Assembly: GCA_964428655.1 (NCBI GenBank)
Contig: CAYRYE010000001.1
Coordinates: 9,328-73,327, forward strand
DNA: 64,000 nt
From: an uncultured Gammaproteobacteria bacterium
GTDB taxonomy: Bacteria > Patescibacteriota > Microgenomatia > UBA12405 > JAHJSD01
Reading direction: 5' to 3'
Part shown: positions 1 to 64,000 of the stretch, in pieces
How the letters are laid out: the number at the start of each line of letters is the position of its first letter
Position numbering within the stretch: position 1 is the stretch's first letter
The notes under the pieces: generated by a model
Database searches by the model: none
What the model was told of the DNA's origin: nothing
What the model saw: the letters and a program-made list of their open reading frames with translations, nothing else
Translations under genes and position numbers: made by a program

Positions 1-220
1 TAAATTCAGGAGTAATCTGCCAGCCAAATTTAGTTCCCGGTCTAGGGAAAATGCCAACATAAAAACAACCTTCACCATCAATAAAACCCACCAAATAATC
101 ATCAGTTATTTTCTTAACTATCTTGGGAGATAGCTTGCCTAACTGAAAGGATTGACCTTTCCTGCTGGTTGTCTGCACTGATAGCTTTTTCACTTCACTT
201 TTAATTATAACGAAGTAGCC
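1..220 (-). CDS. LAGLIDADG-family homing endonuclease (intron-encoded; partial, C-terminus outside the window, start codon not identified)
   Basis: Minus-strand frame open from a TGA at 221-223 reads ...KKITDDYLVGFIDGEGCFYVGIFPRPGTKFGWQITPEF. LVGFIDGEGCF is a canonical LAGLIDADG dodecapeptide (cf. I-CreI LAGFVDGDGS). Confidence 0.7.
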
Positions 221-282
221 TCAGATACTCCAGAGTTTCCAGCATATAGCCAGATTTAAAGACAGCAAGAACCAATTCGTTT
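1..282 (-). mobile_element. Group I intron (partial; continues beyond window start) inserted in the 23S rRNA gene after ...GAGACAGU (E. coli ~2593 region, the I-CreI-type homing site)
   Basis: Minus-strand 23S sequence GGGTTCAGAACGTCGTGAGACAGT (282-306 rc) is followed, instead of the conserved TCGGTCCCTATCTGCC, by about 280 nt of non-rRNA sequence carrying a LAGLIDADG ORF. The upstream exon ends in U as expected for a group I 5' splice site. Confidence 0.7.
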
Positions 283-994
283 ACTGTCTCACGACGTTCT
301 GAACCCAACTAACGCAGCGCTTTAATGGGCGAACAGACCAACCCTTCCCGACTTCTTCGTCAGGAGGATGCGCCAAGTCGACATCGAGGTCGCGATCCGG
401 GCCGTCAATACGGACTATCGGGCCCGACCACGCTGTTATCCCCGGGGTAGCTTTTATCCGTTAAGTTCCGATACATTCCACAAGTATCGGAAGATCACTA
501 AGACCTGCTTTCACACCTGCTCGACCTGTCGGTCTCGCAGTCAAGTTAGCTTCTGCCTTTATACTTACAGTCCGATTTCTATCCGGACCAAGCTAACCTT
601 TGTACGTCCGCGTTACTTTTTAGCAGACGGCTGCCCCAGCCAAACTGACAACCAGACACTGTCCCAGTTTACGTTTCCAGTAAACATTGGTTAGAGTCAA
701 ACATTCTGAAGGGTGGTATTCCACTGATGCCCGAAGGCTCCCACCTATTCTCGACAATCAAAATATTCTTCCCAACGTCAAGTCTCAGTAAAGCTCCACG
801 GGGTCTATCTGTCCTGCCGCCACAAACCGGCATCTTTACCGGTATTTCAATTTCACCGGGTAGAAGGTCGGAGACAGTTGTTCGGTCGTTAAGCCATTCA
901 TACTGGTCGGAACTTACCCGACAATGGACTTCGCTACCTTTGGACGGTTAGAGTTACCGCCGTCGTTCACCGGGGCTTCGGTTCATTGCCCTCT

Positions 995-1046
995 GGGCGA
1001 GGAAATCCTAAATTCGAATCTCCTTGTCCAAAGGACAAATTCCCTT
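995..1046. repeat. 52-nt exact repeat copy A inside 23S (GCCCTCTGGGCGAGGAAATCCTAAATTCGAATCTCCTTGTCCAAAGGACAAA), replacing a variable helix in domain IV
   Basis: Identical to 2408..2459 by direct reading. Contains a T-arm-like GGAGATTCGAATCTCC palindrome and a TTGTCCTTTGGACAA palindrome. Confidence 0.85.
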
Positions 1047-1707
1047 AACCTTCCGGCACTGGACAGGCTTCAGCCCCTATACTTCCCCTTACGGGTTTGC
1101 AGAGACCTGTGTTTTTGATAAACAGTCGCCGAACAATCTTTAGTTGCAGCCTCGAAAATTCGAGGCAGGGCATCTCCCGAAGTTACGCCCAGCTTTTTTG
1201 CCGAGTTCCTTGACCTCCCTTCTCCCGATCACCTTAGTCTACTCGACTTACCCACCTGTGTCGGTTTGCGGTACGGGTTCTATTACTTCTTTCCGCGAAG
1301 CTTTTCTTGGCACCAGAAATCAGCTGAATCGATCGAAAATTCGACCTCTTGATCAATCTCGCCTTAAAACAAAGCGACGGATTTTCCTATCGCTTCTAGC
1401 TTAATTGCTCAATGCGGCAATTTCACTACCACACTCAACTTATCCCAATGCGTCCCTCCCCAGATAATAACAAAATAATAGAAGGGCTGGAATATTAACC
1501 AGCTGTCCATCGCCTACTCCTGATTCATCAGGACTTGGCTTAGGTCCCGCCTAACCCAACGTCGACGAACGTTGCGTTGGAAACCTTGGGTTTTCGGTGA
1601 ACTGGATTCTCACCAGCTTTTGCTGTTACTTATGCCGGCATTCTCACTTCCCAACACTCCAGTTTGACTTACATCAAACCTTCACTGTCTTGGGAACGCT
1701 CCCCTAC

Positions 1708-1737
1708 CATCCCGATACGTGTAAACACTATCGGGAT
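1708..1737. repeat. 28-nt segment (RNA sense UCCCGAUAGUGUUUACACGUAUCGGGAU) shared identically between the 23S and the 16S (21278..21305)
   Basis: Plus strand here reads atcccgatacgtgtaaacactatcgggatc; its reverse complement equals 16S tcccgatagtgtttacacgtatcgggat. It can fold as an imperfect hairpin. The spurious ORFs 1597..1848 and 21226..21417 share the peptide PDTCKHYR(D/E)L for this reason. Confidence 0.85.
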
Positions 1738-1820
1738 CTCCGTCTTCGGTGGTCTGCTTTAGCCCCGGTAAATTTTCGGCGCAGTTTACCAATCCCAATA
1801 CCCATAAGGATATCGGGATC

Positions 1821-1878
<58 letters not shown>

Positions 1879-2407
1879 TTGTCTTCGATAAACTACTTCC
1901 TTCCCCACTTAGCAATCTCCGACATAATGTCGGAGAGACACTTAGGGACCTTAGACGAGAGTCTGGGATCTTTCCCTTTCGCCTGACCAGCTTAGCCCGG
2001 CCAGACTGACTGCCCTTGTAGAAATCAGAGTATTCGGAGTTTGGTTGGGTATCGAGGATTACTCCCCAGTACTCATCCAGTAGCTCTACCCCTCTGATTC
2101 AATCAAGAACGCTATACCTATATATATTTCGGGGAGAACCAGCTATCTCCGGGTTCGATAGGCATATTGCCTCCAACCACAGGTCATCCGAAGGAATTGC
2201 AGCTCCTACCGGTTCGGGCCTCCTCCCCGACTTCTCGGGGATTCACCCTGCCCATGGTTAGCTCACCCGGTTTCGGGTCTCCCGCATGCGACTAAAACGC
2301 CTTATTCAGACTTGCTTTAGCTACGCCTCCTCCTGACTCATCAGGATTAAGCTTGCCGCAAACGAGAACTCGCCGGCTCATTCTTCAATAGGCACGACAT
2401 TACTTCG

Positions 2408-2459
2408 CCCTCTGGGCGAGGAAATCCTAAATTCGAATCTCCTTGTCCAAAGGACAAAG
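2408..2459. repeat. 52-nt exact repeat copy B inside 23S (domain I variable region)
   Basis: Identical to 995..1046. Confidence 0.85.
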
Positions 2460-2510
2460 CTCTGTCTGTTTGTTAGCAAATGGTTTCAGGTTCTATTTCA
2501 CTCCCCTCCC

Positions 2511-2541
<31 letters not shown>

Positions 2542-3159
2542 ATGCGCTATCGGTCAACAAGAGTATTTAGTCTTGGAGGAGTGGTTCCCCCAGATTCCCC
2601 CGATTTTAATCGGGATACTCAGGAATCCCGCTACCAACCTAATATAATTTCGAATACGGGGCTTTCACCCTCTTTGACGATTCATTCCAGAATCTTCTTC
2701 TATTAATTCGGTCAGGATAAAGCGGAACCCTACAACCGGTCGAAAATTCGACCTTTGGACTATTCCCGTTTCGCTCACCGCTACTAAGAGAATCACTGTT
2801 GTTTTCTTTTCCTTTGGGTACTGAGATGTTTCAGTTCCCCAAGTTACTCTCCCGATATCCTTACGGGTATCGGGATATCTTGTATTACTACAAGATGGGT
2901 TTCCCCATTCGGAGACCATCGGATCAAAGGTTGCTGGCACCTCCCCGATGAGTTTCGCCGCCTTCTGCGTCCTTCATCAGCTCTTGTCACCAAGGCATTC
3001 ACCATTTGCCTTAATACTAAACCTTCTTACCCCCGATATGTGCAGGCACTATCGGAGATAAACCCGGTTGACAACTTGATTTTCAAATCAAATTGAAACC
3101 TTAATCAATTGTTAAAGTGCAATTAAATTAAATAAAATTTATTTTTCAATTCGCTCAAA

Positions 3160-3192
3160 ACAAAAACCGAGGCTTTCGCCTCGGTCACTTAG
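3160..3192 (-). terminator. Rho-independent terminator-like hairpin (CCGAGGC-GAAA-GCCTCGG followed by TTTTTGTTTTGAG on the minus strand), downstream of the methyltransferase gene
   Basis: Perfect 7-bp GC-rich stem with a 4-nt loop followed by a U-run when read on the minus strand. Confidence 0.6.
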
Positions 3193-3364
3193 ACATATAT
3201 CCTCCAATGTACTAACGCAATCTTTTACAAGAAATTGTATTAATTAGATTCTTCCTCATATATTGTCTAAAAACGAGACAAAAGCAACTCCTGCTTTATG
3301 TTTCTCAGGTAAGGGTATTATATTGAGGACAAAAGACAATGTCAAGGCTGTGGTTCTAATCACA

Positions 3365-3880
3365 TCAAAACTTGTACAAGTAAAGTTTGCCGGATCTCTT
3401 GGCGTATTTTCTGGAAAACTGATAATTGTTAGAAACTATCAGAATTGGATGAACCAATTCTTTCTTAAGAACTTTTTCTAATTTTCTCATATATTTAGGC
3501 AGTAAATAAACAGTAATCACTGTTGCTTGATTAAAGTCTGCTTGCCAGAAACTTTTAAAATATACTTTAGTTAAGCGAGATAAACCTGCTTTTTTAATTT
3601 TTCTTTTTGATTGCCAAAATAAAATCGGGTCAATTTCATAACCTATTGCTTTTGCTCCTAATTTAGCCGCTTCGATTAAAATCCGACCATCGCCAGAACC
3701 CAAGTCCAGAACCAAATCTTTCTGACCAACTTTTGCCAACTTCAGCATTTTTCTGACTGTTTTAATCGGAGTTGGCTTGAAAACTGGTCCAGCCTGAGAA
3801 GAAAAAGCCGTGTAGTACAAATAAAAAGCAACAACAATTAAAAAAGAAATAAAAATAAGATAGGCTAAAATCAAAACCAT
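3365..3880 (-). CDS. Class I SAM-dependent methyltransferase with N-terminal membrane anchor
   Basis: Motif I VLDLGSGDGRILIEAA, motif-II-like AIGYEIDP, N-terminal TM helix. Confidence 0.75.
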   Translation of the reverse strand: MVLILAYLIFISFLIVVAFYLYYTAFSSQAGPVFKPTPIKTVRKMLKLAKVGQKDLVLDLGSGDGRILIEAAKLGAKAIGYEIDPILFWQSKRKIKKAGLSRLTKVYFKSFWQADFNQATVITVYLLPKYMRKLEKVLKKELVHPILIVSNNYQFSRKYAKRSGKLYLYKF

Positions 3881-3922
3881 CTGCCCTCATAATAACAAAC
3901 AAATGTTAGAATTAATTATCAA

Positions 3923-5362
3923 GTGAACCTTAAACAAACCCGCCTGCCGGACGGGCAGGTTTCACCAACTATCTGGGAGCTGTCAAAAGATTTTAAACCG
4001 GGAATGCGAGTGCCGGGAAAAGTGATGGCCAATAAAAAACTTCTGAAGACAATTGAAGACAAGGTTCTTGACCAATTGGCCAATACTGCTTTTTTACCCG
4101 GAGTAGTGGAAGCTGTTTGGGCTATGCCTGACGCCCATATTGGTTTCGGCGTTCCCATTGGTTGTGTTTTTGCCACTGATCCTGAAAAGGAAGGCATTAT
4201 ATCTCCTGGAGCAATTGGTTTTGACATCAACTGCGGCATCCGTTTAATTACTACTAATTTAACTAAAGAAAAACTTGAACCAAAAACAACTCAACTGATC
4301 GATGCTCTTTTTAAAATAGCTGGAGCTGGGTTAGGAGCAAAAAGCAACCTAAAACTGACTCAAAAAGAAGTTGAGGCAGTTTGCTGTCAAGGAATCCAAT
4401 GGGCAGTTAAAAAAGGTTTTGGCAGAAAAAAGGATCTAAATTTTTGTGAAGAAAAAGGTCGATTAGCCGGCGCTGATCCCCAATTCATTTCTCAACGAGC
4501 TCTCCAGCGGGGCCGACAGCAATTAGGTACTTTAGGCAGCGGTAACCATTATCTGGAAATTCAAGAAGTAACTAAAATCTTTGATTCCCAAAAAGGAAAA
4601 AAGCTAGGCATCAACCAGGAAGGCCAAATCACTATTATGATTCACTGTGGTTCCCGAGGGCTAGGACATCAAATTGCCAGTGATTATATCCGCCAATTTG
4701 GCCAGGCAATGAAAAAATATCAGATTGAGCTACCTAATCGTCAATTGGCTTGTGCGCCATTTAATTCTCCGGAAGGAAAAGCTTATTACTCAGCCATGGC
4801 TGGAGCTGTTAATTACGCCTTTGCCAATCGACAGATTTTAACTGACAAAGTCAGGAAAACCATCAGCAATGTTTTTCAAACTAAGGAAGAAAATTTGGGT
4901 TTAGATTTAGTCTACGATGTGGCTCACAATGTGGCTAAGCTTGAGAGTGGCTTACTCGTCCATCGTAAAGGAGCCACTCGAGCTTTTGGTCCTAATCACC
5001 CGGTTTTGCCAGAAAAATACCAAAAAATAGGCCAACCAGTAATTATTGGCGGTTCAATGGAAACAGCTTCATACTTACTTTTAGGTACTAAAAGGGCAGA
5101 GGAATTAACCTTCGGTTCAACTTGTCATGGTGCCGGCCGAGTGATGTCTCGAAAACAAGCTAGAAAACAAACTCAGGGCATGAATTTACAACAAGATTTA
5201 GAAAAAAAAGGCATTCAAGTCCGAACTGCTTCTTATTCCGGTCTGGCTGAGGAGGCAGGAATAGCCTACAAAGACATTGATTTGGTCGTTCAAACAGTAG
5301 TCGAATCAGGCATCTCAATTCCAATAGTAAAATTCAAACCTTTAGCCAACATCAAAGGTTAA
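3923..5362 (+). CDS. rtcB: RNA-splicing ligase RtcB
   Basis: MPDAHIGFGVPIG, GFDINCG, HCGSRGLGH and a C-terminal GxxxHGAGR region are hallmark RtcB metal-binding/active-site motifs; 479 aa. Confidence 0.9.
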   Translation: MNLKQTRLPDGQVSPTIWELSKDFKPGMRVPGKVMANKKLLKTIEDKVLDQLANTAFLPGVVEAVWAMPDAHIGFGVPIGCVFATDPEKEGIISPGAIGFDINCGIRLITTNLTKEKLEPKTTQLIDALFKIAGAGLGAKSNLKLTQKEVEAVCCQGIQWAVKKGFGRKKDLNFCEEKGRLAGADPQFISQRALQRGRQQLGTLGSGNHYLEIQEVTKIFDSQKGKKLGINQEGQITIMIHCGSRGLGHQIASDYIRQFGQAMKKYQIELPNRQLACAPFNSPEGKAYYSAMAGAVNYAFANRQILTDKVRKTISNVFQTKEENLGLDLVYDVAHNVAKLESGLLVHRKGATRAFGPNHPVLPEKYQKIGQPVIIGGSMETASYLLLGTKRAEELTFGSTCHGAGRVMSRKQARKQTQGMNLQQDLEKKGIQVRTASYSGLAEEAGIAYKDIDLVVQTVVESGISIPIVKFKPLANIKG

Positions 5363-6389
5363 TAACTTTGTAGGAAAAGGGCAAGTTAATCTCCTCTGTT
5401 GAAGTAAGTAAAATCTGATAATTTTCCAAAAGAGAGCTAACTAACTTTTGACTTTTCTCATCTAATTCAGAAAAAATATCATCCAGTAACAGAATCGGCT
5501 TTTCTTGTTTTTTTTCTTTAATAAAGGCCAATTGAGCTAATTTAAGAGCCAAAATGGCTAAACGATACTGGCCTCGAGAACCCCAAGAAGCCAAGTCTTT
5601 TTCCTCAGCTCCAAACCGAGAGTTCAAAAGAGAAAAATCATCTCGGTGCGGCCCAGCAGTAGTAACCCCTTGTTTTAAGTCTTCAGTTAAATTTTGGTCC
5701 AAAATTGTTAAAGAAATCGGATTAACCAAATATTGGCAAGAAAGGTGGTTAAACCTCTTTTCTTGAGAAATATTGAAAAACTGATTAACAAAATCAACAA
5801 ACTTCTTCCGTCCCTGATAAATAATTTCTCCGTTTTTGGCTAGGGCCTGGTTCCAATAGAAAAGCTCCTGTTGGCCAGCTTTGCCTTCACTGATTTCCAG
5901 CAAAACCCGATTGCGTCGCCTTAAAGCTTTTTCATAAGCCAAAACTGCCTGGCGATACTGCCAATCTAAAGGTAATAAAATGTCGTTTAAAAAATCTCTC
6001 CTGCGTGAAGGCGAACTCGTAATAACACGGATTTCTTCTGGCCGGAAAATTACAGCAGAAAAAGAGTCTAAAAACTGCCGCCGTGTTTTCTTAATCTTAT
6101 CCACCCAAAATTCTTTCTTTGTTCGCTGATTTTCTTTTTGCAAGCTGATTTTTAACTCTCTTTCGCCAACCTTAGCTTCAGCTATAGCTAGTTGCTGATT
6201 CCAATTAATCATTTGCTCATTTTTCAAAGCTCGAAAACTATTGCCGGTTGCCAATAAATAAACCGCCTCCAATAAATTAGTTTTACCAACCGCATTCGGA
6301 CCAACAATTAAATTTAAACTGGAAGAAAACTGAAAACTTACTTTGGAGTAATTGCGAAAGTTAAATAAAGATAAACTTTTAAGTGCCAT
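5352..6389 (-). CDS. recF: DNA replication/repair protein RecF (start trimmed to internal Met MALKSLSLFNFRNY...)
   Basis: LxLxNFRNY followed by Walker A GPNAVGKTNLLEAV; C-terminal LLLDDIFSELD signature. The ORF-track N-terminal Lys-rich extension overlaps rplY and is probably not translated. Confidence 0.85.
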   Translation of the reverse strand: MALKSLSLFNFRNYSKVSFQFSSSLNLIVGPNAVGKTNLLEAVYLLATGNSFRALKNEQMINWNQQLAIAEAKVGERELKISLQKENQRTKKEFWVDKIKKTRRQFLDSFSAVIFRPEEIRVITSSPSRRRDFLNDILLPLDWQYRQAVLAYEKALRRRNRVLLEISEGKAGQQELFYWNQALAKNGEIIYQGRKKFVDFVNQFFNISQEKRFNHLSCQYLVNPISLTILDQNLTEDLKQGVTTAGPHRDDFSLLNSRFGAEEKDLASWGSRGQYRLAILALKLAQLAFIKEKKQEKPILLLDDIFSELDEKSQKLVSSLLENYQILLTSTEEINLPFSYKVINL

Positions 6390-7143
6390 TAGTTTGTTCT
6401 TGTTTATTTTTTCCCTTAGGTTCTTGCCTAGTTTTGGTTTCTCCATTTTCTTTTTTCCCTTCTTTTGCCTTTTTTTTCTCTTTTGGAGCCTCACCTTCTT
6501 TAACCTCTACTCCAGGTACTTCTGCTGCTTCACTTTCCTCAACTGGCAGTTTTTCTTCCTCTTCCTCTACTTTTGTTGGTAGTTCAACCTTAACTAAAAC
6601 CTGGTTTTCAGCTACTTTTAAACTAATTTTCTTTTTATCAATTTTCAAATCGGCAACAGTAATCGTCTCGCCAATGTTTTCAAGTTTGCTAATATTAATA
6701 ACAAATTTTTCCGGCAGATCAGTTGGCAACGCCTCAATCTCAATTTCACTAAGCAGTTGAATCAAGACGCCTTCACTTGTCTCAATTGCCGGTGCTTCAC
6801 CTACCGTCTCTACTGGAACAGCAACTGTTACTTTTTCACTCAAATCAACCTGGTGAAAATCAATATGAATCAGTTCATCAGTAATTGGATTGTATTGGGG
6901 ATTTTTCAAAAGAACTGTCCTAATTTTCTCTTCTTTCTCAACCTGGAGATCAACTAGACCAGTTTCGCCAACTTCACCAAGAATATCACCAACCTCTTTC
7001 AAACTAGTCTTAACACTTAAAGAGTCAATCTTCTTGCCGTAAATACTAGCCGGCAAAATTCCTTGCTTGCGCAATTGCTTAACTTTCCGGCCAGTAACTT
7101 TTCGTTTCTCAATTTTTAAATTTGGTCTTTTTCGTGCCGTCAT
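6379..7143 (-). CDS. rplY: 50S ribosomal protein L25 / general stress protein Ctc (bL25), with acidic/Lys-rich C-terminal tail
   Basis: RKxxKxLRKQGILPASIYGK N-terminus typical of bL25. Start trimmed to MTARKR.. because the longer form would overlap the tmRNA 3' end. Confidence 0.75.
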   Translation of the reverse strand: MTARKRPNLKIEKRKVTGRKVKQLRKQGILPASIYGKKIDSLSVKTSLKEVGDILGEVGETGLVDLQVEKEEKIRTVLLKNPQYNPITDELIHIDFHQVDLSEKVTVAVPVETVGEAPAIETSEGVLIQLLSEIEIEALPTDLPEKFVINISKLENIGETITVADLKIDKKKISLKVAENQVLVKVELPTKVEEEEEKLPVEESEAAEVPGVEVKEGEAPKEKKKAKEGKKENGETKTRQEPKGKNKQEQTNGT

Positions 7144-7157
7144 TTTCTCACTTATTG

Positions 7158-7489
7158 TGGAGATGCCCCGAGGTGATCGGGGGTCCAAAGAATAACTTTA
7201 AAAACTTCTACAGGCTTAGGCTATTTTTGGTTATTACTGATTAAGGAAAATTGCCAAACCTTTAATCAGGCCGACCGTTTGTTTCTCTCTAATCCTTGGT
7301 CAGAAGACTAAAGAACAGTCCGACAAGTTGACACCGATCTTGCTTCCTCGGACAAAAAGCAAGTCGATGCTAGCTTAAGCTTAAGCGTAAGCTAGGGCCA
7401 AATTATCTTCGGCATATGTTTTGATCCTGTTTTGACTCAACTGATCAATGAGCACCTGCAGTTTTTAAAAGTGCTTTCTCTGTCAAAAC
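7158..7489 (-). ncRNA. ssrA: tmRNA (SsrA), one-piece, immediately downstream of smpB
   Basis: 5' GGGGAUGUCGAG... pairs perfectly with 3' ...CAUCUCC-A, including the G3:U70 Ala identity pair. T-arm CCCCG-AUCACCU-CGGGG. Internal tag reading frame GCC GAA GAT AAT TTG GCC CTA GCT TAC GCT TAA gives AEDNLALAYA*. Canonical smpB-ssrA synteny. Confidence 0.75.
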
Positions 7490-7557
7490 TCGACATCCCC
7501 ATGCTCCGCCGTTGGCGGAGAATTATCAATTTTTAATTATCAATTTTTAAATTAAAA

Positions 7558-7989
7558 CTACTTTCGCAATTCTTTCTTTATTTCCCTTTCAATTAAATCT
7601 TGCTTTCTTTGTCTCTTTGTCCTTCTTTTTCCAATCCCAAGCTGAATTTTTATCCAGCGGCCCTTAGTATAGCAAGCTACAGGCACAATTGTCAATTTAC
7701 GTTTTTTTGTTTCTATTAATTTTTTGATCTCGCTTTCTTTTAATAACAGCTTCCGTTCCTGAGTTGGTTGTTGTTCTTCCAATCGAGCAAACGGATAGGG
7801 ATGAATCACAGCATTGATTAAAAATGGCTCGCCATTTTTAATCCGCACCAAAGCATTACGCAGCTCTATCCCCCTCGTCCGAATCGCTTTTGTCTCGGCT
7901 CCAGTTAAAATTATTCCTGCCTCAAGTTTTTCCTTAATCGAGTACAACCGATAGGCATTTTTGTTGATAAATTTTTTCATCCCATTCAA
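7558..7989 (-). CDS. smpB: SsrA-binding protein SmpB
   Basis: Length 143 aa, basic C-terminal tail, conserved LTGxExKS/IELRNA-like core, and synteny with tmRNA. Confidence 0.85.
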   Translation of the reverse strand: MNGMKKFINKNAYRLYSIKEKLEAGIILTGAETKAIRTRGIELRNALVRIKNGEPFLINAVIHPYPFARLEEQQPTQERKLLLKESEIKKLIETKKRKLTIVPVACYTKGRWIKIQLGIGKRRTKRQRKQDLIEREIKKELRK

Positions 7990-8471
7990 TCCTTCTTCTT
8001 TTCAATTTTTTTTAAGATAGGCTGAATGACAACATAGCGCTGGTTGCCTACTCCTTCAGACTTAGTTTTAACATCATCCAGTTCACCTAGAGCTAGATGA
8101 ACTATTCTTCTCTCAAATGGAGTCATTGGAAACAAAGCTACCGGTTGACCAGAAAGTTTTGCTTTTTGGGCCGCGCTAAGAGCAATCTGTTTTAAACGTT
8201 CAACTTGTTCTTTTCGATAATCGTTAACGTCAACAATTACTCTTTGCCACTCGCCAAGTTTTTTGAAAACCATTAAGCCTAAAATCAACTGAAGAGAAGA
8301 TAAAGTTCCGCCATGAAATCCAATTAACACTCCTGGTTCGCTGGTTTTAATTTTTATCTTGATGACATCATCTTTTTTATCCTCTTCAACAGTAAATTCC
8401 ACCTTCTGGTCCAACAACTCTACCAAAAGCTTTTTTACTAATTGCTTGGTTATTTCTATTTTTTCCGCCAT
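7986..8471 (-). CDS. khpB: Jag/KhpB RNA-binding protein (KH + R3H domains)
   Basis: GxHGxTLxSLQxIL KH-like motif and ERRIVHLAL R3H motif; classic yidC-jag synteny. Confidence 0.8.
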   Translation of the reverse strand: MAEKIEITKQLVKKLLVELLDQKVEFTVEEDKKDDVIKIKIKTSEPGVLIGFHGGTLSSLQLILGLMVFKKLGEWQRVIVDVNDYRKEQVERLKQIALSAAQKAKLSGQPVALFPMTPFERRIVHLALGELDDVKTKSEGVGNQRYVVIQPILKKIEKKKD

Positions 8472-8475
8472 GATT

Positions 8476-9237
8476 TCAGCTATTTTTGGCTAACTTCTTG
8501 ATCATAATCTGCTGAACCAGATTAAACAAGGAAAAAGTACACCAATAAAGGACTAGTCCTGAAGGAAAGCTAAGACCAATAAAAATCGTCATTAACGGAA
8601 AAATATAAAGTGATTGGGTTTGCATTGCTGATGCTAGATCATCTGTTTTTTCAGGTGTTTTATCAGCCACTTTTTCTTGTTTTTTGGCTATCGGCATCAT
8701 TAGTTTAGCTGATAAAAATTGACCTAAAGCCGAGAAAATAAGAAAAATTCCGGGCAAGTTTTTACCAAAAAGTTTAATTTTGTCCGGCTTGGCCAAATCT
8801 AAATAAAGAAATTTCAAGTTAAAAGCAACATCTCGAGAGAGGCGCAAACGTGAATATAAAACCTCATTTAATTTATCAATCATGCCATTGTTACTCAAAA
8901 CTTGACGAAAGGCTTGAAAAAGAGCAATCAAGATAACAATCTGGACAACTTGGGGCAATAAACCAGCCATGGGTTTAATGCCTGCTGACCGGTAAAGATC
9001 CATCTGGGCTTGAGCTAATTTTTGCTTATCCTTTTTATACTTTTTTTTTAATTTCCCTAATTTTGGGGCTAGTTCCTTCATTGCTTGAGCCGTTTTAAGA
9101 GCAGGCAGTGTTAAAGGTAAAAGCAAAAGTCTAATAGTTAAAGTTAAGCTAATAATTGCCCAGCCTAAGTTACCAAATAATTGATAAAAACCAATTAAAG
9201 CATTAATTAGTGGTTGATAAAGCAATGTGTGCCACAT
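8476..9237 (-). CDS. yidC: Membrane protein insertase YidC/Oxa1 (short Gram-positive-type)
   Basis: Five predicted TM helices, conserved hydrophilic groove region, rnpA-yidC synteny. Confidence 0.85.
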   Translation of the reverse strand: MWHTLLYQPLINALIGFYQLFGNLGWAIISLTLTIRLLLLPLTLPALKTAQAMKELAPKLGKLKKKYKKDKQKLAQAQMDLYRSAGIKPMAGLLPQVVQIVILIALFQAFRQVLSNNGMIDKLNEVLYSRLRLSRDVAFNLKFLYLDLAKPDKIKLFGKNLPGIFLIFSALGQFLSAKLMMPIAKKQEKVADKTPEKTDDLASAMQTQSLYIFPLMTIFIGLSFPSGLVLYWCTFSLFNLVQQIMIKKLAKNS

Positions 9238-9587
9238 TTTGGATTTTTCTCCGCATATTTACCGAGGAATCTCCGAACAGAGCTGAAAACTTCCTCAGAA
9301 CTTGCTTTTTTTAAACTTAGTTTAGCTAAAAAAACAACTTTTAAATCTTGCCTAATGTCAGGTAAAACCTGTCTCACTGCCTCACTTATTAACCGCCTGA
9401 TCCTATTCCTAACTACGGCTCGTTTATCAATCTTTTTAGAAACAACAAAACCGAATTTAGGTCCATCAGTTTGTTGAGACTTGAGAATCAAGAGTGAAAA
9501 AAGCAAACCATTAATTAATCTACCTTCTTTTTTTACTCTCTCAAACTCTTTTTTACCCTTTAAGCGATACTGTTTTGCCAAAGCCAT
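9207..9587 (-). CDS. rnpA: Ribonuclease P protein component
   Basis: KRAVVRNRIRRLISE RNR motif; follows rpmH. Confidence 0.85.
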   Translation of the reverse strand: MALAKQYRLKGKKEFERVKKEGRLINGLLFSLLILKSQQTDGPKFGFVVSKKIDKRAVVRNRIRRLISEAVRQVLPDIRQDLKVVFLAKLSLKKASSEEVFSSVRRFLGKYAEKNPKCGTHCFINH

Positions 9588-9596
9588 ACCCTATTT

Positions 9597-9769
9597 TACC
9601 GCTTTTTAATCCTTTTTATTTTCTTTTCTTGACTAACAGTTAGTTTCTTTCTTCCCTTTAACCTTCTTTTTTTAAGAACATTGCGACCAGTTGAAGTAGC
9701 CATCCGCTTTCGAAAACCATGTTTTTTCTGCCTCTTTTTTTTCTTTGGCTGATAAGTTCGCTTGGGCAT
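9597..9769 (-). CDS. rpmH: 50S ribosomal protein L34
   Basis: Hand translation gives [47 protein letters not shown]..., matching the bL34 consensus. It is below the 60-aa cut-off of the ORF track. Confidence 0.85.
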
Positions 9770-9848
9770 AACAAGTGATTATAGCACAAACCTCTTCTTG
9801 CCAATTGTGGAAAATTTTTTTATAATGTGAATAACTTGCCCTCCAAAT

Positions 9849-11186
9849 ATGACTGTTAATCTTGATTCTCTCTGGTCTAGTGTTTTAACTGAACTCAAAT
9901 TATCTTTAAGCAAAACTATTTTTCAAACTCTCTTTGTTGATACTTCTTTAAAAGAATGTAAAAATCAAATCGCCACCATTGCTTGTCCTAACCCTTATTT
10001 AGCTGATCTGATTGAGAAACGATATTACAGTCTTATCAAGGCGGCTTTGGACCGCCAAACTGGTGACAACACTTCACTCACCTTTATTATTAAAAAACAG
10101 ATAGAAAAACCAAATAAAACAGGACCCTTGTTTGAGCAACAGCCAACCAGTTTAGCTTCAGCAAAAACTGGTCTTCATCCAAGCTTTAGCTTTGAAAACT
10201 TTGTTGTTGGTGACGCTAACCACTTTGCATTTGCCGCTGCTCAAGGAATTATTAAAAATCCAGGAATTACATATAACCCCTTGTTTATCTGGGGTGGTGT
10301 CGGAGTCGGTAAAACTCATTTAATGCAAGCGATTGGCAATGAACTTTTCAAACTCCACTCGGATTGGAAAATACTCTACGCTAATGCAGAAACATTCGGC
10401 AGTGAACTAATTGCTTCTTTAAAAGAAAAAACCATGAATAAATTCAAGCATAAATATCGAAATATTGATATTTTGCTCATTGATGATATTCAATTTATTG
10501 CTGGTAAAGAATATACCCAAAGTGAATTTTTCCATACTTTTAATTTTCTTTATTTAGCCGGCAAACAAATTATTCTTACTTCAGATAGTAAACCCGAGGA
10601 AATTCAACCTTTGAAAGACCGACTTACTTCCCGATTCATGGGAGGATTAACTGTTGATATTCAACCACCAGATTTTGAAATGCGAGTTGCTATCCTTAAA
10701 CAAAAAATTGAACAGAGAAAAATAAATATCCCAGAAGATACGATTACTTTTATTGCCGAAACAATTGAATCAAATGCTCGCGAACTAGAAGGATCTTTGA
10801 TTCAAATCTCTGCTAAAGCACAAGCCCAGGGAATAATTCCTAATCTAGAATTTGTTAAAAACTTTTTTGGTGTTAAGCAAACCAACTCAAATAATAAAAA
10901 AGTTTCTCGTCGAAGAATCATTTCCACTGTCGCCAAAAACTACAAAATCAAAACCTCAGAACTAATCGGTAAGTCTAGAAAAAAGAATATTATTATTGCT
11001 CGTCATATTGCCGCTTATTTCCTTAGAAGGGAACTGGAAATACCTCTTAAACAAGTAGGTGAAATTTTAGGTGGTCGAGACCATACAACAATCATGTATG
11101 CCGAAGAAAAGATTGACCGTCTCTTTTCCACAAATCAACAAATAAGGCATGACATCTTGGAGATGAGAAAAGTGATTTATTCTTGA
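9849..11186 (+). CDS. dnaA: Chromosomal replication initiator protein DnaA
   Basis: Walker A GGVGVGKTHLMQAIGN, Walker B LLIDDIQF, sensor/arginine-finger region, and a C-terminal DNA-binding helix-turn-helix. Confidence 0.95.
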   Translation: MTVNLDSLWSSVLTELKLSLSKTIFQTLFVDTSLKECKNQIATIACPNPYLADLIEKRYYSLIKAALDRQTGDNTSLTFIIKKQIEKPNKTGPLFEQQPTSLASAKTGLHPSFSFENFVVGDANHFAFAAAQGIIKNPGITYNPLFIWGGVGVGKTHLMQAIGNELFKLHSDWKILYANAETFGSELIASLKEKTMNKFKHKYRNIDILLIDDIQFIAGKEYTQSEFFHTFNFLYLAGKQIILTSDSKPEEIQPLKDRLTSRFMGGLTVDIQPPDFEMRVAILKQKIEQRKINIPEDTITFIAETIESNARELEGSLIQISAKAQAQGIIPNLEFVKNFFGVKQTNSNNKKVSRRRIISTVAKNYKIKTSELIGKSRKKNIIIARHIAAYFLRRELEIPLKQVGEILGGRDHTTIMYAEEKIDRLFSTNQQIRHDILEMRKVIYS

Positions 11187-12067
11187 TTCTCTTGTAACGT
11201 CCCTTCTTCAATTTTAACCATGACTGCCGAAATATCATCTATTCTTTTTCTTCCAGTTTTTTCCGCTTCAGTCCGAGCTAAATTAGTAATAAAAGCGGCT
11301 GGATCAGGTTGCTCAAGAGCTTGTTTGATAACATTCTTTATCTCTTCATCCGAAATATATTTTGTAACTCCATCACTAACTAACAAAAGAACATCGCCAA
11401 ATAACGGCATATAAAAGCCTGTTTCAGGATTGAAAAAATCCTTAAGACCAACTCCTCTAGTTAATACATTAACTCTAGCTCCCTCTTTCCTTGCTACTTG
11501 GACAGCTCTCTGGCGAGAATGACCTTCTCTGATTAACTGCCAAACTCTTTTTTCTAATGCATCATGATCAGTTGTTACTTGAGAAAGCTGGTTTTGACTT
11601 AAAATATAAAGTCTTGAATCGCCAAGATGAGCCCAACAAATTCTCCTTCCGGCAATGACTATTGCGGTAAAAGTAGCTACTGTTTCTCTATCCGGTGATT
11701 GTTTTCTAGCATACTCTCTCGCTGTCTTTATTATCTCAATTAAAACCTTATCACCGTTCCCTCCACTGACAGAAATGGGACAAGTTTGAGTGGTATCAAT
11801 CAAAGCCTGGGCCATAACACAACCTCTTGCTGTACTAACACCGTCACTCTCAACTGCCATAAAATCTCCTGCCTTATTTACCCCTGCCCAAACTCGATCG
11901 TCACATCTCTTTTCCATATATTGTCCATCTTCTTTTAAATAGGCTCCGGGAACAACTGAAGTCCAATGGACAATTTTTAATTGTTTCCCACTCTCCACAT
12001 GACTTACTTGATTGACATCTTCTGTTTGCTCCACTACAAAATAAATTATAGCGCAAAAAATGCGCAA
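11177..12067 (-). CDS. PP2C-family (PPM) Ser/Thr protein phosphatase
   Basis: Metal-binding motifs ...FMAVESDGVSTARG and ...LLLVSDGVTKY... typical of bacterial Stp/PrpC-like phosphatases. Confidence 0.75.
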   Translation of the reverse strand: MRIFCAIIYFVVEQTEDVNQVSHVESGKQLKIVHWTSVVPGAYLKEDGQYMEKRCDDRVWAGVNKAGDFMAVESDGVSTARGCVMAQALIDTTQTCPISVSGGNGDKVLIEIIKTAREYARKQSPDRETVATFTAIVIAGRRICWAHLGDSRLYILSQNQLSQVTTDHDALEKRVWQLIREGHSRQRAVQVARKEGARVNVLTRGVGLKDFFNPETGFYMPLFGDVLLLVSDGVTKYISDEEIKNVIKQALEQPDPAAFITNLARTEAEKTGRKRIDDISAVMVKIEEGTLQENQE

Positions 12068-12163
12068 AGTTGTTTTTCATGACTTCTTATCTAATAAAAA
12101 TCAAGGTTGAAATTCTGGAAAAAAAAGAAATTCTATTTCCAATATTCCACATCGGAATCTAAT

Positions 12164-12206
12164 TTATCCACAATTTTCTCCACAAATTAAGCTGTATTTT
12201 CCACCT
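12164..12206 (+). promoter_or_regulatory. DnaA-box cluster (candidate oriC) in the dnaA-dnaN intergenic AT-rich region
   Basis: Perfect TTATCCACA at 12164-12172, plus TTCTCCACA (12178-12186) and TTTTCCACC (12198-12206), in a 320-bp AT-rich spacer. An additional TTTTCCACAATTG is on the opposite strand at about 9826-9838 upstream of dnaA. Confidence 0.6.
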
Positions 12207-12389
12207 CCTATAGTTAGTTTCAGGTATAAACTATCGGTTTCATTAATCAGTTTTAACTTTGATCTTAGGCAAAAATGTTAAAAACCAATCCTTTTTCCTC
12301 ATTAATACCAAACCCAATGTTTAACTTGAATTTCCACTTATTGACACTCCCTATTAATTAGACTACTATTTATTAGAATTAGAATTATT

Positions 12390-13520
12390 ATGAAGTTAAA
12401 ACTACTCCAAGAGGATTTGAATAAAAATTTATCAATAACTTCTCGTTTCGTTGCTTCTAGACCTCAATTGCCTATTTTAGCTAATATTCTCTTTTCCGCA
12501 GAAAAAAATAATAAATTATTCTTAACAGCGACTAATTTGGAAATAGGTATTTGTTGTGGGTTAGGCGCCAAGGTTGAAACGACTGGCAAACTGGCTATTC
12601 CTGCTAAAGAAATTAGCGAGTTTGTTTCCTATCTTTCTGTGGGAAAATTGACCTTAGAAAGTAAAAAGAAAACCCAAATTAAGATAATATCTCCTAGCGG
12701 CGAAAGTCTTTTTACCGGCATGGATCCGGCGGAATTTCCTAAAATTCCTAGTATTAATGAAGATGAGGCCGTTTCTTTGCCTATGAAAGGAATGATTGAA
12801 GCTGTTAATCAAGTAGGCTTCGCAGTGGCTGGTGATGATACGAGGCCTGTGTTGGGGGCAATCAATTGGCAATTTACCACTAGCGGTTATCGTATGGTAG
12901 CCACTGATGGTTATAGATTATCTTTAAAGAATGTTTCTGGAGTTAAGATTAAGGTTAATGCCAAGAATGGCAAAACAACCTTTTTGATTCCTGCTAGAAG
13001 TTTAGCTGAAATTGTTCGTTTAGCAGCTGGTCAAGATAAAATTAAAGTTGGTTTAACTAAGGATGGCAATCAGGTTATTTTTCTTCTTCCTGATCTTCAG
13101 CTGACTTCTCGATTAATTGAAGGTGAATTTCCTGACTACGAGAAGATTATTCCTAGTCAAACAAAAACTAAAGTTGTATTAGAAAAAGAAGAGTTTTTGC
13201 AGGCGGTTAAAATTGCCTCAGTTTTTGCCAGAGAATCGGCAAATGTAGTTAAATTTAGTTTAAAAGACAACCGGATGACTATTTCAGCTAACGCTCCTAG
13301 TGTTGGGGAGAATAAAACCGAAGTTGGCGCTAAGATTGATGGACCAAAACTAGAAATAGCTTTTAATTTCAGATTTATTTTAGATTTTTTAAATGCGGTT
13401 CCCGTAGAAGAAGGAGAGATAAATCTGGAATTTACTGAATCTTTAACTCCTGGTCTTTTTAAAATTCCTTCTGATTCTTCTTGGCTTCATTTAATTATGC
13501 CGGTAAGAGTGGATTTATAA
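12390..13520 (+). CDS. dnaN: DNA polymerase III beta sliding clamp
   Basis: 376 aa with a three-domain clamp pattern and conserved ...ATDGYRL... motif; immediately downstream of dnaA. Confidence 0.9.
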   Translation: MKLKLLQEDLNKNLSITSRFVASRPQLPILANILFSAEKNNKLFLTATNLEIGICCGLGAKVETTGKLAIPAKEISEFVSYLSVGKLTLESKKKTQIKIISPSGESLFTGMDPAEFPKIPSINEDEAVSLPMKGMIEAVNQVGFAVAGDDTRPVLGAINWQFTTSGYRMVATDGYRLSLKNVSGVKIKVNAKNGKTTFLIPARSLAEIVRLAAGQDKIKVGLTKDGNQVIFLLPDLQLTSRLIEGEFPDYEKIIPSQTKTKVVLEKEEFLQAVKIASVFARESANVVKFSLKDNRMTISANAPSVGENKTEVGAKIDGPKLEIAFNFRFILDFLNAVPVEEGEINLEFTESLTPGLFKIPSDSSWLHLIMPVRVDL

Positions 13521-13528
13521 ACTAAGAA

Positions 13529-13936
13529 CTATTTCCAACTTATCTCATGTGTTTGAGGATCAATTTCTTTGCTGTGGATCCAGTCAAGGATTTTTTGGCG
13601 AGTGACAGCTGAAGTTGTTACCTTGATAGTAATTTCAAGTTTTAATGGACCGATGTAGCGAATAGCAATGTTTTTGTCGGGATAGGGGAGATAAGGAGAA
13701 AGAGGGAAGTTGTTTAAAATATTCTGGACAAATTCTTCTTCAGTGATTCCCTTATCGCCGGTATCAGCAGGGGACTTAGTGGGGATTTTAGTTGGATACG
13801 GGGTGGGAAGAAGTGTTGGTATTACCTCTTCTGCTTTTTGAGAACCGAATAGTTTAAAACCCAGAAGCAGACTGGCGATCAAAGCTAAAAGAATGATTAA
13901 CTGATATTTTTTAACAAAAGCAATTAATTTTTTCAT
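13529..13936 (-). CDS. Hypothetical membrane-anchored protein (N-terminal TM, about 100-aa extracytoplasmic domain); first gene of the T4SS-like operon
   Basis: Signal-anchor MKKLIAFVKKYQLIILLALIASLLLGF; no recognisable family. Confidence 0.4.
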   Translation of the reverse strand: MKKLIAFVKKYQLIILLALIASLLLGFKLFGSQKAEEVIPTLLPTPYPTKIPTKSPADTGDKGITEEEFVQNILNNFPLSPYLPYPDKNIAIRYIGPLKLEITIKVTTSAVTRQKILDWIHSKEIDPQTHEISWK

Positions 13937-13945
13937 TTTTAATAA

Positions 13946-16579
13946 TCAGTGACAGCGGATAAATTCAGCCACGCTGGCAACTGGTACGCTCTTAAAATTA
14001 ATTCTACCAGATCCGCCCCAGGCCTGAGCCACTTGAACCATACCGCTATCTAAATCAGCGCCGATGACGATAGCGATGTGACCATATGCTCCTGATGTCC
14101 AAATAGTGTTATCGCCAATTTGAATAGCAGCCATGTTTTCTCCTGGCGAATATACATGAGTACATTGGCCACAACCGCTTCCAACAAAGTGTTTAGCGTC
14201 ACCACAAGCGGGTAGATTTTGTTCAACGGCTCGTTTAAAACCAACACACTGAAGAGTTCCATCCCAAGCAAGTGATATTTTAAAAGTATCTATGATTCTC
14301 TCGGCAGAACCAATCAATTGTTGTAAGGTTTGGCTAGCTCGAAGACAGATAGCAGTCATGTTCATAGAGTTGTTAGTAACCGCCGAAATATTGCAGTCTT
14401 GAAGAATAAAGTTAATATAACAGGCAACTTTTGCCGATTGATTGTTTATACTTTGACAATAACCAACATCGCTTTCAAAAGGAAGCATGTCTCTTATTTC
14501 ACCAATAAGTTCTTCTTCGGTAATTCCTCTTTCAATTGGCGGAGCTAAAGTTTGGTTATACATTTGCATTGGTCCCAAGTTAATGAAAAACAAAACACCA
14601 AAAACGAGAACAAAAATAAGAGCAAGAGGGACAACAGTAGTAACGGTTCCTATGGCAAGGATAATGCCGACCGGGTAATAAATAATGTCTTTGAACCATT
14701 TCAGGACAGGAATTTTGCCAAGAATATCACGGAGTTTAGTTGATAGACCGAGAGTAAAGAAGTTTAAAACCTCAGGAATTTTAAGTTTTTCAGCAATCTT
14801 TTTGATTAGACTCCAGCCCAATCTTAGAGCTTCTGCTCCCAGCCAAATAAGAATACTGGCCCCACCAGTGGGGATGCCTAAAGCGGTGGCCAAAGCAACG
14901 GCAAGAGTTTCTCCGGCAAGGAGTTCTGCTGCTTTTTCAGCTGTCACAAGAACTCCTTTTTCGGCCAGTCTTTTAACTATTTTTTCAGCGGCGTATTTGT
15001 AAAACTTTGTTTTTATTTTCCCAGTAAGTTTTCCAGTAAGTTTTTTAATCGGGATTTTCTTTTTAACCCATCTGTTAAATCTACTTTTGGCTATGTGCTG
15101 ACCAAAATCGGTAACGGGTCTAACAGTTTCCATAATCGCATAGTTAGGGCTTTCTGAAACTTGGCAGGCGGTGCCACCAGGCTTATAAACAGTATCCCAA
15201 TAAGCGATTGCCGGATCAGAAGAGATTGTTTTGGCTGCTGGTTGTTCTTGGACATAATCGTAGAATTTCTGCCAAACATCAACTAACTCTTGCAATTTTG
15301 GTGTTTGGGCAAGTTGGGTGATGGTATATAAAATTGCTGGGGGGTTATTTTTTCCTGGCCTAAGAACATGGAAAATATTGATTGGTTTTGCAGGCAGGTT
15401 ATTGGTTTGTTCAACAAGAGTTTTTTGCCGAGGCATAGGCGTAACTGCCACCGCTCTGCTAAAGTAAGTTGGCAGGCTGGTGAGGGTTTGAACAGCAAGC
15501 TCTACAGCCGGAGTGACTGTTTCCGCGGATGGATCTAAACCAATGTTTGCCAGGTGTCCAATAACGATTTGCTCAACATTATTTTGGGCGTCTTGCCTGA
15601 TTTGTGTTGGCGTCATGTCTTTGGCAATTGCTTTAAGGATAGGAGTAACAGAAGTAATCATTCCTTGTACTAATTGAGTTCCTTCTTTTTCAGTTAGAGA
15701 AACATTGTGGTTTGACAAGACAATGGCAATAGTTGGAGTAGCGATTAGCGGGGCTATTCCTGACTGATCGGCTGTTTCATGAGCAGTTAGTGTTAAAGCA
15801 GCGGCAATTTGATTTAAGGCTTCAGGTGGTAAAGTAGTCGTGATTGATTCTGACAGTGATTGGGGTAGTTCTGGTGAAGGATTGGCGATGCGATAGGCAA
15901 CAGCCGTTGTGGCAGTTGAAAATTGATTTGTTTTGGCTAGTTTCCGGACTTGATCAACAATTGTTTTTCTGATTTCTGGTTGGGGAATAACTCCTTTGAT
16001 TGTGGTTTGTTGTACAGTGCCTGTTTGAAAAGAAGCAAATACCACTTCTTCTGTTTGAGTAGTGGTTAAAGGAATATTATCAACACTTGTGACGGTTGTT
16101 ATTTGTTCAGTTCTCTGTTCTAAAATTCGAGAGATAACCTTGTCTATTTCTGTTTGACTTAAACCATATCTTTCTAAAATTTTACTTAATTCTGTTTTGT
16201 CTCGGATTTCAGCAACAAGTCTTTCTCTTTCTTCTAAAGCTTGAAGCATTTCTTTAAGATTAGAAGGCACTTCACCATGAGTAATAGTATTGCCAGTGAT
16301 AGGCATTTCTTGATAAAAGAAAGCAGAAATTCTATGGAAGAAATCATAAAGATTTTCTTGTTCTTCTAAAGTAAGACCAAAAAGCTGTTCCAGACGAGCA
16401 AAAAGTTGGTTCAGTTGTTCATCAGGCCAACCCAGTTTTTTGAGCGCTTCTTGTTTGTTTGGAGTATCTGATACTCGAGTCGAGAGATCAAAAAAATATT
16501 CAGCGAGAGCGTTGTTTCTTGGTTCAGTAAGCTGGACTCTTGTTTTGGTTTGACTAATTGCCTCTATCTCTCTGGCCAT
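13946..16579 (-). CDS. Large multi-domain T4SS-associated protein: N-terminal Q/T-rich region, central polytopic membrane segment, C-terminal CHAP-type peptidoglycan hydrolase
   Basis: C-terminus carries C...GQCTHV...YGHIAIVIG, matching the CHAP Cys/His catalytic pattern. Several TM helices around residues 560-640. Resembles VirB1/VirB6-like components of Gram-positive conjugation systems. Confidence 0.55.
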   Translation of the reverse strand: MAREIEAISQTKTRVQLTEPRNNALAEYFFDLSTRVSDTPNKQEALKKLGWPDEQLNQLFARLEQLFGLTLEEQENLYDFFHRISAFFYQEMPITGNTITHGEVPSNLKEMLQALEERERLVAEIRDKTELSKILERYGLSQTEIDKVISRILEQRTEQITTVTSVDNIPLTTTQTEEVVFASFQTGTVQQTTIKGVIPQPEIRKTIVDQVRKLAKTNQFSTATTAVAYRIANPSPELPQSLSESITTTLPPEALNQIAAALTLTAHETADQSGIAPLIATPTIAIVLSNHNVSLTEKEGTQLVQGMITSVTPILKAIAKDMTPTQIRQDAQNNVEQIVIGHLANIGLDPSAETVTPAVELAVQTLTSLPTYFSRAVAVTPMPRQKTLVEQTNNLPAKPINIFHVLRPGKNNPPAILYTITQLAQTPKLQELVDVWQKFYDYVQEQPAAKTISSDPAIAYWDTVYKPGGTACQVSESPNYAIMETVRPVTDFGQHIAKSRFNRWVKKKIPIKKLTGKLTGKIKTKFYKYAAEKIVKRLAEKGVLVTAEKAAELLAGETLAVALATALGIPTGGASILIWLGAEALRLGWSLIKKIAEKLKIPEVLNFFTLGLSTKLRDILGKIPVLKWFKDIIYYPVGIILAIGTVTTVVPLALIFVLVFGVLFFINLGPMQMYNQTLAPPIERGITEEELIGEIRDMLPFESDVGYCQSINNQSAKVACYINFILQDCNISAVTNNSMNMTAICLRASQTLQQLIGSAERIIDTFKISLAWDGTLQCVGFKRAVEQNLPACGDAKHFVGSGCGQCTHVYSPGENMAAIQIGDNTIWTSGAYGHIAIVIGADLDSGMVQVAQAWGGSGRINFKSVPVASVAEFIRCH

Positions 16580-16586
16580 GGCTGGT

Positions 16587-18467
16587 TTAAACTTCTACTT
16601 TTATCGGTTGAATTGTTGGTCTTGATTTGGGTGATGGTGGGGTAGTTTTTTCCCTTTTCATTTCTAATAATTCTTCCGGGTTAGAGGTAATTACTTTGTG
16701 TTCGTTGGGAGAAGCAATGACTCGAATAGCCACATGGTTTTTGCCGGCAAAAAAGATTCCTTCACCGATATCAGCTCCCAAAAGCAATTGTCTTTCCCCC
16801 TCAGACAAGTAGAAAACATCAGTAACTTGATCCATGGCTGCCGGGTGCTGTTTGAGCAGTATTTGGATTGAAGAGTTAGTGACGATAGCCTTGCCGTAGT
16901 CAGATTGCAGGAAATCCTGGACATCTTGGGTAATGGTAGTAACGCCAAGATAATATTTCCTTGCCCTTTTGGCTAAGCTGTAAAGGAACTGAGCAGAATC
17001 TTTGTATTTCATTAGATACCAGGCCTCATCAACGACCAAAATGCGTCGTTTCATTTCTCGTCGGATTTTATTCCAAATAAAATCTAGGATAATATACATT
17101 GCTGTTGGTCGAAGGGCTTCCTCAAGATCTCGAATACCAAAGACAACAAATTTGTTTTTAATGTCAACATTAGTTTGAGAGTTGAACAAACCAGCGAATG
17201 AGCCTTTAATGAATTTTTCTAATCGGGCTGCTAAAGAAGCGGCCTTAGGATCTTCCATACCAATTAAGACTTTATAGAGGTCTTCAATTAAGGGCATTTC
17301 TTTTCCTTTTTGAGACTCTGGGTCAAGAGTGATACCTTTCATTTTGTAAGATTGAATTAGGGCTCGATCCAGCAGAGCCTCTTCTTCCGGATTTAACTCA
17401 CCCATAATTACCTTGAATAAGCCGTGAAGAGCCAGAATTTTGCGACCTAATTCATTTTCACTGTTTTCCTGGGAAGAAATTTCTAAATCGAAAGGATTTA
17501 TTTTTGAAGGCGAGTTAAAGCTAAAAGTGATATATTGGCCGCCAACAGCTTTGGCCAAATCCTGGTATTCGTTTTCCGGGTCAATGACCATGATTTCTGT
17601 ACCAAACATTAAAGATCGGAAAACTTCCAGTTTTATCATATAAGATTTTCCTGCGCCCGATTTAGCAAAAACGATAGAGTTCGCGTTTTCCAGGGAGAAT
17701 CGGTCAAAAATAACTAGTGAGCCATTGTGTTCGTTGATGCCGTACATGATTCCTTTGTCGTCAGAAAGATCAGAGGAGACAAAAGGAAAGGTTGTTGCCA
17801 GTGAAGTAGTGTCCATATTGCGAGTAATTTTGAGCAGATCTTGACAAATTGGCAAAGTGGTTTTAAACCCATTTTCCATTTGCAGAGTGGCATGTTTGGG
17901 GATAATTAAAAGTGATCCTAAGTTTGATTCAAGTTCCTTAGTGGTCTGGTTTAACTGGTCAATTGATTTAGCTCCAATAGTGATATAGAGACCGAGCTGG
18001 AAAAATTTCTCAATACCCTTAACCAGCTCTTCTTGCAAGGTAAGTGCATCCTCAAGTTTAGCTTTAGTAGCCGGATTGATTACTCTGCCTCGTTGAATGT
18101 CTGAGGAGAGTTCAGCTTCCATTTCAGCAATTTTGCGACGGAGATCGTCTAAGATTTCTTTACCTTCAGTGGGATAGATATACATGGAAGTATCTAGAGA
18201 GTGGTCGAAGTTGATTAACGATGAAAGCCAATTGGCGGAGACAAACCTGGGGTAGTTAACAATAAAAAGAGTTCGATAGTAACGATTATTAATTCTAACC
18301 CAATCAAAATCGACTTCAATAGCTGAAGGGGCGACAATGTCTTTTACAGAAACCAACCCAGCAGAAAACGAAACAGGTTTAGTTTTGTCAGTTGGATTAA
18401 CTGTTGTTTTTTGGTTTTTGGTTGACTTCTTTACTGGTTTGATTTTGTTGAAAAAATCTAGGATCAT
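16587..18467 (-). CDS. virB4: VirB4/TrbE-like type IV secretion ATPase (core and C-terminal ATPase part)
   Basis: DWVRINNRYYRTLFIVNYP... WL..L entry motif typical of Firmicutes-type VirB4; Walker A AKSGAGKSYMI; Walker B ILVVDEAWYLM. Confidence 0.85.
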   Translation of the reverse strand: MILDFFNKIKPVKKSTKNQKTTVNPTDKTKPVSFSAGLVSVKDIVAPSAIEVDFDWVRINNRYYRTLFIVNYPRFVSANWLSSLINFDHSLDTSMYIYPTEGKEILDDLRRKIAEMEAELSSDIQRGRVINPATKAKLEDALTLQEELVKGIEKFFQLGLYITIGAKSIDQLNQTTKELESNLGSLLIIPKHATLQMENGFKTTLPICQDLLKITRNMDTTSLATTFPFVSSDLSDDKGIMYGINEHNGSLVIFDRFSLENANSIVFAKSGAGKSYMIKLEVFRSLMFGTEIMVIDPENEYQDLAKAVGGQYITFSFNSPSKINPFDLEISSQENSENELGRKILALHGLFKVIMGELNPEEEALLDRALIQSYKMKGITLDPESQKGKEMPLIEDLYKVLIGMEDPKAASLAARLEKFIKGSFAGLFNSQTNVDIKNKFVVFGIRDLEEALRPTAMYIILDFIWNKIRREMKRRILVVDEAWYLMKYKDSAQFLYSLAKRARKYYLGVTTITQDVQDFLQSDYGKAIVTNSSIQILLKQHPAAMDQVTDVFYLSEGERQLLLGADIGEGIFFAGKNHVAIRVIASPNEHKVITSNPEELLEMKREKTTPPSPKSRPTIQPIKVEV

Positions 18468-19182
18468 CTTGTTTTAGCTTTACTCTTCCTTTAATAATAG
18501 CTCCTTGTTGATTTAAAGCGTCAATATTATCAACCAGACTTGATTCCTGATTATAAATCTGATAGAAAAGCTGGATTAACTCTTTGCTTTTAAGCTGTTT
18601 AATTGATAAACCCAGTCTACCAAAAAGACGAATTAAATGTTCTTTTTTGGGTTCTAAAGTTGCCTTAGCTCTTTCCAAGATCTTTTCTTTAGCCATAGGT
18701 AGTGATTTGTTTGTTTGTTTGTTTAATAGTGAGAGTGGGAGAGGCAGACTAGTTTTAACCGCTGTTTGGACTCCTAGTTCGACTGAAAAGAAAGGGATAA
18801 TTATATAGAAAGATTTGGCTAAAACGTTGTTTTTCTTAACTACTTCCTCGACGAATTGGCGATAAAGGATAATCTGTTTTTTCAACAGTGGTTCGTTGAT
18901 TTTAGCCTCTTGTTTTTTGAGACGATTAACATAATTGGAAACATCCTTTAAAGTGGATCGGATCACGATTTGAACTGGAAAAGTAAGTGAGTTGAGCATG
19001 GCGGCGTAAGTGTAGATCATTGCCTCTTGTTCTTTTTCAGAAAGAAGGTCAAAGTTAACTGATGAAGTTTCTAAAATCATAATACAAGACCCATTTTTTA
19101 AAATGGTTAAATCTTCCTTGATGTCTTCGATAGGGAGATGTTCTTGAGTGGTTCCTTTAATAGCAATTTTGTTTAAGTCCAT
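18397..19182 (-). CDS. VirB4 N-terminal-domain-like protein; likely the 5' portion of a split or frameshifted virB4
   Basis: ILETSSVNFDLLSEKEQEAMIYTYAAMLNSLTFPVQIVIRS resembles the N-terminal region of Gram-positive VirB4 ATPases. It overlaps the next ORF by 71 nt in a different frame. Confidence 0.5.
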   Translation of the reverse strand: MDLNKIAIKGTTQEHLPIEDIKEDLTILKNGSCIMILETSSVNFDLLSEKEQEAMIYTYAAMLNSLTFPVQIVIRSTLKDVSNYVNRLKKQEAKINEPLLKKQIILYRQFVEEVVKKNNVLAKSFYIIIPFFSVELGVQTAVKTSLPLPLSLLNKQTNKSLPMAKEKILERAKATLEPKKEHLIRLFGRLGLSIKQLKSKELIQLFYQIYNQESSLVDNIDALNQQGAIIKGRVKLKQDDPRFFQQNQTSKEVNQKPKNNS

Positions 19183-19188
19183 GGGAGC

Positions 19189-20037
19189 TTAGCTCTTGGT
19201 TGTAATTTTTAACGGTGAGATTACTTTGCCTTCTACCTTGATTTTGATTATATCAAACTGATAGCTTTCTTTTTCTGCCAATATTAGGTATTCACCATTG
19301 GCCAGAGGAGTGGCGGTTTTGAATTGTCCTAATTGATTGGTTCGTAAGGCTCGAACCGGGTTTTCAGAGATGTCTTGAATTTCAATAATTACATCTTCCA
19401 TGATTTTTCCGTCTTGATTTGTAACCATACCAACAATAATATTAGGGGTTGTTGGTGGTTGGGGCATAGGTATTTCCCCGAAAGCAGCTTCAATAGTTGG
19501 TTTCGGTGTCACCACAGTTTTAGGAATGTCGATTTCTACTCTAGGAGTGATGGTTGTTTTTCTTTCGGGTGGCTTTTGAATTTGAACAGGAGCAGTAACT
19601 TCTTTTTTCTGATCAGTCTTTTTTTGTTTTTTGGGAAGCGAGGCAAGAAACTCTTCTAATTGAGGTTTTTTTGATATAATGGGCTCTTCTTCTTCTTCTT
19701 CTTCCTCCTCCTCTTCTTTAAAGCTCGTGTCAAAGATATCTAGTGTGGTTAGTTGTTTTTGCCAGAGATAAATTGTTGGCGAAAGGACGCTTTTGACAAA
19801 AGCAAAAATCCAGACCTCTAGTGGTCTTTCATTGACAGGTAAGAAAGCTAGGGCGATTCCAAGGAGGCCAAAACTTAAAACTAAGGGCCATTTTATAATA
19901 AAAGATAGATGACTGGAGTAAAAAATAAAGGCAATAACTAGACCACCGGCAACCTTAAAAAACTGCTTCAAAGTCATATTTCCTACTAGTCGAAACTCGT
20001 AGGAAGAAATTTGTTGTGGGATGGGATGTTGTTCCAT
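19189..20037 (-). CDS. PrgI-family (VirB3-like) membrane protein with poly-Glu linker and C-terminal beta-sandwich (carboxypeptidase-regulatory-like) domain
   Basis: N-terminus ...ISSYEFRLVGNMTLKQFFKVAGGLVIAFIFY plus a second TM helix matches the PrgI/VirB3-like pattern. It sits directly upstream of virB4, as in Gram-positive T4SS. The EEEEEEEEEEE run is encoded by a GAA/GAG repeat at about 19690-19725. Confidence 0.6.
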   Translation of the reverse strand: MEQHPIPQQISSYEFRLVGNMTLKQFFKVAGGLVIAFIFYSSHLSFIIKWPLVLSFGLLGIALAFLPVNERPLEVWIFAFVKSVLSPTIYLWQKQLTTLDIFDTSFKEEEEEEEEEEEPIISKKPQLEEFLASLPKKQKKTDQKKEVTAPVQIQKPPERKTTITPRVEIDIPKTVVTPKPTIEAAFGEIPMPQPPTTPNIIVGMVTNQDGKIMEDVIIEIQDISENPVRALRTNQLGQFKTATPLANGEYLILAEKESYQFDIIKIKVEGKVISPLKITTKS

Positions 20038-20091
20038 CGTTATTTCATTTTAAAGGAGTGAGTATTAAGTAGCAAGTAAGATGAGATATAA

Positions 20092-20994
20092 TTGTTTATG
20101 TTCAGATTGGTTTTAATTGATTCTCACGCTCTTCTTCATCGGGCTTATCATGCTTTGCCAAAACTAAATTTCAAACGGAGCGGACGATTGGTCAATGCCG
20201 TTTATGGTTTTTTTAGTATGCTCTTGAAGGCTATTTCTGAACTTAAGCCTGATTATCTAATTACTTGTTTTGATGCTCCAGCTCCTAATTTTAGACACCA
20301 AAAATTTGTTGGTTATCAGGCCAATCGGCCAAAGACAGAAGTTGAATTAGAGCCTCAAATTGATTTAGCCAGGAAAAGTTTGAAAGACGCAGGGATTCCA
20401 ACTTTAATGAAGCATGGTTTTGAAGCTGATGATTTGATTGGCACTATTGCTAGTAAATCTAAAACTAAAGAAGTGATCACAGTTACCGGAGATAGAGATT
20501 TAATGCAATTAGTTAACAAAAAAGTTAAGCTTTTTCTTTTAACTAAAGGAATTATCCAAGGAGAATTAATTGGCATTAAGGGAGTAAAAAAAAGTTTGGG
20601 TGTAAGGCCAGAACAGGTGGTTGATTATAAAGCTTTGGCTGGCGATCAATCGGACAATTATCCTGGTGTTCCTGGTGTTGGGCCCAAGACCGCTGTTAGT
20701 TTATTGAAACAATTTCATAATTTAAAACAAATCTATGGCCAATTAAAAAAAGTTGATTCAAGAATAAGAGAAAAATTGGAAAAGGGCAAGGAATCCGCGT
20801 TTTTATCCCGTCAGCTAGCAGAAATTGATCAGAATGTTCCGGTCAAGTTTTCTTTAACCGGAGCCAGCTGGGATCAGGAGAAATTATTGAGATTGAAATC
20901 AGTTTTAAAGGATTTAGGTTTCCCGTCGTTAGTGAAACGAATAGAGACTTATTTTGATCAGGGTAAATCAGAGGAGCAAATGAGATTAGTATGA
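20092..20994 (+). CDS. 5'-3' exonuclease / flap endonuclease (Pol I N-terminal-domain homolog)
   Basis: LVLIDSHALLHRAYHA, ...FDAPAPNFRHQKFVGYQANRPKTEVE..., helix-hairpin-helix GVPGVGPKTAVSLL. Confidence 0.85.
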   Translation: MFMFRLVLIDSHALLHRAYHALPKLNFKRSGRLVNAVYGFFSMLLKAISELKPDYLITCFDAPAPNFRHQKFVGYQANRPKTEVELEPQIDLARKSLKDAGIPTLMKHGFEADDLIGTIASKSKTKEVITVTGDRDLMQLVNKKVKLFLLTKGIIQGELIGIKGVKKSLGVRPEQVVDYKALAGDQSDNYPGVPGVGPKTAVSLLKQFHNLKQIYGQLKKVDSRIREKLEKGKESAFLSRQLAEIDQNVPVKFSLTGASWDQEKLLRLKSVLKDLGFPSLVKRIETYFDQGKSEEQMRLV

Positions 20995-21021
20995 GAGAAA
21001 TTGGCGAGGGAGAATAATGTC

Positions 21022-21050
21022 TTGATCTTTCAGATTAAGATTGGTACAAT
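21022..21050 (+). promoter_or_regulatory. Sigma70-like promoter upstream of 16S rRNA (TTGATC-N17-TACAAT with TGG extended -10)
   Basis: cTTGATCtttcagattaagatTGGTACAATatt located about 65 nt upstream of the 16S 5' end. Confidence 0.55.
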
Positions 21051-21077
21051 ATTATTGTACTTTAACAGCTAAATAAT

Positions 21078-21097
21078 GAGTCAAGATTGTTCGTGGC
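21078..21097 (+). promoter_or_regulatory. 5' half of the 16S precursor processing stem (pairs with 22638..22657)
   Basis: TCAAGATTGTTCGTGGCAGG is the exact reverse complement of CCTGCCACGAACAATCTTGA found 50 nt after the 16S 3' end. This is a 20-bp perfect RNase III-type stalk. Confidence 0.8.
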
Positions 21098-21112
21098 AGG
21101 ATATTTTTTATA

Positions 21113-22588
<1,476 letters not shown>

Positions 22589-22637
22589 CTAAGAGGAAAA
22601 TTTTTAATTTCTTTAAATCCTGTTTTAAACAGGTAGT

Positions 22638-22657
22638 ATTCCTGCCACGAACAATCT
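22638..22657 (+). promoter_or_regulatory. 3' half of the 16S processing stem
   Basis: Exact complement of 21078..21097. Confidence 0.8.
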
Positions 22658-22735
22658 TGATTTAAAAATTAGTAAATAGTGATTAGCAGTCTTGAACTTT
22701 TCACTACTTTTTATAAACCTATTTCCTGCTTCTTT

Positions 22736-23467
22736 ATGGTATCTAAAAAAACGGTTGGCCATTATTATAAGCTTGATTCCAAGTGCATTCCTTATCACAT
22801 TGCTATCATCATGGATGGAAACAGGCGTTGGGCGGCGGAGAGAAATTTGTCACCAATCAAGGGTCACGAGTCAGGAGCGAAGAACCTGGCTAGACTAGTT
22901 GAGTACTGTGAAAAATTGGGGGTTAAGTATTTAACAGTTTATGCTCTCTCAACTGAAAATTGGCGTAAACGAGCTAAGAGAGAAGTAAAAGGTATTTTTG
23001 ATCTTCTAATAAAAATTGCTAAAGAAAAAAGCAAAGAGTATAGAAAAAAAGGGATCAAGTTTTTTGTTTTAGGTAATTTTCAAGCTTTTCCTCTTCGGGT
23101 TAAACGAACAATAGGTGAAGTTTTAAAAGTTGTTTTAAAACATGAGCGCATGAAGTTTAATGTTGCTTTGAATTATGGTGGTAGAGACGAGTTGATCAGG
23201 GCGATTAGAAAAATGATTAAGGATGGTGTAAGGCCAATAGAAGTTAACGAAAAGCTGGTTGCGCGCTATTTAGATACCAGTGGCCAACCGGATCCAGATC
23301 TAATTATTCGAACTGGTGGTGAGATTCGACTTTCCAACTTTCTCATTTGGCAGATGTCTTATGCGGAACTCTATTTCACTGATACTTTTTGGCCGGATTT
23401 TGGACCAAAGGAATTAGAAAAAGCAATTTATGATTACCAAAAAAGACAGAGACGTTTTGGGGGGTGA
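22736..23467 (+). CDS. uppS: Isoprenyl transferase (undecaprenyl-diphosphate synthase)
   Basis: HIAIIMDGNRRWA and LTVYALSTENWKR-type motifs, plus C-terminal RFGG. Start trimmed to MVSKK.. Confidence 0.9.
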   Translation: MVSKKTVGHYYKLDSKCIPYHIAIIMDGNRRWAAERNLSPIKGHESGAKNLARLVEYCEKLGVKYLTVYALSTENWRKRAKREVKGIFDLLIKIAKEKSKEYRKKGIKFFVLGNFQAFPLRVKRTIGEVLKVVLKHERMKFNVALNYGGRDELIRAIRKMIKDGVRPIEVNEKLVARYLDTSGQPDPDLIIRTGGEIRLSNFLIWQMSYAELYFTDTFWPDFGPKELEKAIYDYQKRQRRFGG

Positions 23468-23477
23468 TTAAATGGTT

Positions 23478-23780
23478 TTAGAGAATTGTGAGACCGAAAA
23501 TAACTTCGACGATTTGGACAATCCAGTAGGCGGAAAAGACTACTAAAAAACCAATAATGGCAAAGACAATTTTATTGGTTCCTTCTTTAATTCCATTTGG
23601 TTCTCCTCCGGAAGTTAGAAGCTGAAACCCTCCCAATAAAAGATAGACAAACATAGCTAAACCAGCAAAGACCAGAGCATATTTTAAAGTTTCGGAAGCA
23701 ATTCCTCCTAAAGTAGAAACTTCTGGCTTTATACCAACAATTTTAGGATCAGGAATGGTAACTTGGGCAAAAACCTTCAC
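23478..23780 (-). CDS. VirB2/TrbC-like two-helix pilin-type protein (paralog 1 of 8)
   Basis: About 100 aa: hydrophobic helix, GG...SGGEPNGIKEGTNKIVFAIIGFLVV, second helix. N-terminus MKVFAQ.. nearly identical to the paralog at 59707..60045. Confidence 0.55.
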   Translation of the reverse strand: MKVFAQVTIPDPKIVGIKPEVSTLGGIASETLKYALVFAGLAMFVYLLLGGFQLLTSGGEPNGIKEGTNKIVFAIIGFLVVFSAYWIVQIVEVIFGLTIL

Positions 23781-24088
23781 TTTTGTAACCCTGGGATATG
23801 TAAAATGTCAACCCCAATTAGTCTTAATAGAAACAGAGAGAAGATAGCGAGTAGTAAACCAGTAATAGCACTAGTAATTGTTTCTTGCCCTCCTTTGATT
23901 TTTTGAGGATCACCTGCTGAAGTAATAATTAAGATGCCGCCGTAGATTATTAATAAAAAAGCTATACCTCCAATAGCTCCTATCAATCTTGGTAAGAACC
24001 ATTCGATGAAATTATTTGGAGAGTTAATAGGAATACAACCAATAGCGGTATTGATCCCATCTTCTCCACTGCAAAAAATTTGAGCCAT
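23777..24088 (-). CDS. VirB2/TrbC-like pilin-type protein (paralog 2 of 8)
   Basis: ..LLIIYGGILIITSAGDPQKIKGGQETITSAITGLLLAIFSLFLLRLIGVDILHIPGLQK, the same architecture and C-terminal (I/L)L.IP motif as the 58.9-61.1 kb array. Confidence 0.55.
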   Translation of the reverse strand: MAQIFCSGEDGINTAIGCIPINSPNNFIEWFLPRLIGAIGGIAFLLIIYGGILIITSAGDPQKIKGGQETITSAITGLLLAIFSLFLLRLIGVDILHIPGLQK

Positions 24089-24145
24089 TGGCTAAATTAT
24101 AACCCAGTGTTTATCGGCTAGCAAGTGAAATGAAAATTTCATATA

Positions 24146-26002
24146 ATGGACTTAATGTATGCGGAAGTGAAGCAAATTCTAGGTACTCCCAGTGATTCCT
24201 CTTGGAGTCAGGTTCATCATTTTCTACCCAAGGAGGAGAAAAAGTGGGAAAAAAAGGGAGAATTAATTCTCTTGGTTAGTCTTGGGACCGCGAGCGAAGA
24301 TCAGAAGATATTCAGCTTAGGCAGAGAAATGCTTTCTCGTTTTCACGAAGAGTACTACGGTAATCCTACCAGAAAGCCAATGATTTCCCTAAAGGAGGCT
24401 TTGTCTAGGGTAGGTCAAGAGAAATCGCAATATTTTGAAAATCCTAAAGAAATTTCTTTGCTAGCTTTAGTGATTTGGAAAAATATTGCCTACTTAGGTA
24501 TTTGGCATCAGGGCAAGATTTTGTTCCGTCGTAACGGTAAATTAACAACATTGATTCAGGGCGAAATTGGTCAAGTTAAAGTAGCCTCCGGATTTATTCA
24601 GGCAGGCGATGTTTTTCTTTTAGCAACAGACAGTTTTTTTGAAAATATTCCCAAGGGAATGGTTACTGCCTCTTTGAACAGTGAGGATTTAGAGACCGTT
24701 GTTGAAGTATTGGCTCCCGTTGTTCATGCTCGAGAAAAGCAGGGTAATTTGGCAGCGGTTTTAGCAAAAATAACTGATTCGCCCTTAATCGGGCCAGAAC
24801 CCAGCGAGGAGAAAGAAGTTTCGAAAGGAGCGTTACTAGCAAGATGGGGAGAGGCTTTATTAAAAAGGCTAAAAAAATTAAAGTCTTTAAAAAAAGTTAA
24901 GTTAAATTTTTCCCGTTGGCTAAAAAACATTCACCCAAAAACTTCAGCTTTGACAGTGGCTCTGGGCTTTTTACTGCTTTTAATTGTTTCTGTTTTTTTA
25001 GGCTGGCAAAAGAAAACTAAGCAGAAGCGGTTAACAGAAATTGACAAGTTGTCATCTTTGATTGAAGAAAAACTGAAAACAGCGGTAGTAATTAAAAACC
25101 TGGATCTGGACAATAGTTTAAAACTGACTAATGAGGCTAAAGATGTTGTTGAGCAACTTAGGATATTGGATGCTGCTAAAGCAGATTCTTTTCAGACTAA
25201 AATTGACTCTTTGGCTTCAGTTTTAGGTGGAGAGGCAGTGTTTCCTCAACTTTATTATGACCTTAATCTCATTGGTGAAAATGTTAGCGTCAGAAATGCT
25301 TTTAGCCAAACAGAAGAAACAATCGTTCTTGATGGAGAGGGTAAGAGGCTAATCAGTTTAGATCTAGAAAAAAAATCAGGGGAAGTTATTGCTGGCGGAG
25401 AAAAATTGGCTGACCAAAGATTAGTGGTTAGTTCCAGTAATCGTGTTTACACCATTGACGACAGTATTTACTTGCTTAAAGGTAAAAAGTTGGAGATTGT
25501 TGATCAATTGGGAGAAAATGATCAAATTATTGCCGCTGATAGCTGGTTAGGAAAACTTTATCTTTTGGATAAAAACAGCAAACAGATTTGGAAATATCCT
25601 GTTGTAGCTGATGGTTTGGGATCGAGAAAGGCTTGGTTTAAAACCTCGCCAAATTTTGATTTTGGTTCAATTGTTGATATGGGTATTGATGGCCATATTT
25701 GGTTGCTTTTAGAAAGCGGACGGATTTATAAATTCTTGTCTGGCGGACAAGATAAGTTTGGTCAGCAATTGCCTTCTGGCGTTGGTAAGGCAAGTTTTTT
25801 AGCAGTAGCTCAAGAGAGCGAAAAGATTGTTTTTTGGGATCAAGGAAAGAAAATGATTTGGGTTTTTAATAAAAAAGGAGAGTTTATTTCCAGAACTCCT
25901 ATTGCTCTAGACCAGATCAGTGATTTGACAGTTTCTCCAAAGGGAGACAAAGTTTTTCTTTTTGCTAAGGATAAAATTTACCTTCTTTCAATCAAAGATT
26001 AA
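24146..26002 (+). CDS. Hypothetical single-pass membrane protein; N-terminal cytoplasmic domain possibly a degenerate PP2C-like fold, C-terminal extracellular beta-rich domain
   Basis: A central TM helix TSALTVALGFLLLLIVSVFLGW. N-terminal ...GDVFLLATDSFFE... is weakly PPM-like. No confident family assignment. Confidence 0.35.
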   Translation: MDLMYAEVKQILGTPSDSSWSQVHHFLPKEEKKWEKKGELILLVSLGTASEDQKIFSLGREMLSRFHEEYYGNPTRKPMISLKEALSRVGQEKSQYFENPKEISLLALVIWKNIAYLGIWHQGKILFRRNGKLTTLIQGEIGQVKVASGFIQAGDVFLLATDSFFENIPKGMVTASLNSEDLETVVEVLAPVVHAREKQGNLAAVLAKITDSPLIGPEPSEEKEVSKGALLARWGEALLKRLKKLKSLKKVKLNFSRWLKNIHPKTSALTVALGFLLLLIVSVFLGWQKKTKQKRLTEIDKLSSLIEEKLKTAVVIKNLDLDNSLKLTNEAKDVVEQLRILDAAKADSFQTKIDSLASVLGGEAVFPQLYYDLNLIGENVSVRNAFSQTEETIVLDGEGKRLISLDLEKKSGEVIAGGEKLADQRLVVSSSNRVYTIDDSIYLLKGKKLEIVDQLGENDQIIAADSWLGKLYLLDKNSKQIWKYPVVADGLGSRKAWFKTSPNFDFGSIVDMGIDGHIWLLLESGRIYKFLSGGQDKFGQQLPSGVGKASFLAVAQESEKIVFWDQGKKMIWVFNKKGEFISRTPIALDQISDLTVSPKGDKVFLFAKDKIYLLSIKD

Positions 26003-27723
26003 TGAAAAGAAAGATTTTCGTTTTTATCTTGCTTCTATTTTTTTTACCATTTTTGGCTTTTGCTGTAGAGTGTCGTAAAGATTGTGGAACAATTGAGGAA
26101 TGTGGCCGTTTTATTGATGAATGCTCCGAAGTTTTAGGTCTTTATGAAAGCGCTAATTTAAAAAATAGGGAAACTTTGACTGAGTTTGAAACTCAAGTGA
26201 AGAGATTTGAGCAGATGATTAAATCTGCGGCAAAACAGATAAATGATTTATGGGAAAATATTATTGATCGGGAAGCGGATTTAGAGATTCAAAGAATTCT
26301 TTTAAACGAGCGAATCCGCCGCCTCTATATTCATCAGCGGGGTTTTTCTACCTTGACTATTCTTTTTGCTTCTCAAAACAGCGGCCATTTTATTCGCACT
26401 CTTTTCTATCAGCAATTAGTGGCCAATGAGGATAAAAAAGCAATTGAAGATTTGACCCAGCAGATAGGCAAACTTCAAGAAGACAAAGATAGACTGGAAA
26501 AACATCAAATTTGGTTAACGGCCAAGAAAAAAGAGGCGGAAAAACAAGCTGCTTTTTTTAGAGAAGAAGTCGAAGAAGCGGAGGGTTACATTAGTGTCCT
26601 TTCTTCAACTATCAGTAGCTTAACTACCAAACAAAAGAATCTCTTGACTGCCCGATCAGGGACTTTTACCAGTAGCGTTGGTGAAGTTCCTATTAGTAGT
26701 ATTCCTTGTTCTGGGCCTTCAGGCAGCCCTACTTTTTGTGATCCTGGTGGCGGAGATTGGTTTGGAGCTTTTTCTTTTGGCGGTTGGACTCATCGTAAAG
26801 GTATGAGTCAATACGGGGCTAAAGGTCAAGCTGATGCGGGCCAGAATTGTCAACAGATTCTTCAAGCTTATTACGGCAAGACATCAATTAATAAAGATAC
26901 TAACGGCGCTATTTCTGTTTCCGGTTATGGCAATCTTAATTTTGAAGATTATTATTTGATGGGAATTGCTGAAATGCCTTCTTCCTGGCACAAGGAAGCC
27001 TTAAAAGCTCAGGCAATCGCCGCCAGAACTTATGCTTATCGGTATAAAGTTGAGGGAAAAACCATTTGCACTACCGAGTCTTGCCAGGTTTTTTCCAAGA
27101 GTAAAGCGGATCAGGTTTCTGGAAACTCTGGTCATGCTTGGCATCAAGCGGTTAAAGAAACCAGAGGTCAAGTCATTGAAGATGTGGTTACTTATTATTC
27201 TTCAACTGCCGGTGGCTATTTGACTACTTCTGGTTGGGACACTACCGATGGTCAAGGTGGAGAAGGTTTTGCCAGTCGGGCCTGGGAAAGTAAAGCTGGT
27301 TCGCCGTGGTTTTATAGCAGTTGGTTTACTCAAACTTATAATTCCGGTTCAGCCAAGTGCGGCCGGTCTCATCCTTGGTTAAATTCTGAAGAAATGGCTG
27401 ATATTTTAAATGCCTGGCTGGTGGGCAATGATGAAAGAATTTTGCCGGTAACTATTAATCAATGTACTATTGGTGGAGTTACTGGCAATCCTTATTCTAT
27501 GGATGAATTGAGGAACAAAGCTAATGAGAAAGGTGGTGCTTTCACCAGTGTTAGCACAGCTTCGGTTGTTTACGGTAACGATGGAGCAACTAATTCAGTT
27601 ACTTTTAACACTAATAAAGGTTCGATAACTGTCTCGGGATCAGAGTTTAAGCAAGCTTTTAATCTCCGCGCTCCCGGCTACATTGCCATCCGCAGCCCAT
27701 TGTTTAATATTGAAAAAAAGTGA
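26002..27723 (+). CDS. Secreted coiled-coil protein with C-terminal SpoIID/LytB-family domain (peptidoglycan remodelling)
   Basis: Signal peptide; about 200-aa coiled coil; then GMSQYGAKGQA..., ALKAQAIAARTYA and ...YSSTAGGY motifs characteristic of SpoIID/LytB. Confidence 0.7.
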   Translation: MKRKIFVFILLLFFLPFLAFAVECRKDCGTIEECGRFIDECSEVLGLYESANLKNRETLTEFETQVKRFEQMIKSAAKQINDLWENIIDREADLEIQRILLNERIRRLYIHQRGFSTLTILFASQNSGHFIRTLFYQQLVANEDKKAIEDLTQQIGKLQEDKDRLEKHQIWLTAKKKEAEKQAAFFREEVEEAEGYISVLSSTISSLTTKQKNLLTARSGTFTSSVGEVPISSIPCSGPSGSPTFCDPGGGDWFGAFSFGGWTHRKGMSQYGAKGQADAGQNCQQILQAYYGKTSINKDTNGAISVSGYGNLNFEDYYLMGIAEMPSSWHKEALKAQAIAARTYAYRYKVEGKTICTTESCQVFSKSKADQVSGNSGHAWHQAVKETRGQVIEDVVTYYSSTAGGYLTTSGWDTTDGQGGEGFASRAWESKAGSPWFYSSWFTQTYNSGSAKCGRSHPWLNSEEMADILNAWLVGNDERILPVTINQCTIGGVTGNPYSMDELRNKANEKGGAFTSVSTASVVYGNDGATNSVTFNTNKGSITVSGSEFKQAFNLRAPGYIAIRSPLFNIEKK

Positions 27724-27751
27724 GCGTTCCACACTGGGTGTTGACACACTT

Positions 27752-28066
27752 TCATTCTGACCTTCTTCGAAGAATTCTTCCTAAACATTTTGGACCTAGA
27801 GTGCTTTTTTTAAGTATTTTTTCTGCCTTTTTCTGATCTTCACCAAAATAGTCTACTGTTACATTTAATGACCTTGCCAGCCTGATAGCATAATCAAGTG
27901 ACGGTCTGGTTCTACCATCTTCCACTTGCCAAAGGTATGGTCTTGATATTCCAGTACGTTGAGACACTTCTCTTCTTGTTAGGCCGCGTGTCCTTCTCAA
28001 TTTTTCAAGGCGAGCTCCAAATTGTCCCACTATTTGTTCTGCTTCTCTTTCTCTATTTCTGGTCAT
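27752..28066 (-). CDS. XRE-family helix-turn-helix transcriptional regulator
   Basis: LRRTRGLTRREVSQRTGISRPYLWQVEDGRTRPSLDYAIRLARSLNVTVDYF is a classic Cro/C1-type HTH. Confidence 0.8.
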   Translation of the reverse strand: MTRNREREAEQIVGQFGARLEKLRRTRGLTRREVSQRTGISRPYLWQVEDGRTRPSLDYAIRLARSLNVTVDYFGEDQKKAEKILKKSTLGPKCLGRILRRRSE

Positions 28067-28219
28067 GATGCTTTTTAACAAGGAATTGAATCCATTTCAA
28101 GCAAGATTTTTAAAGGTTATTTTTTCTATTGCAGGCTTAATTTAAAGACAAAATTTAATAAAAATCTTAAAAAAAGCATCTTTGAAGCTTGGGTTGGTTC
28201 GTGATATTATTCAGCCGCC

Positions 28220-28903
28220 ATGAAAAAATATAAATTTCCACGACTAACTGATATTTTGAAAGTTAAAGTTGGGACTAAATACGTTTGGGAAGAGAGAGTT
28301 AAACGTCAAGCAATGTCAGTTCATTTGTTAGAAGAGATTTATGACATTAAATTGAATTTCAGCGCTTTTTCTTTTTATCCTAATCGTCTTTATTTTGGCA
28401 TGCCGCTTAGTTGTTGTCCTGAATACGTTCGAAAAACAAAGCCTCTTTGGCGAAAAATTGTTAAGGTTTTTGAGAAGAATCGTTGGCATGTTTACGCTGC
28501 TTTTCAGCACATTGATCCCGGTAAAAGACTTTCCAGCAAATTTACTTCATTTGAAGATTTGGGTTATGGTTATACTCAATTATTACTTTCAGAATTAGCT
28601 CTAATGGATGTTAATTATCCTTCTCATGGGGTTGGGCGGCAATTGGAGCTGTCTCTTTTTCAGCCATTAATTGGTTTTTCCAAAAATTCAGTTTCCAGAA
28701 TGGTTAGTGGTCGGCCAGGAAGTTTGATTCTTAAATATGAAAGCGATGATAAATTATTAAATATGCTGGCTGAAATTTCCAAAAGAAAAAGTTATCGCGC
28801 TGAGCCATTTTACATTAAAAAATGTTTTATTCACCCACTAAAAACTATCTTTAAAGGTAAGATTTGTCTTAATTGTTTATTTAAAAATAAACTTCATTGT
28901 TAG
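28220..28903 (+). CDS. Hypothetical protein (227 aa, Cys-rich C-terminus), divergent from the XRE regulator
   Basis: No recognisable motifs; long ORF with typical local codon usage. Confidence 0.4.
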   Translation: MKKYKFPRLTDILKVKVGTKYVWEERVKRQAMSVHLLEEIYDIKLNFSAFSFYPNRLYFGMPLSCCPEYVRKTKPLWRKIVKVFEKNRWHVYAAFQHIDPGKRLSSKFTSFEDLGYGYTQLLLSELALMDVNYPSHGVGRQLELSLFQPLIGFSKNSVSRMVSGRPGSLILKYESDDKLLNMLAEISKRKSYRAEPFYIKKCFIHPLKTIFKGKICLNCLFKNKLHC

Positions 28904-28907
28904 TTTT

Positions 28908-30839
28908 TTACTTTTGTTGCTTAGCCCTTGGAGATTTAGAAGCAAGTTTAATTATTTTTTCAAATTCTTCTCGTTCTAAAGTTTCTTTTTCAAGAAGTTT
29001 TTTGGCGACTCTGTCAAGTTGAGAGTGGTGTTTTCGGAGAAGCTGCTGAGCTTTTTGGTGACATTTGTCAACAATTTCTTTAATTTCTCTATCTATTTTG
29101 GCTTGCATTTCAGGCGAGACTTCTTGAGGTCTGATGAATGATTGGCCCCATTCAGCGATATCAATTTGGGGGCCTAAGTAAAGAGGTCCTAAGGAACTCA
29201 TGCCGTAGTTAATTACCATTCGTCGAGCAATTCTGGTTGCTTGCTGGATGTCGACACTGGCGCCGGAGGTTATTTCGCTAAAGATTATTTCTTCAGCTGC
29301 TCTGCCGCCCATTAAAGTAGTAATTTGCGATAGAAGGCGAGTTTTGTCTTCATGAACTCGATCTTTTTCTGGCGGCATAAGGGTGTAGCCTAACGTTTGG
29401 CCTCGGGAAATAATTGAGATTCTTTCTACTGGGTCCATTTTTGGAGAATGAAAACTGGTTACAGCGTGACCGGCTTCATGATAGGCAGAAATTTTCTTTT
29501 CCTCTTCCGAAATAATCCTTTTTTTCTGAGGCCCCAGTTTTATTTTTATCATTGCTTCTTCGATTTCCTTGACAGTAATAGCTTTTTTGTTAGCTCTGGC
29601 GGCTAAAATGGCTGCTTCGTTAAGCATGTTTTCCAAATCAGCTCCGGAGTAGCCAACTGTTCTTCTGGCTGTTCTCGGCCAAGAAACGCTTTTGGTAAAA
29701 GGTTTGCCCTTGGCATGAAGTTTTAAAATTGCCTCTCTCTCTTTTAGGTCTGGCAGAGTTAAGGCGATTCTCCGATCGAAACGGCCCGGCCTGATCAGAG
29801 CTGAATCCAAAATGTCAGGTCTGTTTGTAGCTGCCAAAATAATGATTGTTTCATTGGGTTCTAATCCATCCATTTCTACTAAAAGCTGATTAAGGGTTTG
29901 TTCTCTTTCGCCGTGACCAGGTGTAGCTCCCAGGCCGCGAACTGCGCCGATAGCGTCAAGTTCGTCGATAAAAATAATGGCCCTTTTTGTCTTTCTTGCC
30001 GTAGAAAAGAGATCTCTGACTCTGCTCGCCCCGATGCCTACGAGCATTTCCATAAATTCTGAACCTGCCATATGAAGAAAGGGAACTTTGGCTTCTCCGG
30101 CTATTGCTCGAGCCATCAAGGTTTTCCCTGTTCCGCTAGGGCCGACCAGGAGAACGCCTTTTGGAGTTCGAGCACCTAATTTGTGATATTTGTTTGGGTT
30201 TTTTAGAAAATCAACAACTTCTTTTAGTTCTTCTTTGGCTTCTTCTAATCCGGCTACATCAGCAAAAGTGGCTTTGCCATTTCTTTTAAAATATTTTGGT
30301 TTTGATTTGCCAAAAGAAAAAAGGCTGGTTTGAGCTTTGCCCGCTTGTTTGAAAATGTACCAGAAAATAAAACCAGTTAGGGCCAATGGAGCGAAGGTAG
30401 CTATCAAGTTAGTAATGGTTTTAGTTAAGTCTTGATTGTCAATTTGGAGATTTATACTAGTAGGGTCAATTTCGGCATTATTAAGGATCTCGGTGAAACT
30501 AATCCCCGGCTCTTTTTGGCTCAGGACAACTTTATTTTCTCCAAGATAAAGTTGAATGTGATTATCGGAAATAATTGCTTTTTCAACTTCGCCATTTTTA
30601 ATTTTTTCTAGAGCTTGAGAAAGAGGAATTTCTTCTGTTGTTGGAGCAGAAAAAGTGATTAAGGCTGAAATTACATAGAGAATAAGAAAACCAATAATCA
30701 ATAATTGCCCCAATGTTTTTAGAGGAGGTGATTTCTTTTTCTTAGACCCTTTATTTTTTTTGTTCCGGCTAAGTTTTATTTTAAGCATTAGTGGCCATAA
30801 GTATAGCATACCTGGATGGTTTAGGTTATAATTAGTCAA
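28908..30839 (-). CDS. ftsH: ATP-dependent zinc metalloprotease FtsH
   Basis: Two N-terminal TM helices; AAA Walker [19 protein letters not shown]; Walker [10 protein letters not shown]; SRH; zinc motif HEAGHAV. Confidence 0.95.
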
Positions 30840-31510
30840 TGGTAGAAATTTATCGAGCTGCTAGCAAAAAGGCTAAGAAAAGTTCTCCAAAGAAAGCAAA
30901 ATCTCCTACCGTTCAATTTCGTAAAAAGGTCTACCGAGCAATAGGAAAAACTACTAACCCTTTGTCTGCTTTTGTGGCTCGGCCTAAAAAGATTAATTTT
31001 GAAAATCAACTTGATGGTGAGGAAATTCTTCTTCTTCTTCGCCGCCACCCAATTACACAGATAAAGTGGGTCCTTATAACAATAGCCATGATTCTTGCTC
31101 CTCTTGTTTTAACTCAATTTCCTTTGATTGATTTTCTACCGGGCAGATTTCGATTTATTACTATTTTGATGTGGTTTCTTTTAACTTTAGCCTTTATTAT
31201 GGAAAGCTTTTTAAGTTGGTATTTCAACGTCAATATTATTACTGATGAAAGAGTAATTGACATTGATTTTTACAACTTAATTTACAAAGAGATCTCTGAT
31301 GCTGAAATTGAAAATATAGAAGATGTTACTCTGATTCAGGGTGGAGTTTGGCAAACACTTTTTAATTACGGCTTGGTAATTATTCAAACTGCAGCGGAGA
31401 CACCCCAATTTGAGTTTAAAGATATTCCCAACCCAAGTTTAGTAGTAAATGTTTTGAAAAATATGCAGTTAGAAGAAAAACAGGAAGTATTAGAAGGAAG
31501 GATAAAATAA
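30839..31510 (+). CDS. Bacterial PH-domain (bPH_2, YdbT/YdbS-like) membrane protein
   Basis: DGEEILLLLRRHP entry motif, two TM helices, then a PH-like region. Confidence 0.6.
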   Translation: MVEIYRAASKKAKKSSPKKAKSPTVQFRKKVYRAIGKTTNPLSAFVARPKKINFENQLDGEEILLLLRRHPITQIKWVLITIAMILAPLVLTQFPLIDFLPGRFRFITILMWFLLTLAFIMESFLSWYFNVNIITDERVIDIDFYNLIYKEISDAEIENIEDVTLIQGGVWQTLFNYGLVIIQTAAETPQFEFKDIPNPSLVVNVLKNMQLEEKQEVLEGRIK

Positions 31511-31741
31511 ATGGATTCAGTCATTAAACTTATTCTTAATATCTCAGTTTGGGGAGTAGCCAAATTACTAGTTTTAATCGCTCTTTTAATCTATTTAATT
31601 TTTGCCGCTGTTGTTGTTCGTCAAATTTGTTTAATGACTCAAGTAGTTTCTGGGGAACTCGATTTGCCAATTAAAATTGCCGCCTGGCTTCATTTTTTCT
31701 TTGCCATCTTTATTATTCTCTTAGCAGTGGTAATTTTATAG
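31511..31741 (+). CDS. Small two-TM membrane protein (hypothetical)
   Basis: 76 aa, two hydrophobic helices; translationally coupled to the upstream gene (TAA-ATG overlap). Confidence 0.4.
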   Translation: MDSVIKLILNISVWGVAKLLVLIALLIYLIFAAVVVRQICLMTQVVSGELDLPIKIAAWLHFFFAIFIILLAVVIL

Positions 31742-31925
31742 TAGGACGGGCTTCTTTGGAGTTGTTGTCGGATTAATTTGGAATTGAAGTCTTTAATATT
31801 ACCAGTAATGAGAAGATTACATTTGTAATTGATGTCAGCTACCAAAATTAGCTTGATAACCTTCTAGAAAGCAGTTTTATAAGTGATATAATTAAAGCAA
31901 AGCTTATTTAATTTAAGGGAGGTAA

Positions 31926-32456
31926 ATGACAGAAGGAGGAGAGGTTGGAATAATTGTTACTAGACGTAGAGCTGAGCATTTAGCGGAAGAAGCAAGAGAG
32001 CGAGGGATTAAAGAGGGTAAAGAGGAGGAAAGACATGCAGTGGTTAGGAGATTAGGACCACGCAAAATACAAGATTTATCTAGACAGGTAGAGTTACTTA
32101 GGGAACTTTTATCATCGAATAAAATCTCTGGACTAGAAAGAGAACTTCGCGACCACCAATTAGCAGTGGCTGAAAACAGATTAATAGATCTTAAAAGAGC
32201 ACTTTTTATTAAAGTAGGTAGAGAGGGTTCTAACTTTGGTGATGCAGTTTCATACGACCCTGAAGAGCATGAATTGTTAGATGATGAAAGACCAGCGAAA
32301 GATGTTTCTGTTAATGTTCTTTTTCCTGGTATTTATGACAATGAGACAGAAGAGATTATTATCAAACCAGTTGTTACCTTAAAAGCATTTAGAAAGGAAG
32401 AAATAGCTCTACACGATTATTATGTAGAATTAGCTAAAAAAAAAGGTTGGATTTAA
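31926..32456 (+). CDS. grpE: GrpE-like nucleotide-exchange-factor protein (tentative)
   Basis: AENRLIDLKRAL resembles the GrpE LLPVIDNLERAL helix. FGDAVSYDPEEHELL resembles GxxFDPxxHEA. The size, 176 aa, fits. A strong AGGGAGG ribosome-binding site is upstream. The coding composition is more G/A-rich than neighbours. No dnaK is adjacent. Confidence 0.45.
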   Translation: MTEGGEVGIIVTRRRAEHLAEEARERGIKEGKEEERHAVVRRLGPRKIQDLSRQVELLRELLSSNKISGLERELRDHQLAVAENRLIDLKRALFIKVGREGSNFGDAVSYDPEEHELLDDERPAKDVSVNVLFPGIYDNETEEIIIKPVVTLKAFRKEEIALHDYYVELAKKKGWI

Positions 32457-32558
32457 TATAATTAGTTCTAACACCTACGAAAAGGCCGATATCTTTTTAA
32501 TTTGTTAATTCGTAGCATATTTTAATTTTATGTAAGAAAGAATTCTTTGTAACTTTTT

Positions 32559-34334
32559 TCAACCTTTTTTTATTGTTGGTTCTATTAGTTTTAGAGTAGT
32601 GTTGGGATAAACCTGTTTGAATTGTTGCCAAGAGGTGCGGTTTTTGCCTTCGAGTTGGATTTCGTCAGGAATAAGTTTGCCTTTTTCTAAATGGGCTTGC
32701 CAGATTTTGAGACGGAGTTTTTTACCTTTAATTTTCACGAAGGTGTAAGTGCCTGGAGAGGGATTAAAAGCTCTAATTTGGTTTAAGATTTGTTTGACTG
32801 GTTTTTTCCAGTCAATTTCTGCTTCTTGTTTATCAATTTTTGCCGCAAACGTTGCTTTTGTATGATCTTGTGGTTTCATGATCCAAGAACCTGGTTTTTT
32901 GACCAAAATGTCTGGCTTAAAAAGTTGGATAAATTTTTTAGTGCCCATCTCAAAAAGCCTTTTGATTAGTTGACCACTGGTTTCGTCAGTTTTAATTTTG
33001 GTTTTAGTTTGAATGATGATTGGACCTGCATCCATTTCTTTGATGATTTTAAAAATTGTGATTCCTGTTGTTTTGTCACCAGTTTTAATGCTTCTGATCA
33101 CTGGTGCCGCCCCTCGCCATTTAGGAAGCAAAGAAGGATGAAAGTTGATAATCATGCCGAACCAGTCAAGCCATTCCTGAGGAATTAAATTGCCATAAAC
33201 GGCAACTATTCCCAAAATCGGTTTCTTCTTTAATTTTTTTTCTGTTTTTTTTAGTGTTTCATGATTTAATTTTTCCCATTTAGCAACAGACAGTTTTTTT
33301 TCTTGACAAAATTGGGCAACTGGCGTTGGCGTTAATTTTTGACCTCGGCCGGCTGGCCGGTCAGATTTGGTAATGACAAGATCGATTTTTATTTTTTCTT
33401 TTAGCAATGTTTTTAAGATTTCTACGGATTCTTGGCTAGAGCCAAAGAAAACAATTGGCTGGGTTTGAAGCGTTTTCTTTTTCGTGTAGCTAAGAATTAT
33501 TTTTTTGGCCTTTTTAGTTGCTATTTTTTTACCTCGAACCAAGGCTGTTGGGCCAATGAAATTAGCCGGTTGGATTAAAATGTCTTTTGGTTGGGATAAA
33601 TTCTCTAAACTTCTATTTTCTTCTTCATTTCGGCCAATGATAATTTTGGTTTTGCCGATCCAAAAATGACGGCCAATTTTTAGTAATCCAGCGTCATTAC
33701 CGCTAAAGCTCGGTTTTTCTTCTTTGAGTTCAAACAATTTTTTGGCAAATTTTATTTCGGTTAAAATACAACCGCCAGCAGGTTGAGGATATTTTAAATC
33801 GATTTTTTTTGCTAGGGCAATTTGTTTTTTCCTACTTCGACCGTGGATGTCTAATAATTTTTCCCGATTGACCCATTTTTTTTCTTCAGGAAGAGTAGGA
33901 GAAAGAAGTTTGGCTGAAAGTGGGCGAAGTAATCGTTTACCCAAACCGGTTTTTTTAGCGATTATATCCAGTGCTTGCCTGTTTTGGGAAAACGGCCTTT
34001 GGCCTAAAACCTCACCAGTAATAACAAAATCAAAACCTTCTTTTTCTAAGATTTTTCTAGCCGTTTTCAGCATCAATAAGTGACAGTCAATGCACGGATT
34101 ACTAGCTTTGCCGTAGCCATATTTTGGCTTTTTAACTATTTCTAAATGTTCGTCTGAAAAATCAATAACTTGATAGGGAATTTTGAGCTGTTTAGCTGCT
34201 TTAATTCCTTTTTCTGGGTTGAAGAAGTAACTTTGGAAAATTAGAGCTTTAACTTTAAGATTTTGCTTTTTAATTAACCAAGCAGCTAAACTGGAATCTA
34301 AACCACCAGAAAGCAACACTAGTACTTTTTTCAT
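32559..34334 (-). CDS. fmt: Bifunctional fusion: N-terminal PP-loop tRNA thiolase-like domain (ThiI/MnmA-type) + C-terminal methionyl-tRNA formyltransferase
   Basis: N-terminal PP-loop LLSGGLDSS, SNPCIDCH, and ITGEVLGQRPFSQNRQALDII...RLLRPL (ThiI-like GExLGQVASQTLxNL...RPL). From about residue 290: Fmt N-domain IVFFGSSQESVEILKTLL...VITKSDRPAGRGQKLTPTPV and catalytic HPSLLPKWRGAAPV. 591 aa, continuous frame. Confidence 0.7.
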   Translation of the reverse strand: MKKVLVLLSGGLDSSLAAWLIKKQNLKVKALIFQSYFFNPEKGIKAAKQLKIPYQVIDFSDEHLEIVKKPKYGYGKASNPCIDCHLLMLKTARKILEKEGFDFVITGEVLGQRPFSQNRQALDIIAKKTGLGKRLLRPLSAKLLSPTLPEEKKWVNREKLLDIHGRSRKKQIALAKKIDLKYPQPAGGCILTEIKFAKKLFELKEEKPSFSGNDAGLLKIGRHFWIGKTKIIIGRNEEENRSLENLSQPKDILIQPANFIGPTALVRGKKIATKKAKKIILSYTKKKTLQTQPIVFFGSSQESVEILKTLLKEKIKIDLVITKSDRPAGRGQKLTPTPVAQFCQEKKLSVAKWEKLNHETLKKTEKKLKKKPILGIVAVYGNLIPQEWLDWFGMIINFHPSLLPKWRGAAPVIRSIKTGDKTTGITIFKIIKEMDAGPIIIQTKTKIKTDETSGQLIKRLFEMGTKKFIQLFKPDILVKKPGSWIMKPQDHTKATFAAKIDKQEAEIDWKKPVKQILNQIRAFNPSPGTYTFVKIKGKKLRLKIWQAHLEKGKLIPDEIQLEGKNRTSWQQFKQVYPNTTLKLIEPTIKKG

Positions 34335-34349
34335 TATTGATGACCAAGT

Positions 34350-34421
34350 GGCAGGGGAGGGAGTCGAACCCTCGGCCTTCGCCTTATGAAAGCGCTGCTC
34401 TAACCACTGAGCTACCCTGCC
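34350..34421 (-). tRNA. tRNA with CAT anticodon (elongator Met or lysidine-modified Ile2)
   Basis: Reverse complement GGCAGGGTAGCTCAGTGGTTAGAGCAGCGCTTTCATAAGGCGAAGGCCGAGGGTTCGACTCCCTCCCCTGCCA. 7-bp acceptor, T-arm GAGGG/TTCGACT/CCCTC, anticodon loop TTCATAA. Confidence 0.85.
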
Positions 34422-34497
34422 TTCGCAACCTCACTGCTTCGGTAGGCAGGTTTGCCTTTTTTTATGGCTTGCTTGCCATAGTTTTAGCGAAGGTGGG

Positions 34498-34571
34498 TGG
34501 ACCCGAGCGGAGTCGAACCGCTGACCTTCCGGATGCAAACCGGGTGCTCTAACCAACTGAGCTACGGGCCC
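34498..34571 (-). tRNA. tRNA-Ala (TGC)
   Basis: Reverse complement GGGCCCGTAGCTCAGTTGGTTAGAGCACCCGGTTTGCATCCGGAAGGTCAGCGGTTCGACTCCGCTCGGGTCCA. G3:U70 Ala identity pair; anticodon loop TTTGCAT. Confidence 0.9.
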
Positions 34572-34623
34572 TCCGATTCGGAGGGCTTGCCCGCCAAACC
34601 GGAGGGCGGGCCCTTACAATTTG

Positions 34624-34693
34624 TTGCGGGGCCAGGAGTTGAACCTGGTCTGTGAGGTTATGGGCCTCACGTGCAGCCGTACACCACCCCGCG
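34624..34693 (-). tRNA. Initiator tRNA-fMet (CAT)
   Basis: Reverse complement CGCGGGGTGGTGTACGGCTGCACGTGAGGCCCATAACCTCACAGACCAGGTTCAACTCCTGGCCCCGCAA. C1xA72 mismatch at the top of the acceptor stem; CGCGGGG start identical to E. coli tRNAfMet; anticodon loop CCCATAA. Confidence 0.85.
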
Positions 34694-34720
34694 GCATGTA
34701 CTGATATTTTATTGTTAAAG

Positions 34721-35086
34721 CTAAAGATTGTCAAATTTAAACTCTGTTCCTATGAATAATTGCCACCATTGTTGCCAGGGAGCGAGAGATTCAAACATTT
34801 GTCCTTTGGATTGGAGTAGAGATAGATTTGGAATTGTAGGTAGAACCAAAATAATTTCATTATCATGAGTCATTCCTAGTTTTTCTCTTGCCTCTCGAAG
34901 AATAAACTCTTCAGTTTGATAGTATTCCTGCTTTTGGGTTAAAAATTGATTTTCTTCTTGAAGTTGATTTAACTCGTTTTGCATTTCCTTGAGCTTTCTC
35001 TTTGCCTTATACCAGGTACGAACCCTTTGGTTTAAACTAATAACCAAACTTAAAAGGATGACTGGTAGAATTAACTTCTTAACCAT
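34721..35086 (-). CDS. ftsB: FtsB/DivIC-like septum-formation initiator (TM + coiled coil)
   Basis: N-terminal TM; heptad-rich LKEMQNELNQLQEENQFLTQKQEYYQTEEFILREAREKLGM is a typical FtsB/DivIC motif. Confidence 0.65.
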   Translation of the reverse strand: MVKKLILPVILLSLVISLNQRVRTWYKAKRKLKEMQNELNQLQEENQFLTQKQEYYQTEEFILREAREKLGMTHDNEIILVLPTIPNLSLLQSKGQMFESLAPWQQWWQLFIGTEFKFDNL

Positions 35087-35132
35087 TTCAATACTTGCAT
35101 GAAGCCCGACCCCATGATATTATAAGCTAATT

Positions 35133-35996
35133 ATGAATTCAGAACTGGCTTTGGAAAATGCAATTGGGAAATTTATTTCTCATTTAGAATCTTTAAAGCG
35201 CTCCAGTAATACGATTGTAGCATATAGGGGCGACTTGAGTCAGCTTGTTGATTTCCTGAAAGGGCAAACAATAGATTTACTAACTCAGGTTGAAACTAGC
35301 CATATTGAAGAGTTTAAAAAGTACTTGACCAAGAAAGGCTATACCCCAAAATCTATCTCCAGGAAGTTAAATTCAGTAAAAAGCCTTTTTAGGTTTTTGG
35401 TTGAGGAGGGAATTCTAGATAGAGATCTTTCCAGAGCAGTTAAACACCCTAAGATCAAAAATGACTTGCCTCGGATACTAAAATCCATAGAGTATCGAGC
35501 CTTACGAGATGTTTGTCGTCATGACAAAAGGACTTTAGCTATTACAGAGCTGATGCTCCAGGTAGGTTTAAGAATTAGCGAGGTGGCCAGTTTACAGTTA
35601 GAAGATGTTGAGGCTGATAACTTGATAATTAGGGCTTATGAAAGCCATTCGCAGAGAAAAGTGCCTTTAAATCGGGCCGTTAAAGAAGCAATAGGAACCT
35701 ACCTAAAAGAACGTTATCAATCAAGATATAAGTTTTTGTTTGTTACTAAAACCGGAAAACAACTCTTGGTAAGAAATATTAGAAGTATTCTTAATCGCTA
35801 TTTTGATAAGGCAGGTCTGCAGGGTGTGAAAGTAAATGATCTTCGCAACACTTTTATTGTTGAACAGTTGTCAGCGGGGGTACCCTTGGACATAATTAGT
35901 AAAATCGTTGGTCACAAAAGGCTTTCCACCACGGAAAGATACTTAAACATGGTTGAAAAGTCAGAAAAAGAAGGAATCAGTCTCAAAGAATTGTAA
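35133..35996 (+). CDS. xerD: Tyrosine site-specific recombinase (XerC/XerD family)
   Basis: Core-binding N-domain; catalytic ...LRISEVASLQLEDV..., HKRLSTTERYLN (the R..H..R..Y tetrad is visible); 287 aa, typical Xer size. Confidence 0.8.
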   Translation: MNSELALENAIGKFISHLESLKRSSNTIVAYRGDLSQLVDFLKGQTIDLLTQVETSHIEEFKKYLTKKGYTPKSISRKLNSVKSLFRFLVEEGILDRDLSRAVKHPKIKNDLPRILKSIEYRALRDVCRHDKRTLAITELMLQVGLRISEVASLQLEDVEADNLIIRAYESHSQRKVPLNRAVKEAIGTYLKERYQSRYKFLFVTKTGKQLLVRNIRSILNRYFDKAGLQGVKVNDLRNTFIVEQLSAGVPLDIISKIVGHKRLSTTERYLNMVEKSEKEGISLKEL

Positions 35997-36011
35997 TAGG
36001 AAGCTTTTTTC

Positions 36012-38354
36012 TCATACTTGGGAACGACGAGTGATTTCTGCCTCTACCACTGAAGCAGGCTGGCCATATTTTAAGACGCTTAATCTTTTAATAGTTTTAG
36101 CCAATTTGGGATTTCTTCTTTTTTTCTCAATTTCTATATCCTTAGTGGTATCCATGGAAAATGGCAGTACGGGCTCGTTATCGATAACTGTTTTTATGTA
36201 AGCATGGAACCGTTCTACGTTAAGAAGATCTTGTTCGCTAAAGACAGGTTGGAATTCACGAGCCAAGTAATTAGCATCAGAAACACCAACCTGAAAAGAC
36301 ACCACTGTTCCCACATTGCCGAAAATGGCATTTTTAACCTCTTCTTCCATTTGGCCAATAAATTGGTTGGCTACGGTAAGATTCAGGCGATACTTTCTGG
36401 CCTCGGAGAGAATTTGGGCAAAATCAGGGGTAGCAAAGTTTTGAAACTCATCAACATAAAGATAGAAATTGCGCCTCTGATCTTCCGGTATATCTTGGCG
36501 GCTCATGGCGGCCATAAGGATTCTGGGAACTAGGATTAGTCCCAAGAAGGAAGAATTTTCTTCGCCGATTTTTCCCTTAGCCAAGTTAATAATTAAAATT
36601 TTGCCCTCGTCCATTACCTTGCGGAAGTCAAAAGCTGATTTTGATTGACCGATGATGTTGCGCATCATTTTGTTAGTTACAAATCGGCCGAATTTGGAAA
36701 CAATGTAATCCAATGTTTCAGATTTGTGAAACTCAGCAGTATGGGCGATTTGTTCGGTCCAGTATTCTCTAACAATAGGGTCTTTTACTTTTGGTAGAAT
36801 TCGTTGTAGATATGGCCCGCCTGGATTTTGAAGAATTTTTACCACTTCCATAAAAGTTGTTCCTGGCACACTCATGGCAGTTAGCATGGCGTTTCTGATC
36901 GCATGTTCAAACCGGGGGCCAACAATACCGGTTTTATACGGATCGTAAAGTTTGTACATCAGATTGATTATTGCGGCAGAGACGAAGTGTTTTTGATCTT
37001 CAGTTTCTACTTCTAAAAGGTTAAGTCCAATTGGTCTTTCTGTTTCTGAAGGATCAAAATAAATTACATCTTCGGCCCTCTCGGGAGGGATGTATTCTAG
37101 AATTTGTTCGGCCAAATCATGGGGGTCGATTAAACAAATCCCTCTACCTGCTTTAATATCCTGGATAAGCATTTCCTTCATTAACTCTGTTTTGCCTGCG
37201 CCTGTTTTGCCGATAATGTAGAAATGTCTCTGCCGATCTTTTTCCTGGATATAGATTGGCTTTTCCACTCCTCGGTAACCGCTTTTACCTAAATACAAAC
37301 CAGATTCGGGAAGATTGGACGGCGGCGGAGCGGGTTTAGCTTTCAGACAGTAAACATTAGGAGTTTCTACTGTTTTATTGGGGAGATGGAAGATTGAAGC
37401 CAGTTCTTCGCTGTTTAAAATGGTTTTTATATTTCGCCAGATAATTGGTTGATAGCGGTAAATAAAGTCAATCATAAAAGAATAACGGAAACGGATTTTC
37501 TTTTCCGAAAAACCATTCCAAGGAGATTCAAATTGAGCAAAACTTGATTTGATGTTGTTGAGCTTGGCTTTAGCAATATCCATTGTTGGAGCGCAAACAA
37601 CAATTCTGATTGAAGTTTCGAATCCTGGTTTACTGCACTTGGACTCGATCGCTTCCAAAGTTCGAGCGTCCACTTTAAAACTGGCTTTTTCTGGGTCAGC
37701 CTCTTGTTTTTTGGTGTCACTGACATATGTTTTGCCTGACTTTTGCCAGTTGATATCAGTTGGGCTTATTAAAATCTGGATGGCCGCTCCCTCGTTTTCT
37801 TCTAATTTAGCCATAGCGGAAGTGATTGCTGAAAGAGGATCAGTGGGAAGATCTTTGTAGGTTTTTAAAGGATAAAAGGATTCTTTTTTAAACTTTAGCC
37901 AGGCGTAGCTAATTTTTCCGCTTTTGGAAAAGATATTATACTCATCGACTTCTTTTATCTCGGCATCAGGGTAGCCGCCATGAATTTGCCGCTCTACTAA
38001 TTCGCGCAGTTTTTGAGAGCAGGAGACAAAGAATTTAATTTCTCCATCAGTACTGACGATCTCAAAAGAAATATGGGGTTGACTTTTAAGGAATTTAAAT
38101 TTACCTCCGGTTTTGATTGAATAGAGAGAGGCCATTATTTGTTCCATGGCATCGATTTTCGTCTCATTGTCTCGGGGAACAGCGATTCTAAACAGGACGG
38201 ACTTTAAAGCCTCTTCTTCTCTTTTACGCCATCGCCACCAAAGAACAAAACTATAAAATAATAATCCAAGACCCAATAGTGTTATAACGGCAATTAAAAA
38301 GAGAACAATATAATAGAATAAGGTACTAGTTAGTTGGTTAACAGTTTGATCCAC
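36012..38354 (-). CDS. virD4: VirD4/TraG/TraD-family type IV coupling protein (FtsK/HerA-superfamily ATPase with N-terminal TM anchor)
   Basis: N-terminal TM helices; Walker A YIIGKTGAGKTELM; Walker B LYVDEFQNFATPDF; long N-terminal periplasmic/cytoplasmic domain as seen in other CPR-type coupling proteins. Confidence 0.8.
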   Translation of the reverse strand: MDQTVNQLTSTLFYYIVLFLIAVITLLGLGLLFYSFVLWWRWRKREEEALKSVLFRIAVPRDNETKIDAMEQIMASLYSIKTGGKFKFLKSQPHISFEIVSTDGEIKFFVSCSQKLRELVERQIHGGYPDAEIKEVDEYNIFSKSGKISYAWLKFKKESFYPLKTYKDLPTDPLSAITSAMAKLEENEGAAIQILISPTDINWQKSGKTYVSDTKKQEADPEKASFKVDARTLEAIESKCSKPGFETSIRIVVCAPTMDIAKAKLNNIKSSFAQFESPWNGFSEKKIRFRYSFMIDFIYRYQPIIWRNIKTILNSEELASIFHLPNKTVETPNVYCLKAKPAPPPSNLPESGLYLGKSGYRGVEKPIYIQEKDRQRHFYIIGKTGAGKTELMKEMLIQDIKAGRGICLIDPHDLAEQILEYIPPERAEDVIYFDPSETERPIGLNLLEVETEDQKHFVSAAIINLMYKLYDPYKTGIVGPRFEHAIRNAMLTAMSVPGTTFMEVVKILQNPGGPYLQRILPKVKDPIVREYWTEQIAHTAEFHKSETLDYIVSKFGRFVTNKMMRNIIGQSKSAFDFRKVMDEGKILIINLAKGKIGEENSSFLGLILVPRILMAAMSRQDIPEDQRRNFYLYVDEFQNFATPDFAQILSEARKYRLNLTVANQFIGQMEEEVKNAIFGNVGTVVSFQVGVSDANYLAREFQPVFSEQDLLNVERFHAYIKTVIDNEPVLPFSMDTTKDIEIEKKRRNPKLAKTIKRLSVLKYGQPASVVEAEITRRSQV

Positions 38355-38478
38355 GATAATAATTTCTAATTTCTAACCAAATCCCAATGACTCAATGCCC
38401 AATAACTAAAGTTTATTATTTTAATTTAATCATTAAGAATTGGATACTGGTCATTTTTTAGGTTAATTAGAAATTAAG

Positions 38479-38826
38479 TCAATTTATTTTTTTCAATACC
38501 ACTCCCTTTGGTTTCATTTTAATAAGTCTCAGACACCATTCAGCCAACCAGCGAATCGCCTGATTGACTTTTTGATTAAGCCCTTGTACCAACTGCTGCC
38601 TGCTCAATGGCAAAACAATTTTTGGCTTTTTAGCTGAGGGAGCGGTGACTAGAACTTGGCCGGTTTGATCATCAGTAACTGGTTTTGCTAAGTAGATATC
38701 ACCTTTTTCTATTTTCTCCAACCAGCCAAGAATCTCTCTTGGAATTCTTGTTTCTGGTATTTTCTTAACAGGAATTTCCCCAGATTTTTCGGTTCTTATT
38801 TGTTCTTTTTCTACCCTTTCCACCAT
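38479..38826 (-). CDS. Hypothetical protein (115 aa), operonic with virD4
   Basis: No recognisable motifs. Confidence 0.35.
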   Translation of the reverse strand: MVERVEKEQIRTEKSGEIPVKKIPETRIPREILGWLEKIEKGDIYLAKPVTDDQTGQVLVTAPSAKKPKIVLPLSRQQLVQGLNQKVNQAIRWLAEWCLRLIKMKPKGVVLKKIN

Positions 38827-38868
38827 TTTTTTCAGTATAACACTGTTAGACTTTTCTTTCAGGAAGCA

Positions 38869-40554
38869 TCACTGTTGAATTTCTGCCTTTTTTTCTTTCA
38901 AGAACTGGCTGAAACTTTCTATAAATTCAACTAATGTGGAGAAAGGAACATCGACTAAAGCAGTAAAGAAAACACTAATAATGTTATATTCTTTCCATTT
39001 TTTAGACAACCATTGACCAAGCTTGGCTAGCGGGACAGAAAGCAAATCAAGAGAAAACTCCCAAAAGCTAGTTTTTTCTTCAATGGTCATTTCTTTGGCT
39101 CTTTGTCTAATTATTAAGCCGGCAAAAACGACCATGGCTACATTCATAGTATCTAGAATAAGAGAGGTGATGGGAATTCTGACAAGATAGAAAATCCAAA
39201 AAGTAATTCCCAGCGAGATCAAACTAATGGCGGTATAGAGAGAGCCAATAATAAGCTTGGCAATCAAGCCTCTTTTTCTTCGTGGTCTGAGTTCGTAAAC
39301 GTCGTCTTCTTCTCTTTGAGAAACGATTTTCGTAATCTCGCTAACCACCCTTTTGAAATTTCCTTCTTTAGGAAGCCTTATAATTGCTACCAGAAAAAAC
39401 ATTACCAAAGTGGGGATCAAAATATCTACAACAATAGCCAGAGGACTGAATTTTCCGTAAAAAAGTTTGGCCAAAGGTACTTCAACTATGAACAGAGATA
39501 GGCCGCCGGCGACAAAAATTGAGAGAGTTGAATAAATGGCGGCTCGGAAAAGACGTGACTTTAGGGTGGAAAGCCTTTGGTAATAAGTTTTCTCAATTAA
39601 ACTTTTTAGAATCTTTGAATCAGAGAATTTTTTACTCATTTCCAGGGGCTTTTTAGAGATCACCTCAAGGATATCACCGATAATCAGATAAACGGTATCG
39701 TATTTTTCGCAGATTTTGTGAAATTCGCCAGATAAAGGATGATTGAAGTCATTTTTAATACTATCCCTGATTGAGAGAATATTTTTGCTAATTGTTTCTA
39801 AAAAGAGTTTGTCAGGCTTTGTCCATTGAGGGTAGTGAAATTTTAAGAGACGATAACTGATGATTGGAGAGTCTAAATGAAAGAGGGCATGATGAACGGC
39901 AATAAAAATTTGGACTTTTTTTTCTTCCTCAGCAATTTCGACTCCTGGAGCAGACCTGATCCTTTCTTCCATTAAATTGGTCATAAAATTAATAAGAACA
40001 TTTTCTTTTAGGGGAGGATCCAAAATTTCTTCTATTTCACAGGCAGCAATCTCCAGAATCCAGTTATAGAAATTGACTTTTTTCTTAATTTTTATCTGCA
40101 CTGAGGAGTGACTATTTGATAAAGGATTATTTTCAAGGATATAAATATATTTTTCCAGAATTTGTTGGACTTTGCTTATTTTCTCTCTTGGGATTTTATC
40201 GTTAAGGAAATGGCAGCCGCGGATCAGTTCCAAAACTAATGGTTCCGCTATTTTTTCAGGTTTAAGATTGGAGATTAAGCTAAATCCAGAAAGTTCGGAA
40301 ATCAGCCTTCTTTTCAACATTCTTTCGATAGCTGCTCTTCTAATAAGGTGTTCTTCTTTCCAATCAATAATTTTTCTAATCTTCTCGTAGAAGAAGGCTA
40401 TTTTAGAAGCGATTTCATCGACATGAATAGTGGCCACTTCTCCTTTTGTTTCTAAGCTTAAGAGAATTTTTTGATATTCCTGGACTAGCTCTTGAATTGC
40501 CGATGATGATCCGGCGCTGGTATCGTGAGTGAAAATTACTTGATTGTTATTCAT
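38869..40554 (-). CDS. Hypothetical protein, large cytoplasmic N-domain + four C-terminal TM helices; first gene of the virD4 operon
   Basis: 561 aa; TM helices about 340-470; no family recognised. Confidence 0.4.
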   Translation of the reverse strand: MNNNQVIFTHDTSAGSSSAIQELVQEYQKILLSLETKGEVATIHVDEIASKIAFFYEKIRKIIDWKEEHLIRRAAIERMLKRRLISELSGFSLISNLKPEKIAEPLVLELIRGCHFLNDKIPREKISKVQQILEKYIYILENNPLSNSHSSVQIKIKKKVNFYNWILEIAACEIEEILDPPLKENVLINFMTNLMEERIRSAPGVEIAEEEKKVQIFIAVHHALFHLDSPIISYRLLKFHYPQWTKPDKLFLETISKNILSIRDSIKNDFNHPLSGEFHKICEKYDTVYLIIGDILEVISKKPLEMSKKFSDSKILKSLIEKTYYQRLSTLKSRLFRAAIYSTLSIFVAGGLSLFIVEVPLAKLFYGKFSPLAIVVDILIPTLVMFFLVAIIRLPKEGNFKRVVSEITKIVSQREEDDVYELRPRRKRGLIAKLIIGSLYTAISLISLGITFWIFYLVRIPITSLILDTMNVAMVVFAGLIIRQRAKEMTIEEKTSFWEFSLDLLSVPLAKLGQWLSKKWKEYNIISVFFTALVDVPFSTLVEFIESFSQFLKEKKAEIQQ

Positions 40555-40566
40555 AAGTCTTTGTAA

Positions 40567-41799
40567 TTATATAGTATATTGACTGATTGTTTTTTTCATG
40601 CGGCAAAGAGCTAGTGAAGAGAGTATGGCGACTAAGGCTTCCGTGGAAACAGTAACCCAAGCGGCGGCGACAATTCCCTGCCGGGGGATGAAAACTAGAT
40701 TGAAGACCAGATTCCAAACTAAGGCGGCAGCACCAATTTTCAGGGAAACAGCTTGGCGATTTAAAGCAACTAAAGAGAATCCTGTCAAGTGGTTTAGACA
40801 AGAGAAAATTAGAGCTATAACTAGGATTTTCAGAATTAGGGCGGATCGGGTAAAATTTTCACCAGCAATAAGCAAGATGATTGGTTTATTGAGGATAAAG
40901 ACTAATGGAATTAGGATCAGGAGTCCTAGTCCGGTTAAAACCAGGCCAATTTTCATTAATTTTGCAAATTCCTTTTGAGGATTTTTTGAAAGCATGGGGA
41001 AAATAGTATTGTTAAGAAAGTAAGCTGGCAAGGCGAGATTGGCATAAATCTTGTAAGCCAAGCCGTAGATGCCAACCTGGGTAGGTCCAAGAAAACTTTT
41101 TATGGTAAAAGAGTCAATTGCCCGATCATAAGCAGAAAATAGTACCAGAAGCGTTCCCATAGGAAGCGATTCTTTGATCAATTTTCTAATAATTGATCTC
41201 TTGGATTTGATTTCTCCCTTGATAAACTTTCCAACCAGGATACTGGAGAGCAAAACAATAATTGTCTTGGTGAAAAGCCAGCCAATGATTGGCGCTGACA
41301 GCCCAAGACGCAAGTTGAGTAAAAAGATTGTGGTGACTAGAAAAATTACAGAGCCAATAATATTAATTATGGCTTTAAGGTCCATTCTGACAAAAGTTTG
41401 GAAGACTATTTCCGAAGTTAATTCCGCAATTAATCCAAAAACTAAGGGCATTGAAAGCAAAGCTAATAGTTTGATGTCGGCAAAAACAGGGAATATAATA
41501 ACAATGGCCAAACCGAGACAAGCAGCCGTTATTCCTAAGAAGAGCCGAAGTTTAACCAAAGAACCAAAGACAATCTCCTTATTTTTAGCTCGGGATAATT
41601 CGCGAACACCGATAATCTGAGTTCCCCAATTGCCGATGGCTACTAACAAATCAACAAGAGAGATAATTAAAGCATATTGGCCATAACCGGATGTTCCTAG
41701 TTTGCGAGTCAGAATGGCAGTGGCCAATAATGAAATTGAAAGCCCAATTAATTTTCCCATTACTTGTGTTCCGGAGTTGTAGATTATTTTTTTAAGCAT
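40567..41799 (-). CDS. MOP-superfamily flippase (Wzx/MurJ-like polysaccharide or lipid-linked oligosaccharide transporter)
   Basis: 410 aa, about 12 TM helices, typical polysaccharide-biosynthesis flippase layout. Confidence 0.65.
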   Translation of the reverse strand: MLKKIIYNSGTQVMGKLIGLSISLLATAILTRKLGTSGYGQYALIISLVDLLVAIGNWGTQIIGVRELSRAKNKEIVFGSLVKLRLFLGITAACLGLAIVIIFPVFADIKLLALLSMPLVFGLIAELTSEIVFQTFVRMDLKAIINIIGSVIFLVTTIFLLNLRLGLSAPIIGWLFTKTIIVLLSSILVGKFIKGEIKSKRSIIRKLIKESLPMGTLLVLFSAYDRAIDSFTIKSFLGPTQVGIYGLAYKIYANLALPAYFLNNTIFPMLSKNPQKEFAKLMKIGLVLTGLGLLILIPLVFILNKPIILLIAGENFTRSALILKILVIALIFSCLNHLTGFSLVALNRQAVSLKIGAAALVWNLVFNLVFIPRQGIVAAAWVTVSTEALVAILSSLALCRMKKTISQYTI

Positions 41800-41827
41800 T
41801 GTTTATAATTCTACAGTAAAATTAGGA

Positions 41828-42484
41828 ATGATAAATAACAAGTCTCTTATTGATCTTTTGTTTCCCAAAAAATGTCTGGTTTGCCGAAAGGCAGGCAGTT
41901 ATCTTTGCCGCCAGTGTCGAGAAGAAACCGTCCTTTTAAAACTCCAAACACATCGGGCTTGTCGAAAAAAGTTTTTAGCTGATGGATTGGTCAGTCTCTA
42001 CCAGTACCGATTTCCCCTAAATAGATTGTTAAAAGATTTTAAGTATTACCAAGTTAGAGATTTGCGTATGCTGATGGTAGATTTAACAGTATCTGCCTTA
42101 ATAAAACAGAGAGTTTTGCCTTTTTGGAAGAAAAATAATTTTGTTTTTATCCCCATGCCTCTTTTTCCAGCTCGTTGTCTTTGGCGGGGCTTTAACCAAA
42201 GCGAAGTTATTTTGGAAACGGTTTGCCAACAACTTAATTTGAAATTTGACAATAGAATTTTGATCCGGAGCAAGTGGACCAAAGAACAAGCCAAGCTTAG
42301 TGGGGAAGAAAGGCGTAAAAACATTATCAATGCTTTCCAAGTTCTGGACGAGAAGAAAGTTATGGGCAATAATTTTGTTGTTTTTGATGATGTCTATACT
42401 AGCGGCTCTAGTTTAAAGGAGGCTATTAAAACTCTTAAATCTTCCGGGGCGATGAAAGTTTGGGGGTTAACCCTTTGCCGCTGA
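41828..42484 (+). CDS. comFC: ComF/ComFC-family phosphoribosyltransferase-domain protein (competence-associated)
   Basis: N-terminal 4-Cys zinc finger LFPKKCLVCRK...CRQC; C-terminal PRTase motif VVFDDVYTSGSSLKEA. Confidence 0.85.
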   Translation: MINNKSLIDLLFPKKCLVCRKAGSYLCRQCREETVLLKLQTHRACRKKFLADGLVSLYQYRFPLNRLLKDFKYYQVRDLRMLMVDLTVSALIKQRVLPFWKKNNFVFIPMPLFPARCLWRGFNQSEVILETVCQQLNLKFDNRILIRSKWTKEQAKLSGEERRKNIINAFQVLDEKKVMGNNFVVFDDVYTSGSSLKEAIKTLKSSGAMKVWGLTLCR

Positions 42485-42523
42485 TTAATTGATAATAATG
42501 GGGATTGAAGGTATAATTCGAGC

Positions 42524-43366
42524 ATGAAAAAAGCAAGTATTGTCTTACTGATTTTAATAACTTGTTTGTTGTTTTTTCAAAGACCGACTCTTGCTGCTGA
42601 CTTAAGTGAGGCAATAGAGTCAAGAGTGTTTTCTGAAACTGAGCCCTTAAGTAAACCAACCAAAGGCAGATTGGAGTTAGCTTTGGAGCGGCAAAATATT
42701 GGTCCGCTTTCACCGCTTAATTTTTTGAAACATGCGATTCGAACCGCGATTAAGCGAGGAGCGCCGACTAACACTATCATTTTAGTTCTTCTTTTGCCTT
42801 TGGTTGGAGTTATTGTTAGCGGGCTTTATTATCTTGTTGGCTTAACCGGTTTTGGTATTTTTATGCCGGCAATGATATCAGTTGCTTTTTTAGCTACTGG
42901 AATAGTTGGCGGTCTAATTCTTTTTGCTATGATTCTGGTTTTGACTTTGGCAACAAGAAGAATTCTTAGGAAAATTAAATTTCATCAGCGATCAAGACGA
43001 GCAATTACTCTTTGGGTGGTTTCTTTGGGCACATTCCTCCTTTTGTTTTTTGCCCCCGCTTTTCATTTGCTTGACTTAACTAGGATTTCCATTTTTCCGA
43101 TTTTATTTATAATTCTCCTTTCTGATGAATTTGTTAGGGTTCGAACCGGGATGAGTCCAAAAAAAGCAATTAATATGATTGGAGGAACACTAGTTATTTC
43201 TATTTTTGGAGCCTTGATAATGGGCTGGGAGTGGTTTCAAGAATTAATTTTACTGAACCCGGAGATTAGTTCTCTTTTAATTCTTCTTGTTAGTTTTTCG
43301 GTTGGCCGCTACACAGGCTTTCGTCTATTGGAATATCGCCGCTTCAAAAGTGTAGTTAGAAAATAA
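42524..43366 (+). CDS. Polytopic membrane protein with signal peptide (probable 7TM partner of the ATP-grasp/retropepsin peptide-modification module)
   Basis: Signal peptide plus about 6-7 TM helices; immediately upstream of, and co-oriented with, the ATP-grasp genes. Confidence 0.5.
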   Translation: MKKASIVLLILITCLLFFQRPTLAADLSEAIESRVFSETEPLSKPTKGRLELALERQNIGPLSPLNFLKHAIRTAIKRGAPTNTIILVLLLPLVGVIVSGLYYLVGLTGFGIFMPAMISVAFLATGIVGGLILFAMILVLTLATRRILRKIKFHQRSRRAITLWVVSLGTFLLLFFAPAFHLLDLTRISIFPILFIILLSDEFVRVRTGMSPKKAINMIGGTLVISIFGALIMGWEWFQELILLNPEISSLLILLVSFSVGRYTGFRLLEYRRFKSVVRK

Positions 43367-43370
43367 TACA

Positions 43371-44681
43371 ATGAAGAATTTTTCATCTGTTTTAAGCAGG
43401 AATTACAGGAATCGGTTTTATTTGACGTATAACCATCCCCGAGGGAAAAAAATAGCCAATTCCAAATTGAGAACCAAAAAGATTTTGAGTAAAAATGAAG
43501 TTGCTATTCCTAAGCTTTTGGCGATTTTGAAAACACAAGCTGATGTGGCTAATTTTCGTTGGGAAGAGCTAGAGGAAAATTTTGCGGTTAAACCAGTTTC
43601 TAGTTCCGGAGGTGAGGGGATTCTTGTAATTCGAAAAAAGGCTAAATGGGCGGGCGAGTGGTTTTTAATGGATGGCAGGAAAATTAACATTTCTGATTTA
43701 AGATTTCATTGTTTTGATATTCTTCAAGGCCATTTTAATATTAGGAGAACACCAGACAAGATTTTTATTGAGGAGCGAGTTAAAATCCATCCTAAATTTT
43801 TGCGCTTTACCAAATTGGGAACTCCGGATATCCGTGTAATTGTTTTTAATCGAGTGCCAATAATGGCAATGTTGAGAATTCCTACTGAGGAGTCCGGAGG
43901 CAAAGCTAATATTACCCATGGAGCTATTGGCCTAGGAGTGGATTTAGCTACAGGAATTACCATTTTTGGAGTTCAAAATGACCATTTAATTACGAAGATT
44001 TATGATAGGCGCCGCAAGAAAAAAATTAAGGTTAATGGAATTAAAGTACCTTTTTGGAACAAAATTCTGAAAACTGCAGTTTTTTGTCAAGAAGTGGTTC
44101 CTGGATTAGGCTATATGGGGGTGGATATTTTTTTAGATAAAGAAAAAGGACCGGTGGTGGTTGAATTGAATGCTCGTCCCGGTCTTGCAATTCAAATTTG
44201 CAATCGGGCCGGTTTAAGACGCCGATTGGAGCGAATAGCAGGTTTAAAAGTGAGAAGCGCGGCTCATGGAATCAGAATCGCTCAATCTCTTTTTGGAGAA
44301 AGTTTTGTTGATCGAGTCAGGTCAAATATTGAAATAGAAGTGCTTTCAATGTTGGAACCGATTAGATTGAAAACTTTTGTTAAAGGAGTTAAAAGGCTGG
44401 ATTTAACTGCTAAGATAGATACTGGGGCTTTTCGCAGTTCGGTAGATGAGGAATTAGCGAAAGAAATAGGTCTTTTGAAGAAAGATAATATTCTTTATTA
44501 TCGCCACTATCGTTCTGCTTTGGGTAGAAAACACCGTCGGCCAGTAGTTGGAGCCACTTTTTGGATTAAAGGCAGAAAAATTATTACTGCTGTTAATGTG
44601 ACTAATAGAGAGAAGTTGAGAACTAAATTTTTGGTTGGCAGAAAAGATTTAAGTGGTTTTATGGTTAAAGTTGGAGAATAA
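43371..44681 (+). CDS. ATP-grasp (alpha-L-glutamate-ligase-like) enzyme fused to a C-terminal retropepsin-like aspartic protease domain
   Basis: ATP-grasp motifs SSGGEGILVI and GYMGVDIFLDKEKGPVVVELNARPGL. C-terminal AKIDTGAFRS (D-T-G-A catalytic signature) as in RimK-associated 'ATP-dependent zinc protease'/retropepsin-like domains. Confidence 0.7.
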   Translation: MKNFSSVLSRNYRNRFYLTYNHPRGKKIANSKLRTKKILSKNEVAIPKLLAILKTQADVANFRWEELEENFAVKPVSSSGGEGILVIRKKAKWAGEWFLMDGRKINISDLRFHCFDILQGHFNIRRTPDKIFIEERVKIHPKFLRFTKLGTPDIRVIVFNRVPIMAMLRIPTEESGGKANITHGAIGLGVDLATGITIFGVQNDHLITKIYDRRRKKKIKVNGIKVPFWNKILKTAVFCQEVVPGLGYMGVDIFLDKEKGPVVVELNARPGLAIQICNRAGLRRRLERIAGLKVRSAAHGIRIAQSLFGESFVDRVRSNIEIEVLSMLEPIRLKTFVKGVKRLDLTAKIDTGAFRSSVDEELAKEIGLLKKDNILYYRHYRSALGRKHRRPVVGATFWIKGRKIITAVNVTNREKLRTKFLVGRKDLSGFMVKVGE

Positions 44682-44683
44682 AT

Positions 44684-45616
44684 ATGAAAAAACAAAAATC
44701 GGAAATTTTAGTTTTGTTCGGGAAAGGGGCCACTCCTCATATTCTTGCTGTTCAAAAAGAGTTAGAACTGCTTGGTGAGCCTGCGACTTTTTCTAATTAT
44801 AAAGATGTAAGATTTCAAGTGGGCGAAGGCGGCAGTGCCAAAATCCTTTTAGGTAAAACGAATTTATCTCAATTTAAGGTAATATTTTTTAGAACAACAG
44901 GTAAGAAATGGGAAGAGGTAAATTTAATACTTTCTTATCTTAAAGAAAGAGTTGAAAAAAAGTTGGTCAGGATTGTTGATCCTGTAATTTTGGGTGGACG
45001 ACCCTACCTTTCAATGAAGGCTCATCAAATGTTTGTTTTTCACCAAGCCGGTTTGCCAGTGCCGAGGACCATTTATGGCAGTTTGAAATTTATTAAAGAG
45101 GAAGTAGGTAGAGTAATTGGTTTTCCGGCAGTAGTAAAGCGAAGTGAAGGAGGTCGGGGCCAAAGAGTGTATTTAGCCAAAGATCAGCCGAGGCTAAATT
45201 ATTTAATCGAAGAACTTAAGTCTCAAGAGAAAGAAGAAGGAAAAAGATTTTTGGTCCAGGAATTTATTGCCAACAAAGGTGATTTGAGAATTTTAGTTTT
45301 GGGCAACCAAATATTGGGAGCAATAAAAAGAGTCAGAGCCAAAAAAGGCGAGTTCCGCAATAATGTTTCTCTGGGGGGCAAAGTCTATCCCTCTAAATTA
45401 GACAAAAAAATAAAACAGATAGCCTTGAGAGCGGCAAAAATTGCTCAACTTTCAGTGGCGGGAGTGGACATTGTTTTAAGGGATCCGGACCAAAAACCGT
45501 TTATTTTCGAGGTCAATCGTGCGCCTCAATTTAAAGGGTTTATGAGAGCCACTGGAATTAATGTGCCTTTAAAGCTGGCTGAGTATTTAATTTCATTAAA
45601 AGAACAAACAAGGTGA
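44684..45616 (+). CDS. rimK: RimK-family ATP-grasp ligase (paralog 1)
   Basis: VVKRSEGGRGQRVYLAKD, FLVQEFIANKGDLRILVLGNQILGAIKR, VAGVDIVL...FEVNRAPQFKGF match RimK-type alpha-L-glutamate ligase. Confidence 0.8.
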   Translation: MKKQKSEILVLFGKGATPHILAVQKELELLGEPATFSNYKDVRFQVGEGGSAKILLGKTNLSQFKVIFFRTTGKKWEEVNLILSYLKERVEKKLVRIVDPVILGGRPYLSMKAHQMFVFHQAGLPVPRTIYGSLKFIKEEVGRVIGFPAVVKRSEGGRGQRVYLAKDQPRLNYLIEELKSQEKEEGKRFLVQEFIANKGDLRILVLGNQILGAIKRVRAKKGEFRNNVSLGGKVYPSKLDKKIKQIALRAAKIAQLSVAGVDIVLRDPDQKPFIFEVNRAPQFKGFMRATGINVPLKLAEYLISLKEQTR

Positions 45617-46536
45617 AACTATTACTTTTAAGAATCAATAAAGAAAAATATGTACCGGAAAGAATTAAAGAAGAAGCGAAAAAATTAGGACATCAAGTGA
45701 ATGTTTGTCAATATCAAAATTTAGCTTTTAAATTCGACCCACTGTTTCAGGCAGGAATTTTAGATAAAAAAAACATTGCTGATTATGATGGACTTATTTT
45801 CCGAGTTGCCGGAACCACAAGTGGCAGTTATGTTGCCTTTCGGGATATTTTAATTGCTCAATTTTTAAAATCAGGAAAATTCTGTCTTAATGGCCGCAGT
45901 TATTTGAAATTTTCCCGTTTGGATAAGTTAATTCAACACTTTTATCTTTCCTGGGCTGGATTACCAGTGGTGAGAACTTTTTGTTTTGGCAAAGGTGCTT
46001 CCGTTGATTATGCTGAAGCTCAATTGGGAAAAAGACTTGGTTTTCCGATTATTGCCAAACCGCGCTTTGGTGCCCAGGGTAGAGAAATTTTCTTGTTGAA
46101 AAATGAAAGCGAAATTAAGAAGTTTTACCAAAAAACAAGAAAAAAAGAGGATATTAGTTTGTGGTTGTTCCAAGAGTTTTTATCCACAGGTTGTGATTAC
46201 AGAATTGTTGTTTTGGGTGGTAAAGTTTTGGGAGCAATGAAAAGAGTGGCAGTCAAAGGAATGATTGTGACTAATTTTTCTCAAGGTGGGTCTGTTTATT
46301 CTTTTGAACCAACAAAAAAGCAAATGCAATTGGCTCTAAAAGTAGCCAAACTATTTAATCTGGACTATGCTGGAGTCGATATTATGGAAGATAAGCAAGG
46401 TAATAGTTATGTTTTGGAAGTCAACCGCGCCTGCCAATTTAAAGGTTTTGAAAAAGCCACTGGCATTAACGTCGCCGCTAAAATTGTGGAATTACTTTTG
46501 ACACCTGGGGCAGAAAAAGGTGCCGCGGCCGCCTAA
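45613..46536 (+). CDS. rimK: RimK-family ATP-grasp ligase (paralog 2)
   Basis: IAKPRFGAQGREIFL, WLFQEFLSTGCDYRIVVLGGKVLGAMKR, YAGVDIMEDKQGNSYVLEVNRACQFKGF; 4-nt overlap with paralog 1. Confidence 0.8.
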   Translation: MKLLLLRINKEKYVPERIKEEAKKLGHQVNVCQYQNLAFKFDPLFQAGILDKKNIADYDGLIFRVAGTTSGSYVAFRDILIAQFLKSGKFCLNGRSYLKFSRLDKLIQHFYLSWAGLPVVRTFCFGKGASVDYAEAQLGKRLGFPIIAKPRFGAQGREIFLLKNESEIKKFYQKTRKKEDISLWLFQEFLSTGCDYRIVVLGGKVLGAMKRVAVKGMIVTNFSQGGSVYSFEPTKKQMQLALKVAKLFNLDYAGVDIMEDKQGNSYVLEVNRACQFKGFEKATGINVAAKIVELLLTPGAEKGAAAA

Positions 46537-47307
46537 TTTGATTTTTTCAATTTTCCCTTGACAATCAAAACAGTTTTTCCCTTCTCGGTTATAAACTAAA
46601 AAATAGTCTTGATATAAACCCTTGCGACCTAAAGCGTCCAGATAGTATTGGTTAGAAGCGCCGCGATATTTAATACCGGCTTGGAGAACTTTCTCAATCG
46701 CCCGGTAGAGTCTCCTAGCCTCTTTTTCATTAATTTTATTAGCGGCTTGGCAGGGATCAACTTTAGCTAAAAACAAAGCATCATTGGCGTAAATGTTGCC
46801 TATGCCACTGATTTTTTTCTGATCCATTAAAACGATTTTAACAGCCCGTTTAGTGGAAGTGAGAATTTTTTTGAATCGGTTAAAACTGAGATCACTTAAA
46901 GGTTCAGGTCCAAATTCACTGAAGATTTTTTCCAGCTCCTTTTTATCTTTTAGCAATCTGATCCAGCCAAATTTTCGCAGATCGGCAAAACGGAGTTCTT
47001 GATTGCCACTTAAATAGATAGTGATGTGCTGCCATTTATCTGGAGGTTCTTTTCCATTTCGAACTAAAAGCCGGCCTGTTAGTTTAAGATGAATATTTAA
47101 GATCTTATCGTTGTCAAGGAAAATTTGAATAATTTTGGCTCGCCGGCCTACCTTTTTGATTTTGGTACCAATAATAGCTTTCTTTACCTTTTTAAAAGAA
47201 GGCTGGATTTGTTTAGGCGAGTCAGTTTCAATACCTAAGATTTTTTTACCAACAATTAGTTTTGATAGGCCCCGTTTAATGGTTTCAACTTCAGGTAGTT
47301 CCGGCAC
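46492..47307 (-). CDS. mutM: Formamidopyrimidine-DNA glycosylase (Fpg/MutM)
   Basis: N-terminal MPELPEVE catalytic Pro2/Glu3, H2TH, and C-terminal CxxC...CxxC zinc finger. Confidence 0.9.
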   Translation of the reverse strand: MPELPEVETIKRGLSKLIVGKKILGIETDSPKQIQPSFKKVKKAIIGTKIKKVGRRAKIIQIFLDNDKILNIHLKLTGRLLVRNGKEPPDKWQHITIYLSGNQELRFADLRKFGWIRLLKDKKELEKIFSEFGPEPLSDLSFNRFKKILTSTKRAVKIVLMDQKKISGIGNIYANDALFLAKVDPCQAANKINEKEARRLYRAIEKVLQAGIKYRGASNQYYLDALGRKGLYQDYFLVYNREGKNCFDCQGKIEKIKLGGRGTFFCPRCQK

Positions 47308-50093
47308 TATTTTCCAAACTCTACTCCAAAATTTAGATCTTTATCCAATTGCTGGTTAAATAACAATTTGCCTGAGACTAAACTGGCACTGGGATTGACT
47401 TGCAGCGGCTGCCAATTTTCGGGAAAAGAGACGAGTAGGGAAACTGGCGTTTCTCGGTAGCCAGATTGCTTTTGCCAATAGAGAAGATACCCCAATTTAT
47501 CATTGTTGGTATTTTGCTGTTGGCTAAAGCGTATTTCAACAGTCAATCTTTGTCTGATTGGCACTTTTACTTGAAAGCCAATCACTTCTTTTCCATCCGC
47601 TATTTCCTCTTTTCGCTTATCAACACCGATAATCTTTCTATTCTGGGCATTAAGGGGATCGTAGGCAACAATTTCTTCTATTTTGCTTTGTTTTGGCAAG
47701 TAAACCCGCAGCCAACTGAGGTATTTTCCCCCGGGCCAGCTTTCAGACACAGCCGTGTTTTCGTAGTTAATTTTTAATTGGTGACCAATTTCGCCGTTTT
47801 CTTTGAATTCAATTGCCTGTTCCAAAGTCCGGCGGAGAAAGTAGTTAGCCTTATTGACTCCTAAGTTAGCCTCAACAAGATAGAGGTAGTCGGCAAAACA
47901 ATTGTCGAGATTACAGCGCGGAGTTCTGATACTGCCATCCCAATTCAGCTGATAAAGAGTTTTATTTAATTGAGAATTATGAGTAAAGATAAGAATCTCT
48001 TTTTCCTCCAAAGAATCCATAATTGCTTGAGTAATTTTCAGGTGTTCTTCAGGTCGGGCAGCTTTAATATTCTCAAATAATTGTTTGCCTAATAATCCTA
48101 AAAAGGCCATTTTTTGGTCTGAGCCGGGAAAAGATTCGTTTTCAGACCAGAATTCGGCCCGTTCAAAAAGATTATTGGCATCAATTTTTTCATTAAAGTC
48201 GGGCAAATAGACTTCTCCAAAAGCGCTGATTATTTTTTTGGCCGCTTCTAGATTAAAACCGATCGTCCCATCGACTTCGCGGCCTAATTCTTTTTTCAAA
48301 AACCACTCTGAGCTCTTAGCAGTTTTAGGAAAATTAGGGTTCCAGTTTGAGTCTCTTAAGTACCAGTTTGCCTCTCCTAGGATTTCCTTAATCTCTCTTG
48401 GCGGCTCAACATGCCCTTTGAGTTGGCCATCAGCAGTGTAGACATCTTTGACATCAAAATTAGTTAGGGCTCCGTCTTCAAAAGTAAGTAGAGCAAAAGA
48501 ACCAATAAAACCTCCGGTTGGACGTAGCTCCATATTGTTTTGTAAAAGAACTAGAAAAGTTCTTCGTTGATTGTCAAGGCCGATTATCCACGGGAGGTTG
48601 CTCAATAGTTTTTCGCCTTTAGCTAATGGTTTCCTAATATTTTCGATTTTGGCGGCCCATTCCTTAGGTAAATGGCGCCATCTAAGCGGTAGCCAATGCC
48701 AGGAATTTTTTAAAAATGCTTCAATGAGTGTTAATTCAGCCGAAAGCTGGCTTTGTTGGGTTTGGATTTGTTGGATTTGTGCATTAAAGTCAAGGTCTTG
48801 GTCTTTTAAGATGGCTTCAGATAGAATTAGGGCATTCTTGGCTAAAGGGACAGCATTTTCACTAGCAGCGGCAATTCTTTTTCCAGTTTCAGCAATTTGC
48901 CCCAAGCTTTTTTTAGCAGTCAAAAAGAGACAGCTTAAACGATGGTTTTTAAGGAAGTTCTCTGCTTGCCAAAAGTGGTTTTTTGCTTTTCGAGTTGAGA
49001 TTTCAGCTTCAGCCCAAGATTGAGATTTAAGATAAGTGAGAGTTTTTTTTAGCTGCCAGCTGCCCAACCCGATGGCGACAGTTGGTTTTAGCCAGACTGA
49101 TAGTACAACAGCCAAGCCAAACAGTAGGAAAATTAGTAAATATTGCCATTGACGCGGCTTTTTATTTTTTACTTCAGCGGGCGGCGTTTTCGGTTTAGTT
49201 AGTGGCGGTTTTTCTTCAAACTGAGAGATGATTTTTTTTACCTTCTCTTCTAAAGGCTCTTCGATAATAATAGTTTCTTCTTCTTTTTCTTTTCTGAGTT
49301 TTTTCTTAGTTTTTTTAACTTTTTTAGGGATGATGGGGACTGGAGTTGGAGCTGGTATTTCCGGGGTAGTAAGAATGGTGATTTTTTCTGGCTCAATTTT
49401 TTTCCAAAAATAGCGAAAGGCTTTTTCTATAGCAACCTGCCAATCTATTTTGGGCTGCCAGTTTAACTGCTGATTAGTTTCTTGAATTTGAGCTGAAAAG
49501 TATTGAGGCAAACTTTGCTTTGAAGAAAAATGGATTCCCTGGGTTGTTTGGCTTAATTGCTGTAAAAAGTTGGCTAGCTTTCCTAATTCCACTGATTGAC
49601 CCAAGACTAAGAATTCCTTTTCGGTTGTTCCTGGCGTAACCAATGCCTGCCAGACTGCTTCAGCTAAATCATTTACTTGCAGAGGATAAATTTTCTCTGA
49701 GCTGGAGCCTGGGAATTCTAAGACTTTGTTTTTGACAGCAGAGCTGATTAGTTGACCTAAAAATGAGCTGGTTGGCATTTGAGGACCAACAAGAAAATCA
49801 GTTCTGACAACACGCCAGTTTATTTTTTCCAATGGCGGTGAAACATGTTGGCCGATCATTAATTGAAGATATTTAGTATTTTGTTTTTGGGCTAAACTGA
49901 TTGCTTTCCGACTGCCAAAGCAGTCAACAATATAATCAACGGATTTAGGAAGTTTTTGGTTTGAACCCGATTTAACACTCAAGCCTCTTTTTCTGAACAG
50001 TTTAGCAATCGATTTTCTCAAAAAATGATCAGCGAATATGACCATTGTTGAGCTGGTTGTTGATATCTCGAATTGAAAAGAAGTTTTGGGCAT
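47307..50093 (-). CDS. Large membrane protein: degenerate NAD(P)-binding epimerase-like N-domain, Lys/Pro-rich linker, TM helix, C-terminal DUF4012-like extracytoplasmic domain
   Basis: 928 aa; TM WQYLLIFLLFGLAVVLSVWL; LRPTGGFIGSFALLTFEDG... resembles the DUF4012 family found in cell-envelope polymer loci. Confidence 0.5.
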   Translation of the reverse strand: MPKTSFQFEISTTSSTMVIFADHFLRKSIAKLFRKRGLSVKSGSNQKLPKSVDYIVDCFGSRKAISLAQKQNTKYLQLMIGQHVSPPLEKINWRVVRTDFLVGPQMPTSSFLGQLISSAVKNKVLEFPGSSSEKIYPLQVNDLAEAVWQALVTPGTTEKEFLVLGQSVELGKLANFLQQLSQTTQGIHFSSKQSLPQYFSAQIQETNQQLNWQPKIDWQVAIEKAFRYFWKKIEPEKITILTTPEIPAPTPVPIIPKKVKKTKKKLRKEKEEETIIIEEPLEEKVKKIISQFEEKPPLTKPKTPPAEVKNKKPRQWQYLLIFLLFGLAVVLSVWLKPTVAIGLGSWQLKKTLTYLKSQSWAEAEISTRKAKNHFWQAENFLKNHRLSCLFLTAKKSLGQIAETGKRIAAASENAVPLAKNALILSEAILKDQDLDFNAQIQQIQTQQSQLSAELTLIEAFLKNSWHWLPLRWRHLPKEWAAKIENIRKPLAKGEKLLSNLPWIIGLDNQRRTFLVLLQNNMELRPTGGFIGSFALLTFEDGALTNFDVKDVYTADGQLKGHVEPPREIKEILGEANWYLRDSNWNPNFPKTAKSSEWFLKKELGREVDGTIGFNLEAAKKIISAFGEVYLPDFNEKIDANNLFERAEFWSENESFPGSDQKMAFLGLLGKQLFENIKAARPEEHLKITQAIMDSLEEKEILIFTHNSQLNKTLYQLNWDGSIRTPRCNLDNCFADYLYLVEANLGVNKANYFLRRTLEQAIEFKENGEIGHQLKINYENTAVSESWPGGKYLSWLRVYLPKQSKIEEIVAYDPLNAQNRKIIGVDKRKEEIADGKEVIGFQVKVPIRQRLTVEIRFSQQQNTNNDKLGYLLYWQKQSGYRETPVSLLVSFPENWQPLQVNPSASLVSGKLLFNQQLDKDLNFGVEFGK

Positions 50094-50103
50094 TATGATG
50101 ATT

Positions 50104-50532
50104 TTAACAAACTTGCCTGCCTGTTGTAAGATCCAAGGCTTGATTGAGAAGTTGATCAGCCTCGCTGTTTAGTTCTCGAAAGATATGGTAGTAGTTGATT
50201 TTTGAGCGAAGATTCTTTTCCAAGGTTTTTGCTTTTTGCCAGAGAGATTTAATATTTAAAGATTTGATTTTAAACTCGCCTTTCATTTGAGCAACGACTA
50301 ATTTGGAGTCAAGAAAACAATCAATTACATTTACTTGAAATGTATTTTCTTTGACCCATTCTAAAGCGTGGATCAACCCTTGGTATTCTGCTTGATTATT
50401 AGTCGCTTTTCCAATGGTTTTGCCTTCTTGATAAATGGTTTTGCCTGTTTTGCTTTTGATGACTATTCCAATAGCAGCTGGGCCTGGATTGCCTCTTGCG
50501 CCTCCATCAGTGTAGATTTTTAAATATTTCAT
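50104..50532 (-). CDS. rnhA: Ribonuclease HI
   Basis: YTDGGARGNPGPAAIG, TNNQAEYQGLIHALEW, and a C-terminal D...ADxL catalytic layout. Confidence 0.9.
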   Translation of the reverse strand: MKYLKIYTDGGARGNPGPAAIGIVIKSKTGKTIYQEGKTIGKATNNQAEYQGLIHALEWVKENTFQVNVIDCFLDSKLVVAQMKGEFKIKSLNIKSLWQKAKTLEKNLRSKINYYHIFRELNSEADQLLNQALDLTTGRQVC

Positions 50533-50534
50533 GT

Positions 50535-50840
50535 TTAAAAATTTATTTCTTTCTCTAAATTTTTAATTTCTTCCCTAATCGGATCTAATTTTCTTGCTTT
50601 TTTGATTGCTATTTTGGCTAAATCTTTATCTTTAAGATTGTACCAAATAATAGCTAGTTTTGCCCAGGTGTCGGGATGCTCTGGATGTTTTTGGGCAATT
50701 CTTTTCCAAGTAATCAGTTTACCTTTCAACTCTTTTTTTCTTTGCTGGTAGGTTAAATAACTAATAATTAGAGTGGAAAAGGTGATACCAATACTTAATC
50801 CTAAAAAAAGGTATGGCGAGATTTTAATTATTTTTTTCAT
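50535..50840 (-). CDS. Small membrane-anchored protein with TPR-like helical C-terminus (hypothetical)
   Basis: N-terminal TM; WAKLAIIWYNLKDKDLAKIAIKKARKLDP is TPR-like. Confidence 0.4.
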   Translation of the reverse strand: MKKIIKISPYLFLGLSIGITFSTLIISYLTYQQRKKELKGKLITWKRIAQKHPEHPDTWAKLAIIWYNLKDKDLAKIAIKKARKLDPIREEIKNLEKEINF

Positions 50841-50841
50841 T

Positions 50842-52563
50842 TCAGCTTGATTCTACCCCTCTTAAAAATATTGCTCTCCAAGGCTGGTAAGCGGAATAGA
50901 ATGTTTTTTCGTGGAGAGTGTTTCCATTATTTGTTACTTTCCAGTCAAAAGCCGCCTTAGCGCCCCAGGATTTAAAATCAATTTGTTTGATAACACCTGG
51001 CGGTAAACTTGGGTCATCAATATATAAATCTTCTGGCGGTGGAACAGTACCCCAGAGTTTTATATTACTAATTTCCACTTTCCGGCCATCAGGTGAGCCG
51101 TAAAATTGAAAGGCAAGATAGTAATTTTTACGATCAAATTCTCTTTGGATAAGAATATAATTGCCGGTATCATTTTTAAATTTTAAATCACTTGTTGGAG
51201 AAAAGACGGTAGCGTCAAATCCCGGCTTTGAATTTTGTTCATAATAAGAGACTCGGTAGGCATGAGGGTGACGCTCAATAATAGGTAAACCAGTATTAAT
51301 TGCTGCTCGGAAAAGCGTGGTCGAGACTTGACAAACGCCGCCGCCGTCTCCCAAAACCGTTCGGCCCTCCTTAATTATATAGGCTTCACGATAACCAGTG
51401 GCTTTGGAGATATCTCCTAGGGCCTTGTTAAGAGAGAAAGTTTCTCCAGGATTAATTAGAATGCCGTTTAATTTATTAGAAGCTAGATCAACATTATGGA
51501 TTCTGGAAGTGATTGAGTGGCTGAAATATGATTCCCCCTCTCCAATCAGATCAACGATTCCTAATCGATTAGTATCAGGGGTTTTAATCTCGGGATCAAT
51601 TTTTCTGACTAATAATTCTTTAACACTCTTACTTTCGCCATTAATTAACTCATCCAATGCCTGTTCAATTAAATCACCAGCTTTCTCCTGGTTTAACTCA
51701 AAACCATCCTGGCCTGGTTTAAAGGCAGTTACTTTGCCGTGCTCAAATTTGAAAAGAGCGTCTTGGGCCGGTCGATTAATAGATTGAGTTAAGACTTCTA
51801 CATATTCGTTGATTTTTTCCCTGTCCCATTGGGAAGAAAAACTGACAAAATTGATTAATTGCACATCTTCGATAACAAAATTTTGTTGAGGACTGCTGAA
51901 GATAATTGTTTTGCCAATTAGTTTTTCCGCTTGCTCTTTGGCAAGTTTTATTTGATTTTCAGAAGGAAGGTTGTTTAGTTCCTTAACGACCAGATCAGCA
52001 GGTTGATCAATTTCAAAAGAAACAATTTTACTAAAAATAACCTTTCTTGAGGTTTTAGCATCAAGTTCCTTTCCCAACTTTCCCTCGCTGACAGTAACTT
52101 CTTTAGTTTTTTGATCAAAAGAAAGTTGAGTGGGAATAGCAGGCTGATAAATTTGGGCGGCAATTGTTGCCAGCTTTTCATCTAAAAGGCTTTCTTCTAA
52201 AGAAAATTCCAGGCTGATATATTTGGCTTTAAATTGGTTTTTGGCCGGGCTTCTTCGGAAAAGATAATATGCTGTTTGGGCAGTTTTCTGAGAATCTATT
52301 TGCAGATTTATTTCTTGTAAATCTATTTCCCAAGATTGGTTATTATGAGTCAAGTTCAATTTAAGACCTTTTTCTGTTTGAACTTTTCCATCAATAGCTT
52401 TTTTAGCTTGTTCAATAGTTAAACCACTGACATTAATATCATTTATCCAGGTTTTAGGATATATTCTGTTTTTATAAGCTAATAGAAAAGCCCCTAGGAT
52501 TGTAATTGGTAATCCAAGAGCAACAATGATTAGACTAAAAAAAATCGCCCTTTTCCAGCGCAC
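50842..52563 (-). CDS. VanW-family protein (cell-wall associated) with N-terminal TM anchor
   Basis: GGGVCQVSTTLFRAAINTGLPIIERHPH is the conserved VanW core. Confidence 0.75.
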   Translation of the reverse strand: MRWKRAIFFSLIIVALGLPITILGAFLLAYKNRIYPKTWINDINVSGLTIEQAKKAIDGKVQTEKGLKLNLTHNNQSWEIDLQEINLQIDSQKTAQTAYYLFRRSPAKNQFKAKYISLEFSLEESLLDEKLATIAAQIYQPAIPTQLSFDQKTKEVTVSEGKLGKELDAKTSRKVIFSKIVSFEIDQPADLVVKELNNLPSENQIKLAKEQAEKLIGKTIIFSSPQQNFVIEDVQLINFVSFSSQWDREKINEYVEVLTQSINRPAQDALFKFEHGKVTAFKPGQDGFELNQEKAGDLIEQALDELINGESKSVKELLVRKIDPEIKTPDTNRLGIVDLIGEGESYFSHSITSRIHNVDLASNKLNGILINPGETFSLNKALGDISKATGYREAYIIKEGRTVLGDGGGVCQVSTTLFRAAINTGLPIIERHPHAYRVSYYEQNSKPGFDATVFSPTSDLKFKNDTGNYILIQREFDRKNYYLAFQFYGSPDGRKVEISNIKLWGTVPPPEDLYIDDPSLPPGVIKQIDFKSWGAKAAFDWKVTNNGNTLHEKTFYSAYQPWRAIFLRGVESS

Positions 52564-52647
52564 GGTTAGTATTATATAACATTAGCTGTTCACTAATTAC
52601 TATTTTCCCTTGTAGCATTTAAACCGAGGTGGTAAAATAAAACCCAA

Positions 52648-54552
52648 ATGGGGGAACGAGATGAAATGCACATGATGGAAGAGGCCTCACGTCTTGGAGA
52701 ACAGTATAGGGAAATTGCATATGAGGGAATAATCTACGAAGAGAGAATTTTAGAGGCTTTAAAGTGGAAAACTGCAGAACAAGTTAATCTTGGGTGGTTG
52801 GAGGAAGTTATAGACGAGGGTCTTGCCTATCAAATGGGCAGATTGACAGAGAGATATGGCTACACTCTAAGTTCCGATGGTCCAGCCGCTTGGGAGTTAA
52901 CGAGACTGACAAGATTATTTTGTACTGTCGAGGAAGCCAGAGACAGGCCGATTACCAAAATTGCTGCGGCGGTAACAAGGGCGACTTTAGAAAATCTTGA
53001 CCGCCTAGGAAGAGACGAAATTGCGGGTTTCGATGGTGATGAAGCCGGGGAGGAAGACGGAGAAAAGTCAGGGCTTCAGTGGTATGATGTTTTGGCAGTT
53101 TCAGAAGCGGAAAGGGATAATCCCAAGTATGATGGCTGGCGAAGTCTGACAGCCAAAGAAGCTTTTAGGTTTAAATTATATGAGCTTCATGCTCGAGCAA
53201 CAGCAATTTTAAACATTACTACGGTTGACCAACAAGTTATGTTAGCTGCTGATGATGCTCAGGCTATGGTTGATTTGGTTTTAAGACAAAAGGATCTTCA
53301 TTTTCTAGACACTATTACTCCTGATTCCATGGTTTGGAAAGCTGCTTTTTCTGGTGAGTGGGGAGAGAAAGTTGATAGGGCTTTGTGGTTGATTGATGTG
53401 GTAGGAAGAGAAGGTTTTAGGTATGTTGATGAAAATAAAGAGAGTCGACATCTCAAAAAACCTTTTGCCGACAGTAAGGAATTTTCTGACGAAAGGGTCT
53501 TTGCCAATTTCATGAAAAGACTATATAAAGCTGCCGGTCGGGATATGAGTGCTGCTTTGTTTGCTTGGCAATTAGCTCGTGGTGTTTGGGGCATAATTGG
53601 CGAGTACGGATATACTGTAAAGGAGGAAGAAAAAAATGTTTGGAATCATAAGGGTGAACATTTAGGGAAGAAGAAAGTTAAAGTTCATAAAATTGGCGAT
53701 TCTCCATTTGTAACTAATCACCAAACTTGGACAATGCATACAGGCGCAAAAAGAGCGGCTGAATGGGGAATAACATGTTATGACCAAGTTGCTCATCCCC
53801 GAGGTGAGGAATTTCCTTTTCTTACTACCTATAGATTTGCTTTAGGTGGTTCTTTTGTTTCTCATGCGGGTTTGCCTTATTCTTTAGGTATTACAAAAGA
53901 TAAGGAATTGCTACAATTGCTACCCTCTTATTTAAAATCGGCAAAAATTGATTATGAAGGAAAGAAAGTTAGTCTTTACGATCTTTGGTCCGGGGAAATT
54001 ACAGGCAAAAGGATTCCTTTAGGTAAGTTGCCCTGGGGTGAAACACAAAGGGTTGAAACTGGTACTGATGAATCACTGCCTCTTGCCTCATTTGGCTTAT
54101 GGAGGTCTCTTCACTCGCGCGCTTTAGCAGTGGTTACCAAGCTGTTAAGAGGAAATCCACCGCTAAGAGATCTTACTTCAGAAGAATTTTGGCAAGGTTC
54201 AGTTTTTAGGCATCTTGCAAAAGTAACTCCAATTAATAATATTCCTGGCGACAGTGAGTATACCAAGCCTTCTGAGAGCTTTAGAACCAGACTGGTGTTA
54301 AGCTGGATATTAGCGAGAAGACCGTCCCTTTCCACAGACAAGGGATTGCTTGTTTTTCACTATGTTCACCCAGATGAACAATGGAAGGGCGTAAATGCTG
54401 ATGATTCGCCAGTCTCAGTAGCTAGAATACTCTGGCACGCGGTAAACACAAGCTTTCTTCGAGATAAAGACTTTGATTGGATAATGGAACAAGTGAAGGA
54501 GGTAGTTACTCTCACCCACGGAGAAAAGGCAGCCTTCTACAAAAAATCTTGA
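52648..54552 (+). CDS. Hypothetical cytoplasmic protein (634 aa), compositionally atypical (GC-richer, Glu/Trp/Arg-rich)
   Basis: Long uninterrupted ORF; no TM or signal peptide; no recognised motifs. Its codon usage visibly differs from neighbours, with many G/C-ending codons. Confidence 0.5.
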   Translation: MGERDEMHMMEEASRLGEQYREIAYEGIIYEERILEALKWKTAEQVNLGWLEEVIDEGLAYQMGRLTERYGYTLSSDGPAAWELTRLTRLFCTVEEARDRPITKIAAAVTRATLENLDRLGRDEIAGFDGDEAGEEDGEKSGLQWYDVLAVSEAERDNPKYDGWRSLTAKEAFRFKLYELHARATAILNITTVDQQVMLAADDAQAMVDLVLRQKDLHFLDTITPDSMVWKAAFSGEWGEKVDRALWLIDVVGREGFRYVDENKESRHLKKPFADSKEFSDERVFANFMKRLYKAAGRDMSAALFAWQLARGVWGIIGEYGYTVKEEEKNVWNHKGEHLGKKKVKVHKIGDSPFVTNHQTWTMHTGAKRAAEWGITCYDQVAHPRGEEFPFLTTYRFALGGSFVSHAGLPYSLGITKDKELLQLLPSYLKSAKIDYEGKKVSLYDLWSGEITGKRIPLGKLPWGETQRVETGTDESLPLASFGLWRSLHSRALAVVTKLLRGNPPLRDLTSEEFWQGSVFRHLAKVTPINNIPGDSEYTKPSESFRTRLVLSWILARRPSLSTDKGLLVFHYVHPDEQWKGVNADDSPVSVARILWHAVNTSFLRDKDFDWIMEQVKEVVTLTHGEKAAFYKKS

Positions 54553-54588
54553 GGAGTTTTTTAAGGAAGTAAAGTAAATGGTTTAATT

Positions 54589-56112
54589 TTATCTACCTTG
54601 TAGTTTCCTTAGGAGTGCTTCGTATAAGACATCTATGCCTTTCGCTGGCCCTCCTTTAGTCACAACTTCGCTACCACTACCTTTCTTTTCATATCCCAAT
54701 CGTTGTCCGTATTTACCTCTTGCTATAGCTGACCTTACTGATGGAGCGGCACCCATGAGTCCGTATTTAGCACCTGTTTTAACTGGCCCGAATGCCTCGC
54801 CGATGGCGGTGCCAAATCCTGGATCTTTTATTCCCATGGCGTTTCTTATTATATCAGGAATTTGGGCTAAAATTAACAAAAATCCCATGCCGATGATGGT
54901 TTTGATGAAAAACGCAGATCTGGAACCGGTTACGTCTAACAGGGGAGCGGCCCACATTGATTCTAAATTAGCTGATTGAAGAATAAAGACACCAATCATA
55001 GACACAACGACTACTGCCGGAAAAATTAGAATTTCAGCAAAGATTCCCTTTATCCAAGTGCCGAACCCACCGGCTTGGAAACCAGGGATGGCCCCCATCA
55101 TTATCTGGAGCGGTCCTATGATAACAGCAAAAATAATTTTTATATATGCTTTAGTTAGTCCAAATAATAATTTAAAAAGCAAAAACAAAGCGATAACTGT
55201 CCAAATTAACATTATCAAGGCTGGTCCAGCAAGTAAGCCGATAGCAGCTCCAATCAAAAATTGTCCTCCTATGAGGGTACCGATGACAGTGCCAACAACG
55301 CCGCCAAGAGCTGTTGCAAGTACGAATATACCATTTCCTGCATTAGTAACGGAAAAAAACATTGGCAAAAGAGCGAAAAAGCCGCTATTAATGACTCTGG
55401 TAGGCGTGACCTCGCCTAGTTTCACCGGGCCCAATTGAAACAGTACTGGTTCAATGCCGCCTGTTTTTAAAACTGTAATCCCAAGGGCTATTAAGACATA
55501 CATTAGATCAATCAAAAATCCGGCGATGGCGTAGGAGAAGGTGACTAAAATCAAGGCGCCGATGATTTTGGGCAAAGCGTTTTCAATGGTGATGACAGCT
55601 TGGGGCGATATTTTTACCCGGAACATAATCGCTAGACCGATGCCAACAAAGATAAGAGTAAAAAGAACATAAGTAACATTTCTAAAAGCTTTCCAAATAG
55701 GCAGGATTGGCTGTAAACCGGTGAAACCAACTCCTTGAGCGTAGGCTGGCGCCGCTCCCAAACGATGTAAAACATCATAGGCATAGTAAACTCCTGAAGC
55801 CGGTGGATTAGCGTAAACAGCGCCAATTAAATTAGTGGTGAATTGAAGAGCGCCTATTTCCTGTTTTATTTTTCCTGATTGGGTTCCTTCAGGTGAACCT
55901 TCTCCAGTTCCAGCCATGTTTTTCAAAAAGCCAAAAACAGTATCACTTAAAGTATGTTCATGAAGTCCTTCAGCCGTTAATTTATCTTTATTATTTAAAT
56001 AGTCTTCGTAGCTTGAAGCAGCAAAGGTGAGTTTGAGAGAACCAGCAATAAGAACGCTGAAACAAAAAAATAAGAAGCTTAAACTGATGATTTTCTTTGC
56101 TTTTCTATTCAT
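54589..56112 (-). CDS. VirB6/TrbL-like polytopic membrane protein (putative T4SS channel component)
   Basis: Signal peptide, about 100-aa periplasmic region, then 7-9 Gly/Ala-rich TM helices and a short cytoplasmic tail; genomic context next to the pilin array and virB-like genes. Confidence 0.45.
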   Translation of the reverse strand: MNRKAKKIISLSFLFFCFSVLIAGSLKLTFAASSYEDYLNNKDKLTAEGLHEHTLSDTVFGFLKNMAGTGEGSPEGTQSGKIKQEIGALQFTTNLIGAVYANPPASGVYYAYDVLHRLGAAPAYAQGVGFTGLQPILPIWKAFRNVTYVLFTLIFVGIGLAIMFRVKISPQAVITIENALPKIIGALILVTFSYAIAGFLIDLMYVLIALGITVLKTGGIEPVLFQLGPVKLGEVTPTRVINSGFFALLPMFFSVTNAGNGIFVLATALGGVVGTVIGTLIGGQFLIGAAIGLLAGPALIMLIWTVIALFLLFKLLFGLTKAYIKIIFAVIIGPLQIMMGAIPGFQAGGFGTWIKGIFAEILIFPAVVVVSMIGVFILQSANLESMWAAPLLDVTGSRSAFFIKTIIGMGFLLILAQIPDIIRNAMGIKDPGFGTAIGEAFGPVKTGAKYGLMGAAPSVRSAIARGKYGQRLGYEKKGSGSEVVTKGGPAKGIDVLYEALLRKLQGR

Positions 56113-56154
56113 CTATCTCTGTTGATTATAATTTTCTATTTTCTTCCGGTCAAG

Positions 56155-58932
56155 TTATAAAGGCGACCCCTGCCATTCGGCAGGAGTATTGTATAAACTC
56201 CATAATTTTTTAGTTAATTCCAGACTGCCTCCCGGAGCATAAAGTTTTCTCCCTTCATCTCTTTGTATATCTGTATGGCCGCTAATAGCGTCTGGTTTTT
56301 CAAGCCAATGTTTCTCCTCATCTATGGACTCCAGTGAGGAACCCCCGCCGGTTCCGTTAAATTTAGCTTCTATCGGCAAATTTTTGGCGTTGACTTTTTT
56401 ACCGTTAGCCTCTTCAATTTCATATACAAGTTGGTCTGCAATCTCTCCAATTTGGAGTCCGAAAAGATAATTTGTACATTGAAGGACTTTATTATAATTA
56501 GTGACATAAAGAGTATCTCGGGAGGTGACTCTTGCTTCTGCAGTACAACGATTAGGAACATCTTCGTCATTGTAATTAACAGAACAATTGTCCACTTTGA
56601 ATGAATCAGGGAATAGTAGATTTCTTGCTTCCCTAGCCAAACCAGTTGGATTGTCGTAATCTTCATTGGCTTTATTGGTAGTCGGTCCGTTGGCTTTTAC
56701 TCCTTTACCGAGATCGCAGGGGAAATAGAAACGGCTTCTATCTGTTTCTGAAAGACTGGTGTGCAGCTCGGCTGGCAAGCTCATACCTGCCATTCTCGAA
56801 CAGGCTTCGACAGCGCCAAGAGCGTTGGGGATAAAAAGTTTTGCTACCTGGCAAATCTGGCATTGATCATCAACGTCGGTTATAAAGCTGTTTCTTATTG
56901 GTTCGTCGTTGACTTTGACAGGCAATACCCGGTACCTTTGTTGTGGACTTAACTGACCAAAATAACTGCTAAAAACCTCATTGCCTTCTTCTCTTTTACA
57001 TTTACTTTCTTTTGTAGGGTAGCAGGATTCAAGGTAAACCGGCAGATCAGAGTGGCTAATTCCTCCATCTATAGTCATCTGAGCCCAAGTATAAAAGCCA
57101 TAAAGAGCCGCATCCATAGTTTTCGGTATCAAACAAGCCCACTGAGGTGTGTGGGCACACATTGCTTCATAATTTAAATCATTTTCTATAAAATGTTGTT
57201 CATTACAACAATACAGAAGACTTGGTCTAACGGGAATAGGATTGGATGTACACCCGTCAACATTGACTCTGTCAATTCTTCCATCGTCCATTTTTTCAGT
57301 AAAGTCTTTTTCCAACAACATTCCTTTTCCTTCGCAGATCCAAAACAACGGTCGGTCAAAAAGAGCTGTTTCATTCCTTTGTTGAGGAGATCTTGGATCG
57401 TCTGATACTGCCGCCCAAAGTAAGTCATTAGTGATCCAATCAGTGCCTAACTCTCTATATTTCGGCCCAGAAATATATTTACTGGCAAATCCGGTTAAAC
57501 GTTGACTTCTTCTTTTAGCTAGTTCTTCCCAACCGCCTTCTTTGAAAACATCAACGTAGGGCATGTTTCCTCCATAAGCAGAACCAGTATACCAATCAAT
57601 TATTTCTTGAAAGACTTTTAAACCGGCAAAAACATGATGATGGATGGAGAGTTGGTTTATTAGTTCAATAGAGAGTTCAGAGGAATGATGGGTGGGGAAA
57701 AATTTGAACTGGTGGGTAATTATGTTTGATGAGGGGACACAGAATTCAGCCATTCCGTTGTTGAATTCTATAGCCCTTTTATATAATGCGTAATTAATAT
57801 TTGGATCTTCTCCCGGATAGGTATTGTCTTTATCGGAAGGTACCCAATCCAGGCTCCAGGGAAGACGAAACAGATTTCCTAGCCCAGGAATAAAGCTGAA
57901 GAGTCTTTGGAGCAAAGAAGGCTCGTTATTCGGAGTTGAATTACCAGGAAACCAGTTGCGGTTTACTTTAGCCTCGTCCCAGGAAGCTTCTCTGGTTGAG
58001 CGGTTGAGAGCGCCTTCAACCAGACTGCGAAGGGACGGTTTACCTCCGCTTTTGCAGGTGTCGCAGTGGCAATCTCCTTTCAAGGCGTCAATGACACAGT
58101 CAGCATCCCAAAGATTCCATGATCCGCTGTAATCACCAGGAGCAAAAGAAAAAATTGCCCAGCCAATGATATTCTGAGATTGCCAGAAATCAACTACTGT
58201 TTGGCCGTCGGCGCCGGCGCAATACATATTACAGAGGTCATTTTCTTGATAGGTTGGCGGACCGCTTTCACCATTTTCCAAGGCGCCGGTTTCGGTTAGA
58301 ACTACTGGCAGAGAGCCAGCTCCCCTAACTCCCAGTTCACCTAGCTTATTCCGGTAATTTCTAGCCATGCCCGGAGAATAAATATGCATGGAAATAACAG
58401 AGTAGGGGATATTTTCTAACAAGCCAACCATCGTTGGAGTATTTGGATGGTATGGATCCCAAGCCGGTGAGGTTAAAATGGCATTGGAAGGCAAAACACT
58501 AGCCAAAGTATTAATATATTTTTTTACTCTACTACCACATTCTTGTAAAGATAAATTGCCGCATTCAGTGTCCAATCGGGCTGGTTCGTTCCAGGGTTCA
58601 AAATAGACTGTTTTATTAATTTTCTTTAAAAAATTAGCCCAGATATTGGCTGCCTCTTGAGGATTATTAAGCATTTTATCGCCTATTGGCAGCCAGTGGC
58701 TGTGGCCGCGGATAACCCAATTAAAGGAGGAAGAGTTGATTACATTAACCAACGCATCGCTTTTAGGATCGGCGGCAACGACTACCAAGGCTCCGTCGCC
58801 AAAATGCTCTTGGATTTTATTAATAGTATTTCCACTCCAATCATTAATAATATTGACATAGGCAAAAGTTTTAACAACAGATAACAGGTAACAGGTGGTA
58901 ATGGAAAGTAGGAAGATTGAAAACTTTTTCAT
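56155..58932 (-). CDS. Secreted 925-aa Cys-rich protein with N-terminal glycoside-hydrolase-family-5-like TIM-barrel domain
   Basis: Signal peptide MKKFSIFLLSITTCYLLSVVKTFA. GH5 acid/base signature VYFEPWNEP and nucleophile LPVVLTETG. The C-terminal ~600 aa has more than 30 Cys. Confidence 0.55.
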   Translation of the reverse strand: MKKFSIFLLSITTCYLLSVVKTFAYVNIINDWSGNTINKIQEHFGDGALVVVAADPKSDALVNVINSSSFNWVIRGHSHWLPIGDKMLNNPQEAANIWANFLKKINKTVYFEPWNEPARLDTECGNLSLQECGSRVKKYINTLASVLPSNAILTSPAWDPYHPNTPTMVGLLENIPYSVISMHIYSPGMARNYRNKLGELGVRGAGSLPVVLTETGALENGESGPPTYQENDLCNMYCAGADGQTVVDFWQSQNIIGWAIFSFAPGDYSGSWNLWDADCVIDALKGDCHCDTCKSGGKPSLRSLVEGALNRSTREASWDEAKVNRNWFPGNSTPNNEPSLLQRLFSFIPGLGNLFRLPWSLDWVPSDKDNTYPGEDPNINYALYKRAIEFNNGMAEFCVPSSNIITHQFKFFPTHHSSELSIELINQLSIHHHVFAGLKVFQEIIDWYTGSAYGGNMPYVDVFKEGGWEELAKRRSQRLTGFASKYISGPKYRELGTDWITNDLLWAAVSDDPRSPQQRNETALFDRPLFWICEGKGMLLEKDFTEKMDDGRIDRVNVDGCTSNPIPVRPSLLYCCNEQHFIENDLNYEAMCAHTPQWACLIPKTMDAALYGFYTWAQMTIDGGISHSDLPVYLESCYPTKESKCKREEGNEVFSSYFGQLSPQQRYRVLPVKVNDEPIRNSFITDVDDQCQICQVAKLFIPNALGAVEACSRMAGMSLPAELHTSLSETDRSRFYFPCDLGKGVKANGPTTNKANEDYDNPTGLAREARNLLFPDSFKVDNCSVNYNDEDVPNRCTAEARVTSRDTLYVTNYNKVLQCTNYLFGLQIGEIADQLVYEIEEANGKKVNAKNLPIEAKFNGTGGGSSLESIDEEKHWLEKPDAISGHTDIQRDEGRKLYAPGGSLELTKKLWSLYNTPAEWQGSPL

Positions 58933-59300
58933 GGTCCTGGGATTTTAAACTCAGTGACATTTGCTCCGGTGAACTCTTTAATCAAAATCAAGATAAACCA
59001 GCCAGCAATAGTTAAAACTAAACCGATTATGGCAGTGGTAAGAGTGTTTTTAGCTGACTGTAATCCCTTTTGTTCACCACCAGCAAAGATTAATTTAAAA
59101 CCACCAACAATCAGCATTGCTCCAAAAGCCAAGCCGGCGATGGTAGTGGCTATTCTCAAAATGTTGATAAATAGACACTGAAAACCTTGAAGGGTGGCAA
59201 CAGTGGGGTCGGTAGCACTAACACAGTCTCCACTCCAAAATACGGGATCAGCTGCAAAAACTGGTCCCCAAAAGACAATTCTTTTCTTGAGATAATTCAC
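58929..59300 (-). CDS. VirB2/TrbC-like pilin-type protein (paralog 3 of 8)
   Basis: ...MLIVGGFKLIFAGGEQKGLQSAKNTLTTAIIGLVLTIAGWF...FKIPGP. Confidence 0.5.
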   Translation of the reverse strand: MNYLKKRIVFWGPVFAADPVFWSGDCVSATDPTVATLQGFQCLFINILRIATTIAGLAFGAMLIVGGFKLIFAGGEQKGLQSAKNTLTTAIIGLVLTIAGWFILILIKEFTGANVTEFKIPGP

Positions 59301-59303
59301 TGT

Positions 59304-59669
59304 TTATCCTTGCAGACTGGGAATTTCTAGTTGCAGAATATTGATTCCAAACAGAGCTTCAATCAATTTTATAATTGCCCAGGCAACGAAAATAATGGCC
59401 AAACCAATCAAAGCATGAGTGATTTGGTTTCGGGCATTTTCGACCTCTGTCTTATCACCTTTAGACGTGATCCATCGAACTCCGCCCCAGATCAAAATGG
59501 CAAAAAATACCAAGGCGACAATAACCAAGACCAATCGGATCAATCCAGAAACAACACTGGCAATTGTTAAACCGCCAAGAGCACTAAATTGTCCTCCAGG
59601 AGAAATATCAATTGGTTCTTGGGCCCAAGCGGGTTTTGCTATTAGAGCCATTAGTTTTTCCATGTTCAC
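59304..59669 (-). CDS. VirB2/TrbC-like pilin-type protein (paralog 4 of 8)
   Basis: ...FAILIWGGVRWITSKGDKTEVENARNQITHALIGLAIIF...INILQLEIPSLQG. Confidence 0.5.
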   Translation of the reverse strand: MNMEKLMALIAKPAWAQEPIDISPGGQFSALGGLTIASVVSGLIRLVLVIVALVFFAILIWGGVRWITSKGDKTEVENARNQITHALIGLAIIFVAWAIIKLIEALFGINILQLEIPSLQG

Positions 59670-59706
59670 CTCCTTTCAAGAATGCGACATACAACAATTT
59701 TATAAA

Positions 59707-60045
59707 TTATAATTGTGGTAGAGTAATTTGCAGGTTCTCAAATCCACTTAAACCGAAAACAAATCCAATTATTCTAATAATAGCAAAGATGGAAAAAACA
59801 ACCAAGAGGCCAACAAGAGCAAAAGTTAGCTGTTTTTGGGCTTCTTCAATTTTGTTTTTCTCTCCCTGACTATTGATCCACTTAAGTCCTCCCAGTAAAA
59901 AGTGAACTAGGAAGAAAAAGAAGCCGACGATAATTAACCAATGAATAAGAAACGGCAGAGCGCGATTGAAAAAATCAACACCTTCTAAATTTTTTACTGA
60001 GTCTTTTAAAACCGGATTTTCTAACCCTTGGGCAAAGATTTTCAT
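59707..60045 (-). CDS. VirB2/TrbC-like pilin-type protein (paralog 5 of 8)
   Basis: MKIFAQ... HFLLGGLKWINSQGEKNKIEEAQKQLTFALVGLLVVF...LQITLPQL. Confidence 0.5.
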   Translation of the reverse strand: MKIFAQGLENPVLKDSVKNLEGVDFFNRALPFLIHWLIIVGFFFFLVHFLLGGLKWINSQGEKNKIEEAQKQLTFALVGLLVVFSIFAIIRIIGFVFGLSGFENLQITLPQL

Positions 60046-60047
60046 CT

Positions 60048-60470
60048 CTATGGCGTTAACCTATTAATTGCTCCTGGAATATCCAGGAAATCAACATGCA
60101 GTAAATGGCCAACTAAAGATAGTAAGAAAATAGCGGCAATAACGACGGCAAGACCGATTAGTGAATTGGTAATTTTCTTTTGAGCGTCTTGAATTTTCTG
60201 AGCTTCGCCGCCGGCGGAAACCAAGTTGTAGCCAGCGATAATGATTTGAACAATGAACCAAATCCCGGCAACAGTAGTCATCAAACCAATGACAATGGAG
60301 ACAGCTCTGCTGAACATTTTTCCTCCCTCGCCAGCCCCTTCTCCTTCAAGTCCGAGAGGTCCAATTCCTCTTAACGGTGGTAAGTCCTTAGGAACTTGGG
60401 CTAAAACTGATTTGGTAATTTTACTGAGGTCCATAGATTTTTGGTAACAAAATTGCGTCCCAATTCCCAA
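60048..60470 (-). CDS. VirB2/TrbC-like pilin-type protein (paralog 6 of 8; start may be internal)
   Basis: ...IIIAGYNLVSAGGEAQKIQDAQKKITNSLIGLAVVIAAIF...FLDIPGAINRLTP. Confidence 0.5.
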   Translation of the reverse strand: MGIGTQFCYQKSMDLSKITKSVLAQVPKDLPPLRGIGPLGLEGEGAGEGGKMFSRAVSIVIGLMTTVAGIWFIVQIIIAGYNLVSAGGEAQKIQDAQKKITNSLIGLAVVIAAIFLLSLVGHLLHVDFLDIPGAINRLTP

Positions 60471-60801
60471 AAATTAAACGTCCGAAAATTGCTGCTAGAG
60501 TAAACGATCCGGCTGCCACCAGCAATCCAAGTGAGCTTAACCAAATTTTAGCCCAAGCGTTGGTGATTTTCTGAGCATCACCGTTGGCGCTCATGAAGCC
60601 ATAACCGGCAATAATAAAATTAAGAAGAGCAAAAATGCCGGCCCCAACAACTAAAAGTTTAAGGATATTATTAAGAAATGTAATCAGACCCTCACCTCCC
60701 GTTCCGGAGTACTTATCTACCCCGGGAGGGGGTTTAATCTGGCCAAAAAAGTTGGCGGCTAGAGCCGGTTGGTTAAAAAGGCGCTTCAAGGATATTGACA
60801 C
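60421..60801 (-). CDS. VirB2/TrbC-like pilin-type protein (paralog 7 of 8)
   Basis: ...FIIAGYGFMSANGDAQKITNAWAKIWLSSLGLLVAAGSF... Confidence 0.5.
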   Translation of the reverse strand: MSISLKRLFNQPALAANFFGQIKPPPGVDKYSGTGGEGLITFLNNILKLLVVGAGIFALLNFIIAGYGFMSANGDAQKITNAWAKIWLSSLGLLVAAGSFTLAAIFGRLIFGNWDAILLPKIYGPQ

Positions 60802-61084
60802 CAGTGATTACTTGAATTAATTGAATAACAAAATAACTGACAAAAATAACAACAAATCCGGCAACAGCAGATGTAACAGCCTTTTGTCCTTTTTGTACTT
60901 TACTGCTGTCTTGGTTTCCTGCTCCGATGATAATGCTAATGCCGCCAAAAATCAAGAGAAAAAGAAAAATTATGCCCGCCAGTCCGTAAATATTAAAAAG
61001 AATGGTTGAAAAAAATTCACCCAGGGTGCCAAATTTATCAGCAACTCCGTATTCTTTACCAATATCAACGGCAAAAACTTGCAT
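60773..61084 (-). CDS. VirB2/TrbC-like pilin-type protein (paralog 8 of 8; trimmed to internal Met MQVFAVD..)
   Basis: ...LIFGGISIIIGAGNQDSSKVQKGQKAVTSAVAGFVVIFVSYF...NILEAPF. The 200-aa form in the track would overlap the SBP gene on the other strand. Confidence 0.5.
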   Translation of the reverse strand: MQVFAVDIGKEYGVADKFGTLGEFFSTILFNIYGLAGIIFLFLLIFGGISIIIGAGNQDSSKVQKGQKAVTSAVAGFVVIFVSYFVIQLIQVITGVNILEAPF

Positions 61085-61161
61085 AAAATCAGGATAACAA
61101 AAGTTGGTTAAAAAGTAAATTGCTGATATATTAGATTTTGAAGGGCATTTAAAGGGTAAAG

Positions 61162-62697
61162 ATGGAAGAAAGTAAAGAGAAAGAATTACCACAGAGAAAA
61201 CCACAAGTGGAAGCACAGGAAAAAGTTCCTCAAAAAGAGGCGCCCGGTTCTGTTCAAGAAAAACCAACTGATAGGTCAATAGATGAGGTTTTAAAAGAAG
61301 CTCGAGAGATAGCTGGTCGTAGTCAGGATCAGCCTTCATCTGGGGAGCAAATTTCATCTCCAGAACAAACATCATCTGCTGAAAAACCTCCTTGGCTGTT
61401 TATTGCTTTAGCGTTAGTAATTATCTTAATTATTGGTCTGGTAATTATTTTTTTAACCAAAGGCAAGAAGAAAACCGAGCCGATAACTTTGACCTACTGG
61501 GGCTTGTGGGAACCGGAATCGGTCGTTCAAGGGATGATTGCTGACTGGGAGAAGGATAATCCCAATATTAAGGTCCAGTATATTAAGCAAGACAAAAATG
61601 ATTATCGGGCTCGATTGCAGTCAGCTTTTTCTCGGGGTGAAGGGCCTGATATCTTTCGCTTTCACGCTACCTGGCTGCCAGTGCTTAAAAATGATCTGGC
61701 GCCTTTGCCTAACACGGTGGTTGCGTCTTTAGGATTAGACGATAATTATTTTCCGATCGTTGTTGATTTATTAAAAACAGGTGGTCAATTCTATGGTGTT
61801 CCTCTTATGATAGATACTTTAGCCCTTTATTACAATAAAGATATTTTGGATGCTGCCAATAAATCTCCACCAATAACTTGGTGGGGGTTAGAAAACCTAG
61901 CTAAAGAGTTAACAGTGAGACCTGATCAAAGAATTTCCCTGGCCGGAGTTGCCTTAGGAACAACCAATAATGTTGATCACTGGAGCGATATTATTGGTCT
62001 AATGATTTATCAAAATGGAGGCAGACCAGATGAAATCGGCGCTTTGGTGGAAGATGTTTTGAAATATTATTTAAGATTTAAAAACACAGCTAAGGTTTGG
62101 GATGAAACTTTGCCAAATTCAACTCTGGCTTTTTCCAATGGAAAGCTGGCTTTTTACTTTGGTCCGTCTTGGCGCGTTTTCAATCTCTTGGAAGCTAACC
62201 CTAACCTTAACTTTGGTATTACCACTGTGCCTCAACTGCCAAAACTAAAAGAGACTGATTGGGAGGCGGCTGAAAAAGGTGAAGAGGAATTAACCAACAT
62301 TGGCTGGGCTAGTTTTTGGACGGAGGGGGTAGCAGTTAAAAGCGAGTATCAAGAGGAAAGTTGGCTATTTTTAGAGTTTTTGGGATCAAAGGAAACTTTG
62401 CAAAAACTCTATACTGCCCAAAGCCAAATTCGTCTCTTTGGAGAGATTTATCCTAGATCTGATTTGGCTTCCAGTTTAGAGAGCGATCCTCTTATTGGAT
62501 CGTTTGTCAAGCAAGCTAAAGTGTCCCAAAGCTGGTACTTGTCTTCCTTTACTCACGATGCTATTGGAGTTAATGAAAGAATTATTAAGTATTATGAAAA
62601 TGCCATCAATGCCCTTGACCAGGGTGAGCGAGAAGAAAAGGTGTTAGAAACTTTAAACAGCGGTTTAGGACAAGTATTGGGTCAATATGGGATTTAA
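61162..62697 (+). CDS. ABC-transporter extracellular solute-binding protein (family 1, carbohydrate-type) with membrane anchor and long Glu/Gln/Ser-rich N-terminal region
   Basis: TM PWLFIALALVIILIIGLVIIF followed by LTYWGLWEPE...DNPNIKVQY...GEGPDIFRFHATW, a typical SBP_bac_1 pattern. Confidence 0.7.
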   Translation: MEESKEKELPQRKPQVEAQEKVPQKEAPGSVQEKPTDRSIDEVLKEAREIAGRSQDQPSSGEQISSPEQTSSAEKPPWLFIALALVIILIIGLVIIFLTKGKKKTEPITLTYWGLWEPESVVQGMIADWEKDNPNIKVQYIKQDKNDYRARLQSAFSRGEGPDIFRFHATWLPVLKNDLAPLPNTVVASLGLDDNYFPIVVDLLKTGGQFYGVPLMIDTLALYYNKDILDAANKSPPITWWGLENLAKELTVRPDQRISLAGVALGTTNNVDHWSDIIGLMIYQNGGRPDEIGALVEDVLKYYLRFKNTAKVWDETLPNSTLAFSNGKLAFYFGPSWRVFNLLEANPNLNFGITTVPQLPKLKETDWEAAEKGEEELTNIGWASFWTEGVAVKSEYQEESWLFLEFLGSKETLQKLYTAQSQIRLFGEIYPRSDLASSLESDPLIGSFVKQAKVSQSWYLSSFTHDAIGVNERIIKYYENAINALDQGEREEKVLETLNSGLGQVLGQYGI

Positions 62698-62735
62698 TTT
62701 AGGACTTGACATTCCTGTTAGAATAGTTAGTAAGA

Positions 62736-63038
62736 ATGATTTCTATAATTCCCGCACCAGGCTATATCCTTGTTGAGCCCTTAGAGCTTGAAAAGAAAAC
62801 GCTTTCGGGAATTGTCCTGCCAGAAAATATTGAAGAAAAACCTCTTAAAGGAAAAGTGATTGCTGTTGGTGAGGCGGCAGTTTCTGAATCAGGGGCAAAA
62901 ATAGAGCTTTGGAAAAAAGTTAAGAAGAGAGTGATTATTGTTTATAAAAAATGGGCTGGCAACGAATATCGGCCCAAGGGAAGTGAAAAAGATTTATTAT
63001 TCGTTAAGTTTGAAGATATTTTGGCGATCGAAGGTTAA
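62736..63038 (+). CDS. groES: Co-chaperonin GroES
   Basis: IIPAPGYILVEP...KTLSGIVLPE...KGKVIAVGEA; 100 aa; upstream of groEL. Confidence 0.85.
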   Translation: MISIIPAPGYILVEPLELEKKTLSGIVLPENIEEKPLKGKVIAVGEAAVSESGAKIELWKKVKKRVIIVYKKWAGNEYRPKGSEKDLLFVKFEDILAIEG

Positions 63039-63047
63039 GGAGAGATT

Positions 63048-64000
63048 ATGGCAAAACAATTAGTTATTGGAGAGAAAGCAAGACAGGCGATTTTAAGGGG
63101 AGTTGAGATTTTAACTCAGGCGGTAGCAACTACTTTAGGGCCTCGGGGGCGGAATGTAGCGATTGATAAAAAATGGGGTACTCCTAATGTAATCCATGAT
63201 GGAGTTAGTGTAGCTAAAGAAATAGAATTACCGGATCCTTTTGAAAATATGGGGGCCCAGTTGATTAAAGAAGCAGCTTCCAAAACCAATGATGTTGCTG
63301 GCGATGGCACTACCACGGCAACAATCCTAAGCCAGGCGATTATTAAAGAAGGGTTGAAAAATGTTACTGCCGGCGCTAATCCGATGATTATTAAGAAAGG
63401 AATTGAGAAAGCGGGTAAAGCAGTGGTGAAGGAGCTTAAGAAAATGGCAAACCAAGTTAAAAGTGACGAGGAAATTGTCAATGTGGCCACTATTTCTGCT
63501 GGTGATGCCGAGATTGGTGTCAAAATCGCTGAAGCCTTAAAGAGAGTAGGTAAAAATGGGGTAGTGACTGTTGAAGAAGGTCGAGGACTGGAGATGGAAA
63601 TTGTTTACAAAGAAGGAATGGCTTTTGATCAGGGTTATGTTTCTCCTTACTTTGTTACTGACCCTTCCGGCATGGAGGCGGTAATAGAAAATCCACATAT
63701 TTTAATTACTGACAAGAAAATTTCTTCAGCTCAGGAGATTTTGCCTTTTTTGGAGAACATTGTTAAAGTCAACAAAAATTTTGTCATTATTGCCGAGGAT
63801 ATTGAAGGCGAGGCTTTAGCTACTCTAGTAGTTAATAAACTCAGGGGTACTTTTAACTGTTTGGTGATTAAAGCGCCTGGTTTTGGTGATCGAAGAAAGG
63901 CGATGCTTGAGGATATTGCTGTTTTGATTGGAGGGAAAGTAATCTCTGAAGACACTGGTCAAAAACTTGAATCAGTTCAACCGGATGACTGTGGTCAGGC
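63048..64000 (+). CDS. groEL: Chaperonin GroEL (partial; continues beyond window end)
   Basis: [39 protein letters not shown]...[11 protein letters not shown]...; good AAGGAGAG RBS; no stop before the window end. Confidence 0.95.

What the first reader, a model, noticed from the sequence alone, without database searches (positions are those of the whole stretch)
1..306. Group I intron with LAGLIDADG homing-endonuclease ORF in the 23S rRNA at the I-CreI-type site
The minus-strand 23S sequence ...GGGTTCAGAACGTCGTGAGACAGT is followed not by the universally conserved TCGGTCCCTATCTGCC but by about 280 nt of foreign sequence. The ORF in that sequence reads ...KKITDDYLVGFIDGEGCFYVGIFPRPGTKFGWQITPEF, a canonical LAGLIDADG motif. 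The exon ends in U, as group I 5' splice sites require. This position (E. coli about 2593) is the homing site of the I-CreI/I-CeuI endonuclease family. rRNA introns are a known feature of CPR bacteria, but this is a clean example and the endonuclease may have a usable specificity. Only the 5' part is in the window.
Basis: partly seen in the sequence, partly recalled or inferred. Interest (0 to 1): 0.6.

Follow-up and report, generated by a model that had tools for sequence, protein, structure and literature searches.

The report
Group I intron in CPR 23S rRNA
The left edge of the window holds the first 282 bases of a 785-base group I intron that carries a LAGLIDADG homing-endonuclease gene and interrupts the 23S rRNA of a CPR bacterium after position 2604, a kind of element already catalogued in these bacteria.

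Summary
On the minus strand, 23S rRNA homology stops after ...GAGACAGU at window 283. The remaining 282 nt are foreign and encode a LAGLIDADG motif.

The parent contig, identical over 3,880 nt, completes the picture:
- The insertion is 785 nt and ends in G.
- The 23S resumes immediately with TCGGACC... and the sarcin-ricin loop.
- Among 30 homologous introns at the same site, 93.8% of the proposed P1-P9.2 pair cells (including the P3/P7 pseudoknot) form base pairs. Only 31-39% do when partners are slid. Fifty of 73 pairs show compensatory changes.
- The classic P, Q, R and S core elements are present.
- The 182-aa ORF lies in the P6a loop. It is a single-domain LAGLIDADG_1 protein with the catalytic residues intact.

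The intron follows E. coli U2604, 11 nt downstream of the I-CreI site (2593). The protein is only 27% identical to I-CreI.

Tsurumaki et al. 2024 already list position 2604 as a frequent LAGLIDADG_1, group-I-like insertion site in CPR 23S genes, so this is an ordinary instance. Splicing and nuclease activity are inferred, not shown. Rfam's general group I model did not detect it.

The parts
283..3024 (-). 23S rRNA 5' exon, equivalent to E. coli positions 1-2604. The last base, window 283, corresponds to U2604.
   Evidence: Rfam RF02541, 2101 bits. Numbering by alignment to E. coli MG1655 rrlH.
1..282 (-). First 282 nt of a 785-nt group I intron. The other 503 nt lie beyond the left edge of the window, at L001 13881-14383.
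   Evidence: The parent contig L001 is 100% identical to window 1-3880. The 3' exon resumes at L001 14384.
283..288 (-). P1 5' strand, exon GACAGU. The 5' splice site lies between window 283 and 282.
   Evidence: Pairs with GCUGUC. All 6 pairs, including the U.G at the splice site, are present in 30 of 30 homologues.
261..266 (-). Internal guide sequence / P1 3' strand, GCUGUC.
269..274 (-). Candidate P10 guide UGGUUC, complementary to 3' exon bases +3 to +8 (GGACCA).
   Evidence: 6-bp match in L001. Across 36 introns the mean best helix is 4.4 bp, against 3.7 bp in shuffles, so support is modest.
249..254 (-). P3 5' strand UCUGGC. Its partner GCCAGA is at L001 14264-14269, outside the window.
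   Evidence: 6 pairs, 100% paired, 3 with compensatory changes.
236..246 (-). P element UAUGCUGGAAA, containing the P4 5' strand (window 239-244).
   Evidence: Near-invariant in 38 introns. P4 is 100% paired.
172..234 (-). P5 / P5a / P5b extension. P5: 231-234 with 172-175. P5a: 218-224 with 178-185. P5b hairpin: 212-216 with 192-196. Includes the conserved A-rich strand AGUGAAAA.
   Evidence: P5 has 2 of 4 and P5a 7 of 7 pairs with compensatory changes, 99-100% paired. P5b is 76% paired.
157..170 (-). Q element AACCAGCAGGAAAG, containing the P4 3' strand (window 163-168) and the start of P6.
   Evidence: The same bases are read as 'NQQERL' in many database proteins.
146..155 (-). P6a 5' strand UCAAUCCUUU. 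Its partner AAAGGAUUGA is at L001 14236-14245, starting on the last base of the ORF stop codon (L001 14234-14236). This helix closes the loop that holds the ORF.
   Evidence: Perfect 10-bp complement in L001. All 10 columns covary, 84% paired.
1..193 (-). 5' part of the homing-endonuclease ORF: 182 aa if it starts at the GTG at 193-191, 177 aa from the GTG at 178-176. The LAGLIDADG motif YLVGFIDGEG is at 97-68. The ORF ends at L001 14236, outside the window.
   Evidence: ORF list. PF00961, 68.2 bits. PDB hits. The start codon is uncertain.

Best explanation
The finding is the 5' end of a mobile group I intron, 785 nt in full, inserted in the 23S rRNA gene of a CPR (Patescibacteria, Microgenomates-like) bacterium. 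It lies between the equivalents of E. coli U2604 and U2605, which I recall as helix 93 of the peptidyl-transferase region.

**Anatomy (shown)**
- P1 forms between exon GACAGU and the guide GCUGUC, with U.G at the splice site.
- There is no P2.
- The core comprises P3, P4, P5-P5a-P5b, P6-P6a, P7, P8, P9 (GCGA tetraloop), P9.1 and P9.2.
- The intron ends in G.
- The endonuclease ORF fills the loop of P6a.

**Mechanism (inferred from the group I family)**
- An external guanosine bound at P7 attacks after U2604.
- The freed 3'-OH of U2604 then attacks after the terminal G, which rejoins the exons into an intact 23S rRNA.
- The ORF encodes a single-domain LAGLIDADG_1 protein of 182 aa or fewer. By analogy with I-CreI and the CPR enzyme I-ShaI, it would act as a homodimer and cut the intron-less 23S gene around 2604/2605.
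- Repair of that break copies the intron into the cut allele (homing).
For: **The insertion**
- Window 1-3880 is identical to contig L001. A second assembly is identical to L001 over this region.
- The insertion spans L001 13599-14383 and is flanked by contiguous 23S sequence.
- The joined exons align to E. coli 23S as a single piece. The junction falls at 2604|2605.

**The RNA core**
- At least 40 of the 80 best related loci carry an ORF-bearing insertion at exactly this junction.
- MAFFT alignments show P (AUGCUGGAAA), Q (AAUCAGCAGG), R (UCAGAGACUAUACGCC) and S (AAGAUAUAGUCCGA) elements.
- Named-structure count on 30 sequences: 93.8% of cells paired against 77% in shuffles and 31-39% when slid. 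Fifty of 73 pairs have double-sided changes. Covariation score is 0.50 against about 0.10.
- 37 of 38 introns end in G.

**The protein**
- PF00961, E=1.3e-18.
- PDB LAGLIDADG hits to E=9e-43.
- E41, Q68 and K128 align with I-CreI D20, Q47 and K98.

**Context**
- Related organisms (80-91% 23S identity) lack this intron but carry insertions at 2593 and about 2500, the patchy pattern expected of mobile introns.
- The literature lists position 2604 with LAGLIDADG_1 as a frequent CPR 23S insertion (PMC11270868).
- The host's DnaA is closest to Patescibacteria and Shapirobacteria proteins.
Against: - Rfam's general group I model RF00028 gave no hit at E<=10 on the whole locus, on a relative, or on the 3' half alone. 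Others report the same insensitivity of this model (PMC6125680). Only 45% of CPR 23S insertions matched it in PMC11270868.
- No canonical start codon lies near the LAGLIDADG helix. The only in-frame GTGs sit inside conserved core nucleotides (P5b/P5a). Translation would therefore have to read through P5, P4 and P6, or use a non-canonical start.
- The target shows no clear two-fold symmetry: 5 of 11 symmetric positions at the insertion point.
- No RNA data were available, so splicing is not shown.
Confidence: 0.9

Rival explanations
1. One reading: an intron at the I-CreI site (E. coli 2593) encoding an I-CreI/I-CeuI-family enzyme with that specificity.
For: - The same region of domain V is affected, and the 5' exon contains the I-CreI half-site ...AACGTCGTGAGACAG.
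- The protein is a single-domain LAGLIDADG enzyme that aligns to I-CreI at E=2e-11.
Against: - Alignment to E. coli rrlH puts the junction at 2604|2605. Position 2593 is uninterrupted in the window.
- Real 2593 insertions are seen separately in other loci (L044, L048, L090).
- Identity to I-CreI is only 27%, far below the hits to I-OnuI-type domains.
Confidence: 0.02
2. A non-splicing intervening sequence. The insertion would be cut out by RNase III or similar without ligation, leaving a fragmented 23S rRNA as in known bacterial IVSs, and the group I features would be relics.
For: - Fragmenting IVSs are known in bacterial 23S rRNA and are suspected in CPR (PMC11270868).
- RF00028 does not recognise the element.
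Against: - All catalytic-core helices, the U.G splice-site pair and the terminal G are conserved, with compensatory changes across several phyla. This implies selection on the fold.
- From my own knowledge, known IVS sites lie in helices 25 and 45, not in the peptidyl-transferase centre. PMC11270868 places the RNase III-type IVS sites at 23IS2 and 23IS4, not at the group I intron sites.
Confidence: 0.04
3. The intron still splices, but the ORF no longer works as a homing endonuclease. It would be an untranslated remnant or a maturase-only protein, and the intron would be inherited vertically.
For: - There is no ATG, and no start codon close to the motif. The in-frame GTGs lie inside conserved RNA core.
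- From my own knowledge, CPR genomes usually carry a single rRNA operon, so intron-less targets within a cell are rare.
- Target symmetry is weak.
Against: - The ORF is intact over 182 codons with all invariant family residues and the catalytic E/Q/K.
- The closest relative (59% identity) keeps the same extended reading frame through the Q element.
- Presence and absence are patchy among related 23S genes.
- The family is found in 581 species-level genomes of many phyla.
Confidence: 0.2

Closest known systems
CPR 23S rRNA insertion class at position 2604 (the text implies '23IS13'), with LAGLIDADG_1; Tsurumaki et al. 2024, J Bacteriol (PMC11270868)
   Same: Same gene, same E. coli position, same protein family (single-domain LAGLIDADG_1), group-I-like RNA, and a CPR host.
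   Different: No difference in kind. That paper gives no structure model or enzyme assay for this site. Here the core is resolved by covariation, and the same intron family is also seen in genomes labelled as non-CPR phyla.
I-ShaI intron of Ca. Shapirobacteria (23IS7 in PMC11270868), the only biochemically tested CPR rRNA homing endonuclease
   Same: CPR 23S rRNA, group I-like intron with a central ORF, and a single-domain LAGLIDADG_1 of about 19 kDa. That enzyme was shown to dimerise and to cut its insertion site. The host here is related to Shapirobacteria.
   Different: It occupies a different insertion site (23IS7, which by the paper's site list corresponds to position 1931), so the DNA target differs. 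I-ShaI's flanks matched Rfam's group I model, whereas this intron did not.
Chlamydomonas reinhardtii chloroplast LSU intron and I-CreI (site 2593)
   Same: A group I intron in domain V of the large-subunit rRNA, with a homodimer-type single-motif LAGLIDADG enzyme. The catalytic D/E, Q and K residues are conserved. From memory, the I-CreI ORF also sits in a P6 loop.
   Different: The insertion is 11 nt further 3' (2604 against 2593). Protein identity is only 27%. No P7.1/P7.2-type extra hairpins lie between P3' and P8. Introns at 2593 are IA3 (PMC6125680).
I-OnuI-type monomeric LAGLIDADG meganucleases (PDB 4lq0, 6bcg, 5esp and others) and the 170-aa single-domain entry 5gkk
   Same: These are the best sequence matches among solved structures (E=9e-43 to 1e-29). 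The query aligns to each of their two domains.
   Different: Apart from 5gkk, these are two-domain monomers. From my own knowledge they come from fungal mitochondrial genes, recognise asymmetric sites, and do not target rRNA position 2604.
Tetrahymena LSU rRNA group I intron (textbook core)
   Same: The S element AAGAUAUAGUCCGA is almost identical to Tetrahymena's AAGAUAUAGUCGGA, and the R element is of the UCAGAGACUA type. P7 has a bulged A. There is an extended P5 domain with an A-rich strand. This comparison is from memory.
   Different: Different insertion site (1925). No P2/P2.1 here. Tetrahymena has no ORF. The subgroup of the present intron was not determined.

Membership tests
Group I intron | 5' splice site follows a U that forms a U.G wobble with the internal guide sequence in P1 | tested here: met
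   Exon GACAGU pairs with intron GCUGUC. The U.G pair is present in 30 of 30 sequences (columns 8/56).
Group I intron | Intron ends in a guanosine (omega G) immediately before the 3' exon | tested here: met
   L001 intron ends ...GUAACAGUAAUG|UCGG. 37 of 38 homologues end in G.
Group I intron | Conserved core of P3-P9 with the P4-P6 and P3-P7-P8 domains and the P3/P7 pseudoknot, supported by covariation | tested here: met
   93.8% of cells paired, against 31-39% when partners are slid. Fifty of 73 pairs have double-sided changes. P3, P5, P5a, P6a, P7, P8, P9, P9.1 and P9.2 all covary.
Group I intron | Conserved P, Q, R and S sequence elements | tested here: met
   AUGCUGGAAA, AAUCAGCAGG, UCAGAGACUAUACGCC and AAGAUAUAGUCCGA are near-invariant in 38 introns. 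The comparison with the published consensus is from my own knowledge.
Group I intron | Detection by the general Rfam covariance model RF00028 (a detection aid, not a defining property) | tested here: not met
   No hit at E<=10 on L001 10500-15000, on L013, or on the 3' half alone. The model is reported to miss genuine introns that subtype models find (PMC6125680). The roughly 500-nt ORF-filled loop of P6a splits the core.
Group I intron | Guanosine-dependent self-splicing that yields ligated exons | not testable with these tools
   No RNA data. This needs in vitro splicing or RNA-seq.
LAGLIDADG homing endonuclease, single-domain (homodimer) type | One LAGLIDADG_1 domain above Pfam's threshold in a protein of about 150-180 aa | tested here: met
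   PF00961, 68.2 bits against a 23.1 cut-off, residues 34-138 of 182, one stretch.
LAGLIDADG homing endonuclease, single-domain (homodimer) type | Catalytic acidic residue at the end of the motif, plus the Q and K of the active site | tested here: met
   GFIDGEG: E41 aligns with I-CreI D20, Q68 with Q47 and K128 with K98. E41 and Q68 are invariant and K128 at least 90% conserved in 33 homologues. The I-CreI sequence and residue roles are from memory.
LAGLIDADG homing endonuclease, single-domain (homodimer) type | Dimerises and cleaves the intron-less allele at its own insertion site | not testable with these tools
   Shown for I-ShaI at another site (PMC11270868), not for this protein. Symmetry of the putative target is weak.
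I-CreI-site (L2593) intron / I-CreI orthologue | Insertion after E. coli 23S position 2593 | tested here: not met
   The junction maps to 2604|2605. Position 2593 is intact in the 5' exon.
I-CreI-site (L2593) intron / I-CreI orthologue | Close protein similarity to I-CreI/I-MsoI | tested here: not met
   27% identity, E=2e-11. I-CreI- and I-MsoI-derived PDB chains score about 1e-11, against 9e-43 for I-OnuI-type domains.
CPR 23S rRNA insertion class at position 2604 (PMC11270868) | Insertion at position 2604 of 23S rRNA encoding LAGLIDADG_1, in a CPR genome | tested here: met
   Position, Pfam domain, and host DnaA closest to Patescibacteria and Shapirobacteria proteins at 55-73% identity.

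The most novel reading that the evidence does not exclude
The 2604-site introns may form one coherent, actively spreading family that extends well beyond CPR. Related copies occur in genomes labelled Actinomycetota, Chloroflexota, Acidobacteriota, Omnitrophota and Armatimonadota, some on megabase contigs. Its endonuclease would have an uncharacterised specificity for a near-universal 23S sequence in the peptidyl-transferase region. In this sublineage the enzyme may be translated through the ribozyme core (P5-P4-P6), which would make translation and RNA folding compete.
Probability: 0.3. Interest if true: 0.35.

Novelty: already known. Interest (0 to 1): 0.18.

Why it matters
- **Genome annotation.** The intron splits the 23S gene. 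Rfam's rRNA model did not report the 287-nt 3' exon as a separate match, and RF00028 missed the intron. The ORF's apparent N-terminus is partly conserved ribozyme sequence.
- **Biology.** This adds one well-resolved example, with a covariation-backed secondary structure, to the published catalogue of CPR rRNA introns.
- **Possible use.** The enzyme class at site 2604 has not been tested biochemically. It could provide a meganuclease scaffold with a new target, but nothing here shows activity.

Tried and rejected
- **Rfam RF00028** found nothing on the whole locus, on a relative, or on the isolated 3' half. Two multi-source Rfam calls failed internally.
- **Target symmetry.** By eye the target looked like a pseudo-palindrome centred on the insertion point. 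Counting gave only 5 of 11 symmetric positions (23S background mean 2.7; about 1% of positions reach 7 or more). I dropped it as evidence and make no cleavage-site prediction.
- **P10 pairing** is only modestly better than shuffles, 4.4 against 3.7 bp. It is kept as a candidate only.
- **Organism name.** An exact-sequence cluster look-up returned no names. A DnaA homologue search gave the lineage instead.
- **Literature.** Searches for 'L2604' found nothing relevant, and a search for PDB 5gkk found nothing.
- **Intron subgroup (IA-IE)** was not assigned, because subtype models (GISSD) are not available here. The single hairpin between P3' and J8/7 argues against IA.
- **Small E. coli record.** A 2.9-kb 'plasmid' record of E. 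coli 23S was unusable for numbering. MG1655 rrlH was used instead.

Full report
**1. The observation**

Rfam's bacterial LSU rRNA model matches the minus strand of the window from 3024 downwards (2101 bits). When only window 1-620 is searched, the alignment ends at window 281, with the last confidently aligned bases ...GUCGUGAGACAGU. The sequence then continues AAACGAATTGGTTCTTGCTGTC.... The frame read from window 283 gives ...KKITDDYLVGFIDGEGCFYVGIFPRPGTKFGWQITPEF, running off the window edge. The foreign stretch inside the window is 282 nt (window 1-282).

**2. Completing the element**

- I looked up the neighbouring methyltransferase protein (window 3365-3880) in public assemblies. This returned a 428-kb JGI contig (L001) and a second contig (L002).
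- L001 and L002 are each 100% identical to window 1-3880. L001 and L002 are identical over the whole rRNA region.
- The coordinate mapping is L001 = 13881 minus the window position.
- On L001 the foreign sequence runs 13599-14383 (785 nt) and ends ...GGGTAACAGTAATG.
- It is followed directly by TCGGACCATATCCGCCG..., the sarcin-ricin loop AGTACGAGAGGACC, and the rest of the 23S 3' end.
- The two exons joined together align to E. coli 23S as one uninterrupted piece in all 5,426 E. coli genomes.
- Among related loci that carry introns elsewhere, 23 read GAGACAGT|TCGG without interruption. The insertion is therefore precise.

**3. Where it sits**

Aligned to E. coli MG1655 rrlH, the last exon base is U2604 and the first base of the 3' exon is U2605. 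Landmark bases A2451, U2585, A2602 and A2660 check out. The I-CreI site, 2593, lies 11 nt upstream and is intact in this gene. Genuine insertions at 2593 do occur, but in other loci (L044, L048, L090).

**4. The RNA**

- A scan of one genome per species with an alignment of the protein's homologues found 581 relatives. The best 80 were fetched.
- At least 40 of these carry an ORF-bearing insertion of about 700-890 nt at exactly the 2604|2605 junction.
- More distant relatives sit at about 1931 and about 1952, which are other known LSU intron sites.
- MAFFT alignments of the 5' and 3' non-coding parts show the classic group I core elements:
  - P: AUGCUGGAAA
  - Q: AAUCAGCAGGAAAG
  - R: CCUCAGAGACUAUACGCC
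  - S: AAGAUAUAGUCCGA
- I deleted the ORF-filled loop from 30 introns and aligned them without reference to any structure (A2). I then counted pairs for a structure that I named from L001. It contains P1, P3 (as a pseudoknot with P7), P4, P5, P5a, P5b, P6a, P7 with a bulged A, P8, P9 with an invariant GCGA loop, P9.1 and P9.2.
- Results of that count:
  - 93.8% of 2,166 cells form standard pairs, against 77% in column shuffles (0 of 500 reach it) and 31-39% when partners are slid by 1-3 columns.
  - 50 of 73 pairs have changes on both sides.
  - The covariation score is 0.50, against about 0.10 for the slid controls.
  - P1, including the U.G at the splice site, is invariant, as expected because the exon is fixed.
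- 37 of 38 introns end in G.
- A P10 pairing is possible: 3' exon GGACCA with UGGUUC, two bases upstream of the guide. It is only modestly supported across the family.
- The window contains P1, the 5' strand of P3, P4, P5-P5a-P5b, and the 5' strand of P6a (coordinates verified). P6a 3', P7, P3', P8 and P9-P9.2 lie 356-489 nt beyond the window's left edge.

**5. Why Rfam missed it**

RF00028 gave no hit at E<=10 on the full locus, on a relative, or on the isolated 3' half. I treat this as a limit of the detector rather than evidence against membership, for three reasons:
- The core is split by the roughly 500-nt ORF-filled loop of P6a.
- Nawrocki et al. report that RF00028 found no significant hit in archaeal sequence data, whereas the IA3 and IB4 subtype models found the introns they report (PMC6125680).
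- Only 45% of CPR 23S insertions matched the Rfam model in Tsurumaki et al. (PMC11270868).

The subgroup remains unassigned. A single hairpin between P3' and J8/7 argues against IA, which is the type found at 2593.

**6. The protein**

- The ORF runs L001 13688-14236 (182 aa from a GTG). It has one LAGLIDADG_1 domain (PF00961, 68.2 bits).
- It matches solved LAGLIDADG enzymes strongly. I-OnuI-type domains score down to E=9e-43 and the 170-aa entry 5gkk scores 3e-29. I-CreI and I-MsoI derivatives score only about 1e-11.
- Against I-CreI it is 27% identical. E41, Q68 and K128 align to the catalytic D20, Q47 and K98 (the I-CreI sequence and residue roles are from memory). E41 and Q68 are invariant, and K128 at least 90% conserved, in 33 homologues.
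- The ORF is enclosed by a perfect 10-bp helix: UCAAUCCUUU at window 155-146 pairs with AAAGGAUUGA at L001 14236-14245, which starts on the last base of the stop codon. This helix covaries in all ten columns. The ORF therefore sits in the loop of P6a.
- The start codon is uncertain:
  - Most homologues begin about 8 residues before the motif.
  - Here no ATG, GTG or TTG lies in that position.
  - The two in-frame GTGs (window 193-191 and 178-176) are conserved core nucleotides.
  - The closest relative (59% identity) keeps the same long frame through the Q element, so an N-terminal extension read through P5, P4 and P6 is possible.
- In many other database proteins the 'NQQERL' N-terminus is simply the Q element translated.

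**7. Host and context**

- The host's DnaA is 55-73% identical to proteins named Patescibacteria group, Ca. Shapirobacteria and Ca. Woesebacteria. The host is therefore a CPR bacterium of the Microgenomates type.
- The 23S is not linked to 16S or 5S genes. It lies between a methyltransferase gene and an S1-domain gene.
- Two metagenome contigs share the lineage-specific 3' exon sequence but have an uninterrupted 2604 junction. They are 80-91% identical in 23S and carry insertions at 2593 and about 2500 instead. This is the patchy distribution expected of mobile introns.

**8. Mechanism**

*Shown:* the anatomy described above.

*Inferred from the group I and LAGLIDADG families:*
- Guanosine-initiated two-step self-splicing restores the 23S at U2604-U2605.
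- The protein acts as a homodimer that cuts intron-less alleles near 2604/2605 and triggers copying of the intron by repair.

I could not predict the cut site, because the target has only 5 of 11 symmetric positions at the insertion point.

**9. Comparison with what is known, and novelty**

- Tsurumaki et al. 2024 (PMC11270868) surveyed 348 CPR 23S genes. They name positions 1917, 1931, 1952, 2593, 2604 and 2657 as sites where insertions predominantly encode LAGLIDADG_1.
- They note that group I introns at several of their sites (23IS9-11, 13 and 14) had not been reported in other bacteria. By the order of their site list, 23IS13 corresponds to position 2604.
- The enzyme they characterised, I-ShaI, comes from a different site (23IS7).
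- The present element is therefore an instance of a published class, and I rate it 'already known'.

What this analysis adds is modest:
- a covariation-backed secondary structure for the 2604 class;
- the corrected site;
- the observation that the same intron family occurs in genomes labelled as several non-CPR phyla, some on megabase contigs.

**10. Verdict**

Interest is low (0.18).

Noticed in passing
window 988-1039 and 2407-2458: A 52-nt stretch is repeated perfectly at two places inside the 23S gene. Both copies are extra relative to the bacterial LSU model and E. coli (after model position 583, and near E. coli 1852-1882). In the rRNA sense each copy folds into the same hairpin of roughly 20 bp capping a different helix. 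It may be a duplicated or mobile expansion segment.
   Followed up: partly
window 1152-1163, 1333-1344, 2740-2751 (and, as its reverse complement TCGAATTTTCGA, L001 about 14574-14585 in the 3' exon): The palindrome TCGAAAATTCGA occurs three times in the 64-kb window, all inside the 23S gene (expected 0.03). It forms small hairpin caps.
   Followed up: partly
window 1792-1818 and 2850-2876: A 27-nt inverted repeat, 93% complementary, links two 23S regions. Each arm is itself hairpin-like, so this looks like a third case of a similar hairpin sequence used at two rRNA positions.
   Followed up: no
L090 12014-12377 and 12469-13206; L089; L044; L048: Related 23S genes that lack the 2604 intron carry insertions at E. 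coli about 2500 and at 2593, the true I-CreI site.
   Followed up: partly
L007-L086: The same 2604-site LAGLIDADG intron occurs in genomes labelled Chloroflexota, Actinomycetota, Acidobacteriota, Omnitrophota, Capsulimonadaceae and Gammaproteobacteria, some on contigs of 1-4 Mb, not only in CPR. There are 581 relatives of the endonuclease among species-representative genomes. The taxon labels were not checked.
   Followed up: partly
protein alignment A1; window 157-170: Many database homologues start with '...(D)NQQERL'. This is the conserved Q element AAUCAGCAGGAAAGGCU of the ribozyme read as protein, so it is probably an over-extended gene call rather than real protein sequence.
   Followed up: partly
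window 3923-5362 (+): An RtcB RNA-ligase gene lies about 900 nt from the 5' end of the intron-bearing, insertion-rich 23S gene. Group I splicing needs no ligase, so this may be coincidence.
   Followed up: no
window 283-3024 and L001 14384-14670: When the intron is present, Rfam's LSU model reports a 'complete' match ending inside the intron (window 215). It did not report the 287-nt 3' exon as a separate match. Automated annotation would therefore truncate this 23S gene.
   Followed up: yes

Follow-up and report, generated by a model that had tools for sequence, protein, structure and literature searches.

A probable non-conjugative T4SS core operon beside dnaN-dnaA in Candidatus Shapirobacteria

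The T4SS of Patescibacteria are described in two papers (PMC10633639, PMC12102498) as of monoderm MPF-FATA ancestry, with TrsD, PrgI, VirB2-like arrays and a near-origin site, and without a relaxase. For the same clade, Quinonero-Coronel et al. (2025, Microb Genom, PMC12102498) report TrsD, PrgI, VirB2 arrays, dnaA/dnaN proximity and the lack of a relaxase; in Microgenomatia, few VirB3 homologues (22.6%) occur near virB4, and VirB6, VirB8, and VirB1 are scarce. Wang et al. (2023, Cell, PMC10633639) show that Saccharibacteria cannot do without their version of the system. The overall picture is already present in the 2023-2025 literature (PMC10633639, PMC12102498, PMC12857230). The cluster described here is, with a probability of roughly 0.88, the vertically inherited, non-conjugative core operon of a Patescibacteria-type T4SS derived from monoderm MPF-FATA conjugation machinery. 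A comparison with T4SS loci of CPR, as suggested by an earlier sequence-only reading, revealed agreement with these published systems (PMC10633639, PMC12102498).

Operon layout and chromosomal setting

The host genome is that of a member of Candidatus Shapirobacteria (Microgenomates, CPR). In the window, i.e., the whole 64-kb stretch of DNA that was analysed, five minus-strand ORFs are located at 13529-20037, spaced by 6-9 nt or overlapping, and are flanked by the 23S (215-3024) and the 16S (21109-22588) genes:

20038..20091, no strand: divergent intergenic region between PrgI and a 5'-3' exonuclease gene, 54 nt, presumed operon promoter
19189..20037, minus strand: PrgI/VirB3-like protein, 282 aa, with a two-helix membrane hairpin (aa 30-68), a low-complexity linker with an 11-Glu run and a beta-sandwich (aa ~186-282)
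18397..19182, minus strand: TrsD/TraD-like protein, detached VirB4 N-terminal domain, 261 aa
16587..18467, minus strand: C-terminal part of the VirB4 ATPase, CD1110 / MPF-FATA type, 626 aa
13946..16579, minus strand: giant membrane-anchored peptidoglycan hydrolase (p877), 877 aa, with an all-alpha N-domain, a central membrane module and a C-terminal CHAP domain
13529..13936, minus strand: small bitopic protein (p135), 135 aa, with an N-terminal TM anchor, a Pro/Thr linker and a ~70-aa alpha-beta-beta-alpha-beta domain
12164..12184, plus strand: two DnaA-box-like sites between the PP2C gene and dnaN, with a second pair at 9806-9834, upstream of dnaA

Judged from the sequence, the 54-nt gap presumably holds the operon promoter; its single promoter-like match is TTGCTA-17-TAAAAT (20075-20047, minus strand), and promoter-like matches in this gap are not commoner than in shuffled sequence. 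The DnaA-box-like sites mark the replication origin, approximately 1.3 kb from the 3' end of the operon, and the cumulative GC skew reaches its minimum at 10-12 kb of the window.

A VirB4 relative was found in 240 GTDB species, the best 80 of which are CPR, mostly Microgenomates, with 60-84% identity. Most of these 80 related species share PrgI-TrsD-VirB4, usually with a giant hydrolase, a small anchored protein and then dnaN-dnaA behind it. In 69 of the 80 loci PrgI immediately precedes TrsD-VirB4, and 47 of the 80 have the operon beside dnaN-dnaA, a position shared across several candidate phyla; most of the others are contigs ending earlier. In 43 of 43 loci, VirB4 is better conserved than either DnaA or DnaN, a result that may be slightly inflated by the selection of the 80 loci by VirB4 similarity. 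The dnaN-dnaA neighbourhood, together with the lack of a relaxase among the scanned ORFs of the 64-kb window, bears out the earlier proposal of a resident, domesticated apparatus.

Proteins encoded by the operon

The first gene had been read as a PrgI-family VirB3-like protein with a poly-Glu linker and a C-terminal beta-sandwich. Family (PF12666, 30.6 bits, GA cutoff 27) and sandwich hold, but the poly-Glu run is not a conserved feature: 11 Glu residues occur in this genome only, three relatives have shorter acidic stretches (5-6 residues), and linker length ranges from 73 to 773 aa among the related loci. The C-terminal domain is a prealbumin-like beta-sandwich with a CarboxypepD_reg match (E 7.5e-5), which is found in 36 of 37 PrgI family members, and the two-domain architecture of hairpin and sandwich was observed in 70 of the 80 loci. 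The fusion is lineage-wide and represents a modest addition to the published picture.

The 626-aa ORF matches NCBIfam conju_CD1110 (NF045971; 397 bits, cutoff 325) and a TraG P-loop (E 1e-33). Walker A (SGAGKS), Walker B (ILVVDEAW) and DWVRINNRYYRTL are readable in its translation, with both Walker motifs intact. The 261-aa ORF matches NCBIfam TrsD with E 1.1e-10, below the curated cutoff, and S. aureus TraD in hhalign with 94% probability (E 1.1e-7); it aligns to positions 103-233 of the Mbov_0397 VirB4 and 122-190 of the CD1110 VirB4, and supplies the VirB4 N-terminal region that is absent from the 626-aa ORF. The split Firmicutes-type VirB4 proposed from the sequence is confirmed by these matches, and a profile check for an ATPase belonging elsewhere returned the VirB4 family CD1110 above its cutoff, as well as PrgI above the Pfam cutoff.

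TrsD and VirB4 are read in different frames and share 71 nt. Together with the tyrosine recombinase and three tRNA genes beside virD4, and with plasmid and ICE conjugation systems as the closest characterised relatives, this could indicate an integrated conjugative element or a decaying remnant whose VirB4 split is a frameshift pseudogene. Such an origin is highly improbable and already largely refuted. The split occurs in 76 of 76 related loci with variable junctions and is therefore ancestral and no frameshift, a separate TrsD gene is normal in pGO1-type systems, and the intact Walker motifs, the conservation of VirB4 above that of DnaA and the dnaN-dnaA-adjacent position argue against decay or mobility as well. 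Furthermore, neither a relaxase nor an integrase is present at the operon, whose G+C content resembles its surroundings without a compositional break; the best VirB4 match among plasmids reaches 39.5% identity only.

For p877, three parts were distinguished:

15080..16522, minus strand: N-terminal all-alpha domain (aa ~20-500), without signal peptide, probably cytoplasmic
14531..14929, minus strand: central hydrophobic/membrane module (aa ~551-683), most hydrophobic at aa 560-578 and 648-666
13949..14287, minus strand: C-terminal CHAP cysteine peptidase/amidase domain, catalytic Cys778 and His834

Internal TM segments and a C-terminal CHAP domain, as read earlier, were thus both recovered, the latter with a score below the curated cutoff and as a VirB1 analogue. 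The AF2 model, obtained as the sequence-only reading had suggested, has a mean pLDDT of 75 (<50 in the TM region) and an all-alpha N-domain of unassigned fold. The stretch of aa 521-720, which holds the membrane module, is kept in 18 related loci, and only 45 relatives of p877 exist among 1.84 billion cluster representatives. An identical protein is encoded on contigs of three independent assemblies; an assembly artefact is therefore excluded. As p877 has no more than about 2-4 hydrophobic segments and is not similar to VirB6/TrbL, its reading as VirB6 is not supported; no lytic transglycosylase (SLT-type) domain was found in it, and it shows no sequence similarity to TraF/TrsF. Its positional homologues in 32 loci carry M23, CHAP, VanY, C39-like, YkuD or Amidase_6 domains, and a cell-wall peptidase domain of some kind is present in 24 of these 32 giant proteins. 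The gene after virB4 thus encodes a giant membrane protein in which the peptidoglycan-hydrolase domain is exchanged from lineage to lineage, again a modest addition.

p135 has an N-terminal TM anchor, as read earlier. Its ~70-aa domain does not have the NTF2-like VirB8 fold and gave zero VirB8 matches, so that p135 was rejected as VirB8; the operon yielded no VirB8-like protein, and p135 has no sequence similarity to TraH. Of the minimal Gram-positive-type T4SS with a VirB1/3/4/6/8-like set that had been suggested, the VirB3-like protein, the split VirB4 and the CHAP domain in place of VirB1 remain, VirB8 does not, and a VirB6 within the operon is not supported.

The CHAP domain resembles PcsB and other autolysins, and neither p877 nor p135 is similar to TrsF or TraH. 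Both could accordingly form a PcsB-like cell-division or wall-remodelling module that is merely situated between virB4 and dnaN; in the lineages L060, L075, L078, and L079 virB4 is directly followed by dnaN, and in L008 and L059 the pair is located upstream of PrgI. This is improbable, since gaps of 7-9 nt indicate a single transcription unit and most loci have a giant protein with mid-located TM segments and a bitopic protein alongside the T4SS genes, also where the pair has changed sides. Hydrolases also occupy the equivalent position in pGO1-type and Pontibacillus loci, and in S. epibionticum the T4SS is essential, as are the peptidase and lysozyme genes located downstream of virB4 (PMC12102498).

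Dispersed components and proposed function

Further candidate components occur elsewhere in the window:

23478..24088, minus strand: two further VirB2-like pilin genes (jackhmmer pilin family; NCBIfam Mbov_0395, E 1.8e-5 and 3.8e-4)
36012..38354, minus strand: VirD4-like coupling-protein ATPase, 780 aa, with TrwB_AAD_bind, TraG-D_C and T4SS-DNA_transf matches
54589..56112, minus strand: polytopic protein, best VirB6 candidate, 507 aa, ~9 TM
56155..58932, minus strand: 925-aa protein between the pilin array and the VirB6 candidate, with one N-terminal hydrophobic segment
58929..61375, minus strand: array of six VirB2-like T4SS pilin genes (PF18895 in 6/6, E 1.8e-10 to 6.8e-4)

In case of the VirD4-like protein, the T4SS-DNA_transf match is just marginally over the Pfam cutoff, and the matches to the NCBIfam coupling-protein models SXT_TraD (E 4.4e-14, 51.9 bits, cutoff 366) and conju_CD1115 (E 3.7e-8, 32.7 bits, cutoff 250) are below theirs. 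Its gene is adjoined by the aforementioned recombinase and tRNA genes. In the pilin array, two of six ORFs exceed the PF18895 gathering cutoff, and a match to the NCBIfam Mbov_0395 pilin-like conjugal transfer protein was obtained. The 507-aa protein has no direct Pfam or PDB match. Its family profile aligns with a Pontibacillus 8-TM protein (hhalign probability 80%, E 1.4e-5) that matches Pfam TrbL/VirB6 with E 2e-4, below GA; by this transitive, sub-threshold link it is a better VirB6 candidate than p877. The hydrophobic N-terminus of the 925-aa protein is probably a signal peptide; no Pfam/NCBIfam match and no detectable homologue in the related loci were found for this protein.

In relatives, the pilin array, the 507-aa protein and VirD4 directly adjoin PrgI-TrsD-VirB4, which ties the dispersed loci to one system: VirD4 adjoins PrgI in the related loci L069 and L076, and of the 19 related loci holding a homologue of the 507-aa protein, 16 have it 2.5-5 kb upstream of PrgI. 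The dispersed secretion/uptake machine postulated earlier is hence retained for the virD4-like gene, the eight pilin-like ORFs and the 507-aa protein. A ComFC-like gene is present in the window as well, but no link to the T4SS was found.

Assembly order, membrane topology, substrate and transport direction we infer as follows. The PrgI/VirB3-like hairpin and the free-standing TrsD would tether VirB4 to the cytoplasmic membrane as motor and assembly platform, while p877, held in the membrane, would present its CHAP peptidase outside the cell. By locally cutting peptidoglycan peptides, the latter may allow a channel or pilus to cross the wall, a VirB1 role by analogy to TraG/TrsG, PrgK, and CwlT of Gram-positive systems; p135 would be an extracytoplasmic accessory on one helix anchor. 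The VirB6 candidate, the eight VirB2-like pilins and the VirD4-like ATPase would complete the machine. Because no relaxase was seen in the 64-kb window, the most likely role of the system is to form a pilus or conduit to a host cell that serves macromolecule exchange and not conjugation.

A variant of this explanation, which differs in transport direction, is a mainly importing device like H. pylori ComB or archaeal Ced, taking host DNA, RNA or nucleotides into a nucleotide-auxotrophic epibiont via the VirB2-like pilus. It is possible, yet rather unlikely. VirB4 and VirD4 weakly match the DNA-import proteins CedB and CedD, but these matches are far under the cutoff (40.5 vs 700 bits), and VirB4 groups with conjugative CD1110-type ATPases. 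That no relaxase was found among the scanned ORFs speaks for import, the separate ComFC-like competence gene against it. Since competence is dispensable and the T4SS essential in S. epibionticum, reviews propose uptake as a candidate role (PMC11665869, PMC12857230), and a 2026 preprint ties host-RNA feeding to T4SS-like tubes.

Comparison with known systems

Among the Mycoplasma ICE T4SS, the Mbov_0395 family is matched by the window pilins (E 9e-7), below the curated cutoff. The Mbov_0397 VirB4 profile of 894 positions is covered only jointly by TrsD and the VirB4 C-terminal part, likewise below the curated cutoff; going by this profile, the Mycoplasma VirB4 is a single protein. According to the NCBIfam family description, this T4SS resides on a mobile ICE.

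The closest non-CPR VirB4 in the plasmid collection (39.5% identity) is encoded on the Pontibacillus sp. ALD_SL1 megaplasmid (NZ_CP062975.1, 351-361 kb), in a locus typed as non-mobilizable. It is colinear, with two Mbov_0395-type pilins, a VirB6-like 8-TM protein, PrgI, TrsD, VirB4, and a 1050-aa TM hydrolase. In contrast to the window, PrgI lacks the C-terminal beta-sandwich, the hydrolase carries NlpC/P60 and M23 domains with N-terminal TM helices, a p135 homologue is missing, the locus does not sit at a replication origin, and its host is a free-living Bacillota.

With pGO1/pSK41/pIP501-type systems the operon shares the order VirB3-like protein, TrsD, VirB4, membrane protein, CHAP hydrolase, small anchored protein, given in pGO1/pSK41 as TraC(PrgI)-TraD-TraE(VirB4)-TraF-TraG(CHAP)-TraH. 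The CHAP domains align, and TrsD homology has a probability of 94%. Unlike the window, pGO1-type systems are plasmid-borne with relaxase, topoisomerase and coupling protein, lack pilins and encode TraF and TraG separately; p877 is without TraF similarity, no SLT-type domain was found in it, and p135 is without TraH similarity.

The likeness to the Patescibacteria T4SS (PMC10633639, PMC12102498) comprises the MPF-FATA VirB4, the separate TrsD, the PrgI-type VirB3, PF18895 pilin arrays, VirD4 far from virB4, no relaxase, the dnaA/dnaN neighbour and a wall hydrolase gene downstream of virB4. Neither the beta-sandwich extension of PrgI nor the 135-aa family is mentioned in the available portions of the two papers. 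In contrast to the Microgenomatia account in PMC12102498, PrgI lies directly upstream of TrsD-VirB4 in 69/80 loci, the VirB1 slot is occupied by a giant TM protein of which the hydrolase domain is swappable, and the 507-aa polytopic family provides a VirB6 candidate.

Layout of the core operon beside the presumed replication origin

The core operon occupies positions 13529-20037 of the minus strand and, according to ORF translation of the window, comprises five ORFs which overlap or lie 6-9 nt apart. It is bordered by dnaN on one side and by a 5'-3' exonuclease gene on the other.

Core operon and neighbouring genes
215-3024: 23S rRNA gene
9849-11186: dnaA
12390-13520: dnaN, convergent to the operon
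13529-13936, minus strand: p135, 135 aa, N-terminal anchor helix
13946-16579, minus strand: p877, 877 aa, C-terminal CHAP domain
16587-18467, minus strand: VirB4 ATPase, 626 aa, NF045971 and Walker motifs
18397-19182, minus strand: TrsD, 261 aa, TrsD/TraD homology
19189-20037, minus strand: PrgI/VirB3-like protein, 282 aa, PF12666
20092-20994: 5'-3' exonuclease gene, divergent from the operon
21109-22588: 16S rRNA gene

Since the cumulative GC skew of the window has its minimum at 10-12 kb and DnaA-box-like sites are situated at 9806/9826 and 12164/12176, the 3' end of the operon is presumably located approximately 1.3 kb from the origin. Judged from the skew, the operon would be transcribed towards the origin and head-on to the rightward fork. 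A promoter scan of the operon gave matches no better than those in shuffled sequence. The 16S and 23S rRNA genes are unlinked and flank the origin region on opposite strands, approximately 18 kb apart; neither a tRNA nor a 5S gene was found between them. A PP2C-type protein phosphatase gene (11177-12067, minus strand) separates dnaA from dnaN, and its 3' end shares 10 nt with the end of dnaA.

A conserved PrgI-TrsD-VirB4 module at a fixed chromosomal position

The 626-aa protein passes the CD1110-family equivalog NF045971 with 397.2 bits (cutoff 325) over profile positions 185-733 of 752, carries Walker A (SGAGKS) and Walker B (ILVVDEAW) motifs in its translation, and contains a TraG P-loop domain (E 1.1e-33). 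These matches identify it as a VirB4 ATPase of the CD1110/MPF-FATA type. The N-terminal domain of VirB4 is not part of this polypeptide; a separate TrsD ORF is present in the window and in 76 of 76 relatives, and pGO1-type systems likewise carry the N-domain on a separate TrsD. The 261-aa protein matches NCBIfam NF041427 with E 1.1e-10, yet its 41.7 bits remain below the cutoff of 200. It fills the region of the VirB4 profiles that is absent from the 626-aa protein (CD1110 positions 122-190, Mbov_0397 positions 103-233), and the profile of the CPR TrsD family aligns to TraD of S. aureus with an hhalign probability of 94% (E 1.1e-7, 177 columns). Both this homology and the position of its gene between those of VirB3 and VirB4 are those of a TrsD/TraD protein, and we identify it as TrsD, the missing N-domain of VirB4.

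A frameshift or a decaying pseudogene might likewise leave VirB4 in two pieces. This explanation was rejected, because all 76 loci are split and VirB4 is better conserved than DnaA and DnaN. TrsD and VirB4 occupy separate reading frames in 76/76 loci, with junctions of -162 to +112 nt except for one rearranged locus; the split is therefore ancestral and due to neither sequencing errors nor programmed frameshifting. The VirB4 ORF of many Shapirobacteria relatives extends 150-450 aa further at the C-terminus (up to 1073 aa in total) than the 626-aa ORF of the window, e.g., L005:9854-12820, L022:511-3732, and L056:5628-8576 (L001-L080 denote related CPR loci, one per species, chosen by VirB4 similarity).

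The 282-aa protein matches PF12666 (PrgI) with 30.6 bits (gathering score 27), forms a two-helix membrane hairpin at aa 30-68 (TM aa 30-48 and 50-68), and is encoded just upstream of TrsD-virB4, as is typical of PrgI/VirB3. Compared to canonical PrgI of approximately 100 aa, it bears an additional C-terminal extension of 190 aa. The last ~100 residues form a CarboxypepD_reg (prealbumin-like) beta-sandwich; the match of the window protein is below threshold, but 36 of 37 family members match the domain (best E 1.6e-11). A word-based search with this C-domain in isolation yielded no candidate homologues. In the relatives, the preceding linker is of low complexity and varies from 73 to 773 aa. 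Its run of 11 Glu residues is found in the window genome only, with acidic runs of 5-6 residues in three relatives, and was dropped as a functional feature due to this restriction to one genome. In L027 (1839-2930, minus strand), the beta-sandwich and a preceding FGDIPMP..PN motif are fused to a 200-aa HAD-like domain, and neither a TM helix nor a signal peptide was found in this ORF. The occurrence of the domain on a TM-less protein hints that it works in the cytoplasm, and it may be a docking module shared between proteins.

Of the GTDB species, each represented by one genome, 240 were found to encode a VirB4 relative. The best 80 of these 240 are CPR genomes with 60-84% identity, mostly Shapirobacteria in addition to Curtiss-, Woese-, Ames- and Chisholmbacteria, some of the records being obviously mislabelled bins; the closest locus (L001) belongs to a Shapirobacteria MAG. 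Most of the best 80 loci show the order (exonuclease) / PrgI-TrsD-VirB4 - giant protein - small anchored protein / dnaN-dnaA. In the 43 loci that hold all compared genes, mean identity to the window is 66% for VirB4, 50% for TrsD, 46% for DnaA, 44% for DnaN, and 42% for PrgI. VirB4 exceeds both DnaA and DnaN in each of the 43, which were picked by VirB4 similarity.

An ICE or genomic island would be expected to combine a linked relaxase and an integrase or replicon with variable presence. No relaxase was found among the scanned ORFs of the 64-kb window, and the operon keeps its fixed place on the dnaN-dnaA side across relatives, so that an ICE or island was rejected. The resident, domesticated apparatus proposed by the sequence-only reading is borne out by the same observations, and its VirB3-like, VirB4 and CHAP assignments hold as well. 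We regard the component identities and chromosomal domestication as shown, with a confidence of about 0.9.

The giant hydrolase and the small anchored protein

Structure prediction of p877, as suggested by the sequence-only reading, gave an AlphaFold model (mean pLDDT 75) of three parts. An all-helical N-domain (aa ~20-500) and a C-terminal domain (aa 690-877) are both modelled with confidence, and between them lies a hydrophobic stretch of low confidence (aa 551-683). The C-terminal domain is a CHAP domain of papain-like fold with the conserved catalytic Cys and His. A hydrolase domain, TM segments, and a position in the virB4 operon are in combination the features of a VirB1-type wall hydrolase. 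The membrane module had also been taken to supply the VirB6 of the core operon. This view, as well as an assignment to TraF, was abandoned because p877 contains only ~2-4 hydrophobic segments, where a VirB6 has 5 or more TM helices, and profile and sequence comparison revealed similarity neither to TrbL/VirB6 nor to TraF.

Identical copies of p877 occur on contigs of three independent assemblies. Its identity to the protein of the closest genome is 31%, where VirB4 retains 84%. Exhaustive HMMER search of 1.84 billion cluster representatives detected just 45 relatives, compared to two matches in a word-based search. The giant proteins encoded after virB4 in related loci, i.e., the positional homologues of p877, measure 730-1240 aa and comprise a TM-free N-terminal half, hydrophobic helices at residues ~450-700, and a C-terminal domain. 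Wall-peptidase domains were found in 24 of the 32 positional homologues scanned; by C-terminal domain, Peptidase_M23 occurs in 12, CHAP in 8, VanY and C39-like domains in 2 each, and YkuD and Amidase_6 in 1 each. Profile scans of p877 and these 32 proteins detected no glycan-cleaving domain (SLT, lysozyme, glucosaminidase). Two further large envelope proteins are encoded in the window, a 928-aa DUF4012 protein (47307-50093) and a 573-aa VanW + PG_binding_4 protein (50842-52563); DUF4012 is also present on one giant protein of a relative.

TraG/TrsG, PrgK and CwlT are the VirB1-type hydrolases of Gram-positive systems. By analogy to these, and on the basis of the gene order of the pGO1-type plasmid, the modular wall hydrolase encoded after virB4 has the position and the predicted function of VirB1. 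The exchange of hydrolase domains and the fast divergence may reflect adaptation to a foreign wall, that of the host. It is tempting to speculate that the giants represent a Microgenomates-specific T4SS subunit with a host-wall "warhead" and that the prealbumin-like domain of PrgI serves as cytoplasmic docking module, although we regard this joint reading as improbable. The interchangeable warhead (M23, CHAP, VanY, YkuD, C39-like) may be aimed at the cell wall of the host and not at that of the epibiont itself, and the docking module could bring partner enzymes or cargo to the base of the T4SS. If the warhead is indeed directed at the host, the T4SS would act as a feeding apparatus that pierces host cells and is adjusted to the range of hosts.

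p135 begins with an anchor helix, which is followed by a Pro/Thr linker and an alpha-beta-beta-alpha-beta domain of ~70 aa (pLDDT above 90). VirB8 proteins, including PrgL, TraM and TraH, are bitopic with an NTF2-like extracytoplasmic domain; p135 does not conform to this description, and its earlier designation as VirB8-like was given up. A family of bitopic proteins of ~300-360 aa is encoded between the giant hydrolase gene and dnaN in about 30 relatives (e.g., L016:15971-16924, L057:14855-15910, and L069:11666-12670) and represents a VirB8 candidate for the wider lineage. The window holds no full-length counterpart of this family, and p135 matches three of six representatives searched over no more than their first ~55-65 residues, which comprise the anchor helix and the beginning of the linker.

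Dispersed components and comparison with known systems

Further components are encoded outside the core operon.

Dispersed components in the window
23478-24088: two VirB2-like pilin ORFs (jackhmmer pilin family)
36012-38354: VirD4-like ATPase
41828-42484: ComFC-like ORF, Cys-rich N-terminus and phosphoribosyltransferase motif
54589-56112: p507, 507-aa polytopic protein with ~9 TM helices
58929-61375: array of six VirB2-like pilin genes (PF18895 matches, jackhmmer pilin family)

The eight pilin ORFs constitute one family by jackhmmer. The three that were scanned, one of the array and both of the pair, match the NCBIfam Mbov_0395 pilin-like family of the Mycoplasma ICE. To our knowledge, Gram-positive-type systems are usually stated to lack VirB2-like pilins; contrary to this statement, the Mbov_0395 matches therefore place such pilins in monoderm (Tenericutes, Pontibacillus) relatives of the T4SS.

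The p507 family has no direct match in Pfam or PDB profile searches. Its profile aligns to an 8-TM protein of Pontibacillus (hhalign probability 80%, E 1.4e-5), which in turn matches TrbL/VirB6 with 21.6 bits, just below the GA of 25.9. Since the link runs via this sub-threshold match, p507 as VirB6 is plausible, not proven. In 19 related loci, a p507 homologue is found close to PrgI or virB4; pilins and a p507 homologue lie upstream of PrgI in L010, L014, L070, and L080, and VirD4 adjoins PrgI in L069 and L076. This linkage to the core operon in relatives supports one system that was split up in the window genome. Thus, the dispersed machine of the sequence-only reading stands with regard to the eight pilins, the VirD4-like protein, and p507; its inclusion of the ComFC-like ORF does not, as nothing was found that ties this ORF to the T4SS.

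Beside the ComFC-like gene, a 7TM_transglut-like membrane protein gene is followed by three ATP-grasp (RimK/ATPgrasp_ST) genes (42524-46536), which may constitute a peptide-ligase module. Directly next to the VirD4-like gene lie a gene for a XerC/D-like tyrosine recombinase and three tRNA genes (34349-35996). A 115-aa ORF without family match (38479-38826) is located just downstream of virD4 and may encode a VirD4 partner, since it recurs near VirD4 in L066.

For assembly, topology, substrate and direction of transport we infer the following. PrgI and TrsD would attach the VirB4 ATPase to the membrane, the CHAP domain of p877 would open peptidoglycan locally, and p135 would act as external accessory. 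The VirB6-like p507, the pilins, and VirD4 would complete a pilus or channel, which would serve non-conjugative exchange with the host cell.

Patescibacteria, which live on other cells, make up a large part of the diversity of bacteria. The window is a clean example of a Microgenomates T4SS with all parts mapped, and it suggests candidates for components that are scarce in published HMM surveys of the class, namely the VirB1-type giant hydrolase with swappable catalytic domain, the VirB6 candidate family, and the conserved C-terminal domain of VirB3. They offer defined starting points for structural and biochemical studies and leave the current picture of the T4SS unchanged.

Wang et al. 2023 (PMC10633639) described a T4SS of a Saccharibacterium (SEML1_0006-0019) that is essential, includes pilins and has no relaxase; among Patescibacteria only one member is genetically tractable, and there the T4SS is essential. 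The function of the T4SS was stated to be completely unknown (PMC11665869), and a 2025 review (PMC12857230) considers these T4SSs the most exciting newcomers of the superfamily. The survey of 3,035 Patescibacteria genomes by Quinonero-Coronel et al. 2025 (PMC12102498) placed their VirB4 in a monophyletic clade within MPF-FATA. In this survey, TrsD was the most frequent component, VirB3 was of the PrgI type, VirB2 arrays were plentiful in Microgenomatia, relaxases were rare, and the genes lay close to dnaA/dnaN. The comparison with Saccharibacteria and other CPR that the sequence-only reading had suggested revealed the shared features of the clade in the window, i.e., TrsD and PrgI with VirB4, VirB2-like arrays, proximity to the origin, and absence of a relaxase from the scanned ORFs. 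By identity alone, used as proxy for clade membership, the window VirB4 shares 60-84% with 80 CPR species versus 39.5% with the best plasmid-borne VirB4. Because the literature already describes such T4SSs, the interpretation of the sequence-only reading reproduces published knowledge.

Differing from the 22.6% association reported for the class in PMC12102498, PrgI is almost always adjacent to TrsD-VirB4 in these Microgenomates. Relative to the survey as far as available, the giant swappable hydrolase in the VirB1 slot, the lineage-wide PrgI beta-sandwich, and its occurrence on the HAD-like ORF of L027 go slightly further, and so does, with respect to the published picture as far as available, a non-mobilizable Bacillota locus that is colinear with the CPR system. 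This locus lies on the 898-kb plasmid of Pontibacillus sp. ALD_SL1, typed as non-mobilizable (NZ_CP062975.1, 351-361 kb; L081, 4474-14027), and adjoins flagellar genes. It encodes, in this order, two pilin-like proteins, the VirB6-like 8-TM protein, PrgI, TrsD, VirB4 (39.5% identity to that of the window), and a 1050-aa hydrolase with TM, NlpC/P60 and M23 domains. The Pontibacillus locus could be related to the Patescibacteria T4SS as a sister lineage, or it could have been transferred out of CPR.

Follow-up and report, generated by a model that had tools for sequence, protein, structure and literature searches.

Eight putative T4SS pilin-family genes of conserved order in the dnaA-proximal chromosome of a Microgenomatia bacterium

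Arrays of pilin genes have already been published for Patescibacteria (Wang et al., 2023; Quinonero-Coronel et al., 2025), so the kind of locus described here is known. In Tn-seq of the Saccharibacterium Southlakia epibionticum (ML1) the pilin series proved essential (Wang et al., 2023, PMC10633639); no T4SS before that of Patescibacteria had been shown to be needed for the growth of its own bearer. Saccharimonadia have six such pilins. Furthermore, 441 pilin arrays of 2-11 genes have been described in 383 assemblies (Quinonero-Coronel et al., 2025, PMC12102498); such arrays are reported to be especially abundant in Microgenomatia, and the Patescibacteria T4SS is located close to dnaA, which is also the case in the 64,000-nucleotide stretch of DNA analysed here (the window), which is dnaA-proximal chromosome of a Microgenomatia (Patescibacteria/CPR) bacterium.

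The window set resembles the published arrays in its Pfam family, in its tandem, divergent copies of about 25-30% identity and in its association with a chromosomal, dnaA-proximal T4SS that has VirB4 and PrgI/VirB3 but lacks a nearby relaxase; it differs in its 2 + 6 split and in its separation from the core. Moreover, whereas the published work regarded the copies as variable and speculated on host-range versatility, we found eight fixed orthologous classes in conserved order. These classes and their invariant order, together with the linkage to PrgI/VirB4, a 507-aa VirB6-like candidate, PAxAQ-like leaders and Pro tails, are what is new here.

VirB2/TrbC pilins polymerise with phospholipid into an extracellular pilus, and P-/T-type pilins cyclise head-to-tail. 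The diderm VirB2/TrbC pilins (PF04956; A. tumefaciens T-pilin, RP4 TrbC) are like the window proteins in size, in their two hydrophobic helices and short charged loop, in the predicted N-out/C-out topology, in a variable leader that runs to a putative P-A-x-A-Q-type site (PAWAQ in the pil4 leader) and in being encoded with VirB3, VirB4 and VirB6-like genes. In contrast, the window carries eight obligate paralogs where those systems have a single major pilin and VirB5, no significant similarity to the diderm pilins is seen at the sequence or profile level, leaders are as short as 3-6 aa in some classes, and the envelope is monoderm. Minor pilins and pseudopilins of type IV pili and T2SS (e.g., GspG-H-I-J-K) are comparable by analogy only, as a fixed set of divergent paralogs in conserved order with distinct fibre positions, but their fold and machinery are unrelated and the prepilin peptidase motif is absent here.

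The eight two-helix paralogous ORFs (100-140 aa) all lie on the minus strand, two at 23478-24088 and six at 58929-61084 (Table 1). An HMM built from them and run with filters off against the 566 stop-to-stop ORFs of the window singled out these eight (E 7e-46 to 3.5e-28), the next-best ORF reaching E = 0.64, which confirms the number and place of the paralogous small two-helix genes given in the preliminary description. Its starts MKVFAQ (pil1) and MKIFAQ (pil5) were also correct, upstream extension being impossible for either ORF. The pil6 ORF reaches 60470, with the public gene call starting at 60434, and the pil8 ORF continues to 61375, its extra part overlapping an opposite-strand solute-binding-protein gene. 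The genes share one orientation and are overlapping or closely spaced, consistent with co-transcription, and pil3 and the 925-aa gene share 4 nt at the stop of the former and the start of the latter. Promoter and terminator scans gave chance-level results overall; a promoter-like site was recorded at pil2 (24124-24096).

Table 1. Pilin-family genes of the window and neighbouring features, in order of position.
Feature	Coordinates	Strand	Remarks
877-aa membrane protein	13946..16579	-	Weak C-terminal CHAP-like domain (CHAP E 0.005, below cut-off)
VirB4-type ATPase	16587..18467	-	P-loop_TraG 116.9 bits; AAA_10; CagE_TrbE_VirB
261-aa conserved T4SS-core protein	18397..19182	-	No Pfam match; between PrgI and VirB4 in relatives too
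PrgI (VirB3-like) family protein	19189..20037	-	PF12666, 30.6 bits
pil1 (class c1)	23478..23780	-	100 aa; leader MKVFAQ; no C-terminal Pro tail; PF18895 28.5 bits
pil2 (class c2)	23777..24088	-	103 aa; two conserved Cys (C..G..T.IGCIP); PF18895 31.1 bits
618-aa membrane/beta-propeller-like protein and SpoIID-domain protein	24146..27723	+	Divergent from pil2
T4 coupling-protein-like ATPase	36012..38354	-	TrwB/TraG-D_C/T4SS-DNA_transf matches; far from core
507-aa polytopic membrane protein	54589..56112	-	Candidate VirB6 analogue
925-aa secreted, Cys-rich protein	56155..58932	-	Variable slot between pilin array and VirB6-like gene
pil3 (class c3)	58929..59300	-	123 aa; last of six-gene array; PF18895 28.5 bits
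pil4 (class c4)	59304..59669	-	121 aa; 115 aa from public gene-call start 59651; PF18895 41.1 bits
pil5 (class c5)	59707..60045	-	112 aa; PF18895 20.5 bits, E 5e-4
pil6 (class c6)	60048..60434	-	128 aa from Met at 60434; PF18895 24.7 bits
pil7 (class c7)	60421..60801	-	126 aa; PF18895 20.1 bits
pil8 (class c8)	60773..61084	-	103 aa; first of six-gene array; PF18895 24.3 bits

PF18895 (T4SS_pilin) was the top Pfam match of every one of the eight proteins in hmmscan (E 1.8e-10 to 6.8e-4) and the only Pfam family with E < 1e-3 across all of them. Relative to its gathering score of 26.6 bits, pil1-pil4 lie above and pil5-pil8 below, all at E <= 7e-4, and orthologs of pil5-pil8 in other genomes carry PF18895. 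Judged by these profile matches, the eight genes are members of the known Patescibacteria PF18895 T4SS pilin family, and with a T4SS core (PrgI, VirB4) 3.4 kb from pil1/pil2 their earlier description as T4SS-associated, VirB2-like pilin proteins was borne out. Since c7 and c8 are frequently missed by PF18895 annotation, array sizes based on Pfam come out too low. All eight also gave a weak match (about 14-28 bits) to NF045849, the Mbov_0395 family pilin-like conjugal transfer protein of Mycoplasma ICEs, with alignments over 58-72 of the 80 model positions (E 9e-7 to 0.03); being below the 40-bit equivalog cut-off, they are related to that family and not members of it. Its monoderm MPF-FATA-type context is shared and matches the proposed ancestry of the Patescibacteria T4SS, but the ICE family serves conjugation on a mobile element, whereas the genes studied here are chromosomal and multi-copy.

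Homology to classical VirB2/TrbC was not demonstrable by sequence or fold search, and the membership in PF04956 (TrbC/VirB2) proposed for checking failed at the sequence level in hmmscan, hhalign and a PDB profile search. In hmmscan pil6 alone matched PF04956 (E 0.89); hhalign of a 27-sequence family alignment against eight VirB2/TrbC sequences, assembled from plasmid records, was colinear over 73 columns and non-significant (probability 1.9%, E 0.025); hhalign of the pil4-class alignment against VirB2/TrbC gave nothing; and the all-class alignment, used as a profile against PDB sequences, matched no pilin.

The proteins share one layout, in which a variable N-terminus is followed by a helix running to GG/AG, a polar loop G(D/E)xxK...A, a second helix and G(I/V)(N/D)IL. 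Alignment and hydropathy supported this two-helix architecture as originally described, with two TM segments in 8/8 proteins by hydropathy; in its AF2 model pil4 forms a hairpin of two helices at 36-68 and 73-107 (core pLDDT above 90), and charge bias was ambiguous for membrane topology. Beyond the common layout, single members carry their own signatures, namely a conserved Cys pair and F.IPGP tail in pil3, an LEIPSLQG tail in pil4 (whose PAWAQ matches the VirB2-type PAxAQ), the MKIFAQ leader followed by a conserved LENP.L and an LP.L tail in pil5, an N-terminal GLGPLGLEG in pil6, PPPGV..Y, AWAKIW and a P.IYGP tail in pil7, and an AG(N/S)xD loop with a 2-residue insertion in pil8. A type IV (PilA) pilin was rejected, in agreement with the preliminary description, since the regex for the type IV prepilin motif matched 0/8 proteins and each has two TM helices. 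LPXTG was likewise absent from all eight, so a sortase-anchored or sortase-polymerised pilin was rejected, and the C-terminal tail, earlier suggested as a possible processing, cyclisation or sortase-like signal, is no LPXTG sortase signal.

PAxAQ is the processing and cyclisation site of VirB2 (PMC4074166), and it was invariant in the VirB2 alignment built in this analysis. A P[AVILS]xA[QA] leader motif was present in 42% of c4, 28% of c3 and 25% of c5 orthologs, compared with about 1% in shuffles, and was rare in c1, c2, c7 and c8. Conserved Cys pairs were found N-terminal of helix 1 in c2 and c3; furthermore, c2 orthologs consist of a Sec-type signal peptide, an exported N-terminal domain of 190-420 aa and a C-terminal pilin domain, pil2 being a short version of this class. 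At the other end, a hydrophobic-x-(I/L)-P tail forms the extreme C-terminus, after the last helix, and Pro was present among the final 10 residues of 100% of c7, 95% of c4, 89% of c5, 76% of c2 and 73% of c3 orthologs, falling to only 55% in c6 and only 39% in both c8 and c1. The conserved tail formerly attributed to the whole set holds for five classes; it is class-specific and not universal, and pil1 lacks it.

With regard to the genomic context, the pilin array of relatives is contiguous with PrgI and VirB4, and in 12-21 of them PrgI, the 261-aa protein and VirB4 follow c3 in the same orientation at a distance of 6-9 kb. The window genome has these components in three separate places, with the core at 13.5-20.0 kb, the pair pil2-pil1 at 23.5-24.1 kb, and the array pil8-pil3, followed by the genes of the 925-aa and 507-aa proteins, at 54.6-61.1 kb; they may represent an ancestral single locus that was split. 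Wall-lytic enzymes (SpoIID, SLT, CHAP) are associated with pilin loci; the 618-aa/SpoIID pair precedes class c2 in divergent orientation in 26-31 related loci, and the 877-aa protein is, from its sequence, a candidate PrgK/VirB1-type wall hydrolase.

In R388, VirB6 is the platform where VirB2 assembly is thought to occur. The six-gene array had been placed beside a VirB6-like gene; its directly adjacent gene encodes the 925-aa secreted protein, and the VirB6-like candidate is the next one, in the same putative operon. The gene of this 507-aa protein is conserved, following the array in the same orientation in 68 related loci, and the protein has what is expected of VirB6/TrbL, being polytopic with at least 5 TM helices and encoded at a T4SS locus. 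Its AF2 model (pLDDT 81.7) is a bundle of long helices, for which the top six PDB fold matches were all R388 TrwI/VirB6 (PDB 7o3v, 8rt9, 8rtd; E 0.011-0.15, probability 0.87-1.00), later matches having a probability <= 0.33. Both are polytopic helical membrane proteins encoded beside pilins, but they share 13-18% identity at TM-scores of 0.18-0.39, and the 507-aa protein is about 200 residues longer. Moreover, 24 orthologs matched nothing in Pfam, TrbL/VirB6 included, searches of PDB sequences and NCBIfam gave no match either, and hhalign against six MPF-T VirB6 sequences was negative (probability 0.35%). On the basis of the model, we consider the 507-aa protein a candidate VirB6 analogue. The 925-aa protein is without a TM bundle and has a homolog in only 16 related loci, and Pfam, NCBIfam and PDB searches with it matched nothing. 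On reading its sequence, we had the impression of a possible GH-A-like 'NEP...TETG' motif.

A further 77 loci, taken from GTDB species representatives, were searched with class HMMs, the contigs of relatives having been found by profile search with the pil4-class alignment. Eight orthologous classes and a single gene order, c2-c1-c8-c7-c6-c5-c4-c3, were recovered; all patterns were colinear, with c8-c7-c6-c5-c4-c3 in 37 loci, c2-c1 standing directly upstream in 24, and the remainder cut off by contig ends. Every related locus with sufficient flank carried a 1:1 ortholog of each paralog at the same array position, that is, the full set and not a single copy. For pil8-pil3, the best match in each of six relatives was the gene at the same position (66-187 bits), compared with 52-65 bits for the best in-genome paralog, while pil2 and pil1 had clear orthologs in only one of the six (L007_g1, 115 bits, and L007_g2, 85 bits), again directly upstream of the six-gene array. 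A word-indexed search with pil7 returned only 35 relatives, one of them named Gottesmanbacteria.

Pairwise and multiple alignment showed the paralogs to be diverged, at 22-41% identity (within-array mean 30%) versus a mean of 37-57% for orthologs, with c4 as the most conserved class (57%). DNA similarity, repeats and conversion tracts were absent between the eight paralogs, so recent duplication or gene conversion was rejected, and the recombination signatures that the preliminary description had suggested looking for were not found at the DNA level. Because positional 1:1 orthology is combined with low paralog identity and absent DNA similarity, the copies are ancient, individually conserved and colinear, which points to functional specialisation within one machine. 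As far as these comparisons go, they argue that the eight subunits are ancient, fixed in number and not interchangeable, in contrast to a recently diversifying antigen family, and the fixed classes argue for heteromeric assembly and against antigenic variation.

In this context, our main reading, to which we assign a probability of roughly 0.6, is that the eight genes are the complete non-redundant PF18895 subunit set of a chromosomal, origin-proximal, monoderm-type (MPF-FATA-like) T4SS, assembled into one heteromeric pilus or stalk. Each subunit would insert N-out/C-out with the 'GDxxK' loop in the cytoplasm, as in VirB2 and TraA, a topology suggested by the Sec-type signal peptide and exported domain of c2 orthologs and by the conserved N-terminal Cys pairs of c2 and c3. 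Leaders of several classes may then be cleaved at a (P)-hydrophobic-x-A|Q site similar to PAxAQ of VirB2, and the VirB4 ATPase and the VirB6-like platform would extract these subunits and build them into a single heteromeric pilus or wall-spanning stalk in which each class takes a distinct position. As the most conserved class, c4 is the likely bulk subunit, and c2, which in relatives bears a large and variable exported N-terminal domain, is a likely distal or contact subunit; the outer surface would be formed by the variable N-terminal segments together with the C-terminal hydrophobic-Pro tails.

A more doubtful reading is that these are T4SS components without an extracellular filament, acting as channel, stalk or assembly factors at the membrane like the pilin-like proteins of Mycoplasma ICEs and possibly the Gram-positive PrgF. 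NF045849, the closest named sequence family, comes from Mycoplasma, a wall-less monoderm that is not known to have a pilus. Monoderm T4SSs generally lack pili (PMC12102498), eight single-copy classes would suit a complex of defined stoichiometry better than a long homopolymer, and fold-level comparison does not separate a pilin from other membrane hairpins. However, the class-specific N-terminal segments, disulfide pairs, exported c2 domains and conserved C-tails suggest surface exposure, and the association with SpoIID, SLT and CHAP suggests a structure that crosses the wall.

Antigenic, phase or host-range variation has been proposed for the VirB2 paralogs of Bartonella and Anaplasma. That the eight are interchangeable major pilins serving such variation, as has been raised for Patescibacteria in the literature and, in the form of antigenic diversification, suggested by the preliminary description, is unlikely in our view. 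The copies are multiple, divergent and in tandem, their mean identity is near the 25% reported for other arrays, and versatility has been speculated to aid adaptation to different hosts (PMC12102498); however, positional orthology is strict over the 77 loci with no loss of a class, orthologs are more alike than paralogs, repeats and conversion tracts are missing, the packed same-orientation genes are consistent with co-transcription, and the Saccharibacteria pilin series is reported as essential (PMC10633639). Furthermore, variability resides in the large secreted protein encoded next to c3 (with a homolog in 16 loci) and in the N-terminal domain of c2, and not in the pilin cores. Finally, although hairpin folds are generic and sub-threshold matches to DctQ, TctB and other hydrophobic families were seen, it is highly improbable that these are unrelated small two-TM proteins (holins, transporter subunits or similar) resembling pilins, an option effectively refuted by PF18895 as the sole family with E < 1e-3 for all eight, by the conserved VirB4/PrgI linkage and by the lack of any holin match in PHROGs or Pfam (PHROGs gave two matches only, E > 0.05, to unrelated families).

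In brief, pilin arrays are the most unusual feature of the Patescibacteria T4SS for a monoderm, and if they consist of eight non-interchangeable, colinear classes, the working hypothesis would shift from a variable surface antigen to a multi-subunit structure. This would provide concrete targets, namely a bulk subunit in c4, a distal subunit in c2 and an assembly platform in the 507-aa protein, which may also be the VirB6 found to be scarce in Microgenomatia by HMM surveys. More broadly, and tentatively, Microgenomatia and perhaps Patescibacteria generally may build a T4SS appendage of an uncharacterised type, a fixed heteropolymer or stalk of eight ancient VirB2-like paralogs on a highly divergent VirB6, with an organisation closer to that of T2SS pseudopilins or T4P minor pilins than to a VirB2 homopolymer, in which the variable c2 distal domain and the lineage-specific secreted protein of the adjacent slot would give host specificity, and whose pilin-like gene would come, given the existence of a Mycoplasma ICE relative, from a monoderm MPF-FATA-type system and not from diderm T4SSs.

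Eight small genes (pil1-pil8) encoding proteins of 100-140 aa were identified in the window. As the preliminary description had stated, two overlapping minus-strand ORFs form the pil1/pil2 pair, and six closely packed minus-strand ORFs form the array pil8-pil3. The common core that it proposed was likewise recovered in an alignment of the eight proteins, in which a hydrophobic helix leads through GG/AG and a polar 'G(D/E)xxK...A' loop to a second helix and then G(I/V)(N/D)IL. When an HMM of the eight proteins was searched without filters against the window's full set of 566 stop-to-stop ORFs, exactly these eight were recovered (E 7e-46 to 3.5e-28), with the next-ranked ORF at E 0.64; since the model recovers just those eight, the count is exact for the window and far beyond chance. 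The pil8 gene most likely starts at 61084; its ORF continues for 97 open codons upstream, to 61375, overlapping a divergent solute-binding-protein gene, and this open frame is most likely a chance, noncoding one. Public gene calls place the starts of pil6 and pil4 at 60434 and 59651, respectively, and no upstream extension is possible for pil1 (MKVFAQ) or pil5 (MKIFAQ).

Antigenic or functional diversification of a surface filament had been suggested for this gene set, and the antigenic reading is contradicted by comparison with related loci. In six loci carrying pil4 orthologs, compared gene by gene with the window array, the best match of each gene from pil8 to pil3 was its positional counterpart in the array (66-187 bits), while the best within-window paralogs of these six genes reached only 52-65 bits. 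One of these relatives (L007) carries pil2-type and pil1-type genes directly upstream of the other six, in a single eight-gene array ordered c2-c1-c8-c7-c6-c5-c4-c3, where c1-c8 denote the orthologous classes of pil1-pil8. One HMM per class was then scanned over all ORFs of 79 loci from GTDB species representatives, 77 being counted after duplicates of training loci were dropped. The order c8-c7-c6-c5-c4-c3 alone was the pattern of 37 of the 77; c2-c1 stood directly ahead of these six in 24 further loci, in 10 of which the gene in the c5 slot matches the c4 and c5 models about equally well, and 9 kb after them in one more. The rest were colinear fragments cut by contig ends, and no class was lost in any complete locus. 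The sole copy-number changes were occasional tandem copies of c4, duplicated or triplicated (L006:8001-8836, L057:9501-10354, L072:9989-11423), and a c2 tandem pair in L072. Identity among window paralogs is 22-41% (mean 30%); mean identity between window proteins and their orthologs is 57% for c4, the most conserved class, 53% for the c2 pilin domain, 49% for c7, 46% for c3, 43% for c8, 39% for c5, 38% for c6 and 37% for c1. At the DNA level, no similarity was found between window paralogs beyond the 29 nt by which pil7 and pil8 physically overlap. Signatures were recognized in c7 (PPPGV..Y, AWAKIWQS, P.IYGP), c6 (GLGPLGLEG), c5 (LENP.L, LP.L), c4 (I.I.PGGQF, L.IP.L), c3 (C...VATIQGFECLF, F.IPG) and c2 (C..G..TAIGCIP, ILxLPGF). 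Judged from sequence, the eight copies thus show the pattern of specialised subunits in a long-established, fixed set and not that of a diversifying or recombining antigen family.

PF18895 ('T4SS_pilin') is the top and only significant Pfam family for all eight proteins, four of which lie above its gathering threshold and four just below (E <= 7e-4). All eight also align, below the cut-off, with NCBIfam NF045849, the 'Mbov_0395 family pilin-like conjugal transfer protein' of Mycoplasma ICEs. No phage holin family matched any of the eight, and both the prepilin motif and LPXTG are absent from all of them. Membership of PF04956 (TrbC/VirB2), by contrast, was not borne out, as a single paralog matched at E 0.89. 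A PDB sequence profile search with the family returned no conjugative pilin among its matches, and comparison of the family alignment with eight plasmid VirB2/TrbC proteins in hhalign gave a probability of 1.9% (E 0.025), in a weak match colinear from the end of the leader to helix 2. Sequence homology of the PF18895 set to classical VirB2 cannot be shown. An AF2 model of pil4, from an input alignment of 48 sequences, shows with confidence a hairpin of two helices (36-68 and 73-107), its first 35 residues being ill-defined; fold searches are uninformative for a generic hairpin of this kind. 'T4SS VirB2-like pilins' is therefore correct as a general label, which strictly denotes PF18895 membership and VirB2-like architecture, not PF04956. 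Precomputed PF18895 matches are often missing or faint in several classes (orthologs of pil7, pil8 and pil5), especially c7 and c8, and three of the six array genes of the window are shown as PF18895 in public annotation. Therefore, Pfam-based surveys will undercount genes per array.

Orthologs of c2 begin with a Sec-type signal peptide, continue with a domain of 190-420 aa and end in the pilin domain, and conserved Cys pairs precede helix 1 in c2 and c3. From these features, the N-terminus, and hence the C-terminal tail, would face outwards and the loop inwards, the arrangement of VirB2 and TraA. The long c2 form occurs in Woesebacteria-type relatives (L007:5217-6272, L016:6099-7529, L072:5013-7965 and others; both c2 genes of L072 are long), and pil2 is a minimal form of 103 aa; no Pfam family matched the long domain, for which one weak BACON-like match was obtained. 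Leaders vary from canonical signal peptides of 20-28 aa in some species to MKLAQ or MLAQ in others, yet still end in hydrophobic-A-Q, a putative cleavage site. In VirB2 proteins, PAxAQ is invariant in our alignment and is required for signal-peptide removal and cyclisation (PMC4074166). Similarly, pil4 reads KPAWAQ|EP, and P[AVILS]xA[QA] was found in 42% of c4, 28% of c3 and 25% of c5 orthologs, compared with about 1% of shuffled N-termini. Within each class, the residues that follow G(I/V)(N/D)IL form a conserved tail; the shared proline tail proposed earlier holds for c7, c4, c5, c2 and c3, where 73-100% of orthologs have a Pro near the end, but less so for c6, c8 and c1 (only 39-55%), and a sortase-like signal is dismissed, as the motif is not LPXTG and no membrane anchor follows it. 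Given the proposed topology, the outer face of any assembly would expose the tail beside the class-specific N-terminal segment. Most simply, it would serve in recognition between subunits, and processing or cyclisation may be an alternative role.

The window covers the surroundings of the origin on a Patescibacteria-style chromosome and also holds tmRNA, SmpB and rnpA-yidC; a monoderm-type T4SS core lies directly after dnaN (table below). The two rRNA genes are unlinked, lying on opposite strands with about 18 kb between them, and the 16S gene stands between the core and the pil2-pil1 pair; ORFs listed within them are spurious.

Coordinates of the pilin-like genes and surrounding features in the window
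Feature	Position	Strand	Remark
23S rRNA gene	215-3024	-	
dnaA	9849-11186		
dnaN	12390-13520		
877-aa membrane protein		-	T4SS core; weak CHAP-like end
VirB4 ATPase	16587-18467	-	T4SS core
Conserved 261-aa protein		-	T4SS core
PrgI/VirB3-like	19189-20037	-	T4SS core
16S rRNA gene	21109-22588	+	
pil1/pil2 pair	23478-23780, 23777-24088	-	
SpoIID and 618-aa proteins	24146-27723		
tRNA-Met/Ala/Met	34348-34693	-	
Tyrosine recombinase	35133-35996	+	
T4 coupling-protein-like ATPase	36012-38354	-	TrwB_AAD_bind, TraG-D_C matches
7TM_transglut and three ATP-grasp genes	42524-46536	+	ATPgrasp_ST/RimK
507-aa protein	54589-56112	-	Polytopic membrane protein
925-aa protein	56155-58932	-	Secreted, Cys-rich; translationally coupled to pil3
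Array pil8-pil3	58929-61084	-	
Solute-binding protein	61162-62697	+	

Behind the array, the same strand carries the 925-aa gene, which overlaps pil3 by 4 nt, and then the 507-aa gene, an arrangement consistent with co-transcription. In 68 related loci, a homolog of the 507-aa gene likewise lies downstream of the array in the same orientation; the slot between is variable, with a 925-aa homolog in only 16 and an SLT-domain protein in L006. Genes for SpoIID and the 618-aa protein are divergent upstream of c2 in 26-31 loci, an arrangement that the window matches exactly, and in 12-21 loci PrgI, the 261-aa protein and VirB4 share the strand of c3 and lie 6-9 kb downstream of it. Thus, the ancestral state is one large T4SS locus, which in the window genome is in three pieces. 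The coupling-protein-like ATPase, distant from the core and adjoining the recombinase and tRNA cluster, could be an integrated-element remnant or a detached T4CP. The 7TM_transglut/ATP-grasp cluster, about 12 kb from the array here, is divergent directly upstream of it in two relatives (L004:2259-6406, L006:2150-6424). A protein identical to pil4 is found in database records of metagenomic contigs of 428-548 kb, and relatives of it carry the labels Shapirobacteria, Woesebacteria, Microgenomates or Patescibacteria. Many GTDB representative MAGs among loci L008-L086 are titled 'uncultured Gammaproteobacteria bacterium', and L054 'Candidatus Methanoperedens sp.'; on a Patescibacterial locus, such titles look like submission-default or binning mislabels.

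A VirB6-like gene had been placed next to the array, where the adjacent 925-aa gene proved not to be VirB6-like. Its protein matched nothing in Pfam, NCBIfam or the PDB; on visual inspection, 'FEPWNEP' and 'LTETG' in its N-terminal ~300 aa perhaps recall clan GH-A glycosidases. The 507-aa protein is one of a family of at least 1,213 unannotated proteins; Pfam gave no match in 24 orthologs, NCBIfam and PDB sequence searches gave none either, and the hhalign probability against six MPF-T VirB6 proteins was 0.35%. Its AF2 model (pLDDT 81.7) returned, as the top six Foldseek matches in the PDB, exclusively TrwI/VirB6 chains of the R388 T4SS stalk (E 0.011-0.15, probability 0.87-1.00, identity 13-18%, TM-scores 0.18-0.39), all later matches having probabilities <= 0.33. 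On this predicted structure, the protein is a candidate VirB6 analogue, of some interest because a 2025 survey found VirB6 'scarce' in Microgenomatia, which it ascribed to extreme divergence (PMC12102498); it may be a candidate for that component.

Pilin arrays of Patescibacteria are already published, and the preliminary description is an independent rediscovery. From PF04956 and PF18895 searches of 3,035 Patescibacteria genomes, Quinonero-Coronel et al. (2025; PMC12102498) reported 383 assemblies with a total of 441 arrays of 2-11 pilin genes, most notably among Microgenomatia and Saccharimonadia, with a mean identity of 25% within arrays and a T4SS frequently adjoining dnaA, and suggested, by analogy with Bartonella and Anaplasma, that pilin variety could aid adaptation to different hosts. 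In S. epibionticum, the pilin series within the T4SS cluster was found to be essential (Wang et al., 2023; PMC10633639). To this work our data add the fixed colinearity of eight classes, the VirB6 candidate, PAxAQ-type leaders and the link to the Mycoplasma ICE family. On balance, the evidence points to eight subunits, none of them redundant, of a single structure associated with the T4SS, either an extracellular pilus or a short wall-spanning stalk, which would be assembled with the VirB4 ATPase and a divergent VirB6-like platform.
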